Source: Laetmonice hystrix
Lineage: Eukaryota
Assembly (NCBI GenBank): GCA_965235115.1
Contig: OZ249441.1
Coordinates: 15,066,001-15,130,000, forward strand
DNA: 64,000 nt
Direction: 5' to 3'
The first letter of the stretch is position 1, and every line of letters starts with the position of its first letter. The notes under the pieces were generated by a model. That model did no database searches and had not been told where the DNA came from. It saw nothing but the letters and a program-made list of their open reading frames with translations. The position numbers and the translations under genes were made by a program. Shown here piece after piece: positions 1 to 64,000 of this stretch.

Positions 1-793
1 AGCTAAGGTGGAGCTCTCTCCAGCTAAAGTGGAGCCTTTAACCATAGAAAAGTGAGTTGGTTACCAAGTTTTACATCTCTATAAAGTCTATCAGTAACTC
101 CTTGTGCCGGGGACAGCGGGCTGGGTGGCACCAGTAGGAGGACGACCCGTTTGGTGGTAGCGGGATGTAAAGTCTGCCTGCAGCTCTTGACGAGCATGAG
201 AACTGGCAGGTCGGGCTACAGCACTGCAAGGTTCGTGGCTGTTATCTGTGAGTTAAAGAGGAAGACACAGGGCCGATAAGCCAGGTGCTAACACGGCCAA
301 CGTCCAGGGCTGCAGCGCGGCACATCATTGACTTATGTCGGCCGCTAGTTTGGGGCCGCATGCCCCCAGGATGAACCCATTTCTTGGAGTCGAAGAGGCA
401 ATTTATCATTGTTCATACTGAATGTAGGAACTTGAGAAAAAAAGGGGGCGTAGTCAAGGGAAGGGGTCAATTATTACAGGGAAACATGCTGCTACCTCGT
501 GGCGTGACCTCTGCACACAGGTAGACTACTTGACGAAACCTTTTTCTTACATTCGCTGCCTTCCAAGTTGAAGGAAATTGAGGTGCACCATCAATTTGGA
601 GCTTAGCTTTACGTTATTCATATATTATTCTTTTATAAATGCATTTAGTTCACCTCAGTATGGACAGGTCTTTAATGATATGATTGCTCTCAGATATACA
701 TGAATATCTTTTAATTAACCCCTAAGCGATATGTATCAGTTACATGTAGCCCCTTTAAATTCTCAAAGCCGGGTTAAAAGGGTCTGAGGAGAT

Positions 794-960
794 CCTATCG
801 AAGCGGTCAGATCTACTGGTGGAGGACACCGGAGTATCCGGCAAAACCTTCTTGCTGGAAACAATTCATGTTGCGGACGTTTCGACCTTTGAAAACAAGC
901 GGTGGTTGTGTCTATGTGTTCATGCGACCAGTGTAAAAGGAATCCAAGTCCCCCTGAAAT
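794..960 (-). mobile_element. Degenerate SINE fragment
   Basis: Minus strand ggttttgccggatactccggtgtcctccaccagtagatctgaccgc resembles, from memory, the conserved ggttttctccgggtactccggtttcctccacc…ctgaccgcc core of lophotrochozoan tRNA-SINEs. Confidence 0.5.
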
Positions 961-2650
961 GCAGGTCCGACGGCCCTGCATTCCTAGGACTTGAAGTCCA
1001 TGATGGTGTAGTATTTAAATATTTCTTCATAATCCTATCCCTAATCCTAACTGTAACCCTAATCCATTTGTATATTCTTAATTGTCTTATACGACGAGGT
1101 TGATGACCAAAGACCTGCATAACCAAGGAATCCAGGTCCGGCGGACCTCCATTCCGGCGGACTTATACATTCCCTTCACACCTGAAGGAAGACTGCACCG
1201 AGTGCTCTTGCCTTCTTACAGAGTGGTATCCGATTTTACCCCGCCAAGTGTTCTCATTTAGGGTCTGTTATATACTGTAACCTCCGCGCCTGTATACCTT
1301 GACGTGTGGGTGGGACACTGACCTGGGGTTATGGGTGGTTCGGGGGAAGGCATCGATCTTTGCATTTTGCTAGCCGTCCTAACTCCCGGAACTCGTATAA
1401 AAGATCGTGAAGAGGTTCTAGTCGACGTAAACTAGATACTGTAAAAGAAGGCATTCTCTGGCTCTATATACTGCTAGCCATTCGCGACTAAACCATGTGT
1501 TTGGTTTGGCAAACGTCTTCAGTAAATGAGAGGCATGTGGCCACATTGTCCGAGCTGAACGCAGGCCCTCGTCTGTTTCTGATAACCTACTTAGCTCCTC
1601 AAAACGGGACTTGATTTTTAAGGTTTTGATCAAAGACGCAACAGTGTCACGCATGGAGACGGCCGGTGACATATATTGGGAAGAGGATGGTGGTAATGGG
1701 TATCGTATTGGAGTAGCGGTGTGTGGGGTTTACAGGTTTGGGTTCACGGGGAGGCGGGGAACGCTCTGTACGGGTCATGGCGTCACGTCATGTGTATACC
1801 GAGTCTGACACCAGCCAATCGGAATGCAGTGTGACCACTACCAGTGGCCCCGACACTCGCGCCGTCCCTACAGCTCCCAAAAACATCTTGATTGAATTCT
1901 CGGAGGCCAGTGTAACAGAATCCTAGCCATTCCTCCTGCCGTACTCCTGGATAAGTTGACTTTGGCTAACTTTCCCACCCCGAATAATTTCCCTGGCCTT
2001 GTCCGCCAAGGGCACGCCACATGGCACGTATTGTTTCCGCACTAAATGGTTTTTGTTTCTCTAGGCCAGTACTTATACTTCCAACTCGGAATAATCTAAA
2101 AGTCGTTGCTTAATCTAAAAAAAATATCTGGTTATATAAGTTCATACAAAACAGATTGCCATTGTCCGGGATAAGTTGATCATCGCAGACAAATTTCGTT
2201 TAAATTTTGAAAGACAACGACCTACACTTGCCTTTACATAAACAGTTATGATGATCCGGAGTTGTCTTCAATGTGTATTGTTTCTCATGTTCTGCAAACG
2301 TCAGCATATTTAGTCTTATAAAGTAGGAATGTTTATGAACGGATGAGAACGGTGAAACGCCCACAATTACCTACGACCCCATCTTCAGCATTAATTACCC
2401 CCTGCCCTCCTCAAAGGGACACTGGCGTGCAATAAATAGGTCTCAGGACTGAAAATCCTGCGACAGGACGTGAACCCCACAGGTCACCCACTCCCCACAC
2501 AGTAGCTTGTTTCCCTTCACTTTCAAACAGATTTCCAGCAGTAATAATAATCTATGAAGTTTGTTTTTTGTGTTTTGATGTAAAGGAGAGTGAAGATAAC
2601 ATTTGGGTTATGTATCCAGTATTCTGATTGGTTGTTCTTTGTGTATTCAG

Positions 2651-2701
2651 GTGGAGGACATGCTGACGGTCAGATGTAACACCTCGTGTCGTCAACAACA
2701 G
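2651..2701 (+). CDS. ROS1: ROS1-like exon, first CxxxC pair (VEDMLTVRCNTSCRQQQ)
   Basis: ttcag|...cag|gtgagt, 51 nt, phase 0-0, CNTSC motif; separated from the next confident exon by 25 kb. Confidence 0.65.
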
Positions 2702-5700
2702 GTGAGTAGGACTCATTACTCAGGAACAGTTGGACTATTAAATTACTAGCTCAGGAACAGCTGGACTATTAAATTACTAGCTCAGGAACAACTGGGCCCG
2801 GTTTTTTGGTTTACTTTTCCACCATGAGCAAGGGTGAGCATGAGCTCATTCTCACCGTTTTCCATGAGGCGTGCTCATGGTGAGCAAGCTCACGTAAAAA
2901 CACCCCAAAAAACGAAAACAGTGAGCAAAACGGTGAGCATGAGCTTCTGCTCACCCTTGCTCAGCTCAACTCACCCTCACGGTGGAAAAGTAAACAAAAA
3001 AACCCGGGCCCAGGACTATTAAGATACTAGCTCAGGAACAGTTGGACTATTAAATTACATTGTGTACTAGCTCGGGAACAGCTGGACTATTAAATTACTA
3101 GCTCAGGAACAGCTGGACTATTAAATTACTACCTCAGGAACAGTTGGACTATTAAATTACTAGCTCAGGAACAGTTGGACTATTAAATTACTAACCCAGG
3201 AACAGTTGGACTATTAAATTACATTGTGTACTAGCTCAGGAACAGCTGGACTATTAAAGTACTACCTCAGCAACAGCTAGACTATTAAATTACTACCTCA
3301 GGAACAGTTGGACTATTAAATTACTAGCTCAGGAACAGTTGGACTATTAAATTACTAACCCAGGAACAGTTGGGCTATTAAATTACATTGTGTACTAGCT
3401 CAGGAACAGCTGGACTATTAAAGTACTACCTCAGCAACAGCTGGACTATTAAATTACTAACCCAGGAACAGTTGGGCTATTAAATTACTAGCTCAGGAAA
3501 AGTTGGACTATTAAATTACTAGCTCAGGAACAGTTGGACTATATTACTAGCTCAGGAACAGTTGGACTATTAAATTAACATATTCAATCAGGTCTTCGGT
3601 GTAATCATATCATTTATCATAATTGGTATCAAAGGCGATTGAGGGTGATTAACGATGTTTGGTTAATAGATGGTTTATTTTAAATAAAGAGCGAAGATTG
3701 TTATTGGTGGCTAGGGTAATAGGGCCTACCAATAAAAGTATTACCTTGATTTTTTTAAGCAATAAGTTTATAGACGCTTTCACTCTCTAGGTTGATTCTG
3801 TACATTACTTCTCGAAGCAGCTATAGACCTACTTCTGTTGGGATGCACAAGTTTTGGAGTATTCAGACTATTTGAAAAGTACTACAGCCGTGCTTGAGAA
3901 CGACCATTATGTGTTAATGAGCTTAGATCTAAAACGCGATTTACCTTGATATATGGCCGCGTACTACCGGTCTCGACACAACAGGCCATTATTCACCATT
4001 TACAAAATCTAAGGATAACTGCGCAGTTTTACCACTAAATCTAAGACACCAGTATATGTAAACTGGTTCAGTATCCGCCTTGTGGTGTCAATCATGCAAA
4101 GTTCACACGGGTTGAAAGGTGGTTCGGTATTCTGGCCAAAGTCAAATGCAGAGGTATGAAACGCTGTGCACAAGAGTGGAGGATTCGAATATCTGGGCCT
4201 ATAATATACTCGGGCACCACTGTAGTACCCTGGATGTGGACGACATATTTAACTCGTGCTGTAGATGTCTTCTCTAGCAGTCAGTAGCCCGCCATTCGGA
4301 AAGATGATAGGTAAGCCTTGCGTCATGCAACACCAGGTGTCAACAGAAAGCATTTCTGTGAATACATGTTTTTTTTCTGTGTGACGACAGGATACAGAAA
4401 CAGGATCTGTATTAGTTTGGAGGAGTTTGGCGGGGGCCTTTCCAGTTCCGGCATGGTCTTTCCGTGAGCTGACACGTGGCCTTTCAGTGGAAACTGTTGA
4501 AGATGAGAAGTTCTGTCTCTCTACAAGATGTTTCTAACCAGGGCTCCGTGTTGATTAAGTGGTCGTAATCCCTGACACTGGATAGCCACGTAGTCATTTG
4601 TCGATGGGGATATGTCCTGGTAATGCTGAAGTTGTTTTAGTACCTAGTCCGCCATACAACTCAACAGGTATAGTACAGAAAGGTCATTCCTTTACCTTGA
4701 GAAGTTTCACGAGGGTTTATTAGCCAAAGTTTTTAGTCATCAAAGAACCGGATTTAAAATGAATACTGACGGAAACTTTTGTGGTAATACGTATATATAG
4801 TCACTATTTTGAGTAAGTTTTTATCGGTGGGCGGGCACGAATTCTACTGCCTCTTATCATTTGGCATTAAGAACTCTGGCAACTCATATAATTATGGCAT
4901 AAATAATTCAGCCTGTACTCTTTTGTAGCATCTTAAAGGGGCATATTATGAGGAAACGTGAAAAATCGGTATTTCAAAGAACTTGCTGTTTTCATAAAGA
5001 TATCCTTCATTAAAATTGCTTGGTAAACAAAGACAGACTTATCAGGTTCATTTTGCGTGAGAAATCGAAGTTTATGAAGCTCCCTTGCCCGCTTCTCTGC
5101 CGATTTCGTCAAATATTTTTTGGGGGCATTCTGATGCCGGACGATCGAGTGCAACTGCTGAATTGTTTAGAAATAAGCGAAGCACGTGACTAACACTGTG
5201 CCGACACCTACCAGCGTAACTCGAGTTACCTAGGTTCAACATGGCGGACGGTAAGTTCAGCCCATTTTCTCCCTCACGATTGCTTCTCTATTAGCGCATT
5301 GTATATCTAAATATTTGGTTTGGGAAGAGTTTATGAACGGTTCATTATGTGTATGGGGTTCCTTCCATGTAATCTTAGTTGCTGAAGGAGAAATCGCGTA
5401 CTGTTTTGGGGCTAGTACCTGCGTAACTCTATCTCAGGGAAACAGACAAACCAACGTAACTCGAAGGCTTGTACCTGCGTAACTCTCTGTTTATGCACTA
5501 AGGTGCACACCCAGATAATATGATGCAAGGAGACAATTAGGGGGCCTACACCCAGGAGTGTTCATAAGGACCCTTATTTTTGTCCTATCCATACTTTTGA
5601 CGGGTGTGCCCAGCACAAACTGATCCATAGACATGTCTACAGCAAAATTAACCGAGTTCACCTTCCAGTAGTTACTTTGCCGAGTTACGCTGGTAACCGC

Positions 5701-8700
5701 CCAAAACTGGGTTAGAGTTACGCAGGTACCGCAGAATGAGTTACGCAGGTACTAGCCCCAAAACAGTACGCGATTTCTCCTTCAGCAACTAAGATTACAT
5801 GGAAAGAACCCCATACACATAATGAACCGTTCATAAACTCTTCCCAAACCAAATATTTAGATATATAATGCGCTAATAGAGAAGCAATCGTGAGGGAAAA
5901 AATGGGCTGAACTTACCGTCCGCCATGTTGAACCTAGGTAACTCGAGTTACGCTGGTAGGTGTCGGCACAGTGACTAAGCACATGCAGAGAGTGCACACG
6001 CAGGATGTGACGCAGTACGCGATTACATGGGTTGATGGGAGGTTGTCTACCAAATTATGGTGGGAGATGTGCTATCGGGAGAAATCTATGCGTTTGGTCG
6101 TATAGAACCTACTTGTGCTGCATACAAGACAAAATGCTGTGGTAGGATTATTTACTTGGATCCCTAGTACACGGTCATGTTGGATAATTGCCGGAAATCC
6201 TCCAAAACGTGTTCCATAGCATGCCCCTTTAAACAAGTCTGAACGGGAAAGGGGTACTTCTGATGAATTACAGTGGAAGAGTATTGCATAAGATATATTA
6301 TTAAAATATATATTTCAACTTTCAAACAAATTAACGACACCAACAGGCCACTGAACCACGATTCATTTTACCCCTTTTTTTCATATACCTCCTCAACGTA
6401 AACGATTATTGCCACGGTTAATCACTCCCCGTTAACCGGCAACGAATGGTATACCAGCCTCACATACCAACCCATCGTCTGACACTTGTTGACCAGTTTC
6501 ACTTTCAAGAAAAAAAGTTGACTTTTTTTTCCTTTTGATCCTTGGAGAAGCGATGGGCTAAGAGTTGGCAGGGCGCGCGGTTAGACATCGCTTTGAAGGC
6601 CACAGCAGAAGTCCATGATCTTTGTTGGAGGCATAGATCTCCGTCCCTGGCAGTCAAACTAAATGGGCTCTGTGAGTACCCGTCAGTTGGCCTCCTCACG
6701 CACAGAGGGTTTCAATAGAGGTTGGGGGGATCCGTCGTCTCGGCTGGCCCCATCGCCGCCTGTCCCCGGACTGAGATCTAGATAAGATTAGTCTAATCAC
6801 AGAACCTGTAGTCTAACACTTAGACACGTGGGTCGGATTCATTGACTTAATGAAAGGGGACATTTTGGTGGATGTGATTACCATTGACTCCAACCGAACA
6901 CACATGGTCGGACAACACCTGGTAAAGTCTGTGCGTGCGTGCTGTGCGTGCTGTGCGTGCAAGGAGTTATACAGTTGGTGTCGGATTCCCGGCCAACTGC
7001 AACTAACCAGGCAATTTGGACCTCAACCGTGTGAGTTATAGGGACCCATGGATTATGGGCAAGAAATAACTGAGCCTGAGGTGCTGCTGCTGCTTCTGCT
7101 GCTGCAGGACCTTCGAGTGCTTCGACTGCCTGGGACAGACAGAGCTGGCCAGGCAGCTGTTGAAAGCAGTCTTGTAACTTGTATAAATATCACTGTAATA
7201 CGTGTTCGGCCTGGTGCCTGGAGAACAGCTCACGTGGTAAGCGCAATCTTCGCTGATGAGTACGGGTGTAATATTTTATCTGTCTCCCAGAGCCTGTAGG
7301 AGGTGGACGGGGGGGGGGTCTCCCAGAGCCTGTAGGAGGGGGACGGGGTGGTCTCCCAGAGCCTGTAGGAGGGGGACGGGGGGGTGGTCTCGCAGAGCCT
7401 GTAGCAGGGGGACGGGGTGGTCTCCCAGAGCCTGTAGGAGGGGGACGGGGGGTCTCCCAGAGCCTGTAGGAGGGGGACAGGGGGGTCTCCCAGAGCCTGT
7501 AGGAGGGGGACGGGGTGGTCTCCCAGAGCCTGTAGGAGGGGGACGGGGTGGTCTCCCAGAGCCTGTAGGAGGGGGACGGGGGGGGTGGTCTCCCAGAGCC
7601 TGTAGGAGGTGGACGGGGGGGGGGTCTCCCAGAGCCTGTAGCAGGGAGACGGGGGGTCTCCCAGAGCCTGTAGGAGGGGGACGGGGGGGGGGGTGGTCTC
7701 CCAGAGCCTGTAGGAGGGGGACGGGGGTGTCTCCCAGAGCCTGTAGGAGGGGGACGGGGGTGGTCTCCCAGAGCCTGTAGCAGGGGGACGGGGGGGCTCC
7801 CAGAGCCTTAGGAGGGGGACAGGGGGTCTCCCAGAGCCTGTAGGAGGGGGACAGTGGGTGGTCTCCCAGAGCCTGTAGGAGGGGGATGGGGGGGGGGGGT
7901 CTCCCAGAGCCTGGAGGGGGACGGGGAGTGGTCTCCCAGAGCCTGTAGCAGGGAGACGGGGGTCTCCCAGAGCCTGTAGGAAGGGGACGGGGGTGGTCTC
8001 CTAGAGCCTGTAGGAGGGGGACGGGGGGTGGTGGTCTCCCAGAGCCTGTAGGAGGGGGATGGGGGGTGGTCTCCCAGAGCCTGTAGGAGGGGGATGGGGG
8101 GGGGGTCTCCCAGAGCCTGGAGGGGGACGGGGAGTGGTCTCCCAGAGCCTGTAGCAGGGGGAGGGGGGGGGTCTCGCAGAGCCTGTAGGAGGGGGACGGG
8201 GGGGTGGTCTCCCAGAGCCTGTAGGAGGGGGACGGGGGGGTCTCCCAGAGCCTGTAGGAGGGGGACAGGGGGGTCTCCCAGAGCCTGTAGGAGGGGGACG
8301 GGGGGCGGGGGTCTCCCAGAGCCTGTAGGAGGGGGACAGGGGGGTCTCCCAGAGCCTGTAGGAGGGGGACGGGGGTGGTCTCCCAGAGCCTGTAGGAGGG
8401 GGACAGGGGGGTCTCCCAGAGCCTGTAGGAGGGGGACGGGGGTGGTCTCCCAGAGCCTGTAGGGGGACAGGGGGTCTCCCAGAGCCTGGAGGGGGACGGG
8501 GAGTGGTCTCCCAGAGCCTGTAGCAGGGGGAGGGGGGTCTCGCAGAGCCTGTAGGAGGGGGACGGGGGGCGGTGTCCATGTGCGGCGCCTTTCCAATGAA
8601 GAAATCTCGATTCATATCTAGAAGTTCTCTCCATCTCCGTGATTTTAATCGAAGACAACGTCTTGGTTATCCCTGAAGCCGGCCTGCCTGACAGTTCCCG

Positions 8701-11700
8701 ATGAGATGCTAGGTTATCCCTGAAGCCGGCCTGTCTGACAGTTCCCGATGAGATGCTAGGTTATCCCTGAAGCCGGCCTGTCTGACAGTTCCCGATGGGA
8801 TAGGTTATCCCTGAAGCCGGCCTGTCTGACAGTTCCCGATGAGATGCTAGGTTATCCCTGAAGCCGGCCTGTCTGACAGTTCCCGATGGGATAGGTTATC
8901 CCTGAAGCCGACCTGTCTGACAGTTCCCGGTGAGATGCTAGGTTATCCCTGAAGCCGGCCTGTCTGACAGTTCCCGATGAGATGCTAGGTTATCCCTGAA
9001 GCCGGCCTGTCTGACAGTTCCCGGTGAGATGCTAGGTTATCCCTGAAGCCGGCCTGTCTGACAGTTCCCGGTGAGATGCTAGGTTATCCCTGAAGCCGAC
9101 CTGTCTGACAGTTCCCGGTGAGATGCTAGGTTATCCCTGAAGCCGGCCTGTCTGACAGTTCCCGATGAGATGCTAGGTTATCCCTGAAGCCGGCCTGTCT
9201 GACAGTTCCCGATGAGATGCTAGGTTATCCCTGAAGCCGGCCTGTCTGACAGTTCCCGATGGGATGCTAGGTTAACCCTGAAGCCGGCCGGCCTGACAGT
9301 TCCCGGTGAGATGCTAGGTTATCCCTGAAGCCGGCCTGTCTGACAGTTCCCGATGGGATAGGTTATCCCTGAAGCCGGCCTGGCTGACAGTTCCCGATGA
9401 GATGCTAGGTTATCCCTGAAGCCGGCCTGTCTGACAGTTCCCGATGAGATGCTAGGTTATCCCTGAAGCCGCCCTGCCTGACAGTTCCCGATGAGATGCT
9501 AGGTTATCCCTGAAGCCGGCCGGCTTGACAGTTCCCGATGGGATAGGTTATCCCTGAAGCCGGCCTGGCTGACAGTTCCCGATGAGATGCTAGGTTATCC
9601 CTGAAGCCGGCCTGTCTGACAGTTCCCGATGAGATGCTATAGGTTATCCCTGAAGCCGGCCTCCCTGACAGTTCCCGATGAGATGCTAGGTTATCCCTGA
9701 AGCCGGCCTGTCTGACAGTTCCCGGTGAGATGCTAGATGCTGAAGCCGGCCTGCCTGACAGTTAGTTCCCGATGAGATGCTAGGTTATCCCTGAAGCCGG
9801 CCTGTCTGACAGTTCCCGATGGGATAGGTTATCCCTGAAGCCGGCCTGTCTGACAGTTCCCGATGGGATAGGTTATCCCTGAAGCCGGCCTGACAGTTCC
9901 CGATGAGATGCTAGGTTATCCCTGAAGCCGGCCTGACAGTTCCCGATGAGATGCTAGGTTATCCCTGAAGCCGGCCTGCCTGACAGTTAGTTCCCTATGA
10001 GATGCTAGGTTATCCCTGAAGCCGGCCGGTCTGACAGTTCCCGATGGGATGCTAGGTTATCCCTGAAGCCGGCCTGACAGTTCCCGATGGGATGCTAGGT
10101 TATCCCTGAAGCCGGCCTGACAGTTCCCGATGAGATGCTAGGTTATCCCTGAAGCCGGCCTGTCTGACAGTTCCCGATGAGATGCTAGGTTATCCCTGAA
10201 GCCGGCCTACCTGACAGTTCCCGATGAGACAAAGTTTGAGCGGAGGGGGCGCCGCCCTTAATTTTGTTGATCTTCACAGCGTTTGTTGTTGAAAGGGCTC
10301 ATATACTTGTGGACCTAAAGTCGACCCGACCCCTGGAGTAAAAACGACAACATTCTAACATCCCTCAATAATTATATCCACGCCCCTAACCAACAAGAAC
10401 TTCTGGTCGCCTTGCCCTAACTCGATCCTTTCATGCATGGATAAGGTAATAATATAATTGGAAGCAGTTGGTTTTGAAACTAAACGGCAAATTTCGCAAT
10501 CGCAACTTCCAAAATTTACCCACATGGACTCTAAAATAGACGACTCTGTCTATCGTGGACAGGAGGGTTCTGGTGGATTTCTAAGTTTATCTTTTATAAG
10601 CTTCCAGGTGGTATTCTGAGTGCAGAAGGCAGTGCTGAGCAGACCGTGTGTCAACAAGAGATTGCCAGGGTAGTGTATGCCCAATCTGGTGGAGACCGCT
10701 TCGATCAGAAACCTCTCCGTCTACATTTTCATCATTAGCGCCGTGGTATGGCTTATGTCGGGGTGCGCCGACCCTGTCGACTGGCTCCAGCTGCTGCCGC
10801 TAACCGCCAGCCACAGATAATGAAACTGAAAGGATATACTAGTGATTCCGTAATACTGTTTTTACATCGGCCCCATTATACAAAAGGTCCATGTTTGTAA
10901 ACAGCTGCGGAATTAGCTACAGATGCTGCATGCTTGGTTGTTTTAATTACCTGTATGTAGTGGTGTTCAAGCCCCGGAATAATAACAATGGAGTTGAGTG
11001 GGGTTTTTTAATAAGATGTGTCAACTTTCAAGGGGCCCCCACATTCCCTGTGGGTGAATGTGTGTGTTACGTATGTCTCAGCGGTAGGGTAGGCGGCCTG
11101 ACTCGGTACAGTTGGGTAAGCCCGTGGCCCGCCTCTGGTAGGCCCAGCAGGACTGGTTACGATACGGCCAGGGGCATCACTTGGGGCAACCAGCCACGGG
11201 CCTGCCCACCGCCTGGGGCCGCCCGGGGGTAGTTAGCACGGCTATCGGGATTTAGTGCCTGATTGCTGATAATGCAGGTGCCCCACACACACCACCACCA
11301 CCACCACCACCACCACCACCAAGCCCTGTAGTATAGGTCAATCCGTCCAGGGCATGGGTCCGCGTGATGTCCTTGACAATGCGGGACTCTGTTCCAAAGA
11401 TTTTGAACGTGCATAGAAGGATGTCCATGTAGGAATATCCTTATTTACAGGCCCAATGATGAGTTCATTAAAACACATGGTCAGTGTCAGATTGTCCGAG
11501 TGAGGACAGGTTAACCATGTGGCATACATCCACACCGTGTTCTACTGTCACAATCGTGACCCTGGTGTACGTCACAGTCGTATTCTTCTGTCACAAGTCT
11601 CAGCTGGTGTCACACTGTCACGTGTTGTCCGTCACCAGCTCACACATCTCCCGGCAAGTAGCACTCTACTGAACGGCCCACCATTGGACAGGAAACAAAA

Positions 11701-14700
11701 AATGTTTCTTCAGCAGATGATGCAAAAAAGGGTTGTTTATATCAAACAGGTAAAAAAGATTCCCAAGAAAAATCGATTCTGGCTGATAGACTTCCATGGC
11801 CAAACGGTCGCAGGGGTCACTTCCAATGAGACCGGGTATGATTGCGTTAATTAAGGTAGTTTACTGCTATCTTAACTCGTGAGGTTTCCTATGTCAGCAA
11901 TCAGCCTGAGATATCTTACTTCTGGCCTGCAGCTGTGAGGGTTCACCCTCCTGACAATCTAAACAGTTAACAAATAATACTTGTGTTAATCAGACTAACA
12001 GCAGAACAGTGTGTGTAAAGTCGACCCAGCCATGCAGCTGGGAACTACGCCAGACTTTGTTTGTAAATATATAGTTTGAGAGATAATAAATTCAACCGTG
12101 CTCTTTATTCACTGGCAGTCGATTGAGACAAGGTTGTACAGCCTGCTTCAGGCTTTCCTCCCCGTTCCCAACCCTACCCCCTTCCTCGTCTCTATTGGTA
12201 TCTGTCAATTAACAGAGCTATTAATTAGTATTATCTTATACTGGGTGATTCCAGAGAAACCATTCCACGGTGCATTTGGTATTTTGAAAACATCGAAGGC
12301 CTAGCCGTGCCCTTTCCAAGCTTCGTGTCATCCAACCCTTATAGGATAAACATGACATAACTTATCTGGCCCTGTCATTCACACATGATGGGATGAACAT
12401 GACATAACCTATCTGGCCCTGTCATTCACACATGATGGGATGAACATGACATAACTTATCTGGCCCTGTCATACACACATTATTGGATGAACATGACATA
12501 ACCTATCTGGCCCTGTCATACACACATTATGGGATGAACATGACATAACCTATCTGGCCCTGTCATACACACATTATGGGATGAACATGACATAACCTAT
12601 CTGGCCCTGTCATACACACATTATGGGATGAACATGACATAACTTATCTGGCCCTGTCATACACACATTATGGGATGAACATGACATAACCTATCTGGCC
12701 CTGTCATACACACATTATGGGATGAACATGACATAACCTATCTGGCCCTGTCATACACACAGTATGGGATGAACATGACATAACTTATCTGGCCCTGTCA
12801 TACACACAGTATGGGATGAACATGACATAACCTATCTGGCCCTGTCATACACACAGTATGGGATGAACATGACATAACTTATCTGGCCCTGTCATACACA
12901 CAGTATGGGATGAACATGACATAACTTATCTGGCCCTGTCATACACACAGTATGGGATGAACATGACATAACTTATCTGGCCCTGTCATACACACATTAT
13001 GGGATGAACATGACATAACTTATCTGGCCCTGTCATACACACAGTATGAGATGAACATGACATAACCTATCTGGCCCTGTCATACACACATTATGGGATC
13101 TGACAGCGGCCTAGATTAAAGACACCAACTACCAAATGTTTTGGTTGCAGACTTGTCCAGAAACATTGAAGCAACCTCATATCTGTCCACAAAGTTATAT
13201 TACGTTTTCTGTTATAACTTCAAGAGAGACATTCTAAAGAATAGCATTTCATATTCGTATGTAATGCGTTTTCATTCTTTTACAATGTTGAGTGCAACGC
13301 GCAAAACGTAAATGCTGAAAAAGCGTGGCAGAATTTCCCGTTGACAATCCTGTGATATATGGTTCATGCACGGATGGAGAACTGATATATATGTATATAT
13401 ATATCATACCACGCCCTTGAACATTACACATGACCTTGTGAGATCTATTCCAGTTCCCATCCACCTATATTTATGTCGTTTATGATACTGCCAGGAAATC
13501 TGTTCTGACTCACTGCTCCTGATGTGTAAACTTCACACCACCAAACTAGTCATTGTAAACAAAACCTTACATTTACATTAACGATAGGCAAGTTCGCCTT
13601 TTTTTTCATCATCAAAATAAAACCAGGTTGTAATGAATTGTGACGACAGAGGCAGGCGGTTGTGAACAAACTGTCTAACCTGTTGCCACGGGTGTAGTGT
13701 TTACCGTTTAGTTTTTGCCAACGACCATGTGCCTCATTATTTAAAGAATGTCGAGTTGAGTGTTCAGGCCGTCATTTGGCTGAGGACCGAATGGCAGGGC
13801 CACATTTTTTCCCACTGCCCTGAAGCCTGTCTAACCTGTCGGTCGTAAGGCACTGGCGGCATGGGTGGCTTCCTTTAACCCGTCCGGCACGAGGGCCGGT
13901 GGTGGCCTTGAACCCCTGTGACCCCGGCGGGTGGGTGGCCCGTGCCAGCCCACGTGTTGGTGGGACGGGCAGGTGTTAGATGTGAGGGACCGTGACGTTC
14001 TTAGTGACGCCGGGAACAGGTGAGCAGGGAACGGTCCATCATCGTTTGGTACGGCCTGGCAGGCTTTGGGAGGAGAGGGAGGAGGGGGAGGGAGGAGGGG
14101 GAGAGGGGGAGGGAGGAGGGGCTCCCACCCCCGCCGTCTCTTTACTTTACAGTCTGTGCTCCCCAACATGTACAGGCGCGTGGCCAAGAGGCGGGGCGAT
14201 GATCGGCCTGTACTGAGAAATCCGGGAAGAGATAGTTTACCATCCTTGAGATGAGGACATGGAGGATGGCAGCGCCTAGGGTTGTTGGGTGCATCATCTA
14301 CTCGAACCATATATATACAGCTGCAGGGAAAGCCTTCAGATGCCGGGTGTTTTGGGAGGAGTGGCTCCTATGATATATCAGGGCCACGCACACAGCCTAG
14401 GTCACCATAGTACTCACCAAAATAACTGTACAGTACGCAAGCAAAGGGCCAGCGGCTTGCCACATGCTCGGCGCACATTGCCGCCGCAGCAGCAGCAGCC
14501 GGTACCCCCACCCCCACCGCATCTCACCCCCACCCGCTCTCACGGGGCAACCCGACGGACGGGACGGTCACGGGGTTCCCTGCCCCCGCCCCCCTGTCGG
14601 TGGCAGGGACTCAACACCCCGTACGGCCCTAATCAATCACTGCACCTCGGAACACTAGAGTTTGAAACCACTTCTATCCACCAGATGCTCATGAGGTCTC

Positions 14701-17700
14701 CCTCTACCTCCCGTGGTTGCGTGACATCTTACATGCAATGCACCACTGAGAAATCCGGATGACCCGAAGTCAGTTAGTACGTAAGGTTAGCATGGTGCAT
14801 GAGTGGAAAGATTGAGGCGTTCTGGTACCATGGCATACCGAGGAGGGTTGGCTGTTATCGGGAGGTCATTATCATAGATACAGCAATCTGATCCATGTCA
14901 GCACGGTCGTGCTTTGTCTCCCCGTGTCGTGTATTTCTGGTTACCGTGAGGCCTGTAGAATTCAAACTATTTAATGATTGGGATAAGACAAGTTTACGAG
15001 AAGTCAGAGTCCCGCTTGTCCAGAAAGGTGTCAGGTCAGCCACAATAGAAACGGGCGAAATCGCAGCTTTGTTCACCAATATTTGACTGCGAAATTTTGT
15101 TAAGGCTCACTTAAGTTGAAAACATCAGGAGGAGGCAAATGCCCGTACTATTTATTTATCTCCGACTAAACTCCAGTTTTCATTTCCTGGTAGATTAACA
15201 TTATGGTGTACATGAACGTTCAGATTCTTTCCGGTTCTCTTGATGGACAAGCAAGTGTAAGTTTTAAGTATTTGGGACAGTTTTGGAGCACAGATATTCT
15301 GCATGGACTGGCATAATAAAACTTTAACGGTGCCACCTTACAAACGAAGGTCGACAGAAAGTGAATTCAGTAGCTGCGGTTGAAATATTTTGTGGCATTT
15401 TGTATTGTGGCTCCGTATTTGCTAACCAGGGTAGTATGCTCGGGACATATGGAGCTTCATAAGTGAGGACTCATGAAATAATTGCGTCTCTCTCCGTACT
15501 TCTGCCTTTTTGTCCTTCTCTGTGTGTTTTTTATTTATCTGTAGGCTGGTGGTGTAACTGATGGACAGCTGCAGATCATAAAGCAACTTGACATTTTCCT
15601 ATGCTGTCTATAGGAGGTAAAAAGGGCGGATGTAGAGAGGACATTAGTTAAACAAACGCTAAGGTAGTGTACCAGTATGCCTGGCTATCCCATGTTCCAG
15701 GGCATGGCCAGGGCACCTGCTGCAGCCGGCCCATTGCAACATGGCAGTAATGGATGACATGCAAAAAGTATGGTGCACATGTCATATGAAACAAAATCTC
15801 GCATAAATTTCATGCAGAAAAAAAACGCAGCAGAAAGATTAATGAAAGGTTCCAACAAAATCGAGGGTACTGAAGAAGATTTTCCTCTGTTTTGCTGTGG
15901 GTATGTTTGTTAGTGGGGAATTGAAGTTGATGGGAAAAAATGGCTTGTTTCTATGATATCGAATGCAATGACAATGTACCATGTTTAACAACATTTGTAA
16001 TCGACATGTTGAAATAAGATATTTTCAGCGAAACTTTCGCTATGTGTGGCAAGATAGATACCATTTTGATATTTGTGCAATAAAAGTCCGATCGAATCTA
16101 ATAATTTTGATGCCTCGTTGGAATGGAAGTTTTACGATTTGAACAGCTGTATCGGGTGACATCTTGAACCAGGTGTTTGTGTGCTTGGATGATTTTGTCA
16201 GATAACTCGGGGGTGGGGTAATAAAAAAAACCCGCATGGGGCGTCGAGCAGTGGGTGGGGGTGGGGACCAGGACCAGGGAGGAGGTAAAACATAAAGTTT
16301 CTGAGCGACGTCCCTGGGATTTGGTGCAGTATGTTACCCTCCTGGTCTCCAGGCATTGGGCCCCAACCTTGACATGTTGACTGTTTACCATAGCAACCCC
16401 TCATTCTCGTCCCCAACCCTCTCACTGGTAGAGGGGGGCTCCAGGTATAGACCCTAACAACAACAACTACTACACACAACCAGTCCTCCACCACTGAGGA
16501 CGGATTCCCCGTATAACAGTGGCGTGGTATAGGAAGCCCGTCCAGGCACCTCCAGCCCTCAACCAATCGGCAGATCGGACACGACCTGCCTCTCTGTCTG
16601 CCGCACACCTGTCCGCCGTGGAGGAAATAGTTGGGTCGGAAGGAGGGGGTTGGTTGAAGGGGGTGAATCTCAGAGGGGGTTTTTCTCATGCTCATCCGGT
16701 TGAGCTCAGGTGATCATACTGGGTTCACACAGAGGGAGGGTAGCAGAGGTCTGTACCGACAGGCTCCCAAACAGCAGGTGGAGCACCACGGGCTACCACA
16801 GAGCCACAGGTCCGGGTGTGTATGGGAACAGTTGGCGGTGCTCATAGCCTCAACGGCTGCATCAATCACTCACAGACATATCATCATCAATTTCACTGAA
16901 ACATGGAAGGAATTTGTAAACAGTGCCCATTTCAAGGTTTATGATTGGAGTCAGATTTTTTTAATTTTAAAAACTGAATTTCTTTTAAATGGCACCGGTA
17001 ATTCGGTCTATTCGTAATACAGAATTCTCCCAATAGATGGGGGCGACTTTTTTTATTACAAAAAAAAAGAAGAAAAACCAGAGGAAGAAGATCTGCCTGG
17101 AAACGCTGTGCGCCTGTTCAGTTGATAAGGTCATGATAGCCTTCGGTCCCCAAGTGTTATGGGGGTAACTGAGTGTTAATGTTACGGTGAGACATTCCTC
17201 AATATTGGCCATGACACGGGTCAGTTCTAGGGGCCGCTCCTACACTACATTGAAATGTCAATCAGGCGGCTTGCTGGAAGGTCCTAGAGTTAGTTGCCTT
17301 GACGGCTGAAACCAAAAGAGATCAGGTTTACCCTGGCTAAATGGCATGGAAAACATTAGTTTCCCCTCTAGTTCTTTCGCTGTGTACCTGCGCCATGACT
17401 GATGCTCTAAGTTCCCCCTCTATAGTTCTTTTGCTGTGTACCTGCGCCATGACTGAGGCTCTAAGTTTCCCCTCTATAGTTCTTTCGCTGTGTACCTGCG
17501 CCAGGACTGAGGCTCTAAGTTTCCCCTCTATAGTTCTTTCGCTGTGTACCTGCGCCATGACTGAGGCTCTAAGTTTCCCCTCTATAGTTCTTTCGCTGTG
17601 TACCTGCGCCAGGACTGAGGCTCTAAGTTTCCCCTCTATAGTTCTTTCGCTGTGTACCTGCGCCATGACTGAGGCTCTAGACCTCTGAGTCTGCCCGAAG

Positions 17701-20700
17701 TGGCATCAGTTTACCTGCGCCATGACTGAGGCTCTAGACCTCTGAGTCTGCCCGAAGTGGCATCAGTTTACCTGCGCCATGACTGAGGCTCTAAGTTTCC
17801 CCTCTACAGTTCTTTCGCTGTGTACCTGCGCCATGACCGAGGCTCTAAGTTTCCCCTCTATAGTTCTTTCGCTGTGTACCTGCGCCATGACTGAGGCTCT
17901 AAGTTTCCCCTCTATAGTTCTTTCGCTGTGTACCTGCGCCATGACTGAGGCTCTAAGTTTCCCCTCTATAGTTCTTTCGCTGTGTACCTGCGCCATGACT
18001 GAGGCTCTAGACCTCTGAGTCTGCCCGAAGTGGCATCAGTTTACCTGCGCCATGACTGAGGCTCTAGACCTCTGAGTCTGCCCGAAGTGGCATCAGTGTA
18101 CCTGCGCCATGACTGAGGCTCTAGACCTCTGGGTCTGCCCGAAGTGATATCAGTGTACCTGCGCCATGACTGAGGCTCTAGACCTCTGAGTCTGCCCGAT
18201 GTGGCATCAGTGTACCTGCGCCATGACTGAGGCTCTAGACCTCTGAGTCTGCCCGATGTGGCATCAGTGTACCTGCGCCATGACTGAGGCTCTAGACCTC
18301 TGAGTCTGCCCGAAGTGGCATCAGTGTACCTGCGCCACGACTGAGGCTCTAGACCTCTGACTCTGAGTCTGCCCGATGTGGCATCAGTGTACCTGCGCCA
18401 TGACTGGGGCTCTAGACCTCTGAGTCTGCCCGAAGTGGCATCAGTGTACCTGCGCCATGACTGAGGCTCTAGACCTCTGAGTCTGCCCGAAGTGGCATCA
18501 GTGTACCTGCGCCATGACTGAGGCTCTAGACCTCTGGCTCTGAGTCTGCCCGATGTGGCATCAGTGTACCTGCGCCATGACTGGGGCTCTAGACCTCTGA
18601 GTCTGCCCGAAGTGGCATCAGTGTACCTGCGCCATGACTGAGGCTCTAGACCTCTGAGTCTGCCCGAAATGGCATCAGTGTACCTGCGCCATGACTGAGG
18701 CTCTAGACCTCTGAGTCTGCCCGAAGTGGCATCAGTGACAAGGAGCGAAAGGTCATCCGACCGCAGTACTTGTACTTGAATGGTACACAAGAAAAGCCTG
18801 TATCACCTCTGGTATCATGTGTGCAACATTGTGTGTATTATAGCCAGGTGTCAAGTGGGGTTGGGGCAAGTCTCTCTGCGACACCCCAGCCCAGAGTGGG
18901 GGTGTGGTGTAAAGGATCCTACATACTCTTCGTGGTGAGCAAGCCAGACAGCAGCCTTATCGTGAGGGTGAGGGTAATATGGCCCACCCCTAACGCACCC
19001 CAGCTAGGACTTGGGGCCGCTTTGTATCCACAACCCTTGCTGTCTCCAAACATTAGCTCTAGTCGGTTTGGTATAGACTGCTACTGGACACTGCTGCTTG
19101 GGGAAACTTTGCCGGGAAATAGGAGGGGGAATCATACTGGGTGGACAGTATAATAAATAATGTACGAGTGTCAAATCTTTAATATTAATAGTATACTGAA
19201 CTGATTCAGTGACAATTAAAGAACCGGTGCAAACTTTGGATGCCATTCGAATTGGCGGGAAAAGTGCGCAGATATTATGTTGTCAGTAAGTGCAAAACTA
19301 CCATTAATACGTGTGTTTATGTTGGTAATGTGATAGATAGAGTATCTAGGAAAATAAATAGTACATGAATAGATATGGCACCAAGACTAGGTCTGAGCAA
19401 AACATTATGTAAACAAACCATTTCCAGTATTTATTACCCCAACTTGGTGGGGTGCGTCTGGGTTTTATATGCCCCCACGTCTATATACGTAAGTATGACG
19501 CACATGTACGGACATACGCACGTGATCAACAACGTTTCATGCCACAAAAACGTATTCATAACCTGGTCGATCTATAATGCTATTCTTAAATGGTAAACTG
19601 CTTTATGTCTGTTTACTTTGGAACATGTGAAATTGATATCAAATCCGACTGTCCCTGACAATAATGCGATAATACCTGGGAATGGGAAACGGATACCCCC
19701 AAACAAAGGTTTCTCAATCTAAAAAACGTGTAGTACCAAATCTCTTATGAATTTCGGAAACAAATTGTCATGGTATGTCATGTCTACTGGAGAGATTTTA
19801 AGCTGCCAGTATTGAGCATCAGAAGGCGACCATCGGTCCGATGTATACAGTACACCATCTTACCCTGGCAGCGACCGTGATAGAGCACAAAAACCAAAAC
19901 GTAAAGCAGAAGGCAGCAATGCAATTTGAGTTTGGTTAAAAATTGGTTTAAAAGTGCTGTCCTGACAGATTGATTAAATCCAAGACTATTTCCAGAGGCG
20001 CCTGGGTTCTCGCCAGTGTACCTGCGATGGTTGTCAGCAGGGGGCGCCCTGCGCCGAGTGTGACTCGCGTGGAGGGCCATGTAGCGGGTCACCAAAGTTT
20101 TGATTGACACACTTTAGGGGGCAGCGATGATTCACTGAACAGTTCACGGCAGCCGTGATGGTATAAATGAACGTAGAATCGATATGACCCGTGGTTTTAA
20201 CGTTACAGGAGGTGTCAACTCACAGTCAGCGGAATATGAGGAGTAATTTAAGGTTCTGACGGTTAACGTGAAAAGAATTACATTTCCCCGTATTTACTGG
20301 TATAACTGAAAAAAAGGAACACATCATTTATGTAACTTTCGACATTTTGACAGAAAAGGTGTAATGTGATTATTAAACCGGGTGACCCTGCGGGTTGAGG
20401 GTGTAATTCAGAATGAATATGTCAGGGGGTAATTCAGAATGAATATGTCAGGGGGTGCAGTCCCTCTGATGGTGTAATTCAGAATGAATATGTCAGGGGG
20501 TGCAGTCCCTCTGATGGTGTAATTCAGAATGAATATGTCAGAGGGTGCAGTCCCTCTGATGGTGTAATTCAGAATGAATATGTCAGGGGGTGCAGTCCCT
20601 CTGATGGTGTAATTCAGAATGAATATGTCAGGGGGTGCAGTCCCTCTGATGGTGTAATTCAGAATGAATATGTCAGGGGGTGCAGTCCCTCTGATGGTGT

Positions 20701-23700
20701 AATTCAGAATGAATATGTCAGGGGGTGCAGTCCCTCTGATGGTGTAATTCAGAATGAATATGTCAGGGGTGCAGTCCCTCTGATGGTGTAATTCAGAATG
20801 AATATGTCAGGGGGTGCAGTCCCTCTGATGGTGTAATTCAGAATGAATATGTCAGGGGGTGCAGTCCCTCTGATGGTGTAATTCAGAATGAATATGTCAG
20901 GGGTGCAGTCCCTCTGATTCAGAATGAATATGTCAGGGGGTGCAGTCCCTCTGATGGTGTAATTCAGAATGAATATGTCAGGGGTGCAGTCCCTCTGATT
21001 CAGAATGAATATGTCAGGGGGTGCAGTCCCTCTGATGGTGTAATTCAGAATGAATATGTCAGGGGTGCAGTCCCTCTGATGGTGTAATTCAGAATGAATA
21101 TGTCAGGGGTGCAGTCCCTCTGATGGTGTAATTCAGAATGAATATGTCAGAGGGTGCAGTCCCTCTGATGGTGTAATTCATAATGAATATGTCAGGGGGT
21201 GCAGTCCCTCTGATGGTGTAATTCAGAATGAATATGTCAGAGGGTGCAGTCCCTCTGATGGTGTAATTCAGAATGAATATGTCAGGGGGTGCAGTCCATA
21301 TGATAAAGAACGGTGGAAAATTAATTACGGTGAAAAAGAAAAGAATGAATTTATTCATTTATTAAAAACACCGTAAAATGTTGAGAAACGTTTTGAGAAG
21401 TCTTTGGGTGGTGGAAATAATAACTGGGCCTGCATGGGGTCGTCCTTGCCATGGTCTAGGTTGGGGGTTCAGTTTAACTTACATACATAGACTTGGCACC
21501 AGTTTTTAACCATGCACTTTCTAAGTCGCCCAGAATCCTTTCACCAACAAGGCGGGGGTGGGGTGGGGTTGCATTTAGGAGAAGAAAGTTTCTTAGCAGG
21601 AGTAATCATGTTACTTCTTTCACTTTCCGGAGTGTTGAATTATTATTATATCATTATATGCCTATCTTCCAACCATTGGCATTGCCAACCTCAGAACATT
21701 ATTGTCTGCCAGTCAGGTGAACGATATCATTCAGCAATTTCCATTATAGAATAAAGACGGTGCTTAATTTCCGGTAACCACATTTCACGTCAATAGTGAC
21801 CCCCCCCCTTAATGGCCCTGTCACACCTTGCCGGATAGCATAAACGGATCATCTCCGTTTGCATGAGTTTCTTGTCCGTTTCTCGTTCGCCAAATGCGTT
21901 CCTTGTTAGGCGAGGTCCGTTCAATCCGGAGAAACGCCTGAGGGCCTCGAGTAGCAACGGAGACGACTTTCACCACCGGATGGTTAATTTTGACAAAGTT
22001 TTTGGTGTGACAGGGCCATAAAGTGCGAGATATGTAGACAGTTCGGAGACAGTGGGGTTCCTTTTTTTACCCTGCTGCCGATAAAAGCCCTGATTTCATA
22101 CATTTAGGACATAATTCTTTGGGTTGGCTGAGAAATTATAAAAATATAAAAAGATATATAAGGCAGGAGCATGCACTTCTCGCGATTGAAAGATCGGTCT
22201 TAAAGGACCTCCGAGAGGAGAAAGTTAAGTAAATGAATCTTAAACTATTTCAACCGTCGACGGGTTAAGAAGCGAACAAGGCCCGTGTTGTCCAGGGTAG
22301 ATTTAAGTACCCCCCACCCCCACCCCGAATGTACCCAGTGCACCGTAAACCCCCACCCCGAATGTACCGAGTGCACCGTAAAGTTCAGGTGAGTTCTCCA
22401 GTAAACCGATTCGTCCCACAGCGATAGCCTGATAGCTGCCGCTCGTAACGCCTGCCCAGGACTACCTTTACGGCTCGCGTTATGGCCATCAGCTCCTGGT
22501 CGCAGACTCTGGAGAAGGCCAGCATTATCTTTTGATGACTAGTACTCCTAACTCTGACCTCATCCGCGCCAGTAGGATGCGCTGGTCTCTAGGTAAAGTG
22601 TATGCAGTGGTGGGGAAGTCAACATGAGGGAGGTTTAGGGGTTGGTTGGTGCGTGGTGCGTTTGGCAACCCGTATTTATGATGTCCTTGATGGAGTGTGT
22701 TGGCCAGTTGGTGGGGTACTTGGGTGGAGCATGTGGACGGGTTCTGGAGCCTGTAACCCGGCCAGGTACACGGTATGGGGGTGTGTTTGGGTGGAGGCCA
22801 CTGATGACAGCTTCATGAGATAGCCACACACATGTGGCACGGGTTGAGCAGGAATGGAGGTTTTCTGTGCTCATGGTCATCAAATTGTGAAATCGTGTAG
22901 GAATTGAATATGAAAGTATCTAAGATTTCGGTTTCTGTTTCTTGGGAAATCCATTCGGTTTACTATTAGGACATCGACACCAGAAGGAGCAAAGTTTTGT
23001 TAAATGTCAAAAGTCCATGTACATTCATACAAAAGGTATTTTCACTCTACATTATTCATTACGTGGAGTACATTATGATGACATCCGGGAAAACATTTAT
23101 CAAAAATACCAACTAGGTGTGATGACACCAAAGTGTTTAGAGTATGCCCAGTCAGTAAGTTATCTTAAATTGACTTCGAGGGACTCTGCAGACTTGTGGT
23201 CAAACAGGCTGCGGGGGTTGTAGATAGTCACAGTGGTGGTCAGTGCCCATCGCAGCTGGACGCACGGTCGCCGACATGGACAGTGGAGTCGCAAATGAAA
23301 ATCAGTAAAGTAGATATTACTGAAACCGTTCGCGAACAGCTGACTATGCCAACAATGTTTGTAGCATTCGTTCCTCCTGCTGGCATGTTCCATACTCCAC
23401 GCTGGTAATGCTATATGGAAATGCATTCCAAAAGTAAAGACTTTCGATTACCTGAATTTCAGAAACAATCTGAAAGAAATTGCCAGTGCCTTCATTGCAG
23501 GGGACTTACTCCTTGACGTTGTATGCTGTCAGTATGAGCTATGTTTTGATAACCTTTTGGGTGGTCGTAATCCTAAATGAGTTCAGGTAGCCGGGCCAAA
23601 GGCCCCAGGACCGGGCCAAGCCCTGGCCGTCCGCCCCTCCCCACCACATCCATCCCGCTACCATCAAAACACCGCCTCACAACAGCTGCTGCGCCTGGCA

Positions 23701-26700
23701 GGGTGAGGGGTCGGGGCCAGGTCAAAGACTAGGATTACTAGGGTGTCGTCTTCTGCTGTTTTGCTCAACAGGGGTGGTGTGATGGTCCTGGAAGGGCAAG
23801 ACCTCTCTGCCCTCTTCCTCCATCTACTCTCCTCTCCATATAACGGGTGCAATCAACAACTCAGAGGCTTTTTGTTCATGTTTTGTTGAGGGTTTGGAAA
23901 CGATCACCTTACTGTCCATTGTTTTAATGCTTACAATGAAAATCGCAGTCGTACGCATTCCTCCTTCAGTGAGGCCATGACCCCCTTCCCGTATCACTGC
24001 TTTCTGATTGAGTGGATGTTATTCGGCCTCGATGTTATTTTGTCCACAGAGGGTAGAGTCGAAGGCCCACCAGCCTGTCTGTCCCACGACCGTGACGACA
24101 GCTCGGCCCGGCCCATTGAACAAAGACCGTGGTCGGTGTCGTATATAAGTAGTATAGTGGGTCGGGACAGAGTATCAGGCCATCCCATGTATGGCTCCAA
24201 GTCCGTGACAGAGTCGGTCAAGATACCATCTGAGCACAGTGTCCCAGACACAATTAGTCGTCCCTGAAGCCAGTTCGTAAGCGGGAACGTTTGCAGCAGA
24301 ATTATGTGAGAGTTTTTAAAACGATAGCACCACATTATCATTTGGATGCGTTTCGGGATCTAAAGATTGTGTGCTGGCAGATGGCGAACATATTATTACA
24401 GTGGTTCTCTGTAATAGTATGAGCGTCCTGACACTGAGCCCATGACGATAGGGAGCTGTGAACTGGTGGTCTGCAGGCCAGCCAAAGGGAGCTGTGAACT
24501 GGTGGTCTGCAGGCCAGCCAAAGGGAGCTATGAACTGGTGGTCTGCAGGCCAGCCAAAGGGAGCTGTGAACTGGTGGTCTGCAGGCCAGCCAATGGCCAG
24601 GGAGCTCCCGAGTCCGGACGGGTTGGGTGCTGTGAGCAGACAGATAGCAGCGGACTGGACCAAAGATTGCAGATTGCTAGCAGATGGACCACACAACCGC
24701 TATAGGGGCCACTCCTACCACCCACCACTCACACAGACATTCACACATACGGACACTCACACACGCCTGCCGATAGGTGGCCCCACTGTGACCTTGTAAT
24801 CACAACCACAGGAGATGCGACGAGTAAAACCGGAAAACATCGGGAATAGAGTTAGATAGGTAGTTGAGGCTTTTAATGCTGGTCAAGATGTTTTGTCAAG
24901 GCCATACGTGAAACGATGAGTCCATGATCTTGCAATTTTTTTTTTTTGCCAGAGATTTCAACCATTATTTTCAACTTCCTTAACGTGACAACGGCTTGTT
25001 TCTTTCCAAATAGCGCTTTTTAAATATGAAAATATTCCGAGCTGAAAGATGTAGATATTTCTAATGCCCACAGATGACAAGACATCATTGTCTTGGACTC
25101 GGGAGTTCCATATAAAGCCGCCGTACATGCACAACTGAACTCCTATAAACATTGCGGTGAAATGGTTGATCCGCATGTGATATTTATATATGATCTCGGC
25201 TATGACGAGGAAATACTATATCCGCCCAATGCAATCTCACATGTGCTCCTCAAGTATCCCTAGTACATCTCAGGTGTTAAATTAAACATTTTTCAAAACG
25301 CAGGACTATCAAATGATTTCCACGTAGCCATAGAATGTGGCGGTTTTCTTTGCTGACCTCCATTATGCAACGGTCAGGCCGACACTGAAGGGTGTACACT
25401 AGGCAAGTGATCAACTCAGAAAAACTCCAGCGGCCTGAAGATGAGACCGATGGCATTTAGTTGATGCTGAAATCAGATAGGGAACCTTTACCAGGCGCGC
25501 ACCATGTCTATACAGTGGGGTGATGATGAGAGGTGTGATAATTATTGTTTGGGTCATTCAGAGCAGCTGGAGGGGTGAGGAGGAATTTTATCCTGAAAAT
25601 TTCTGCAACGGCAGCAGTAGTTTGACTCGGCCAGCCCGCCCTGTGACTAACTCCCCAAGGTGGGGGGAGTCTGGGCTAGCAGCATCCACTATGTCTGCTG
25701 CTGCTGCTGCTGACAGGAGTACAAATGATCGCTTCCAGGGTCGCCACCAGGTGGAGTAATCATGGGCTGATGCGGTGATGGGTCCGGTGTGAGGGTGTGG
25801 GGCGGATTGAGGAAGGGGGGGGGGGGTTATTCATAGAGTGCCAGTGCACAATGTTCGCGAGGGACAACCCTCCCTGTGGTGGGTGCAGGTAGGTGAGGTG
25901 GGGGTATAGGACAGGGTTCGATGTGTGTGTGTGTGTGGAGGGGGCGGGGTAGGAGTTGGGGGTTGGACGAGGCGAGGGTAGTACCCCGGGGTGGGTTCAG
26001 CCAACAGGTGGTAAGATGGGGGGGATGTGAACTTTACCAGGCTGGAGGCAGCTAACCCACAAAATGGCATCAAGCACAAATTCATGTCTGCAGTCTGACG
26101 CCGCTACAGCATTGTATATGCCTACTTGCACCTCGAGATGCGTAGGTCCCAGCAAACTTGTATTTCCACCACAATGTGGTAACCATTGGATAGAGCTTGT
26201 ATTTTCTTTTCTCCAATGACCAGATATCAGGTCTATTTTCAAGCAGTGATTTGTTTTACATCGTTTTTATTGGTTTTTTTAAGCCACTCCCCTAGGTGCA
26301 CAGATTATACCTGTCTCAGCGACACGGTGAGACTTTGACACGTTGCTATCGTTAGTCTCAGCGACACGGTGAGACTTTGACACGTTGCTATCGTTAGTCT
26401 CAGCGACACGGTGAGACTTTGACACGTTGCTATCGTTAGTCTCAGCGACACGGTGAGACTTTGACACGTTGCTATCGTTAGTCTCAGCGACACGGTGAGA
26501 CTTTGACACGTTGCTATCGTTAGTCTCAGCGACACGGTGAGACTTTGACACGTTGCTATCGTTAGTCTCAGCGACACGGTGAGACTTTGACACGTTGCCA
26601 TCATTAACACACAGTCGTATCATACACATGTCCAGGGTTTAGCCAGAACGATATTAATAAGACGTGTGTTGACAGGTTTATGGAAACGAGCCTTTGAGGC

Positions 26701-27354
26701 ACCACCTGATGGAATCATAAACGTGTCGTGTATTTCGACTTGTGTTTGTTGTTTACAAGTGAATACTTGGCCTGGTTCGAGGACTGGCCGGCCTACTGTG
26801 TGCCCTTACGACGCTCAGGGAACGCTAGCCTAGTAACGCCAGCCTAGTAACGCCAGCCTAGTAACGCTAGCCTAGTAACGCTAGCCTGGTGACGATAGTA
26901 ATATTAGGAAGGTCAGAGAGGTAAGGGGGAAACAAACGCAGTAATCATATTTGTTGGACCAGCACCCAAACAAATAATGATAATAAAAATGTTTTAAAAA
27001 AGTGTCCTTGGTGGAAAAGACAAGTCCTGATAGAAATCTGTGGTAGGTAAAATATAAAAAGGGTGGGGGACTTGGTAGTGTTCATGTACACATTTGATTA
27101 TCGGCCAAAGAATTTTTTTAAGGATTATTTTTAAAAAGCAACTCCTGAAAGGTCAAAGTCATTGCAGTTGGATTATTTTCTTCTTTCTCTCATCGGAAAA
27201 TATAGTAGAGAAGACAACAAGGTATAAAGTTTATCGTGGTTCAGGAGGAGGGGGAGATGAAGCTATTTGAAGCCGTCTTTTACCAGGCCTGAGGAACGCT
27301 GCCGCTCTGACGCAATGTTTTCTAACTTGGATGTCCGCCAAGAGTTCTTATAAG

Positions 27355-27426
<72 letters not shown>

Positions 27427-30400
27427 TACTTGGAGGTATACGAGACATGATAAAAACACATATTACGATGAAGTGGAGAATGAGTTTGTGTTCACGACAC
27501 CGTTGCCTGCCTACTTGAAGGTGTTTTGAACAGCATTTTGAGTTTGGGGGCTCATAAACTGACGACCAAAGTATCGACCCAGCGACCTGGCCATTCTCTG
27601 GGTCCTAAAGGTGCCAGACAATGAGTGGTTTCAATGAAGTATGCTGACATGGTATATTAATTGTTTGTAAACAATGTCTTGGCTTCATATTTTTACGATT
27701 ATCTGTGGCAAGAAAATTGCCGCCTCATTTTAATTGCATATGATATCGCATTATGAATAGTGATTTAAAATTTCATTTATATGTAGCTTGGTTCCCATTG
27801 TTTAGTTTCATTTCCTTTGCAGAGATTGTTTTTTTCTGTTATTTCTTTTCGTCGCCGACCGTTTTCTTCCAGCCCTGTCCATGTCCACGACCTCCCGACC
27901 CTGGTTTTGACCACTAAGTTTGAAGTTCTATGCACTTTTCAGTGTGTTAACGGCTGCAAGTTGTGGCGCGTGGCCCTCGACCAAACCTGTGTGGCCTCCT
28001 GCGTAAGTACCGCCACCTCCCGGCAGATTGAGGCAGCATGCATGGCCAGCAATCAGTGCACGTGGAATGTCCTTGAAATATTCGGCATGAAATATTTGCA
28101 TGCCGAATTGTTTCTCTCACTAAAGTCACACATAAATCTAACAACCTCCTCCCCTAACAACGCACCACCATTGAAGTAGCATTGTTTGACACGCCATGTT
28201 TGGAATTACTTCGTAAGATTTTTTATTTTTCTATATATATGATAATTTTTTGAGTGTGTTTTACATAGATGCATTTTGAAAAAGAAGTCTGGTAGCAAAA
28301 TGTAATTAAATACCTACAGTATAAGAGGGGGACTTTAAACTTCAGACATCACACTGCAAATGAAGCTGTAAACTTCAGTGGAGAACCTCATGGGAGAGCA
28401 AGACATGATTTTTTTTCTACACTGCAGTGAAAGGTATTTTTTTGTGGAGAAGGTTATCTCTGGGCGAACATGCCCGTAAAGCAGTGACTCTGGGCTTGAC
28501 TCGAGGGGTATGTTTTAGTGGTAGTAGTAGGTCAAAGAGAGAGAAGATACAGACTTAACAGACGGACCGGCTCAGACTGAGCCCTCTGTGACAGAAACCG
28601 TTTAATTAGGACACCTTCAGCCAGTCACTTCGCCATCACAGACACCTAACATACGATAGCTGTTTACATCCAACCAACGCAGAAAACAATCAGGTTTTTA
28701 TACACAAAGACAAGTCACGCCTGATTCCCATTTTATTCAATTCAGAATAAATGGAAGTCATCCAGCTCGCGCACACATACCGGGGTAATTTCCACTAATA
28801 GAATTATCAGTTGCAGTACATGTATATGATATGAACTTGCATTCTCTTTGGGTATTTTACCTAGTGGTTTTAAAAAGTTTGAAACTTATATTTTGTACGT
28901 GATATAAGTAAAGATAACTTTATTTAATGATATTGTAGGTATAGATCTTAGGAGGGGTAAAACATATATATCAGGCTGAATGGATACTTTTCACTCACAA
29001 ATAGTTGTAGTGTAATATGTTGTCCCAATATAATTCTTCATCCTGGTATGTTCAATAGATAGTGTCTCGTTTTTCCGTAGAATACCCCTACACATTTAGT
29101 GGCATGAATATTGTCAGATTAGAAGCCTAGTCAATAAAGATTTTGAATTGGGGTTTAGTTATTGTTTGTGTTTAGTTATTTTATTATCATTTTTTTAAAA
29201 TTTCGTCTAATATTTAATTACCATTCAGGTGAATGAATACATATTTATTGCCATATTTCAGGATCACCATGTTCGAGAGATGGGTCCATACTTGTAGCAA
29301 ACCAACACTTTGTTGGACAACGACATGATATCATTGTACATGTATAATAATGAAAGAGATATGCGGTATTATGTTGTATTCTGGTAGAAATGCCTCCTGT
29401 TCTGGGAAATCTGGGATTATTGTGGAGTAATCTCAAAACACCCCGCCCAGGTTCGGGTAAAGTTGAACTGAGGGTGTTTTAGATACCGTTCGTGCCCATA
29501 TCCTAATAAAGCACTCAGCAACCCTCGTCTACTGAAGTGAGCACGCGGTATACAACGTTCTCTCTTCCCGAGGTATACATTTTTCTCTGGGGGAGTACGG
29601 GTGTTGGGAGGGGGGGGGTAACAATTAATAAGAAGCTACAGGTCTCAGTATATCAGTGAGAAACCTCTCCATGTGAGAGTTCAGAGACTCTGAGAGCGGG
29701 TGACTTGGCAGGGAGATCAGCCAGCTGCGAGGTCACTCTTCCAGCAGACTAAGCACTGGTTGCCTCAAGTGGAAGGGACGGCCCAACTCTCAGCATTGCT
29801 GGGGGTCTCTCGAGGCCTCAGTCTCCATCGGCCTTGTTCACACGGGCATGCAATGTCAACACAGCCCAACGGCAATGTTTCCATTCAATAAGGCCTTCCA
29901 AATACTTCGGCATTTCTTTCTCCCTTTTTACTCCCTTTCTTCCTGACCCCACCCTTTTTTCTTAAATCATACAGGGTACAAAAAGGGCGTATACATATAA
30001 ACGTTGGGTGTGCGCGAGTACCGTTAGTGTTGAGGTTGTATGATGGTTTGAGGCCTAACGATGCAGACATAATTGCTGATATCCTGGGGAGGTGAGCGAG
30101 GGACGACTTGCTAACTGCCATTAGGCACTGAGGCTGAAAGGGTAACGGAGAGCTCGAGCGGTGGCGAGTCTAACAAAATGGCAATCAGCCACACTCATTG
30201 CTTTCTACAAAGTCAGCATGACATTGTGTGAGTCTGTGCACAAGTCAAATATTTGTTGCTCAAATATATCTGAATAACAAATTCAAGACCGAAGTAGTTG
30301 GCATGTGTATGTATCATAACTGTAGACTAGCAAGGGTGTGGGTGGTGGGTTAAGCCCCTTTTGGATGCTCAACCCTTGAAAGGTACCACTCTTCCGACAA

Positions 30401-33400
30401 ACAAAAGGAGAATATGTGTAAACTTACACAAGTTTACCCGAAAGTTGTTTCCTTAAACCATCTTGGAAATTATAATTACCTGGGGATTCGGGAAAATGAA
30501 GGTCAGATTTTTTATGAAACATGAGCTTTGGATATAAGTACATGTATATCTAAATGTAGAGTATACGTCTGTAAGTATATATTGACAGCATTAAGTGACT
30601 CTGTACCCTGGACTGACACTCTTATTTGATCTATGTGGTCTATGAACACTTTTCACCATTAAGAGAAACGCTGAATCCGTATGGAGTAGCTCACAAACTG
30701 ACATGTTTGTCGACTATAGTGGACAATGGTGGAAGATAAAAAAAGTGAGCCGGTTTTAGCTGATCTTGATGTGTTTCATACGACATGGGATTTAACAGGG
30801 GTGGGGTGGGGGGGGGGGGGCGGCTGGCTCAGATCAGGGCTGCCTTTTCACCTCCAGTCTCAGGGTGTTGTTTTTCACATTAGAAGGACCAGTTTTTAGT
30901 GACACTTCTTTCTTATACCAAATACAAGACTACAGAGGGCGATTTTTGAAATATCTATCCAACTATACAACAGTTAAGTTTCCATTAAATTTAGAGATAA
31001 TAAAATGCCCCTTAAGTTGAAATTCTTGAGATGGTTAACATGGAAAGTAAGTCAATTGAGGGCATGCTCAAGTTGATATTTCCTTTCACAAAATGTCAGT
31101 GGTCCAAAATGTTGCCGATAGATGGCGCGGGGTGGCACTGATGGCACGGGAACGGTACAGTGTGGGTGTCATGACTGATGCCCCCCGTGCCGGGGGGTCG
31201 GGGGTGTGGGGGGGGGGGTGTAGGGGGGTAGGGGGGCACTGTAGTTACGTATATGTGGGTATGTTCTCGATGTCAACAGTCGTTTATCATATTGTGCTTC
31301 TCTTGTAGAATAATGCCTCGAATGGCGACGCTCAGGACTCCGAGGTAAACTTCCGAATACTTAAATACTTTATCATGACGAGATAGACTCTTAACTTGTC
31401 CTTTATTTTTATATTGATTAATGAGTCGGGACGGACAGTTAAACGTTTAAAAAACAAGGAAGAACGTAGATGTATTGACGTAGGTTTTTCTGTCTATTTT
31501 TTCTTCTCTTTTTAATAATTTACCTTTTTGTGATGGTGTTGGTGTTGTGATTTAAGTGTCCTCATTCAGAAATAAATTATTTTAACACCAAGGAGTGAAG
31601 GTTGAGGATGTTTATAGGATTGACATTTAGATGAGGACAGGTAATGGCCATGTTCACTTTCATCGGTCCACTCCTGAGGAGTTCGTTGTGAGTTATGCAT
31701 ATCTGGCCATGTGTTTTTTGACTTTCAGGTTCCTATGTGTATGTTTGGCTGTCGCAAAGCTGTGGAAGTGTATGTGCAGAATATCGCAGGTCAGTCCCGA
31801 TCGTTCCATCCAGCCATTGCCATAGCAACCACCGTGACCCCCGGCCCCAAGAACCACAATATGAGGGAATACCCCGTGGTAGAAATGAGTTCCACGTGTG
31901 TTATGGTAACGGGGAATCTGCATGGTCGTTCCCCCACTCGAGACCCCCCGGCCCCCTCCACCCCCCGGGCCCCCACAATCCGCCCCCCCCCCCAAACAAC
32001 ATCCCCAACACCCCAGACCCCTCGCCCTCTGCACGCACTGACTGCATGTGGTTGGGAGCTGAGAAAACTAATTGTCTCCATCATAAATCGTGCTGCCTTC
32101 TTCACCTGTTTCCAACTCTTGTTGTCAGATTAGGAGTTTCTCAAATGGTGTGAGGAGAGATAAGAAAAATACATTACCATGTAAAGTGTCAGTTTACTGC
32201 TGAGTCCAGAGTGATTCAGACTCATCCAGGAGCGTCCACCTGATTTCTTATAGAGAAATCAAGCCGAGAATAAACCACATGGTTTATATGAGACCCATGT
32301 ATAACATATATATATTTATGCCCGTTTTAAAGACATCCAAAACAAATAGATTAAATCATTAAAGTTGTATGCCCATGAAAAATGGCGTAATTAAGTATAT
32401 GAACTGTGTAAATGTTTAAAATTGTACGGCTTGAATGTCACATTAAATTATGTAAGCGTGATATGCAATATAAGAATTAGCTCCGCGTAAACAAGTAGGC
32501 CTACTTGTCTTCTATTAGCCACCTACATAGGCCTACAGAATACCAGAATGACAAGGGAGGGGGAAGTCCCACCTAACTCGATGGTCATTACTCAACTTTT
32601 CCTGGTACACACTGACTGTGCTGACTCATCATTCAGCCGACTATTGTTGCGCAATACATGTAGTTTAGTATTGATTTATGTCGTAACCAACGTGAGTTAG
32701 CCGGCCCTGCCGTTTAAATACTGGAATCGTCAGAGAGTGGACATTTCGCAAAATTATCATTTGGACCTTTCGCGTCCGTCTATTTGTCAAAATTTCAAAC
32801 TGTTCCCATTTTTCAATTTCCTAATGGAGTAGTGATTTTCGCGTGCTTATAGTTTTCACGAAAGATATCTCCCTTTCCCATTTTTACGCGAAATTTCCAT
32901 CTTGCCCAAACCCCCACGAAAATTTCGCGATTTACAGTAGACGTCGAGTGCGAGGAATAGGCGTACATGTAAAATATATAGATGCGTGCCGGCGTACTAA
33001 AAACTAGTTGTCGGTCGTGGGGTTAGGGGGGTGAAGATGGAATGAATGTGTCGGGGGGATTCCCCGGGACTTGATGTGGTCGGCTGGGGGTGAGTACAGG
33101 AGGGAAGGTGGGGCGTAGTGACACACAGGTGTGTGCGGGGCCTCGTAACCTTCATCATCACCGGGGTCGGTTGTGGTGGTGGTGGCTACCCGGCCCTGTC
33201 GATGGTGGCGGCGGGCATGGCGTTACGAGAGACAAGGGTGCCACCCGGCCCGTCAACCCGTCAACAGTCACCGGCATGTCTCGACTTACCCGTATCTTTA
33301 TTAGTGGTCACGTGGGAATAGATCACTGGAGGCCCACAGGACCACTCCCCAGTCAGGTCTCCCCCCCCCCCACATATAACATCACAGAATATTTGTCCAG

Positions 33401-36400
33401 TATTTGTCATTGATATCGTACAGAAAGTGACAATAGGCCTACCTTAAATTTTTAAATAAATATGACCCGAGGTATGATCCTGCTTCTTTTCTTTTGAAAA
33501 GCATCTTTCTTTTTAGTCTACCTCTCTGTTACTTGTAGTGGTTAGTACTGACTTTGTTGCAGACATGCTTACTTACATAATACAGGAGTCATTACATACA
33601 TGTACATTGTACTACTCATATTGTTTAATGTTACTTAGCGGTTGTAATATATTGGTGTGAATCTACCTGTATTTGAAAAACAAACTTTGAAAGTTAAACT
33701 GGTATGCATAAAGTCTGTTCGGATTTAATGACAGCCAGTTCTGCATGCCTGTCCCTTGTAAATCCCAGCGCTTTGTGTTTGTGTACGAACAGTGTTTATT
33801 TGGAAAGGTCAGCTGGCGGCTGAGATGATAAGAGACCATGTGGCCGACACATGGGGGCCGTATAGTGGTCAGCCCATGTCAACAGTCGCTTCAGTTTCGT
33901 ATCTTTATGTAAAAGCCGCTCTATGAGCATTTTTGATAAAGCAAAGTGTTAGGTAATGTAGGAAAAGAGTATCTCTTGAGGGTTTCTAGTTTTTTTAATT
34001 TTTTTGGTTGCAAATTTTGCTTTTCAATCCACTATTAACCATAACAGTTTTTTTTCGGAAATGACAATAACAAAATGTCAGCACAGATACCACTATTACT
34101 GTGCCATTTCTGGGTGATTTAGGCTTAGGGAGTTTCAGCAACAACATTTTCAATTGAGCACCCCTGGCTCAGACCTGAATAATTTCTCTGATTGCAGTTA
34201 AGTTGGGTAACTTGCCGAGCCCGGTACTGAAGGTACTTGGTAACACGTCCGTAGAGTTACAGTGGCAGGAGAGAAGTATTACAAACGTGACGTACAGACT
34301 ACAGCGTATTTATACGAAACTGTCGGAGGACGAGTGGCATTACCATGACGACGTACAGTGGCTGCCAGCTCGCCGCATCCGTGTCACAAATCTCCATCCA
34401 TTCACCTCGTATAGAGTAAGTACATTCTTCTCCCAACTACGAGTATATTATGGCCTTCTGGTGTAGGTTATATACTGCAGGGGATGGCCAGTACTCGGGG
34501 TCGTTTCTCCGCACAAGTGTGAAAAAAAGGTACTGGATCAGTTTAGGTATTTCGGTAGAAATTCGCGGGGAAGTGGAAGAGGGCCCACTGAAATTATATA
34601 CATGTACATTTTGTACGTTGAAATGTAGGTCGGTAAGTTAGACCAGTCCTCCTTTGGAGGGTATGAATTAAATGGAACCTTATATCAAAAGAATTAATAA
34701 CTATATGCATTTGAAAACGAAAATGTTATAATTTGAAAAGAGCATCATGATTTTGACGATGCTGATTAAGAACATCAAGGAAACTTTTTTCATAAAAAGT
34801 ATTGGAGCCTATATACACAAGGTGACAGTACATGTGTACTGCAAAAGTCGGTCTGTGCTGGCGTACAGTTAAAAGGTCGGAATATCTCACCCAGCGCCGA
34901 GATATGATGATATGCTCAATTATTGCCGCTCAAAATTATTTACGTTAAAGGCAAACAGGAAGCAGGGGTTGTGGGAGGATCGGTTTCAGGGGCACTCAGG
35001 GTTGGGAGTGGGAGGAAGGGCAAGGATCAGACAGCGGGATGCGATGGTCGGGGGTGTTGGTGGGGTTGAGGGGTTGGGGTTGCATCTGTCTCCAATCCCC
35101 CCAGCACACTTCACATTGGTGTCGCCGGTGTGCTAGGATTCCAGTGGTCCCCCCGGGTATGGGTGGCGTATGACCCGACCAGGTCAAGTCTCCACTTGGA
35201 TGGCCTTGCCAACCAGATGCTGCCCAAGTGACAATGCTTTTATTCGGGAGAAAGAACCACAAAGACGGAAGCCCCCCTAGAGGGGCATTTATTGAAGGTT
35301 GTAGAAATGCAAATATGGTACTGCGCGTGTGGCATATGTGTGGGGTTTGTCCCGGAATGTTGGCCGTAAGGATGACATCCTGCAGCCACGCGCTATAGGT
35401 GCGGTGCTAACAGAGATGGGTTTGAACTTTTTTTCTGCATTTTTCCCCACTTTATAAACACAGATGTTATCATAGATAATGAAAGTCAAGCTTAAACACA
35501 AGGGGCTGCACTCCTGGGAAGGTTTATGAAAAATAAAGCTTTCTTTTTTGAAAAATAAAACCACAATATGTTTTAGTGTACTTTGACATAAGTGAGAAAT
35601 CTGACAAGCTGGATTATGTTTCAGTTCCGAGTTGTTGTGGGAATATCCAATGTACAAAATCTGACAAGCTGGATTATGTTCCAGTTCCGAATTGTTGTGG
35701 AAATATATCTAATGTACAAAATCTGACAAGCTGGATTATGTTTCAGTTCCGAGTTGTTGTGGGGATATCCAATGTACAAAATCTGACAAGCTGGATTATG
35801 TTTCAGTTCCGAGTTGTTGTGGGGATATCCAATGTACAAAATCTGACAAGCTGGATTATGTTTCAGTTCCGAGTTGTTGTGGGAATATCCAATGTACAAC
35901 AGCTACAGTCCAAACCAAGTCACCCCATTGTCACTAAACCATCAGGGGGTAAGGAGTCTCTTAAGTACATTCTTAAGTATATGAAACATATAAAATGTAA
36001 AACATATAAAGAGTTAGACACCCTGCAATACCGGAATAATATGTAACCGATACAGCAATGTCGATCCATAAACATTTGACTTTCCATTATGCGAATCAAC
36101 AGTTCCTAGTTCGGGGGTCATGTTTCAAATTTACTGCTAAAGCGCAGATTAGCTTTAGCTTAGCTAACGTTTAGCTATAAACGTGAGTTTGAGCGGTGAA
36201 TTTAGACTCAAACCCCCGCCAGAAAACCGTACCCCGAGTAGTTCTCAGTCAGGGTAGATTATGTTGTTTCCACTTCGATCAGTGCATGAATGAAAACCGA
36301 TATTTTCCTCAGTTCCGTCCGGGGCCCCGCTCATCACCGACATCATCAGCATGAGTTCGTCCATCCACATTAAATGGACGCCGCCGTTCTTTGTGAACGC

Positions 36401-39400
36401 GCCCCTACTGCCGTACAAGGTAACGCTAAGTTCGGCGGCGGGGGCGGGAGGTGGACACGGATCGACACAGCAGGTAATGGACGTCAAGTCGAGCCGGTCC
36501 CAACAACAGGAGGTAACAGCCGTGGTTACAATGCTTAAACCCGGCACTGAGTACTCGATCAGTGTGGCCGCCAGGAACAGGTTCGGCCTCGGTCCGGAGG
36601 TGACCAACACTATTAGGACGAAAACCGAGGAGCAGAGTGAGTAGTGGACATAACGCATTGTAAGCTTAACGCTTGTTGGATCCGGTGGTTCAAAACAAAA
36701 GGCTTAAGATTCTGCTTCAGCCTCAGCTTAGAGCTTCCGATTAGCTCATCAATCGTAGGGAAAAACGTGTAATTACATTACTGATATAGTTGTGTAAAAA
36801 CTGTCGTGTAATCGAACGACGACGGGCCAATTATGGTATGGTTGGCCATGATGGTATTATTGCATCTGATTGGCTTTATCGTTGGCCGTGGGAATGTATG
36901 TATGTATGTGTATGTATGTACACGTTCCCTCTTTCGATATGACTTTAAGGTTCTGTGCAATCCTTCGGGCAATTAAAATATCCGTTTTATATGCAAAAGA
37001 AGGTGTAAATGATTTTTATAAATGACATTTTGTTTCTCGGTTTTGCCTAGATTCAGGTGTACGCGCTTACCTGATCCTTGGGGCCAACCACTCCGTACGA
37101 AAACAAGACATCGCTAACAAGTCGGGCAAGGACCGGATTTATGACGCTCAGCGGGGTAACATCAACGGTAGGAATTCACATCGTATAACTTATTAATAAC
37201 ACGATATCTGACAATGGCCTACCACTCGTATGTGAGTCTGTCATTTTGTGGCGTTGTGATGCTGCATTATTCTACAGAGTCCTTGGTCCCTGCTAGTTCC
37301 GATTTGACCAATTCGGACTGTTGCTGGTTGTTGTTATGTCTGTTTGGCGCGCCATAACTATCTAGACTGTCGCCACGTCTCCTTGGTCACAAACATCTTG
37401 TATCACGGCTTGTGTTAATTAATCAATCAATCAATCATTACTCCCCCACTCAACCCTCCATATCACATGGATTTCAACATGTCGTATAACCCCTCATAAA
37501 ATCCTCTCCCTTGGATTCACACACTTGCTGACCCCAGCGACACCTGCCTTTATTTGAGTGTCAGCCTTGGCCAAGATCTTGCCGTCCTTTGTGTTACTGC
37601 TGTTGTCATGCTATCATACCACTCCTGGTGACTTGTTGTCAAAGCATGGACGTGCCACCTGTCAATCAGAAAGTGGTAACCCCCTCATTGGATTATTGCC
37701 ATCATGTCGGCCCCATCTCCAAGACAAAGACCACTACCAGTTAACCATTGACCTTCTCCTACTCCCAGGGGTGTGACATTTTGACAGCTGTCTAATGAAA
37801 ACAGAGGGCAACCTTTCTTAACCTATGAAATTATTTTCAGGCCTAAAATAGGGGGAGGTCAGATTTCTGGGATAACTTCCTCAACTGCGTTCCACTTCTT
37901 TTTTTTCTCTCTTGGAAATATTGGAGGTTCGGCGCAGCAGGGAGCAAAATGTGGCAGTAATTTGAGGTGCACGTTTACTGGTTCAGGATGTCTTCATTAG
38001 TGTTGCAAATAATGGAATCGCAGTTGGAGTTAGCGTTGAATGAACTAAAGATTTACTTGAATCGCAGTTGGAGTTAGCGTTGAATGAACTAAAGATTTAC
38101 TTGAATCGCAGTTGGAGTTAGCGTTGAATGAACTAAAGATTTACTGGAATCGCAGTTGGAGTTAGCGTTGAATGAACTAAAGATTTACTGGAATCGCAGT
38201 TGGAGTTAGCGTTGAATGAACTAAAGATTTACTGGAATCGCAGTTGGAGTTAGCGTTGAATGAACTAAAGATTTACTGGAATCGCAGTTGGAGTTAGCGT
38301 TGAATGAACTAAAGATTTACTGGAATCGCAGTTGGAGTTAGCGTTGAATGAACTAAAGATTTACTGGAATCGCAGTTGGAGTTAGCGTTGAATGAACTAA
38401 AGATTTACTGGAATCGCAGTTGGAGTTAGCGTTGAATGAACTAAAGATTTACTGGAATCGCAGTTGGAGTTAGCGTTGAATGAACTAAAGATTTTTATTA
38501 TTATTATTTTTTTTATTATTTCACATTTACAGTCGACTTGTATAAATTCATGTGACATCGAACCATTCTCTCGTCCTGGACTTATGTTGAGCACCCAAGT
38601 GTGTGTCATGTATGATTGGGGCGGGTGGGTGGGGGTGGCCCCTCTACTGTACGCTGGACACTGCGAGTTCTGCCCCCCCCCCCCCAAAAAAAAAGGAATT
38701 TACCCCCCCCCCCTCCACTGGATCGGGACCCTGGTCCAAGTCGGTACTCGCGAATCTCCACAATGTGCATGATTGATCACCTCTGTGAATCCCGAGCGAC
38801 CTGATTGATCACCTCTGTGAATCCCGAGCGACCTGATTGATCACCTCTGTGAATCCCGAGCGACCTGATTGATCACCTCTGTGAATCCCGAGCGACCTGA
38901 TTGATCACCTCTGTGAATCCCGAGCGACCTGATTGATCACCTCTGTGAATCCCGAGCGACCTGATTGATCACCTCTGTGAATCCCGAGCGACCTGATTGA
39001 TCACCTCTGTGAATCCCGAGCGACCTGATTGATCACCTCTGTGAATCCCGAGCGACCTGATTGATCACCTCTGTGAATCCCGAGCGACCTGATTGATCAC
39101 CTCTGTGAATCCCGAGCGACCTGATTGATCACCTCTGTGAATCCCGAGCGACCTGATTGATCACCTCTGTGAATCCCGAGCGACCTGATTGATCACCTCT
39201 GTGAATCCCGAGCGACCTGATTGATCACCTCTGTGAATCCCGAGCGACCTGATTGATCACCTCTGTGAATCCCGAGCGACCTGATTGATCACCTCTGTGA
39301 ATCCCGAGCGACCTGATTGATCACCTCTGTGAATCCCGAGCGACCTGATTGATCACCTCTGTGAATCCCGAGCGACCTGATTGATCACCTCTGTGAATCC

Positions 39401-42400
39401 CGAGCGACCTGATTGATCACCTCTGTGAATCCCGAGCGACCTGATTGATCACCAGTTCAATGGGGGAGGGCTCCGATCATTTCTAAAACTGTCGGCTATA
39501 CTCAGTGCTTCGTTCGTCAATCCTTGTCTCTCACTTCACCGACAACTGTACGGGAGTTACTGTGTCAACGTCATGCCTGTCGTCATCACTAATTAAACCT
39601 TTCTTCCAGTTTTGATTTGAATGAAAATAGATTTGAAAGAAAAGATCGTATCGGTGGATGGCATTTTGAAAAAGAATTTTATTAATTAGAAATAAATTAT
39701 GATAGTTTTACTCTCGATACGCACTGCTTTGCTGATACAATTGTAGTTATTAAAGTTTTGTTTCAACCAATTTCCATATTTTGAATTCATTATTGGTGAC
39801 AAAATGAGCTTGAATCCAACATTTTGAAGGAAATCTTCCGTATTTTCACAAATATCTATACGCCTTAGTATTGTCATATAAGATTTATTCCGTGGTATCT
39901 GATTGATACCTGGGCCCTCCCCATTGAAGTGCTTCCTCAGATCCAACATCCGCCCACATCGCCTTTGTGCTACCAAATAACCTGATTGTTGGTGTTTTTT
40001 TCTGGTCCTTTTTAAGGTCGAGACATATTATATGAAAGTCGAGGGCGGGCGGTGAATATCGAAGGTAACTAAGGCCCTCGTGCCTTAGACACAGGGTAGA
40101 GCATGGCCTATCTGGTAGCTGCTTCTCTGGCGCTTAACATTTAATGCTTGCATTTGCCACCAGGTAGCAGTGCTGTCTGAGATGAAATTCCTGCTTCCCC
40201 CACCAATCCCAGGTCTGTTGGTATAGGCGAGAAGTACCTGGTATAAAACTGGTTCTGTAGCGATAAGTAAACGCTATTCTCCACTGGAGAAGATATAGAA
40301 TATTAATATAGCGCTAGTTAACATAAGTATTTAAGATTATGTGATGATTTAGACACCTTAAGACCTAGGACATTGCTATAGCACATCAGTATCATTAGCA
40401 CAAACAAAACACACACAAATACAATTTTGACCAATTTTGAGAAAGATATTGTTTTCTTTTGGAGCAGATAATTGTTCTTGTTTTATTGGTCAGGACTGGG
40501 GGTTATGGGTTAGTGCATATTTCCTTTTACTTTTGCTGAAGAAGGCTGAATTCGTTTGGTAAGGCTAACTGTACAAGGGGCATTTTGTAATCTGTTGCTT
40601 TAGTCTATAGAATAGTGCACACACAGTTAAATTCAAATGAATGAACATAGTTAGTTACTTGTAGTCTTATATTCTAGAGTTTTGTTCTCGTTCTTCCAGT
40701 GTAGTCGTAGCGGGTATTTTGGACTTGCGTGATTTTGTTGGTTGACAATCATATATGTAGACACATAGTTTTGACAACTTTTGAGTTTTGTAATACATGT
40801 ATCACATCGTACCATGGTCAAATATAGAAACATTGTATTTCGATGAACAACCTAAGACCTAGTTTATAGATTAGTTAATACATAATGTTTGTTTATTGTG
40901 AAAATGCCGTTTGCTTGCCACAATATGATGACAGTAAGTAATATGTAAAGCATTATGTAAAGCATTATGTAAAGCATTATGTAAAGCATTATTTATGACC
41001 CATATTTACTCAGAATCCATTCCTGTTTAATACTGACAGATTTGGCGATACATTACTACAAAAGATATATCTTCGTCTCGGACGTATCTGGATACGTTCT
41101 CCGACTGAGGTTAAACGAGAGTGGTCAGATCAACGAAACAAGAGAGGTTTATTACAGTTTCCACCTGGCCGGGTCACTCAGTGTCGACTGGCTACACGAC
41201 AACCTTTACATAGCCGAGAAAACTAAGGTCAGCAAAAACAGAAATATTTTTGTTTCGCGTCACGTGAAACCAACGCGTCGTGTCGTTTTTCTCTTTCGAA
41301 AAAAAAATCAAAATGCTTTAGACCTAATACTATTTTTATGGTGGGCAGTGAGGAGTTTATTGGGGCCTAACAATTGACAGCTTCATCGGTTTTTTCTTAT
41401 CTTCATTTATTCTTTTATTTGCCGGTATGCAGATTGTTCGATGCAGTTTAGATGGTGTGAGATGTAATGATGTGGTGAATACACTGACAGCAACACCCTA
41501 CAACATCACAGCCGACCCCTATAATGGGTAAGTCACAATCAGAAAAATATCAACACCCTACAACATCACAGCCGACCCCTATAATGGGTAAGTCACAATC
41601 AGAAAAATATCAACACCCTACAACATCACAGCCGACCCCTATAATGGGTAAGTCACAATCAGAAAAATATCAACACCTTACAACATCACAGCCGACCCCT
41701 ATAATGGGTAAGTCACAATCAGAAAAATATCAAGGTACACTTCATGCTTGCATTTATACCATGTTTATTTGTGATATCCTAGAAATGTTGGCGCCTTAGT
41801 GGCCCAAACATGATTTAGCCTACTTTTGGCCGAGTTTTGGTTTACAAAGCTAATTTTGACTCTACCTTGTGGACAGATACCTATACTGGGTTCATGAAGG
41901 CTACGGACAGGGTCTCAACAGGATCGACATGGCTGATCTACCCGTTCACATTCCCAACGCTACATCCCAATATTGTATCTTTCGCACGCCAAACCTGCCC
42001 ACCTATGCCGTCGACTACGCCAACCTGCGGATCTTCATCCCCAATCAAACCACAAACTCCATGTTGTCTGTCTACCTGGACGGGTCGGACGTACGTAGCG
42101 TACACACACCCATCCAGAGCTCGTCTCTCATAGCCGTCACCAGCCTGGCCGTCTATAACGACCGTTTCTATTGGACCAACGGCTCGGCCGTTTTTTCCGA
42201 AGAGTACCAACCCGAAGAACACAAGTACCATCACAACATGTTCCACATCTTTGATAAACCTTTCACGGGATTGAACATATGGCATCCCTCGGCGCAACCA
42301 ATACCAGGTGCGGTTCATAAATAACTGCAAGACGATTTGCGACTTTTTGGGGAAATATTTTATCATTTATCATTAAGGGGGCCTACCCCCCCAGCCTTTG

Positions 42401-45400
42401 TAGGTGTCTCCCCCAACCCTTTGTTAGCCCCCCCCCCCCCCACTTAGATGCTTCAAGATTTTGTTTCCGTTCCAGTTCCCCTCCAGAAGCCGCAGCGCCT
42501 CCAGGCGGTCTTCACCCACAACACGGCCAGGCTGTGGTGGGAGGCACCCGGCACCGACCAGGGTGAGCAGCTAGAGTCACACGGTCATCCGATTTTCTCT
42601 ATATTTTTATCTAATGTCTCTAATGAAAGTTGCGAGCATGAACAAAAAATGAAACCCAAGCCATACTTTGGTACTTGGTCGTGCTGACAGCCGCGAGTAC
42701 ACGTGCTTGGTGTCAGTATCATTGAAAATATGACGTACATCCAGTCCGTACCGTGAACCACAACTCTCATTTTTTCCCCTCCGCCTCATTTTGTGTCAGT
42801 AATCGGAATTTAACCGATTCGGGTTCTCATATTACAGGTCGGGGGGCGTGGCAAGGCTGGGAGTACGAGGTAAAAGCCTTCGGTCTTCACAACAACGCCA
42901 GCGAGAAAATTACCTGTAAATCTCATCAGTATCGCATGACAGGCCTGGAGGCTGAGGCCGTCTATAAGTTCACAGTCAGAGCTTTCACTGAAGGTGGTAC
43001 CGGGCCCTGGTCAGAGCCGTTCTCTGGGGAGACGCTCAAGTCGGGTGAGATAGCTATTTGTTATTATCGGTGTGCTAATAAAGCACGGCTATACCTGAAG
43101 GTTAGCCGAGTATAGCAAAGTCTTCTTGACCATCTGCTCGACATTTGGGGAGAGTCATTTCCCAGTTGTGTGTACCTCCAGTGCCAATAAGGCGGGGTGG
43201 TACAGAGTTATGACAAGTATCTTGCGATGACAAAATGGTTGCACAGCGGTCCCAACCTGACGTAGGTTGAATAGTGGTTTTTTCCTAACTCGCGAATTAC
43301 GCCCATATCTATACTGACAAGAAATTATAACTTGTCCGCAGGAACCACAACATTTTTGTATTGTAATATATTTTTGTAGTATATGTCGGAAGGAAGACTT
43401 AAGGTTTTTGGTATTGTTATTGTAGATAAAGTCGAGCCACACTTGGTGTATACCACAACGGCTGCCCTCTGGACCATGAGACTAGACGGCGATGGATCCA
43501 AGGACATTCTGACCTTCAAACCTAACATAGGCCCTATCAGACGTAAGGACTTACTTCTCAACCCATACAATTATATAGACCCAAGTTAATATAGGTTCTG
43601 ATGCTGACCCTCACTGGGTGGCAGAGGGGATTTTCTCGTTCAGGGTCGTTGCTGTGCTTGAAAATCTTTGAAAAGTCGTGAAAGTTCTTAAAAATAAGAA
43701 AATATCACACAGGTCTTTAAAAGTCTACGAATTCAATTGGTTCAGTGATAAAAAGGAAAGCGATAACCATTCTCGGGTTCATGGGTTCGGGCGTGGAAAT
43801 ACTATTTAATCGTGTGTGTAGGTATGTATTTAAAAGCAAAGATAAATCCATTTGATCTTTTTGTTTAGTCACAGGCCAACCGTACAGGGTGTATCCAAAA
43901 AGTTACACTTCCATGAGACTATCGTTGTCAGAAGTAGTAACACATTTTTGAACCACCCCTGACATTGAGATGGTCTAGTATTGTGACGTTATGTGTGGTA
44001 TTGTAGGGGTGGTAGCCGTCCATGGATGGTACCTGTTGGTGAGTGAGAGACGACGAGTGTACGTGATGACCCCGGGCCGCCCCATCAGGCACGTCGCCCC
44101 GATCAGGGACGCAGTGGCCGTCGCCTACGACTGGCCCGCCCGCAAACTCTTCTGGTCAAACGCTAGGAATCAGGTGAGAAAATGCTTTCTCAGAGTAAAA
44201 ACTTGTGAGAGGAACGTTTGGATTTTATACTTGTATATATAACACTCCAGAATCCTCTTTTATATTCAAAAATTGCTTTGGTGTGGGGAGATGCTGAACT
44301 ATATGTCGAGGGTGATCGACATATTTTGACGTCCTGTCGACGTAAGATTTACGGAGCGTCGTGTTTTGACGTCCCGTCGGCGTAAGACTTGACGTAACGT
44401 CATGTTTTGACGTCGCGTCGGCGTAGATTTTACATCACGTCGAAGTTGCTCTAACATCTACCTGTTGGGTGTCTCTGTTTGAGCAGATATTACGGAGTCG
44501 GTTAAACGGTAAGAACCCGGAGGTGATCCACCAAGGATTCGAGAAAGCCTCCGACCTCTCAGTGGACCCTGGAGGAGGCTTCATGTACTGGAGTACCCTG
44601 GACACGGTGGAGGTGGCCCGCCTGGACGGCTCCTCACACAAGGTGATCGCCCGACTCACCCATCTTGATTTCCACATCCTGGGACTGGCGCTCGACCCCG
44701 ACCGACGTGCCCTCTACTGGCTGGTCAAAGAGGGCCAAAAGACCCATGTCTACAAGGCGGCGCTACTGTCGGTCGGCCGTCCCGACCCCGGCACCGTCCG
44801 CAAGGTGGCGATGCTCGAGCACCCAGCGCCCCCAGTGTGAGTTGTCAACGGTTGTATCCGGAATAATACTAGATTAGTAACAGAGGCCGATGTGATTATC
44901 CAGTCCTAATGGTGCAATACTTTTTACCTACCGGAGAGTGAGACGAGAAATAAAGAAGTCTTTAGGCCTACATCTGCCTTAGGCCGAGGCCAACGGTCTA
45001 GGCCTACTACTATCTAGTCTATAACATAAGTAGCCCTGATTCCTGTTCATCATGAAGCCCAATGAGATATCCAAAAGATATTTCTTATTTTCAGAAAACA
45101 TGGGCTCCAGTATTATAGTAACCGGCTCTTCTGGATGAACTCTAAAGGAAAGATTGTTGTCATGCAACTCACTCAGTGCAACGACAGCCGAAAAGGACAT
45201 CCTAATATTGCTCAACTGACACTGCCATCTGGTGTCGAAGTGAGAAGTTTCAGCCTGGCGAAAGCAAACCAGCTAGCCGGTGAGTAACTGAACAAGGAAC
45301 ACCTTTGACCCACCACCACCAGTAAAATGGGCATGATGATATTAAAACTTTCTAGGTCCAGTGCGCCAATTTAGACGATCTCCCGCACACCAATCTAGCC

Positions 45401-48400
45401 CCGGGCCCTCCCAGTTGTACAATTAAAGTATTGTCAAGGTTAATCTAAACTGTAGACATTTTTTCTTACTTTCTTTTCCTTAATAATATATTGGGGATCC
45501 GTAAGGTTATTACTAGAACATATTGTTATCTTATAATAATTATCGTCATGAAGCCGGACTTTGTCCCCAGTTGGCAGTCTTCATGACGTACACTGACTCA
45601 ACCAACTCATCCATTACAACCCTAAGGTTTTTTCTAAGATAATTTCTAAATTCCCCTATGTAGCCAATCTTATATTAAATCGTAGAGAATATACCGTTCT
45701 ATTGTACAGCAGCTGTGTTATATAAGGCGTATCACAGTCTGGCTGTCACTCTGGTAGGCCTATACACAGTAACTCGGAGTAAGTTCGCTCCTGGTTCCCG
45801 GTTGTGCCCAAGAAGGTCCTGAAATTGACGGACTGACCTGACACGGGCAGATCGTGTTGATTTATGACTTTCTACCAGTGGACTTATTCCATAGTTATTG
45901 ACTCTGACATTAACACAAGTGTCGGTTAGCCCCCACATCGGGGCAGCTGTCACCACTATGTAAGCAAGGGTTGGGCAGGGTTAGATTGGATCAGTCTCGA
46001 GCCAGGTCCGGGTACCATTTATAGCAGCAGACAGAAAAACCAATACTATAGTATCTCCCCCAAGTATCTTCCTCTGCCGTCTGAATTGTTCAGTAAATAT
46101 AGTCATCATCTGTATAGTTACTTTCGTTTCACCAGACATCCTCGTATTTGGGACCTTTCTAAATGAAGATGTCGCTAGCTTGCGGTTTATTTAAACAGAG
46201 AGCAGAGCGTGTGGTATGAAGTCACATTTTGCCGTAGCTCAAGGGTATGCATTACCACCTTCAGTGTCTCCATGGCATGTAGCTTCTGTGTGTGTATAAT
46301 AAATACGCTCGTGTGTATCAGAGCGAGAAGGGTTGACCCTGGTGGTCGGTGAGCGGTGGGGGGGGGGGGCTATGTGTGTCATTGCTGTCTTGTTTTCCCA
46401 TTGATGACGCACAGAGATCGTTGATGACACACTTGGTGTGTTTGGATTTCTGTCGGGACCGCCCCCTCCCCTGGATCTGTCCATGCGTATAGACACACTC
46501 TCAGGACCATATGTACATACGACACAGGTCGTCTCTCGAGGCGCGCTATCGTTTTTTTCCTGTATCTCCGCTAACCTCATCAGAACATGCGACACACATT
46601 CGTCTGGCATCTTGGACTCGCTGGCATGTCGATCGGTGGTGCCATAGCAGGGCAGTCAGTGAGTTTTAACGGGGTCTTTATGTAACTACCCCTCTCGAAC
46701 ATCTCTGAGACGTTCAGAAGATGCCAGACGTAAGCTCTACAGCCGCTCCAAACCTCACGTCAATGTTTAGGGGGTTATCTCACGTGATTATCGGATAATC
46801 GGATTAATCAGTGATAGAGATGACGGTTTTGAAGAGTTTGATCGTCTGCCTAGTTATGACGTACGCGGTGGCGGTGGTGCCAGTTTCAGAGAACGTAACG
46901 ACTGCGGAGGGTGGTGCCGGCGGCGGCGGGGAGTTGGAGGACCCCGAGCCGGTCGACTGTAGCCGGATCGAAGTCTCTGGACGGTGGGATTCGTTCCGAC
47001 TCTCATGGACTCCCATCTCCGTACATGGACACGCTAAGGTCACATACGAGGTCATCCTCTCCTACCGCATCAACAATAGACAGGAAATCAAACACGTTCC
47101 AGTAAGTAATACTTAGAAACACGCAATCCAAAGGTAACGATCGAAAAATGTCTGGAGGCTTACATTCTATAACCTCGTTTTTTCTCTAATAGTATTTGGA
47201 ATAAAGTGAGAAATTAGGGAAGCAGGTGAATTATGTCTGACTACACATATATATCTAACAATTATTGATGTTAGTCAATAGTAATAGTGAAACAAATATC
47301 CATTTTGGTGTATAGCAGAAAGATATCATAAAATCATCAGGGTACCAATGTATGGGATATTGAAGAACATGCCTGATTGAAATACCCCTGAATGTTATAA
47401 GATTTTCTGATTTGTCGATTTAGATGTAGAGTTTCTATTTAGAGTTATGACCTAACACCGTACCACTTCATCATCCTGCGTCAGTGCCTGACAGTGGAAA
47501 AGAAAAAAAACCCAAATGTTTACATTACCATTCAGTATTTCCACGTAATCGGGTCTGCACAAGGAGGTTGATATCTCACCTAACAAAAAGTTCAATAACT
47601 GGACAGTATTGGTACCTTTTTATAGTCTTCACAGATATTGTAGGAAGAAACTGAGGTTTTACTTTGTTGCTGCACTATAATTGGTAAGGCATGCCTAAAG
47701 TGTTCCTCCAAGCCTTGAGGGTAATGTGGTGAGACAGGCCGGTTTACCTCATGGTTTGCGGTTGAAATAGAAGCACGACTGAGAAACGTCTTTACAATAG
47801 GACGAAATGGGGGTGAACTGCGGGGGTGTATAGATCCATCAGTACATATCCCTCTAGGATAATCTGCTTGGGATAGATTGAAGTAATCCATATATTACCG
47901 AACAAAGGGTTCACATCCAGTAAAAAGGTCACATTGACTCGTACAAATGACCAACACATTTTTTTTGGAGGGAGGGGGGTCATTTATTAAATCGGATGGG
48001 ATCAGTAATTTGTGCTTGTATACTTTTTGTTTTGGGTTGGTTTCGTTCTTGTATTTCACATATCGGAATTAATGTATAGAATGACCATTAGGAATAATTA
48101 ATTGCCCGTCGTGAACTATTGTAAAGAGTATAGAAAAAACTTTTTAAATTTTACATTAGATTATTCTTGTGCAACTTAACAGATTTAGTTCAGTTCAGTT
48201 TTCCCAACTCGCTATATAACACAAATTAAATTTTAATGAATCACGTCTAAAAAGCTCCCCTCTCAATCTGGCCTCATAGAAATCCTGATAGTAGCAGGGA
48301 TTTATATGAAATTCCTTGCGTATCCTTTCAGAGATTAAGTTCATGTTATCACGGTTTTGATGATGTTTAGTAGCGATCACGGTTTTAATGATGTTTAGTA

Positions 48401-51400
48401 GCGATCACGGTTTTGATGATGTTTAGTAGCGATCACGGTTTTGATGATGTTTAGTAGCGATCACGGTTTTGATGATGTTTAGTAGCGATCACGGTTTTGA
48501 TGATGTTTAGTAGCGATCACGGTTTTGATGATGTTTAGGAGCGATCACGGTTTTAATGATGTTTAGTAGCGATCACGGTTTTAATGATGTTTAGTAGCGA
48601 TCACGGTTTTGATGATGTTTAGTAGCGATCACGTTTTTAATGAGGTTTAGTAGCGATCACGGTTTTAATGAGGTTTAGTCGCGATCGGGTGAGATCACGC
48701 TGCCAAACCAGCACCTTGTACAGTGGCGGATCCCATGGTTTAACCGACCATCCCAACCTGCTGAGATATCATGATATCATGATATCATGATATCATGATA
48801 TCATGATATCATTATACCTGCTGAGATATCATGATATCATGATATCATTGTCCATCCTGTTTGTGCCATGTTCATACCATCATCCTGTTTGTTAATTCCA
48901 CCATCCTGTGTTAACCATAATGTCCAGGAGACGGATGATACGTTCGTGAACGTGACAGACCTACACGACCTCCGTCCCTACAGTCGGCTTGGTGTCTCCA
49001 TCAGATCCTGTACATCTTGGGGGTGCTCGGAGACTGGCCAAGCTAACCTCACCACTCCCATGTCAGGTGAGTGAGCAGAGGGTAGAACCCCCCCCCCCCC
49101 TCCCCACCACCACCAATTATTCCAATCCCCAGACTTACTCCCAACCCATAGTCTCAGTGCCCATATCTCACCCCAAAACTTCCCTGGCCCTAACCCTGCT
49201 CTTGGGTCTAACCCCCACCCGCCATAATTTCTGGGGGGTGTGGCCATGTGGGGAATAACGGAGCCGGGTACACCTGGTCACACACCTGGTCCAGGTGTGT
49301 TCCACACACGGTCACGCCCCACATCATAGAGCCAGTATGACGTCATGCAGTCAGGCAGGTACAGCCGCCAAACATCTTGGACCTCAGGAATGTTATTCTA
49401 ATGCACTGCTCTTTCAAGTTGGCATTTTGGATGGTTTTTAAGAGGCATCCGATTGGAAGTAACTGTAGTTTTTATTGCTTACGACAAGTTTAAAACGATC
49501 CTAATATTTTGTTTAGACTGCCAGGCAGAGTTTCAGATAGATTGACATTTTGACATGGTCTGACTCTCAGACAATGACAACAAACAGTTCGTCATATCAA
49601 CGATCCTGAAGCTACGCCGCGTAGCTACAGAATCGTCGGTCATATGGTCTTTGATAATCATTACGAGTAAATACATCAAAATGTTTCTTGTTATAATGCC
49701 CTTGTAGTTTGAATTATAAACAGAAGAGTGCGTTGAGCAATGTATTTGACCTTTTTTGACCCTCGCAGCGCCCAGTGTCCCGGAGAACCCTCAAGGGTTC
49801 GTGACGTATCAAAGGCAACCATTAGATCGTAAATACAGCGTGGATGTTGATCTACATTGGTCACCATCAGCGCACCCTAACGGCCTGTTGGTGAACTACA
49901 CCGTATTTGTTAGACTCAACCGTGAAGGGATGTGGACCAAGAAACTGGTCAGCAGTGATTCGTACCATTACAGGATCGAAGGCGCTAGAAAATACGCCCT
50001 CTACAAATTTAAGGTGCGTTAATAATAATTACTGGATATTGCATGACGTTACGAGGTCGAGACGGTGCACTACAGTAACTGGAAACAATGTCGTTATATT
50101 TGAGACCCCATAAGAGTGCATTATGCAAACTTGCGCTGACTGAAGTCATGATCATTCAGTTTAACCTTCTGTAAAAACATGATCAGTATGATCCTCTTCA
50201 GATGTGATATAAGGTTTCAGGTTGTGTGAAAAGAGTGATACTATAACAATTAATTATCTAATTGTCTGCGCGCGTGCAGGTGTCGGCCTGTACGTCGGTA
50301 GGCTGCAGCCGGACGACCCGGGAGGTGGTGGTGAACACAGCCGAGGAGAACCCTGTCCCCCAACTCCTCCTAGCTACAACTACATCCATCAGTCTCCTCC
50401 TGCCCGACGCTCACAAGTCGTCACCCCTCGCAAACAGCAGTCCCATCGCCCTCACCTTCGAGGCGGAGGAGAGCGCTCTCTACTGGATCGACAGGAGCAG
50501 CCACATCCTCAAGCATGCCACAAAGGGAAAACACACGGTACGTATATACGAGTACAGCTAGAATCCTCTCCGCAACAAGATCGCATGGACCATCCCCGGA
50601 TACTGGGAATGTGTTCCATCATTTTAGCTTAAAATCTCACGGATGTCGCATAGACATAGCGTGTTTGTCAATTCAACATTGTCAATGCCTGGATCACATA
50701 AAAAGTTGATATTAATGACATGATAAATGCCTGCAGTTCCTGGACGTGGGTGGTGACGGTCGGAGTATATCAGTAGACTGGGTGGGCCGAGCACTTTACT
50801 GGATGGAGGCCGATCGGTACCGGGTCTGTCAAATCCGGACTTACAACCTGGATCGTGGAGAAACTAATAGTAGTACTGTTCTTACCATGGAGGCGAGCGG
50901 GGCTTTCCTGGTCGTCCATCCCTACCACAGGTAACTCACACCTTCTCTATAATACATGTAGAAAGTATGGGTATAGGTAAGGTCCTGCTGTGACTGTCTC
51001 AGCGTCCTGCCCTGACTGTCTCAGGGTCCTGCCCTGACTGTCTCAGCGTCCTGCCCTGACTGTCTCAGGGTCCTACTCTGACTGTCTCAGGGTCCTGCTC
51101 TGACTGTCTCAGGGTCCTACTCTGACTGTCTCAGGGTCCTGCTGTGACTGTCTCAGTGTCCTGCCCTGACTGTCTCAGTGTCCTGCCCTGACTGTCTCAG
51201 GGTCCTACTCTGACTGTCTCAGGGTCCTGCTCTGACTGTCTCAGGGTCCTACTCTGACTGTCTCAGGGTCCTGCTGTGACTGTCTCAATGTCCTGCCCTG
51301 ACTGTCTCAGTGTCCTACTCTGACTGTCTCAGCGTCCTACTCTGACTGTCTCAGCGTCCTACTGTCTCAGCGTCCTGCTCTGACTGTCTCAGCGTCCTGC

Positions 51401-54400
51401 TCTGACTGTCCCAGCGTCCTGCTCTGAGTGTTCCAGCGTCCTACTCTGACTGTCTCAGCGTCCTGCTCTGACTCGCTCAGTGTCCAAGTATTTTTTCCAA
51501 GAATTTTTAAGAATTGCCACTATTTCAGCACCCTGTTCTGGTCGGAGGTGGACGTGTGGGGCCACGGGCGGATTATGCGGGCCCCAATGAACGGCTACTC
51601 GCGGGAGCAGGTGCTAGGATGGCAACCGAAGGAGGCGGGCCGCAGGAGGCGTGCCTCGCCCACCTGTCGGTGTCCTGCCATGCAGGTCAGCCCTGTCTTC
51701 CAGATGGACATGTCGGAGACAGGTAACGGACAGATATACTTTGTGGACAACACGACAGGCAGTATATGGGTGGCCAGCAACAACGGCTGTGACTGTAGGA
51801 GCGTTGTCGACGCTGCCGGACGCACCGATCTGGGTGAGTTGTTGACATGTTAATGTTAACATCGCAATGTTAAACCAGCGAGGCTATCTACTCCTTGTCC
51901 CGCTAACGCGAAATCTCTTGAATTCTCGTGACATACTTAAAGAAAATCTGTCCGAAAATTGAAATAAACGCAGTCAATTCAACAAAACTTGAGTAAAAAC
52001 AATTATTTGAAGGGGTTTCTAGCAGTCTGGTACTATGGCACGTCCATATCGACAATATTTTTAATTAATTAATTAAGCGTTTACCTATTTGGCTAGAGAC
52101 GAGAGCACGCGAATCAAATCATGGCCTTATTTGGATTATGGGGGGAGGGCGGGCGGAGCAGTGCGAGGCAACGCATGCGCCCAATCCCGTTGCTTAGTAA
52201 CGATCGCCCTAAAAATGCTAACGCGGTCATGGCGGTCGTTCTCGGTTCTCAGTCCATTGAGATGAAAAAATGGGATGTATCGCCTCATTATGGCTCATAA
52301 TCAACAAGAGACCTAGCACAACAATGTTATGGATACGACAGAATGTTTTATCAGTCCAGTGAGATAGTTTCAAGATCAGGTAAGCTTGAAATACGCGGAT
52401 TCGTAGGAGATGGGGACAAAACTCGGCGGCCTTAGGGTGATCGATTACCTATAAACGCCCTATTAAAGAGACGCGTCACTTTTCTCAGTGGCGCCACCTC
52501 GTGGCAATTGACGAACTCTATTTTTACACTTTGCAACGCGTTTTTTACGTCACTCAATGCTGTCAACAACACGGCAATGCAGAGGCAGAGTCAAGTCTGG
52601 CCGCTTCGCATCCCAGAAACAGTTTGACAAAAGGCTTCACGATGCCAGAAAAATGTACTTGACTATGTGTTTTAACATTGGAGTCTATGGGACCGATAAG
52701 ACCCTTGGTAGTGAAAATGTCGATATCTCATGAATTTCCATGGTGACATATGATTTTTTTTAATCTAAAGTGTTCAAAACAAGTCATGCAACAATTCTGA
52801 GAAGTATTTTCAGAATCTCTGGGTTAGAAATGTCTGAAAAAAATCTTCTCTCTTCTAATTCGAACCAAAAATTTCACGTATCTTTCTCTACTGTAGACTG
52901 TAGTAGTGCGAGTTGAAGGCCTATCTTCAAATGCTCATAACTCAGGATCCGATATGGTGACCCGCCATTTTCTTTGCACCAAAATACTCGAAAAATGTAG
53001 AATTATTTTATGTGAAAGTAGCCTGAAAATCTCTGGGTCAGAAATTTTTGGCTTATTATGTGTAGGCTTGCCACCCGACTCGATCGCTGTGGATCTCCAG
53101 CGGTTGTACTGGGCCCGGGAGGGGGACACTATCCTACACAGCATCCTGAAGAAGACGGGCAAGGGCTACCTGAAGAGAAACGTGTCTTTGTCCCACAAGG
53201 GAGGCCGGATCATCCAGGTGCTCGCTTACGGAACGCACCTGCAGCCAATGCCAGGTAGGTCATGACAGACTTATAACTACCTGCAGCCAATGCCAGGTAG
53301 GTCATGAAAGACTTATAACTACACCTGCAGCCAATGCCAGGTAGATCATGAAAGACTTATAACTACCTGCAGCCAATGCCAGGTAGGTCATGAAAGACTT
53401 ATAGCTACCTGTAGCCAATGCCAGGTAGGTCATGAAAGACATATAACTTCACCTGCAGCCAAAGCCAGGTAGGTCATGACAGACATATACTACCTGCAGC
53501 CAATGCCAGGTAGGTCATGACAGACATATAACTCTATCTGCAGCCAATGCCAGGTAGGTCATGACAGACATATAACTCCACCTGCAGCCAATGCCAGGTA
53601 GGTCATGACAGACATATAGCTACCTGTAGCCAATGCCAGGTAGGTCATGACAGACATATAACTCTGCCTGCAGCTAATGCCAGGTAGGTCATGACAGACA
53701 TCCTATAACTCTACCTGCAGCCAATGCCAGGTAGGTCATGACAGACATATAACTCTACCTGCAGCTAATGCCAGGTAGGTCATGAAAGACATATAACTCC
53801 ACCTGCAGCCAATGCCAGGTAGGTCATGACAGACATATAACTCCACCTGCAGCCAATGCCAGGTAGGTCATGACAGACATATAGCTACCTGTAGCCAATG
53901 CCAGGTAGGTCATGACAGACATATAACTCTACCTGCAGCTAATGCCAGGTAGGTCATGACAGACATCCTATAACTCTACCTGCAGCCAATGCCAGGTAGG
54001 TCATGACAGACATCCTATAACTCTACCTGCAGCTAATAGCCTTATGCCAGGTAGGTCATGACAGACATATAACTACCTGCAGCCAATGCCAGGTAGGTCA
54101 TGACAGACATACGACCTGCAGCTAATGCCAGGTAGGTCATGACAGACATATAACTACACCTGCAGCCAATGCCAGGTAGGTCATGACAGACATATAACTA
54201 CCTGCAGCCAATGCCAGGTAGGTCATGAAAGACTTATAACTCCACCTGCAGCCAATGCCAGGTAGGTCATGAAAGACATATAACTCTACCTGCAGCCAAT
54301 GCCAGGTAGGTCATGAAAGACTTATAACTACACCTGCAGCCAATGCCAGGTAGGTCATGAAAGACTTATAACTCTACCTGCAGCCAATGCCAGGTAGGTC

Positions 54401-57400
54401 ATGACAGACATCCTATAACTCTACCTGCAGCAAATGCCAGGTAGGTCATGAAATACATCCTATAACTCTACCTGTATCCAATGTCAGGTAGGTCATGACA
54501 GACCTCCCATAACTCCACCTGTATCCAATGTCAGGTAGACTATACTATAGCCCAGTTTCACTAACACCTTCAACCAATTTTATAGATAGGTCAGTCGTCT
54601 TCTGTACCAGAAGAATAGCGGGGTAATATTTTCTCTTTCTCCTAGACCCAGCATGTCTGCTGCCGACCGACTACAAAGGAAGACCAAGGCTGATAGAAAA
54701 CAGGAACACAAGTCTACACCTGTACCTGCCACCCTGGAAGTCAGGCCCTAACTGTTCTAACATTAGCCTACCTAAGGTACTCTACAAGGTTCACTATTGG
54801 GAGTTCAACGGCTCGGAGGATACCCATACCTGCTCAGACGACAAGAAAAAGTGTCAAGTTAAGGTCAGTGGCGTATCCAGGGGGGTTTCCAAGTATCCCG
54901 GAAGCCCCCCCCCCCTTAAAAAAATTACTATGTTAAGGACATTTTGGTAAAAAAAAAAGGGGGTGTAAAATGCATTATTTTAACCAAAGGAAACCTTCAT
55001 ATTTCCACACAAGATGTCCCGAGATTGCATTATTTGATGTCTTTTGTTAAATTTCCTAGAGGAGCATGGCCTAATGGCCATCTCTGAAGTACCTAAACTT
55101 CGGAAATCCCCCTTAAAAAATTTTGATACGCCACTGAAGGTCGGCATCAGTCCCTTGTGGTTTAATTGGAAAACAATGTCATTCTGCGCTTTATTTGAAT
55201 TATTTATCTGAAATATTTGAATGTTTAAGTAAAAGTAGCCGGTAAATGTCCTGTGCTTCAGATGACGTACGACAGCAGTGTGACGTTGGATGGCCTCAAG
55301 CCGTTCCAGAAGTATTTTGTAGAAGTGACAGCGGAGAACCACCACATGCAGAAGTATAAAATACCTGCTAGTGTTGGGGAACCGACCAAATTTATAACTG
55401 CGCCAGGAGGTACGTGTAGTCTGGAGATACTAATCAATGCCTTTTTATCTCGTATCTCATCAAATTTAATTCATTTTGTTCATCTTGTTCATTTTGTTTT
55501 GTGTCACAAATATAAATGTAGCGGTATTTTCCCTTTTCTTGGCACTAAATGTACACCTGAACAAAAGCACCTACTCTAAAAAGCACCACTCCATAAAAGT
55601 ATCCAGCAATGTAGAGTTTCTAAAGTTTTGATTGTTTTCGTCCTACTTCAGTTCCTTCCGCACCAAGAAACGTGAGAGCCATAGCCGTCGACCCAAGGTC
55701 AGTGAAGATATTCTGGGCGGAGCCTGCACAACCTAACGGAGAGCTGCGCGGCGTGTCATACCAGTTACATTGGGGTGAACGGGTTATTGTACCAGAGGTC
55801 AAACTACTGGGGATTTATGAGGGAAAGAACACACAATCCTACAGTTACACGCTCTCAGGCCTCAGCTCACATACCAAGTATTACTTCAAGGTGATCTTTG
55901 ACATTAGTAAATCCAGTATTTGAGAGTATAATCTAACCTTAACTTGTATATTGTAATTGAAGAATTGGATGAAAGACTATTGCTTGGGAATTCTGATTTT
56001 TGTCGCCGGGAGTCGCTCTGGGCCATGGATCTGTTTCTGACTCTTTTGAAACTTTCTATCATCATGCCTCAGTATTGTTCTAGTGTTCAAGTGTTGATAG
56101 GCCTACTAGGCCCTATTGCTGAGAGATGCTAGCATCATTTGGACACTTCCCAGGTCGTCTTAAAGTACCGATACTTATAATCTTCTTGTTAATTTTGAGC
56201 CACAATACAGTTATAAATTTATACCTGAACCTTCTAATGAATTGTACATGGCCCTGATACAGGTTGTGGCCTACTTCTCCGAAAACCCGGCTATGGGAGA
56301 GAGCAGCAGTCAGACAGTCAGTGCCCAGACTTTCTCGGAGCCCAACCCGGTGGTGCTGGTCGACCGCGGCCAGGACTGGATCACGGTGGCTTGGCAAGCT
56401 CCCTCTGACGGATCGATTGTGAAACACATCCTGCAGTTCTCCAAGGTATGTGATAACACTCGGGTGGTCTACAACTCGTTTTAAACTTGGCGAATATCGG
56501 AATCTCTCCGTCCATTATAATGATTGGAATGGTGATTAAAGTTTGTAGATCCATCGGGAGTATAATGTTGGTTAGGGACCGTTGTAATTGTGACTTTGAT
56601 ATCCTATACTTAATAATGACACCAATGATTTTATCTAGTCCTGCGCTAGTTTGATACTTGACCTTGACACTGAGCCTTTTCTCATTCACGCCGGGAAAGT
56701 TTGACCAATCGTCATCTCTCATATCTATAAACCAAACACCAATCCCAACTTTAAATTCAGTTCCAATATCCGAAAGCTAACCCTATAGTGCGGACCCAGG
56801 GGACCTACCCCCCCCCCCCCCCCGCCACTTTCCTCCACTTACCCATGGACTGTATTATTGTTGGTATTGTCAGGGAGATGGTTGGGAGAGCCAGGGCCCG
56901 GCAGTCAGAGTCACCCAGGCCGGGATGGTATACAATGAGACAGCCACCAACCTGACGGCTGATACCAGCTACGACTTCACCATGGCCGTCTGGTACAATA
57001 CGACGGTGTCGAAACTCTACCGGTCCCAACCTCCGCAACACTTCATTACTACAGGTACGACCATCTCACTGAACGCAGTCGTTGGGAAATATGTAGCAAA
57101 AAGGGCTTGTTTCGGGGCAGGCGGCGTTTTCTCGAGGAGAAATGGTATTTTTGTCATTTTACCGTTAATTCAGGATACATTTAAATACCAAATCAGGCCT
57201 GGTGTCGTTTTATTAAAGTCAATTAGTCATTCATACCTGCGGCTCAAGTACCCGAAGTTAAAGTCACCCACATTTAATATCACATCACATGATGTCTGAC
57301 TGTGTTACGTAATTAGTACGTTGTCATGGTGATCAAGAATTAACTAATCTTTGATTTACAGCCGGTTACCCAGGGCAACCGGAGTCTCCGACGGTGACGA

Positions 57401-60400
57401 CCCGGTCAGATGATATCGCCGTGGTGAGATGGACCCCGCCGGATGATGGAGGTCTACCCATTGATCTCTACCGGCTGACCGTCAGGTGAGACCGGGCATC
57501 GGGTTGTCAAAACTTAAGATCTGGCTTAAGGTCAAGCTTAACGCTTCTGATTTGCTGCTTTGCTTCAGCCAGCATTTGGGGGGGGGGGGGTTTCACAAAC
57601 CCTGATCCATAAGAATCCCCCTCTATCAAGGACGAGCAACTTTAAAAAATCTTTAAAAAATCTGACATCTTTGATTCCATTCAATACTATGTTTACGCGC
57701 TGTTCTCTGTGTGACGTGGGTGTTTGACGTTTGGTGGTTTATGACGTCATCAGGCGGAGTGACGACACTAACTGGACGGTGGTATATAACGGAAGCAGTA
57801 CGGTATGGGAGGTTAGCGGCCTGGAGCTGGAAAGATCCTACGTGTTCAGGGTGGAGGCCCACAACTCCATGGGCTGGGGGTCTCCCTCACCCGGCAGTTT
57901 TCAACATACGTACACCCCGCCGCTTGCAAGTAAGTCCCTCTCACCGTCTCCAGGGGCGGGTCCAGGATTTTGTATTGGGGGAGAGGGGGTTGGTGACCCC
58001 CATATTTGCTGTGATGTTGGAAATGCTGGGGTATCCTCCCCCGAGAAAAAAAATAATTATAGCAAGTGAAGTTGGGGGCTTTACCCCACTATACGTTTTA
58101 ATGTTACAGGATCAGTAGGCATATTATATTTTCTTATTTTGTAAAATTCTTTTCATTATAATACTAGGCCCTATTATCTTTCCTCAAATACAAAGTGTGT
58201 GGCTGTCTTGTTCCAAGCTCCCGGATGTTTACTCTTCCACTGTATGTACGGTGGCCCAAAACTACAAAGTCTGCTGCACAGCAGCACCTCGGCAAACTGG
58301 TGTGTTCAACAGCAAAACTGTTCTGCTACACGGGGTCTTTCTGCTGCTCTGCGGTAGAAGTGCTGCGCCGCACGGATACTCTGTGCTGCTCCACGCCCAA
58401 GTGAGATGCTGCACACCAGTTGGAGGTGTTCCACGGTGTCTAGGTCCGTTAGTCCCACAGCCCAATTAATAGTCCCACAGCCCACTTTGGCTGTTGGACC
58501 AATGGACTGTCAGACCAACGGGAAAATATAACTAACCCTAAACCTAACCTTAACTCTAACCCATAGGGTGTACCGTCATGTAGCCTAAACAGAAACGACA
58601 GGTGCACGTACGGCAGTGTTAATTCCGTATTAATTAATTTCTGACATTTTCGATCACAGTTTTTCATGTGGTGTGGGCCCATTGGTCCGACAGCCCATTG
58701 GTCCGACAGCCCATTGGTCCGACACCCTATGGGTCAGAGTTAAGGTTAGGTTTAGGGTTAGTTATATTTTCCCATTGGTCCGACAGTCCATTTATCACAC
58801 CGTGCAGCACACTACTTGGTGTGCCGCACCACAGAGGTTTTGTGACGCAGACTAGTTTGCCCGTCGAGCACTATGAATTTACCGTGCAGTGCATAAATTT
58901 AACTGTGGAGCAGTTAAATCCAAAGTCACTTTGGTGGGAGAAACGGGAGTTTATTTGCTACAACCTACAACTCCAATACAAAATGTTCCATGGGCTTGCG
59001 CGCTGAAGACCTACTTATTCGGTACAACATTTGCCTCGAATGGATAAAGAAGCGCGCGACTGACCACACTTGTTTATGGTCAAATGCCAAGTAAACACAA
59101 GGCGCAACTTGCAGTATGTGCAACCGCTGTAGCCTACCGCCGGCTTTACATATTATAGCTGATTCATACAAAGGAAAGGCAGAAGCGCCACACACAAAAT
59201 AATCTACGAAGCGCGCACTAAGACAACCTCTTAAGTTTCAATGTAATCATGCACTGTTACATACACGCTGTCAATGTCAGAGTAATTGCTGTTACATAAC
59301 GCTGTCAACAAATAGCCGATATTTAAAGTGACGACTAGTGAACTTTACATACAGCCAACTAGCATCCTTAACAATAAGTCGGCTGAAGAATACTTTAACC
59401 TAATTATAAATGCTGCTAGACAAAAGATAAAACAGAAGCGCCGGCCATTAAACAACATTTTTGAAATAACATTCTGGTAGCTGTTTGCTTGAGAAACGCG
59501 CTCCTAATGAGTCTCGGATGGACATGTCTCTGCCCAGGTGTGGGAGGGTGGGAAAAGTTCAACTGCTCCGTACGAGCGCATGGAAGAAACTGATGCCTGG
59601 TATTAGTTTCACTGCATCTTTACATATCCCTCGTTAGTCACCGCTCTGAAGCTGTCCACACTGGTTTATTGTATATGCATCAAAGGCCAACTGACCCGTT
59701 ATTATGTAATCACATATGCCCAACGACTTCAACCTCCTAAACCCCGGAACGGTCGGGATTAATTACCACGCATGCTGGGTGACGTGGATTTAAACTAAGA
59801 TAAACTCCTTTTATCTCCCCTTAAATCCAAAGTCACTTTGGTGGGAGAAACGGGAGTTTATTTGCTACAACCTACAACTCCAATACAAAATGTTCCATGG
59901 GCTTGCGCGCTGAAGACCTACTTATTCGGTACAACATTTGCCTCGAATGGATAAAGAAGCGCGCGACTGACCACACTTGTTTATGGTCAAATGCCAAGTA
60001 AACACAAGGCGCAACTTGCAGTATGTGCAACCGCTGTAGCCTACCGCCGGCTTTACATATTATAGCTGATTCATACAAAGGAAAGGCAGAAGCGCCACAC
60101 ACAAAATAATCTACGAAGCGCGCACTAAGACAACCTCTTAAGTTTCAATGTAATCATGCACTGTTACATACACGCTGTCAATGTCAGAGTAATTGCTGTT
60201 ACATAACGCTGTCAACAAATAGCCGATATTTAAAGTGACGACTAGTGAACTTTACATACAGCCAACTAGCATCCTTAACAATAAGTCGGCTGAAGAATAC
60301 TTTAACCTAATTATAAATGCTGCTAGACAAAAGATAAAACAGAAGCGCCGGCCATTAAACAACATTTTTGAAATAACATTCTGGTAGCTGTTTGCTTGAA

Positions 60401-63280
60401 AAACGCGCTCCTAATGAGTCTCGGATGGACATGTCTCTGCCCAAACACCACAAGTAGAGAGTATGGTAGGAAAAAAAATAGACTGGCATGTCCAACCGTT
60501 AAGTAAAAGTACCAAGCAACACACATTATGTAGACGTAGAAACACCAGAACCCCTTGGCAAACAAACCAAGATGTACAAAGTCACCAGTTCATAACCTAA
60601 TAGGATGGTGGGTAACCGACTCCATAAACGTATGGCCAGGGTTGATTCCATAATGTGGAGCTGATGGTGGCCGACTTCTCAAAATGGAGATCAGTCTTTG
60701 ATAACCGTGCGGTTCGTGCAGTCTGGAAACGGCATCGGCTACTACATTTTCTACACCAGGGAAATAGACTGCCTTCATTTTGAAATTAAACTTAGCGGAC
60801 AACCAGAAAATTCTCCGTAATGACTTCATTAAGAAGGGGTCTTTGCAGCTACCTTTGTTCAAGATTCCGACGGCCGCTTGGTTGTCGCAGTAGACAAAAA
60901 CACGATGATTTGCCCACTGTTTTGCCCACTGAGTGGCGGCAGTCTCCACCGCCAGAGTTTCTTTGAAATTAATGTGTAGACCTGAAGCGCCAGTCCAGCT
61001 TTTGAAAGGGGTATACACATAGTCTCTCCCGAACACCGCCCCCGCAGCGACCGGACAGGCATCTGTCCATACTGGTACTACTGGTCGATTGTCCATCATC
61101 GGGGTACATCCATTAAAGACATCCAGAAACTCAATCCACCAGTCGATGTCTTCGCGCATGGCTTGTGTGACGCGCGCACGGTGCCAAGGTGACTTCAATT
61201 GCGATATGGGATCGATCAGTCTCCGGATGAAAGTTCTGCCACCTTGTATGCACTGGCAGGCCCAGTTTAGTTTACCAACCAGTGACTGTAGATCACGCTT
61301 TTTGATCTTAGATTTTTGCCGAACGTGGCGCAAGAGTTGTCTAATGTCCTTGCATTTCTCCGCAGGCAGCTCCAGGGTCATAACAACAGTATTCAGCATA
61401 ATTCCCAGAAAAGTGAGCTTCTGACTTGGGCCGGCAACTTTGTTGTAGTTTATGCTAAACCCAAGTTTGCGTAATGTCCTAATCAGCTCATTTAGCGCTC
61501 TCCTGCACTCCTCTTTTGTGTCCGCTATGATTAGAAAATCGTCCAAATACACTATGATGGAAGGGTAGCCTTTCCTGGCCATAATCCGCCTGACTGCCTG
61601 GCCCAGTTCGTGGAATATCTCTGGCGACCGCCTGGCACCGAAGGGCAAACGTTTGTCTACCAGGTAAGTAGGTGCATTGTCGCCAGTAAATATCCACTTT
61701 AGGCCAGTGGCAGCATAATTTGAAGGATGGACCAAGACTGACCTGTAAGCGTTGGATAGGTCTACCTTTGCCAGATATGCGCCTTGTGGCATGACATCCA
61801 CAGCATCCTGAATTGACATATATTGGAACTTGTTGTGCCACGCGAAGGTATTGAGGGACGAGCCTACCGGTCTGCTGCAGTCATGTATGAGGCGCACACG
61901 CCCATCCTTCTTGGGAATGGCACCCAGCGCTGATACGATTGGGGGTGCTTCCGATACGGTAGCATATCTGCCATGGACGAGCTCCTCCAATATCTGGGCC
62001 TCCACCTTGTCCGTATGCCGCGCGCACGTGGCTGACCTGTAGTTGGGGATCTCCACGCGTTCGCCGATGGCTTTTGGGTCGGTGATGTGGAAGCCATGTC
62101 TGATCCCCTCCAACAGGTAGCCACGCTTGGGGTCGTCGTCTTGCAGTTCTTCCTCCCATGCTGCATATATCAGGGCCCCACTTACACCAGTTTGTAGCGG
62201 GACCCTGCTCCGTTTTTTGTCCTCCTATTGTGGCAAACGCCAGACTGCTGGATACCTGCACTGCTTGGCTCCGGGGATGTACCTCTGCCATTTTCGGTTG
62301 ACCCTGGGAAAGGTTTTTCCCTGCGCCTGAATCTTGTGTGCACGTATTTGCATTTCCTTCCATAAGGGCAATACTTTCCCGAACTGCTTAGCCATTCGCG
62401 ACATCTCGGAGGGGCTAGGCACATCTTGAAGTCCAGATACAGCTGTGCACTCGCTAATCCATAGTTCAACAGTTCAACACCTTAGATAAAATTAATCCAT
62501 AATCCAGTTTTTGGCAAACATCCTGCTTTGCACCGACACCTCATGACTCCTAGTACGGAACTTTCATGTCAAGAACGACAACTTTTACACATACCACTGC
62601 TCAGATAAAAGGTTCCACTGCCAAAAAGTTCAACTGCTCCGTACGAGCGCATGGAAGAAACTGATGCCTGGTATTAGTTTCACTGCATCTTTACATATCC
62701 CTCGTTAGTCACCGCTCTGAAGCTGTCCACACTGGTTTATTGTATATGCATCAAAGGCCAACTGACCCGTTATTATGTAATCACATATGCCCAACGACTT
62801 CAACCTCCTAAACCCCGGAACGGTCGGGATTAATTACCACGCATGCTGGGTGACGTGGATTTAAACTAAGATAAACTCCTTTTATCTCCCCCACAAGTAG
62901 CCGTGCAGCAGAGCATTTTAGCTGTGCCGCAGCAGAAAACATCCGTGCCGCACCACATTTTTGATGTGTCGCGCCACAAAGTACGGGTGGAGTACATCAG
63001 CTTGCCGTGCAGCAAGGCATTTTGGTACTGTGCAGCACACTTTGTAGTTTTGGGCCACCGTAGTACGGAGTACATCAGCTTGCCGTGCAGCAAGGCATTT
63101 TGGTACTGTGCAGCACACTTTGTAGTTTTGGGCCACCGTATTAATGTAATATAGTAACATGTTCAATACGTGTTGTACGTTCAGCGGCAGCCAGACCGGC
63201 CGATCAGCTCACAGTCATCCTGGCAGTCATCTTTGCCATGGTCTTCATCGTGGCTTTTGTCTTCATCTGCATCATCCTAG
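2651..63280 (+). CDS. ROS1: ROS1/sevenless-family receptor tyrosine kinase, ectodomain plus TM, 32 exons reconstructed (partial gene)
   Basis: Exons with GT-AG boundaries and chained phases sum to 5719 nt. Domain order is four CxxxC pairs, FN3, FN3, YWTD propeller, FN3, propeller, FN3s, propeller, FN3s, TM. Motifs such as GRGAWQGWEYEVK, VRAFTEGGTGPWSEP, DPGGGFMYWSTLDTVEVARLDG and LALDPDRRALYWLV match my recollection of ROS1 (no database search run). Confidence 0.9.
2718..3577. repeat. 31-bp minisatellite (with 40-bp variant)
   Basis: Unit ctagctcaggaacagttggactattaaatta; starts 16 nt after the 2701 donor. Confidence 0.95.
2792..3013. mobile_element. MITE (Harbinger-like) inserted in a minisatellite
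   Basis: ~32-bp TIR ctgggcccggtttttt(g)gtttacttttccacc; internal tgagca/tgctca motifs; ctg/cag ends could be a CWG TSD. Confidence 0.7.
4937..6228. mobile_element. Kolobok-like MITE (TTAA TSD)
   Basis: ttaa|aggggcat…atgcccct|ttaa, imperfect ~14-bp TIR starting AG. Confidence 0.7.
5194..5973. mobile_element. Transib-like MITE, 780 bp with 236-bp TIRs
   Basis: Termini CACTGTG…CACAGTG, 5-bp TSD actaa (5189-93, 5974-78), TIRs 5194-5429 and 5738-5973 with ~3 mismatches. Confidence 0.8.
7234..7293 (-). other. Candidate 60-nt exon of a nested antisense transcript
   Basis: cctcctacag|gctctg…accac|gtgagc on the minus strand. Confidence 0.5.
7283..8569. repeat. G-rich ~29-36-bp minisatellite, ~40 copies
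   Basis: Unit ggtctcccagagcctgtaggagggggacggggg. Confidence 0.95.
8665..10228. repeat. 47-bp minisatellite, ~34 copies
   Basis: Unit ggttatccctgaagccggcctgtctgacagttcccgatgagatgcta. Confidence 0.95.
10211..10332 (-). other. Candidate 122-nt exon of a nested antisense transcript
   Basis: tttttactccag|gggtc…ctgtcag|gtaggc on the minus strand; all three frames contain a stop. Confidence 0.5.
12344..13099. repeat. 47-bp minisatellite, ~16 copies
   Basis: Unit gggatgaacatgacataacctatctggccctgtcatacacacattat. Confidence 0.95.
17358..18737. repeat. Composite minisatellite of 54-bp and 57-bp units
   Basis: Both units share gtacctgcgccatgactgaggctcta; the two types occur in alternating blocks. Confidence 0.95.
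20400..21297. repeat. 45-bp minisatellite, ~20 copies
   Basis: Unit gtaattcagaatgaatatgtcagggggtgcagtccctctgatggt. Confidence 0.95.
21813..22018. mobile_element. PIF/Harbinger-like MITE, 206 bp
   Basis: taa|tggccctgtcacacc…ggtgtgacagggcca|taa, 15-bp TIR with TAA TSD. Confidence 0.75.
24451..24593. repeat. 36-bp tandem repeat, 4 copies
   Basis: Unit gggagctgtgaactggtggtctgcaggccagccaaa. Confidence 0.95.
26313..26598. repeat. 42-bp tandem repeat, ~7 copies
   Basis: Unit gtctcagcgacacggtgagactttgacacgttgctatcgtta. Confidence 0.95.
27361..27422. repeat. (TA)n microsatellite
   Basis: ~30 TA units. Confidence 0.97.
27943..28002 (+). CDS. ROS1: ROS1-like exon (CVNGCKLWRVALDQTCVASC)
   Basis: ttttcag|...tgc|gtaagt, 60 nt, phase 0-0, two CxxxC pairs. 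Confidence 0.85.
31309..31344 (+). CDS. ROS1: ROS1-like micro-exon (NNASNGDAQDSE)
   Basis: tcttgtag|...gag|gtaaac, 36 nt, phase 0-0, plausible linker between Cys pairs. Confidence 0.7.
31729..31789 (+). CDS. ROS1: ROS1-like exon (VPMCMFGCRKAVEVYVQNIA)
   Basis: tttcag|...cag|gtcagt, phase 0-1, CMFGC pair. Confidence 0.85.
34198..34415 (+). CDS. ROS1: ROS1-like exon, FN3 (…VELQWQE…NLHPFTSYR)
   Basis: ttgcag|...aga|gtaagt, phase 1-0, FN3 signature LHPFTxY. Confidence 0.92.
35597..35899 (+). repeat. 60-62-bp tandem repeat containing the ROS1 acceptor, 5 copies
   Basis: AG acceptors give exon starts at 35625, 35685, 35747, 35807 and 35867. Confidence 0.95.
35867..35948 (+). CDS. ROS1: ROS1-like exon (FRVVVGISNVQQLQSKPSHPIVTKPSG)
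   Basis: tttcag|...g|gtaagg, phase 0-1; acceptor is the last copy of a tandem array. Confidence 0.88.
36313..36636 (+). CDS. ROS1: ROS1-like exon, FN3 (VPSGAP…LKPGTEYSISVAARNRFGLGP)
   Basis: cctcag|...a|gtgagt, phase 1-1. Confidence 0.92.
37051..37167 (+). CDS. ROS1: ROS1-like exon (…AYLILGANHSVRKQD…GNIN)
   Basis: gcctag|...g|gtagga, phase 1-1; alternative in-frame acceptor at 37057. Confidence 0.85.
38014..38494. repeat. 44-bp minisatellite, ~11 copies
   Basis: Unit ggaatcgcagttggagttagcgttgaatgaactaaagatttact. Confidence 0.95.
38770..39453. repeat. 32-bp minisatellite, ~21 apparently identical copies
   Basis: Unit tgattgatcacctctgtgaatcccgagcgacc. Confidence 0.97.
41040..41227 (+). CDS. 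ROS1: ROS1-like exon, propeller (LAIHYYKRYIFVSD…SVDWLHDNLYIAE)
   Basis: tgacag|...aag|gtcagc, phase 1-0. Confidence 0.92.
41433..41527 (+). CDS. ROS1: ROS1-like exon (IVRCSLDG…ITADPYNG)
   Basis: atgcag|...gg|gtaagt, phase 0-2. Confidence 0.9.
41491..41733 (+). repeat. 60-bp tandem repeat containing the ROS1 donor, 4 copies
   Basis: aatgg|gtaagt with GT at 41528, 41588, 41648 and 41708. Confidence 0.95.
41877..42307 (+). CDS. ROS1: ROS1-like exon, propeller (YLYWVHEG…FYWTNG…QPIP)
   Basis: ggacag|...g|gtgcgg, phase 2-1, YWTD-type motifs. Confidence 0.93.
42476..42562 (+). CDS. ROS1: ROS1-like exon, FN3 start (VPLQKPQRL…LWWEAP)
   Basis: ttccag|...g|gtgagc, phase 1-1. Confidence 0.9.
42838..43044 (+). 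CDS. ROS1: ROS1-like exon, FN3 (GRGAWQGWEYEVK…GPWSEP)
   Basis: ttacag|...g|gtgaga, phase 1-1. Confidence 0.93.
43426..43542 (+). CDS. ROS1: ROS1-like exon (DKVEPHLVYTT…)
   Basis: ttgtag|...c|gtaagg, phase 1-1. Confidence 0.88.
44007..44173 (+). CDS. ROS1: ROS1-like exon, propeller (…VAYDWPARKLFWSN…)
   Basis: ttgtag|...cag|gtgaga, phase 1-0. Confidence 0.9.
44487..44836 (+). CDS. ROS1: ROS1-like exon, propeller (ILRSRLNG…DPGGGFMYWST…LYWLV)
   Basis: gagcag|...gt|gtgagt, phase 0-2. Confidence 0.93.
45095..45279 (+). CDS. ROS1: ROS1-like exon (KHGLQYYSNRLFWMN…)
   Basis: tttcag|...g|gtgagt, phase 2-1; missed by the ORF track. Confidence 0.9.
46854..47101 (+). CDS. ROS1: ROS1-like exon, FN3 (…PEPVDCSRIEVSGRWDSFRLSW…)
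   Basis: gcctag|...cca|gtaagt, phase 1-0; alternative in-frame acceptor at 46890. Confidence 0.85.
48348..48687. repeat. 28-bp minisatellite, ~12 copies
   Basis: Unit gatgtttagtagcgatcacggttttgat; followed by (gatatcat)n at ~48765-48848. Confidence 0.93.
48928..49066 (+). CDS. ROS1: ROS1-like exon (…LRPYSRLGVSIRSCTSWGCS…)
   Basis: gtccag|...g|gtgagt, phase 0-1. Confidence 0.9.
49769..50013 (+). CDS. ROS1: ROS1-like exon, FN3 (APSVPENP…WSPSAHPNG…YKFK)
   Basis: tcgcag|...aag|gtgcgt, phase 1-0. Confidence 0.92.
50280..50537 (+). CDS. ROS1: ROS1-like exon (VSACTSVGCS…LYWIDR…)
   Basis: gtgcag|...acg|gtacgt, phase 0-0. Confidence 0.92.
50737..50930 (+). CDS. ROS1: ROS1-like exon, propeller (…SVDWVGRALYWME…HPYH)
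   Basis: ctgcag|...ag|gtaact, phase 0-2. Confidence 0.92.
50983..51475. repeat. 22-bp minisatellite filling most of an intron
   Basis: Unit tgactgtctcagggtcctgctc. Confidence 0.95.
51529..51833 (+). CDS. ROS1: ROS1-like exon (TLFWSE…GRRRRASPTCRC…GCDC…)
   Basis: tttcag|...g|gtgagt, phase 2-1. Confidence 0.92.
53066..53254 (+). CDS. ROS1: ROS1-like exon (GLPPDSIAVD…LYW…LQPMP)
   Basis: gtgtag|...g|gtaggt, phase 1-1. Confidence 0.92.
53237..54538 (+). repeat. ~41-47-bp minisatellite containing the ROS1 donor, ~30 copies
   Basis: Unit acctgcagccaatgccag|gtaggtcatgacagacatataactc. Confidence 0.95.
54646..54863 (+). CDS. ROS1: ROS1-like exon (DPACLLP…CSNISLP…)
   Basis: tcctag|...aag|gtcagt, phase 1-0; missed by the ORF track. 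Confidence 0.92.
54866..55136. mobile_element. 271-bp MITE inserted within a splice donor
   Basis: 12-bp TIR cagtggcgtatc/gatacgccactg, flanked by direct repeat aaggt (54861-65, 55137-41). Confidence 0.82.
55262..55409 (+). CDS. ROS1: ROS1-like exon, FN3 (…LKPFQKYFVEVTAEN…TAPG)
   Basis: cttcag|...g|gtacgt, phase 0-1. Confidence 0.92.
55652..55890 (+). CDS. ROS1: ROS1-like exon, FN3 (VPSAPRNV…WAEPAQPNG…YYFK)
   Basis: cttcag|...aag|gtgatc, phase 1-0. Confidence 0.92.
56263..56445 (+). CDS. ROS1: ROS1-like exon (VVAYFSE…ITVAWQAP…)
   Basis: atacag|...aag|gtatgt, phase 0-0. Confidence 0.9.
56874..57054 (+). CDS. ROS1: ROS1-like exon, FN3 (…NLTADTSYDF…FITT)
   Basis: tgtcag|...g|gtacga, phase 0-1. 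Confidence 0.9.
57362..57485 (+). CDS. ROS1: ROS1-like exon, FN3 (AGYPGQPESP…WTPPDDGGLPIDLY)
   Basis: ttacag|...ag|gtgaga, phase 1-2; missed by the ORF track. Confidence 0.92.
57754..57929 (+). CDS. ROS1: ROS1-like exon, last FN3 (…YVFRVEAHNSMGWG…)
   Basis: catcag|...a|gtaagt, phase 2-1. Confidence 0.92.
58501..58792. repeat. Foldback with 71-bp inverted arms containing telomere-like ggttaggtttagggttag
   Basis: 58501-58571 is the reverse complement of 58722-58792 with 3 mismatches; short cattggtccgacagcc repeats lie inside. Confidence 0.8.
58914..59536 (-). repeat. Split direct repeat B2 (623 bp)
   Basis: Copy of 59821-60443; gives the duplicated 76-aa ORFs in the track. Confidence 0.95.
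59553..59820 (-). repeat. Split direct repeat A2 (268 bp)
   Basis: Copy of 62624-62891, offset 3071. Confidence 0.95.
59821..60443 (-). repeat. Split direct repeat B1 (623 bp)
   Basis: Copy of 58914-59536, offset 907, one mismatch seen. Confidence 0.95.
60590..62224 (-). CDS. Reverse transcriptase-RNase H (pol) of the Ngaro-like element
   Basis: Open frame without stops. RT motifs KVDLSNAY, LPFGARRSP, YLDDF; RNase H motifs WTDAC, HINFKE, YCDN, NVVADAVSR. No ATG near the 5' end. Confidence 0.93.
   Translation of the reverse strand, partial: EDKKRSRVPLQTGVSGALIYAAWEEELQDDDPKRGYLLEGIRHGFHITDPKAIGERVEIPNYRSATCARHTDKVEAQILEELVHGRYATVSEAPPIVSALGAIPKKDGRVRLIHDCSRPVGSSLNTFAWHNKFQYMSIQDAVDVMPQGAYLAKVDLSNAYRSVLVHPSNYAATGLKWIFTGDNAPTYLVDKRLPFGARRSPEIFHELGQAVRRIMARKGYPSIIVYLDDFLIIADTKEECRRALNELIRTLRKLGFSINYNKVAGPSQKLTFLGIMLNTVVMTLELPAEKCKDIRQLLRHVRQKSKIKKRDLQSLVGKLNWACQCIQGGRTFIRRLIDPISQLKSPWHRARVTQAMREDIDWWIEFLDVFNGCTPMMDNRPVVPVWTDACPVAAGAVFGRDYVYTPFKSWTGASGLHINFKETLAVETAATQWAKQWANHRVFVYCDNQAAVGILNKGSCKDPFLMKSLRRIFWLSAKFNFKMKAVYFPGVENVVADAVSRLHEPHGYQRLISILRSRPPSAPHYGINPGHTFMESVTHHPIRL
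62171..62218 (-). promoter_or_regulatory. Candidate -1 ribosomal frameshift signal (A AAA AAC plus stem-loop)
   Basis: Heptamer at 62218-62212 is in the correct ORF1 frame, a -1 shift enters the pol frame, and a hairpin at 62207-62171 begins 4 nt downstream. Confidence 0.7.
62182..62424 (-). CDS. 80-aa ORF1 with CCCH zinc finger (CREWLSSSGKYCPYGRKCKYVH), gag-like remnant
   Basis: ATG at 62424, C-x10-C-x5-C-x3-H spacing, overlaps the pol frame by ~40 nt. Confidence 0.7.
   Translation of the reverse strand: MCLAPPRCREWLSSSGKYCPYGRKCKYVHTRFRRREKPFPGSTENGRGTSPEPSSAGIQQSGVCHNRRTKNGAGSRYKLV
62624..62891 (-). repeat. Split direct repeat A1 (268 bp)
   Basis: Matches 59553-59820 with no difference that I could see. 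Confidence 0.95.
63185..63280 (+). CDS. ROS1: ROS1-like transmembrane exon (TAARPADQLTVILAVIFAMVFIVAFVFICIIL)
   Basis: gttcag|...g|gtgagt, phase 1-1, ~23 hydrophobic residues. Confidence 0.9.
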   Translation, partial: RQPDRPISSQSSWQSSLPWSSSWLLSSSASS

Positions 63281-63335
63281 GTGAGTGGACAAAGAGTCAC
63301 CAAACTAGTATGCAGAACCTAGAGATATCAAGTAT

Positions 63336-64000
63336 CTAGGTTTCTGTCAGTATACTTGATATCCCAACAGATATAGAACCTAGCTGAGTGAAAGCCAGGG
63401 CTAGGTTTCTGTCAGTGTACTTGATATCTCAACAGATATAGAACCTAGCTGAGTGAAAGCCAGGACTAGGTTTCTGTCAGTATACTTGATATCTCAACAG
63501 ATATAGAACCTAGCTGAGTGAAAGCCAGGGCTAGGTTTCTGTCAGTATACTTGATATCCCAACAGATATAGAACCTAGCTGAGTGAAAGCCAGGGCTAGG
63601 TTTCTGTCAGCATACTTGATATCTCAACAGATATAGAACCTAGCTGAGTGAAAGCCAGGGCTAGGTTTCTGTCAGTATACTTGATATCCCAACAGATATA
63701 GAACCTAGCTGAGTGAAAGCCAGGGCTAGGTTTCTGTCAGTGTACTTGATATCTCAACAGATATAGAACCTAGCTGAGTGAAAGCCAGGGCTAGGTTTCT
63801 GTCAGTATACTTAATATCTCAACAGATATAGAACCTAGCTGAGTGAAAGCCAGGGCTAGGTTTCTGTCAGTATACTTGATATCTCAAGAGACATAGAACC
63901 TAGCTGAGTGAAAGCCACGGCTAGGTTTCTGTCAGTATACTTGATATCTCAACAGATATAGAACCTAGCTGAGTGAAAGCCAGGGCTAGGTTTCTGTCAG
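63336..64000. repeat. 65-bp minisatellite with internal inverted repeat (runs off the window)
   Basis: Unit ctaggtttctgtcagtatacttgatatcccaacagatatagaacctagctgagtgaaagccaggg. Confidence 0.95.

Follow-up and report, generated by a model that had tools for sequence, protein, structure and literature searches.

This locus raises the question of whether an Ngaro-like retroelement that encodes a reverse transcriptase (RT) and no tyrosine recombinase (YR) is a one-off double deletion or belongs to a semi-autonomous class that keeps its own RT and borrows its recombinase. The preliminary description of the DNA had favored the second possibility. Here, the element was analyzed within the window, that is, the whole 64,000-nt stretch of DNA, and compared with its relatives in metagenomes and other assemblies. 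With a probability of roughly 0.7, we read it as belonging to an RT-only sublineage of Ngaro retrotransposons (DIRS order), of which it would be a young copy with a complete structure, the YR being supplied in trans.

Structure of the element and its surroundings

Positions 58914-62891 hold a complete Ngaro-type retroelement of about 4 kb with its coding strand on the minus strand. Read in that direction, its order is A1 (268 nt), an internal region (2,180 nt), B1 (623 nt), A2 (268 nt), a spacer (16 nt) and B2 (623 nt). The complete A1-B1-A2-B2 layout with near-identical repeats reported earlier was recovered unchanged; because the coding strand is minus, only the A and B labels swap under Ngaro nomenclature. 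The repeats and the spacer are as follows.

62624..62891, minus strand: A1, 5' split direct repeat, 268 nt, identical to 59553-59820 (labeled B2 in the preliminary description)
59821..60443, minus strand: B1, 623 nt, 99.84% identical to 58914-59536
59553..59820, minus strand: A2, 268 nt, identical to A1
59537..59552, minus strand: unique 16-nt spacer between A2 and B2, coding strand CCCACCCTCCCACACC, containing the family-wide CCCACC motif
58914..59536, minus strand: B2, 623 nt, 3' end of the element, placed by repeat comparison

The 623-nt pair (58914-59536 and 59821-60443) differs by a single mismatch (59493 versus 60400) and the 268-nt pair (59553-59820 and 62624-62891) is 100% identical, so that the repeats differ at 1 of 891 positions overall. 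As is characteristic of Ngaro elements, the direct repeats are split, the internal ones lie downstream of the coding region, and there is no target-site duplication, since the two flanks differ both in the window copy and in four relatives. The B|A junction of the window element reads GGATTTAA|GGGGAGAT. No further copy of the element or of either repeat was found elsewhere in the 64-kb window. The near-identity of the repeats and the intactness of all open reading frames indicate what is probably a young insertion. These two features are the whole basis for calling the window copy "recently mobile", and repeat identity is a rough clock only, because the repeats may be partly homogenized during replication.

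The coding region comprises a short ORF1 and pol, with the following features.

62422..62623, minus strand: 5' leader, 202 nt, from A1 to the ORF1 start codon; translations show stops in all three frames upstream of the ATG
62182..62421, minus strand: ORF1, 80 aa including the stop, a mini-gag with a C-terminal CCCH zinc finger (about 62400..62335) and a basic tail
62212..62218, minus strand: slippery heptamer A_AAA_AAC for a predicted -1 shift from ORF1 to pol, kept near the ORF1 end in L002, L003 and L004
62171..62207, minus strand: GC-rich hairpin 4 nt 3' of the slippery site (minimum free energy -31.3 kcal/mol, z = -2.76; none of 200 shuffled sequences folded as stably)
60590..62224, minus strand: pol, 544 codons plus stop (codons 62224..60593, stop 60592..60590)
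about 61397-61918, minus strand: RT (Pfam RVT_1, E = 3.6e-16)
about 60722-61072, minus strand: RNase H
60444..60589, minus strand: 3' untranslated stretch of 146 nt from the pol stop to B1, where full-length relatives carry a YR gene of ~260-350 aa

The sole recognizable feature of ORF1 is its finger, spaced C-x10-C-x5-C-x3-H. Pfam zf-CCCH matched it weakly, while the homologous finger in the gag of L003 scored E = 2.8e-5, and the gag of L004 aligns to the window element at 62403..62338 only. Pol is read in the -1 frame with respect to ORF1. The heptamer A_AAA_AAC lies in the ORF1 zero frame, past the last pol-frame stop and ahead of the ORF1 stop. The predicted -1 frameshift signal is complete, with an X_XXY_YYZ heptamer in the overlap, a 4-nt spacer and a structure; an analogous hairpin is present in L002. 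The best PDB matches of pol are retroviral and Ty3 RTs. Its catalytic residues are all present (D155 and the YLDD residues D228/D229 in RT; D388, E422, D447 and D497 in RNase H) and are invariant across 34 relatives. Pfam detected RT and RNase H only, with no methyltransferase domain, and pol ends about 45 residues past RNase H. These findings agree with the preliminary description on each point that it had made about the coding region: an uninterrupted RT-RNase H with every catalytic acidic residue (544 open codons, 7 residues), about 146 bp between the pol stop and B1, an ORF1 cut down to 80 aa (62421..62182), and a frameshift signal.

In every complete element, across five independent families, A2 is immediately followed by a C-rich motif beginning CCCACC, at these sites:

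59537-59552 of the window, minus strand
10846 of L002
4365 of L087
4859 of L003
4696 of L044
6464 of L093

The form CCCACCCTCCCA is common to the window element and the L002 type, and the variants are CCCACCCGCCCAC in L093, CCCACCCACCATCCCA in L044 and CCCACCTGACCCACCC in L003. The motif was never found behind A1. Of its occurrences among the loci, 13 are on the coding strand and one is on the opposite strand. Its role is probably that of a cis signal in replication. Complementarity of the motif to the rest of the element was considered and set aside as not general, since it occurs in L044 only (11 nt, with the start of A). A 10-mer, CCACAAGTAG, is present at 62891-62900, spanning the outer edge of A1 and its flank, and again at 60448-60457, 5 nt from the inner edge of B1; the pair is probably a coincidence, because the chance expectation for matches of this kind is ~0.08 over the whole element, and no equivalent was seen in relatives. 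Rfam gave no matches between 57 and 64 kb.

A receptor-like gene on the plus strand surrounds the element, which occupies, in antisense orientation, the ~5.2-kb intron before the transmembrane exon.

44469-58069 and 63184-63281, plus strand: exons of the receptor-like gene, with FN3 domains (Pfam); the upstream FN3 exon ends near 57,936
about 63,184-63,281, plus strand: transmembrane exon with acceptor and donor sites

By eye, segments of this gene with YW[ST]-type motifs resemble YWTD propeller blades, for which Pfam found nothing; the layout recalls that of a ROS/sevenless-type receptor and may be comparable to it. Within the intron, the element has landed in another repeat, whose borders are 40-nt inverted repeats (58247-58286 versus 63023-63062 and 63101-63140) that are 93% complementary and in which GTGCAGCA-like motifs abound. 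There is also a separate foldback of 292 bp, with arms of 71 nt (58501-58571 versus 58722-58792; 96% complementary) in which degenerate telomere-like CCCTAA units occur. The window is also unusually rich in long minisatellite arrays (3013-54538 and 63336-64000; periods of 22-65 bp, up to 38 copies), including a 65-bp array of >10 copies that runs off the window end just past the transmembrane exon.

RT-only relatives within the Ngaro family

The preliminary description had seen no recombinase motif in the element, and three methods came back empty. Pfam searches of coding-strand segments of at least 42 aa found neither a YR nor an integrase; tblastn with the YR of a relative as the query gave no match; and a family hidden Markov model (HMM) built from 30 YRs, run over six frames of the whole 64-kb window, found no YR (best E 9.4). 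The same HMM readily detects YR remnants of 25-48 residues in other loci. Thus, the window element does not encode a tyrosine recombinase, as Ngaro elements do, and it is not autonomous, since it has no integration enzyme and all that remains of gag is a zinc-finger peptide. Compared with its relatives, it has lost the YR and the N-terminal ~80% of gag.

Homologues of the window pol numbered 1,474 below 1e-5, the best being 78% identical, and the DNA of relatives was fetched from several assembly contigs and from metagenomes (80 loci). When these 80 loci are taken together with the first four from assemblies, the order gag(CCCH)-pol-YR is found in 51, for example L004 and L044. The YR of these relatives measures ~260-350 aa and begins ~150-250 nt past the end of the pol match, and in L004 it carries the HSFRRGG...Y catalytic motifs. 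The full-length gag of the family is 390-425 aa long (392-425 aa in L004 and L003) and ends C-terminally in the same CCCH finger as the window ORF1. Complete split repeats surround gag-pol-YR in L044 and L093. Collectively, the 51 gag-pol-YR loci, the YR motifs of L004, the shared finger and the split repeats of L044 and L093 identify the family as canonical Ngaro. The window pol is nested in the tree among gag-pol-YR elements with split repeats, in a comparison made without named reference Ngaro sequences.

Elsewhere in the family, the YR has been lost independently with the RT kept in L003 (which has a full gag), L011 and L030, and YR remnants were found in L034, L026 and L039, although the sister element of L034, L035, has remained intact. 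YR fusions were considered as an explanation of the long tails at the C-termini of P0088, P0009 and P0030 and rejected: the tail of P0088 is low-complexity, and those of P0009 and P0030, judged by eye and from gene lists, are probably other-frame read-through into the start of an overlapping YR gene. An identity with Troyka LTR elements was likewise rejected, since Troyka has LTRs, an integrase and 3-bp target duplications.

Many metagenome contigs of the family end in identical terminal overlaps of 55-125 nt (L030, L034, L007, L017, L042, L055, L065 and others), evidently because assemblers collapse the split repeats into a circle. L030 closes to 3,091 bp without a YR, and the A, internal and B regions of the window element add up to 3,071 bp. 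Three Ngaro gag-pol proteins (P0023, P0039, P0100) are filed under bacterial metagenome-assembled genomes (Methylococcales, Sedimenticola and Candidatus Thiodiazotropha). They are most likely contamination by eukaryotic host DNA, and they hint that the family lives in marine invertebrates.

Phylogenetic analysis of the RT placed the window element in a clade with P0001, P0002, P0003, L095, L001, L002 and L087, nested among YR-bearing elements and supported at 97 SH-aLRT in a quick tree and at 100/98 in a careful tree. In both trees the window pol groups with P0001 and P0002 (74-80% identity), and this trio is sister to P0003, L095, L001 and L002/L087. Clade members come from other assemblies and samples and are 57-80% identical in pol. 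Every member whose state is known lacks a YR; the state of P0003 is not readable. Specifically, there was no YR signal in L001 or L002, none in L095 within the 409 nt past the end of the pol match (all the sequence there), and no YR-sized gene downstream in P0001 or P0002 as judged from gene lists only, without DNA. The YR HMM gave no match on L085 or L087-L090, and its sole match in L086 is a nested insert, considered below. Most members also carry a mini-ORF1: like the window element, L002/L087 (43 aa) and L095 (47 aa) have one, which in these relatives begins immediately ahead of the CCCH finger and stops at the conserved A_AAA_AAC; L001 has no recognizable ORF1.

Complete RT-only elements with repeats 98-100% identical were found at four different loci (L002, L087, L088 and L090), and one assembly has such elements at several loci with repeats that are ~100% identical. 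In two assemblies there are clusters, those of P0001 and P0006, with 20 variants apiece, spread over separate contigs. Between two RT-only subfamilies, the dN/dS of pol was 0.06 at a dS of 0.155, so that the RT has been under purifying selection while the lineage was without a recombinase. Judged from these relatives in other assemblies, the stripped-down RT-only form thus appears to be a multi-copy, selectively maintained lineage. Two RT-only copies (L086 2646-7463 and L089 4231-7279) consist of A1-internal-B1 only, without A2-spacer-B2; recombination between B1 and B2 would produce such copies, as an analogue of solo LTRs.

The HMM scan, RT phylogeny and dN/dS comparison that the preliminary description had proposed have yielded no YR, a YR-less clade with 100/98 support, and a value of 0.06 between RT-only subfamilies of relatives. 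Its preference for a semi-autonomous class over a one-off double deletion is supported by the clade, the shared mini-ORF1, the multi-copy relatives and the dN/dS. Somewhat less firmly than our reading of the window copy itself, we favor the broader view of a long-lasting Ngaro lineage that lacks the recombinase and most of gag, spans >40% amino acid divergence in pol and several hosts, keeps its RT-RNase H under selection, and would be a stable parasite of the recombinases of others.

Proposed recombinase supply and rival explanations

In the proposed mechanism, transcription would run from A1 into B2, and both ORF1 and ORF1-pol would be translated, the latter through -1 frameshifting. The RT would preferentially copy its own RNA, and such cis-preference would explain its conservation. 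The B1-A2 junction would then act as the bridge or template that joins the cDNA ends into a circle; templated closure of this kind reportedly follows the model of Goodwin and Poulter. Integration without target duplication would be carried out by a tyrosine recombinase acting in trans from autonomous Ngaro/DIRS elements of the same genome, and we infer that RT-only elements borrow their recombinase in this way.

Direct evidence that defective Ngaros are mobilized in trans comes from L086, where 1,732 bp (4996-6727) have been inserted cleanly into an RT-only element, in its 3' untranslated region; the corresponding empty site is in L087 at 3189|3190. The insert has its own small split repeats and a YR open reading frame only, having lost gag, RT and the first ~60 YR codons, and is a deletion derivative of a 4.6-kb gag-RT-YR Ngaro seen in L092-L094. 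Comparison with the empty site of L087 revealed that the target was not duplicated. Its sequence, TTTTTAT|AACTCAT, bears a loose resemblance to the B|A junction of the inserted element itself, CCTTAAT|TATTCAT. Since the insert is a mobilized deletion derivative of a YR-bearing Ngaro, defective Ngaros are mobilized in trans in that genome, whose assembly contains YR-bearing Ngaros (L092-L094) alongside the RT-only lineage. A bipartite system formed by an RT element and a YR element was considered and rejected, as the L086 insert is a plain deletion derivative of an L093-type Ngaro with unrelated ends and a distant RT. Among the loci in hand, none shares A/B sequence with the window element, and no YR donor shares A/B ends or the B|A junction with the window element or the L087 type. 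That assembly yielded a single full-length YR element, L093, which has a very distant RT and a different junction; because of its distant RT and different ends, the L093 type is not identified as the donor.

One rival is that the window copy is a recently deleted dead end: either it or its immediate parent, once an autonomous Ngaro, was stripped of the whole YR and of most of gag, and pol has not yet decayed. Internal deletions are indeed frequent in the family, as the YR remnants of L034, L026 and L039, the YR-less L003, L011 and L030, and the L086 derivative without gag and RT attest, and the window holds a single copy. However, the same minimal layout recurs in clade members that are 57-80% identical in pol and come from other assemblies or samples, the RT-only form is itself multi-copy among relatives, and purifying selection acts on pol in RT-only subfamilies (dN/dS 0.06). 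We therefore regard a one-off deletion as unlikely. No more probable is a lineage that integrates without any tyrosine recombinase, by host recombination or repair of a circular or linear cDNA or by RT-primed insertion at breaks, which would parallel the endonuclease-deficient Penelope-like elements. The lack of a cognate YR donor among the loci in hand, the persistence of the lineage through >40% amino acid divergence in pol without a YR, and a window target that is little like the B|A junction would all accord with such a route. Against it, the four complete relatives have precise ends at the A1 start and the B2 end with neither target duplication nor terminal deletions, which fits site-specific recombination of a closed junction, and YR-bearing Ngaros are abundant in the one assembly examined. 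Finally, split repeats confuse assemblers and several metagenome contigs of the family close on themselves, so that an assembly artifact, or a chance arrangement of an LTR-type element with no discrete element present, might be imagined; given the identical layout at different loci in independent long-read contigs, the clean element boundaries and the empty-site comparison for a related insertion, this is very improbable. Thus, a member of an RT-only Ngaro sublineage using a recombinase supplied in trans is the reading that we retain.

The RT-only Ngaro lineage is not a new class of element, and published Ngaro surveys mention copies that are degenerate or truncated. A Ngaro lineage that retains the RT and lacks the YR was not found described in a literature search that lay outside the founding Ngaro papers and Repbase, where an earlier description is possible. 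Ngaro/DIRS replication is still known mostly from models. If the reading is true, the RT of YR retrotransposons would act in cis while the recombinase is freely shared; it is less likely that the lineage instead points to a recombinase-independent entry of such cDNAs into the genome. A lineage that lacks the recombinase and keeps the RT, CCCH finger, frameshift signal, split repeats and CCCACC motif would thereby mark the minimal cis and self-encoded requirements. Together, an RT-only element and a YR donor would form a natural two-component system for studying the trans action of the recombinase on the cDNA circle and the cis-preference of the RT. For annotation, YR-based searches for DIRS-order elements will miss RT-only lineages.

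Comparison with known systems

Ngaro elements, as the work of Goodwin and Poulter (2004) is represented in PMC2632668 and PMC4157794, belong to the DIRS order and have A1-internal-B1-A2-B2 split direct repeats. The window element resembles them in its split direct repeats downstream of the coding region and in the succession of gag and RT-RNase H. Further likenesses are that it has neither a methyltransferase domain nor a target-site duplication and that its RT groups with those of gag-pol-YR elements. It differs from them in lacking a YR gene and in having an 80-aa CCCH-finger peptide as its gag, a reduced state that is found clade-wide.

With DIRS1-like and PAT-like elements (PMC3266345, PMC4157794), the element shares an RT-RNase H of the same broad group and the proposed circular cDNA with recombinase-mediated insertion. 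Inverted terminal repeats and an internal complementary region are features of DIRS1, a methyltransferase domain is found in both DIRS1 and PAT, and DIRS1-like and PAT-like elements all encode a YR (PMC3266345, PMC4157794). In contrast, the window element has no inverted terminal repeats, internal complementary region, methyltransferase or YR.

Reliance on proteins supplied in trans, for the window lineage an inferred property, also links it to the non-autonomous derivatives of YR retrotransposons. One of these is TOC1 in Chlamydomonas, for which proteins are supplied in trans. Another is the SIRE/VIPER pair of trypanosomes, in which the non-autonomous derivative depends on the proteins of its autonomous relative in trans (PMC6681497). 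Unlike these derivatives, RT-only Ngaros lack nothing but the integration enzyme and retain an RT-RNase H on which purifying selection acts. To our knowledge, no report describes derivatives of the SIRE/VIPER and TOC1 type as having their own RT maintained by selection.

Penelope-like elements without an endonuclease, such as Athena, have kept their RT, lost their integration enzyme and persisted across species, and they attach to telomeres. The RT-only Ngaros resemble them as a retroelement lineage that keeps its RT after loss of the integration enzyme, but differ in that their copies are interstitial with precise ends, the window copy being intronic.

Follow-up and report, generated by a model that had tools for sequence, protein, structure and literature searches.

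A likely -1 ribosomal frameshift signal between ORF1 and pol in a Ngaro-like retrotransposon of Laetmonice hystrix

Introduction

The heptamer A AAA AAC is ranked among the most shift-prone sequences with mammalian ribosomes (PMC5009743), and stop codons in the contexts TGA-C and TAG-G have been described as leaky or readthrough motifs (PMC3542737). A -1 frameshift signal is of a well-known kind; we found no paper that describes the -1 slippery signal in Ngaro elements. Here we analyzed 64,000 nucleotides (the window) of Laetmonice hystrix contig OZ249441.1 (GCA_965235115.1), in which a sequence-only reading had proposed that a zinc-finger ORF1 is joined to a reverse transcriptase (RT)-RNase H frame by retrovirus-style frameshifting. 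Comparative evidence supports that reading, the fusion itself being predicted, and we consider it likely that the heptamer forms a classical tandem-slippage signal for programmed -1 ribosomal frameshifting, placed where ORF1 meets pol in a Ngaro-like element.

Results

Anatomy of the element

The element was delimited by finding and extending its split direct repeats and by its coding parts. All features are given in window positions and lie on the minus strand.

58914-62891, minus strand: whole Ngaro-like element, 3978 nt, in the order A1 - leader - ORF1 - pol - B1 - A2 - 17 nt - B2
62624-62891, minus strand: repeat A1, 268 nt, agreeing with A2 at 268/268 positions
59553-59820, minus strand: repeat A2, directly abutting B1
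59821-60442, minus strand: repeat B1, 622 nt, with one mismatch to B2
58914-59535, minus strand: repeat B2
62425-62623, minus strand: leader from A1 to the ORF1 ATG, read directly
62182-62424, minus strand: mini-ORF1 (Pfam), 80 codons plus stop, with Met, CCCH zinc finger and basic tail
62338-62403, minus strand: CCCH zinc finger, spanning ORF1 residues C8-H29, motif read directly
62212-62218, minus strand: slippery heptamer, which has the X XXY YYZ form in the frame of ORF1, read directly
62208-62211, minus strand: 4-nt spacer between heptamer and hairpin
62171-62207, minus strand: hairpin found by folding, 12 bp (2 G-U), a one-base bulge and 3 bp, with a 6-nt loop
60590-62224, minus strand: pol frame, 544 uninterrupted codons plus stop, in the -1 frame of ORF1
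61397-61918, minus strand: RT domain, pol-frame residues 103-276 (Pfam RVT_1, E=3.6e-16)
60710-61087, minus strand: probable RNase H region, pol-frame residues 380-505 approximately

The split direct repeats are Ngaro-type and near-identical, and together with the RT they bear out the earlier assignment to Ngaro, but a tyrosine recombinase is absent from the window element and from its nearest relatives. The element is a young, recombinase-less Ngaro-type retrotransposon. Because the leader carries at least five ATG triplets (in 62600-62425) ahead of the ORF1 ATG, translation of ORF1 in the window copy is not assured.

ORF1 runs from its ATG at 62424 to a stop at 62184-62182, and its 80-aa product carries the finger motif C-x10-C-x5-C-x3-H, for which Pfam gave a weak, below cut-off match to zf-CCCH_DUS3L (E=1.6e-5). 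The ORF1 proteins of relatives match the window at the zinc finger only (tblastn, 62329-62403). In another assembly an RVT_1 gene is preceded by a 76-aa homologue (P0121) with 56% identity, and the ORF1 proteins of three relatives (L082, L091, and L093) are 42-46 aa long. ORF1 of the element is a conserved mini-gene of 42-80 aa.

The pol frame is closed upstream by a stop at 62227-62225, open over 62224-60593, and ended by its own stop at 60592-60590. It has 1471 homologues, and a PDB profile search returned retroviral and LTR-element RTs. The probable RNase H region was placed by invariant D/E/D/D-type columns in alignment A1 (an alignment, distinct from repeat A1), by PF17917 annotated on 4 of the homologues listed, and by one PDB polyprotein match extending to profile position 495. 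The pol frame had been said to lack an ATG for about 135 codons, and its first Met is indeed codon 136, with invariant pol residues present upstream of it. A Met ahead of the conserved W is likewise missing from pol in 18 of 24 -1-type loci, and in 13 of the 16 readthrough-type loci whose pol is long.

The slippery heptamer and its conservation

The heptamer, six A followed by C, lies at 62218-62212 and is read as ..A AAA AAC in ORF1; checking the register confirmed that it stands in the right ORF1 frame and that the open pol frame is the -1 frame of ORF1. Because the -1 frame is closed at 62227-62225, a productive slip is confined to about 40 nt (62224-62185), and the chance of an in-register heptamer within this overlap is roughly 0.003. 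Counting both strands, the 64-kb window contains 27 copies of the heptamer vs 12 expected from shuffles, and the element itself contains only one.

Conservation of heptamer and frame was proposed as a check, and its outcome was positive. We compared 40 -1-layout relatives at 35-61% pol identity, a set standing apart from the closest relatives (74-78%, sample ERZ26222911). All 40 have a -1-layout zinc-finger ORF, and in 35 of them exactly the same heptamer stands in the same register near the ORF1 end; two others differ at the last base only, two carry a different heptamer of the X XXY YYZ form, and one lacks any. About 33 of the heptamer junctions are non-redundant, and nucleotide similarity within +/-150 nt was found in only 10 of 595 junction pairs, the flanks being otherwise unalignable. 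In 15 of 37 loci the heptamer and the ORF1 stop are directly adjacent, in 22 of 37 they are at most 3 nt apart, and the pol frame opens 0-6 nt ahead of the heptamer in 11 of 37.

The downstream hairpin

The hairpin folds as claimed, with its helix lengths, loop and distance from the heptamer, and the ORF1 stop lies inside it; its 3' arm lies over the G-A-L codons conserved in pol. A 76-nt context of the hairpin has a folding energy of -25.4 kcal/mol (z=-2.62), a value equaled in 3 of 200 dinucleotide shuffles, and ranks at the 2nd percentile against other positions of the same element. In the window element and L082, L091, and L093, the last three with a 7-nt spacer, 95.5% of the helix cells are paired vs 32-57% in slid controls, and two helix pairs show compensatory change, in a test of four sequences whose hairpin 3' arm is also under coding constraint. 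Strong pairing of the post-heptamer segment with the G-A-L codons was also seen in L001, L002, L003, L025, L071, and L087. A family-wide excess of pseudoknot-free downstream structure was absent (median percentile about 0.45; KS p=0.80 and p=0.13), as it was in a duplex test for downstream pairing across the family (KS p=0.11). The hairpin, along with the covariation looked for in its stem, is kept only in the window's subclade and some further lineages, not throughout the family.

Discussion

The ORF1 codon that supplies the leading A of the heptamer specifies six different amino acids across the relatives, yet always has A as third base. Elsewhere in the relatives' genes AAA makes up only 60% of Lys codons and AAC only 45% of Asn codons. 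The background amounts to 72 heptamers in 352 kb of plus strand, about half of them at the ORF1/pol junction. These data show conservation at the nucleotide rather than the amino-acid level. The 4-nt hairpin spacer is at or below the usual range and counts against a frameshift. About 35 distant relatives retain the same heptamer, so the frameshift signal is almost certainly real.

Under this frameshift reading, ribosomes translating the 80-codon zinc-finger ORF1 would arrive at the heptamer, where the majority would read on and terminate 9 codons later. A minority would slip back one base, both tRNAs re-pairing, and enter the 540 remaining pol codons. The arithmetic of the proposed fusion holds (71 ORF1 codons plus 540 pol codons), and an ORF1-RT/RNase H protein of about 610 aa would be made in a low, constant proportion to the ORF1 product. 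The hairpin, its 3' arm built on the G-A-L codons, is probably a pausing element in the window's lineage. The sequences themselves show the anatomy, the heptamer and register conserved at the nucleotide level, a pol frame lacking a start codon, a helix conserved in some lineages, and alternative recoding layouts in relatives; slippage and its efficiency, stimulation by the hairpin, and expression of the window copy are inferred.

Other layouts occur at the same junction. At 23 loci ORF1 shares the frame of pol and a single stop codon stands between the two; in 20 such relatives the zinc-finger ORF1 is long (150 codons or more), and the stop is mostly TGA then C, or TAG then G. Six relatives have a +1 layout, with a motif common to five of them. 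Conservation of the -1 heptamer, together with these leaky-stop and +1 layouts, suggests that the family relies on recoding to produce its pol, as a fusion with ORF1. On the pol NJ tree the -1, readthrough, and +1 layouts are interleaved.

The ORF1/pol junction of the window copy

The Ngaro-like retrotransposon on the minus strand of the window carries the arrangement described in the sequence-only reading, in that ORF1, a slippery heptamer in the right register and pol as the -1 frame are all present. ORF1 runs from an ATG at 62424 to a stop at 62184-62182 (80 codons) and encodes a C-x10-C-x5-C-x3-H finger, which gives a weak CCCH match in Pfam. The heptamer at 62218-62212, six A followed by C, reads X XXY YYZ (..A AAA AAC) in the ORF1 register, as is characteristic of -1 programmed frameshifting. 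A stop at 62227-62225 closes the -1 frame, which then continues for 544 codons with zero stops or frameshifts until a stop at 60592-60590 and encodes an RVT_1 domain (Pfam, E = 3.6e-16). Because this frame opens at 62224 and the ORF1 stop begins at 62184, a slip that yields pol is confined to the 40-nt overlap of the two ORFs, the stretch that contains the heptamer. The downstream ORF has no start codon of its own, another characteristic of -1 programmed frameshifting; its first Met is codon 136, in agreement with the earlier remark that about 135 codons pass without an ATG. The heptamer occurs once in the element and 27 times in the window (both strands), and the probability that an in-register heptamer arises by chance in a single sequence is about 0.003. 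One further feature of the leader could act as upstream ORFs or mark a downstream transcription start:

62425-62600, minus strand, at least five ATG triplets before the ORF1 ATG

Relatives and their usual gene set

Pol homologues in the database numbered 1471 at E <= 1e-10, and the best 120 of these 1471 were 49-78% identical; family names were absent from the database matches. DNA of relatives was collected as 93 loci from metagenomes, MAGs labelled as bacteria and public assemblies; a contig scan found no relatives among viral contigs. Eight of the loci (L083-L090) lie in MAGs labelled Sedimenticola, Flammeovirgaceae or 'bacterium', which most likely reflects contamination of the bins with host DNA.

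The usual relative has an ORF1 of 340-460 codons with a C-terminal CCCH finger, a pol of 540-600 codons and an ORF3 of 330-370 codons. The ORF3 profile matches Cre recombinase (E = 4.9e-14) and XerD, with invariant H-x-x-R and Y columns, and recombinase homology was found downstream of pol in 24 of the 30 loci with room for it. With a Cre-like ORF3 in this position, the family belongs to the retrotransposons that have a tyrosine recombinase and lack a methyltransferase. Typically the recombinase ORF is in a frame other than that of pol and overlaps its end (for example L002, 2688-2712; L004, 3113-3258), and locus L001 has after pol a 315-codon ORF (2414-3358) with no recombinase homology and no Pfam match. 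At locus L092, pol homology starts abruptly at the conserved G-A-L codons (about 4760-4990), right after a polypyrimidine tract and AG, and neither ORF1 nor a heptamer was found upstream of it; the explanation is either truncation of the copy or a splice acceptor at this point.

Conservation of the heptamer

When the loci were grouped by the reading frame of the zinc finger, three layouts emerged. In layout A, represented by 40 loci and the window copy, pol overlaps ORF1 in the -1 frame, and the exact heptamer is present in the same register in 35 of the 40, so that absence of the motif from relatives, which would have counted against the frameshift, was not borne out. Of the other five, two deviate only at the last base, two carry a different X XXY YYZ heptamer, and one, a copy with a shortened pol frame, has none. 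Some 33 junctions are non-redundant. Nucleotide similarity around the heptamer was seen in only 10 of 595 junction pairs, the flanks being unalignable, and the heptamer is conserved at the nucleotide level among these diverged relatives. S, P, E, A, T and G all occur as the amino acid of the ORF1 codon that provides the first A, whose third base is always A, and elsewhere in the same genes Lys is encoded by AAA at 60% and Asn by AAC at 45%. A variable codon that always ends in A, together with this background usage of AAA and AAC, places the constraint on the RNA rather than on the peptide.

The base after the A run is C in 35 of 37 loci, and two loci (L088 and L089) use a heptamer that contains no run of six A. 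The stop of ORF1 is directly adjacent to the heptamer in 15 of 37 loci and no more than 3 nt away in 22, and in 11 of 37 the pol frame becomes open 0-6 nt ahead of the heptamer. Most long-pol loci have no Met in the pol frame ahead of the conserved N-terminal motif. Gene callers begin the relatives' pol at an internal Met or at alternative codons (490-515 aa), thereby missing the predicted ORF1-pol fusion, for which a length of about 900 aa is expected in most family members.

Two other layouts at the same junction

In layout B, ORF1 and pol share one frame and are separated by a single stop (23 loci: L005, L006, L011, L013, L014, L018, L020, L027, L032, L035, L037, L040, L043, L044, L048, L060, L069, L073, L076 and others). 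Of the 20 loci whose ORF1 is long, 14 have TGA as the stop, with C as the next base in 11, and six have TAG, with G as the next base in five. UGA-C is a leaky context, and programmed readthrough is classed as type II where UGA is followed by CGG or CUA and as type III where UAG is followed by G and a structure (PMC3542737). The TGA-C and TAG-G stops of layout B resemble types II and III, a likeness that lies in the stop context and concerns the relatives rather than the window copy; they look like programmed readthrough at the same junction.

Layout C, with pol in the +1 frame, comprises six loci of one clade (L015, L023, L033, L034, L042 and L028). Five of the six have cgt-ttt-cgt, read in the frame of ORF1, two codons ahead of the stop of that ORF, L028 being the one without it, and we regard this motif as a candidate +1 frameshift site. 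A +1 frameshift site of influenza A virus contains UUU_CGU (PMC3498833); the likeness is one of six letters, the preceding codon differs, and it too concerns relatives and not the window copy.

Layouts A and B interleave on a neighbour-joining pol tree (without support values). Taken together, the three layouts and the missing pol starts indicate that pol in this family is probably made through recoding as an extension of ORF1, with the heptamer as the predicted -1 device.

The hairpin downstream of the heptamer

The hairpin that had been noticed 4 nt past the heptamer is predicted on the minus strand at 62207-62171, with 12 bp, then a bulge, 3 further bp and a loop of 6 nt. Folding gives -25.4 kcal/mol (z = -2.62), a stability matched by 3 of 200 shuffles, and the hairpin ranks at the 2nd percentile when compared with other positions in the element. 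In the layout A relatives, no excess of nested structure was found after the heptamer (median percentile about 0.45; KS p = 0.80 and p = 0.13), and a duplex test of the post-heptamer segment against the codons before the conserved W, an N-terminal pol residue, gave KS p = 0.11. Because these family-wide tests were negative or non-significant, a universal stimulatory hairpin was dropped.

The distribution is bimodal. The same helix is predicted in the window's subclade, that is, in the window copy, L082, L091 and L093 (about 60% pol identity), with its 5' arm right after the heptamer and its 3' arm on the G-A-L codons. Helix cells in these four sequences are paired at 95.5%, versus 32-57% with a slid partner, the 3' arm being also under coding constraint. 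The spacer between heptamer and hairpin is 7 nt in L082, L091 and L093 and 4 nt in the window, and strong pairing of the same two segments was also seen in L001, L002, L003, L025, L071 and L087. The expectation of stem covariation across relatives found some support among the four sequences of the subclade, where two pairs are changed on both sides and three on one side only; family-wide, no enrichment of structure was found. We conclude from these comparisons that the predicted stem is probably genuine in some lineages but does not help to define the signal of the family as a whole.

Repeat structure and Ngaro membership

The element is 3978 nt long, and its coding part is framed by split direct repeats:

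62891-62624, minus strand, A1 repeat, identical to A2 at 268 of 268 positions
60442-59821, minus strand, B1 repeat, 1 mismatch against B2 over 622 nt
59820-59553, minus strand, A2 repeat, followed by 17 unique bases
59535-58914, minus strand, B2 repeat, 622 nt

The identity of A1 and A2 and the single difference between B1 and B2 indicate a recent insertion. The arrangement A1 ... B1-A2-B2 is diagnostic for Ngaro elements (PMC9210276, PMC4157794) and was found here in the expected order, and RVT_1 is the sole Pfam match in an RT/RNase H without a methyltransferase domain, the RNase H being presumed. The assignment to Ngaro is based on published descriptions of repeats and gene order. Like the Ngaro elements described previously (PMC9210276, PMC4157794, PMC3266345), the family has A1 = A2 and B1 = B2 split repeats, no methyltransferase and the gene order ORF1, RT/RNase H and tyrosine recombinase, the last in relatives; unlike them, the window copy, L093 and L081 have no recombinase, and ORF1 has shrunk to a mini-gene. 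Rfam gave one match on the element, at chance level, and the other ORFs of the window yielded nothing informative.

The pol frame of the window copy ends 147 nt from B1. The element has no room for a tyrosine recombinase, and tblastn with 23 recombinase proteins of relatives gave no match in the window. Since the recombinase lies downstream of pol in most relatives with room for it, its absence here indicates that the window copy is a recombinase-less derivative of a tyrosine-recombinase family.

The mini-ORF1 lineage and recombinase-less copies

When the relatives' ORF1 proteins were compared with the window by tblastn, the zinc finger was the sole part matched. ORF1 of the window's subclade is a mini-gene of 42-80 aa from Met, consisting of a CCCH finger and a basic tail ending in K-N, and is found as follows:

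62182-62424, minus strand, mini-ORF1 of the window copy
L082, 1-207, mini-ORF1
L091, 339-602, mini-ORF1
L093, 4801-4956, mini-ORF1
P0121, homologous protein of the mini-ORF1 type

The three loci have 42-46 codons from Met, ending in K-N and then the stop. P0121 has 76 aa, 56% identity to the window ORF1, the same finger and a tail ending in T-K-N; its gene, in another assembly, closely precedes a 509-aa RVT_1 gene, beyond which no gene is called. The short ORF1 is thus a lineage trait, not a defect of the window copy alone, and because it recurs in relatives, the fusion of about 610 aa that had been proposed is the predicted product expected in the window's lineage.

Absence of the recombinase together with near-identical split direct repeats was also found in L093 and L081, which gives three recombinase-less Ngaro-like copies:

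58914-62891, minus strand, window copy
L093, about 4351-8454
L081, 1276-5123

Such young copies without a recombinase imply that their integration depends on functions provided in trans or on a different route.

Alternative explanations

The window copy lacks the recombinase and most of the ORF1 of distant relatives, so that one might take it for a dead fragment whose frame offset is a product of decay and whose heptamer and hairpin are coincidental, the more so as both could occur by chance in one sequence, the heptamer at the low frequency given above. However, its pol frame is uninterrupted, its repeats are those of a recent insertion, the mini-ORF1 and the missing recombinase are common to relatives in other assemblies, and the heptamer is conserved family-wide. 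This reading is largely refuted by the heptamer conservation, the RNA-level constraint, the repeat identity and the mini-ORF1 in relatives, and we consider it extremely improbable. Independent translation of pol, whether by reinitiation after a short, uORF-like ORF1, from a non-AUG start or from a spliced or subgenomic mRNA, with the heptamer kept for some other reason, is conceivable for the subclade. Reinitiation is possible in eukaryotes after an ORF of 42-80 codons, which is just the length of ORF1 there; several ATGs also precede ORF1, and the pol homology of L092 begins where a splice acceptor might lie. After an ORF of 340-460 codons, though, reinitiation should not be efficient, and most relatives have an ORF1 of that length with the same heptamer. 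Moreover, conserved residues of the window pol lie upstream of its first Met, and independent translation leaves unexplained both the register-specific nucleotide conservation and the in-frame leaky stops of sister lineages. It is therefore very unlikely.

The heptamer site is also a homopolymer run, on which RNA polymerase or the RT of the element might stutter, so that in a minority of transcripts one extra A would join the two frames. Some plant RNA viruses are known to show transcriptional slippage on A runs (PMC7618844; reviewed in PMC5009743). The run here is only six A, however, and L088 and L089 have their heptamers without such a run. The register relative to ORF1 is fixed in 35 of 40 loci and C follows the run in 35 of 37, features that matter for tRNA re-pairing and not for polymerase stuttering, which argues against template slippage. 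That relatives bridge the same junction by a leaky stop further indicates a translational mechanism, and we regard slippage of the template as very unlikely. Recoding during translation, by -1 frameshifting on the heptamer in the window copy, remains the preferred reading.

Relation to known recoding systems

The heptamer found in the element ranks with those most prone to shifting on mammalian ribosomes (PMC5009743), and a 2003 survey, cited in the same article, counted 28 animal LTR elements out of 51 with a -1-frame pol. The -1 signals at gag-pol and gag-pro junctions of retroviruses and LTR elements resemble the junction studied here in having X XXY YYZ near the end of the upstream ORF, and those of gag-pol in that pol occupies the -1 frame and has no start codon of its own, with a predicted structure downstream in some lineages. 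They differ in their carrier, which in the window has split direct repeats and neither a protease nor a DDE integrase; in the upstream product, which in the window's lineage is a 42-80-aa zinc-finger peptide and not a full Gag; and in the putative stimulator, which is a plain predicted hairpin at 4-7 nt and is found in some lineages only. With repeats that are split and are not LTRs, the element itself is no member of these groups, and by analogy the site would work like their gag-pol signal.

Ngaro ORFs have been described as possibly overlapping (PMC9210276, PMC3783388) and as usually non-overlapping (PMC3266345). A heptamer or readthrough stop at the ORF1/RT junction, which sets the present elements apart from published Ngaro elements, and likewise a +1 motif there, had no description in the searchable literature, while the original Ngaro description (Mol Biol Evol 2004), later reviews or Repbase notes may mention a frameshift. 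As far as checked, this is a classical mechanism in a family not previously among its carriers.

Gag-pol-style recoding would in this way extend to tyrosine-recombinase retrotransposons, and annotation could be corrected for a predicted fusion that gene callers have overlooked. The occurrence of -1, readthrough and +1 layouts at one junction in one family provides a natural comparative series for studying the exchange of recoding signals during evolution and the degree to which a very slippery heptamer can dispense with a downstream structure. The recombinase-less mini-ORF1 copies with near-identical repeats pose the separate question of their integration route. We give about even weight to a broader picture drawn from these comparisons, in which a large Ngaro-like clade, probably of marine invertebrate genomes, would make RT only as an ORF1 fusion and would have switched repeatedly among the three classical recoding strategies, a fixed -1 heptamer, a leaky stop and a shared +1 motif, with a recombinase-less subclade that has a 42-80-aa 'Gag' and would still be inserting, by integration in trans or otherwise.

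Repeats around the element

Several further repeats were found in the window:

58247-58286 and 63023-63062 / 63101-63140, inverted repeat of 40 nt, 93% complementary, flanking the element on both sides
62989-63143, 78-bp unit, two copies
63336-64000, 65-bp tandem array, at least 10 copies, running past the end of the window
53237-54538, 44-bp satellite-like array, about 1.3 kb

A different repeat or a foldback element may have been the site of insertion.
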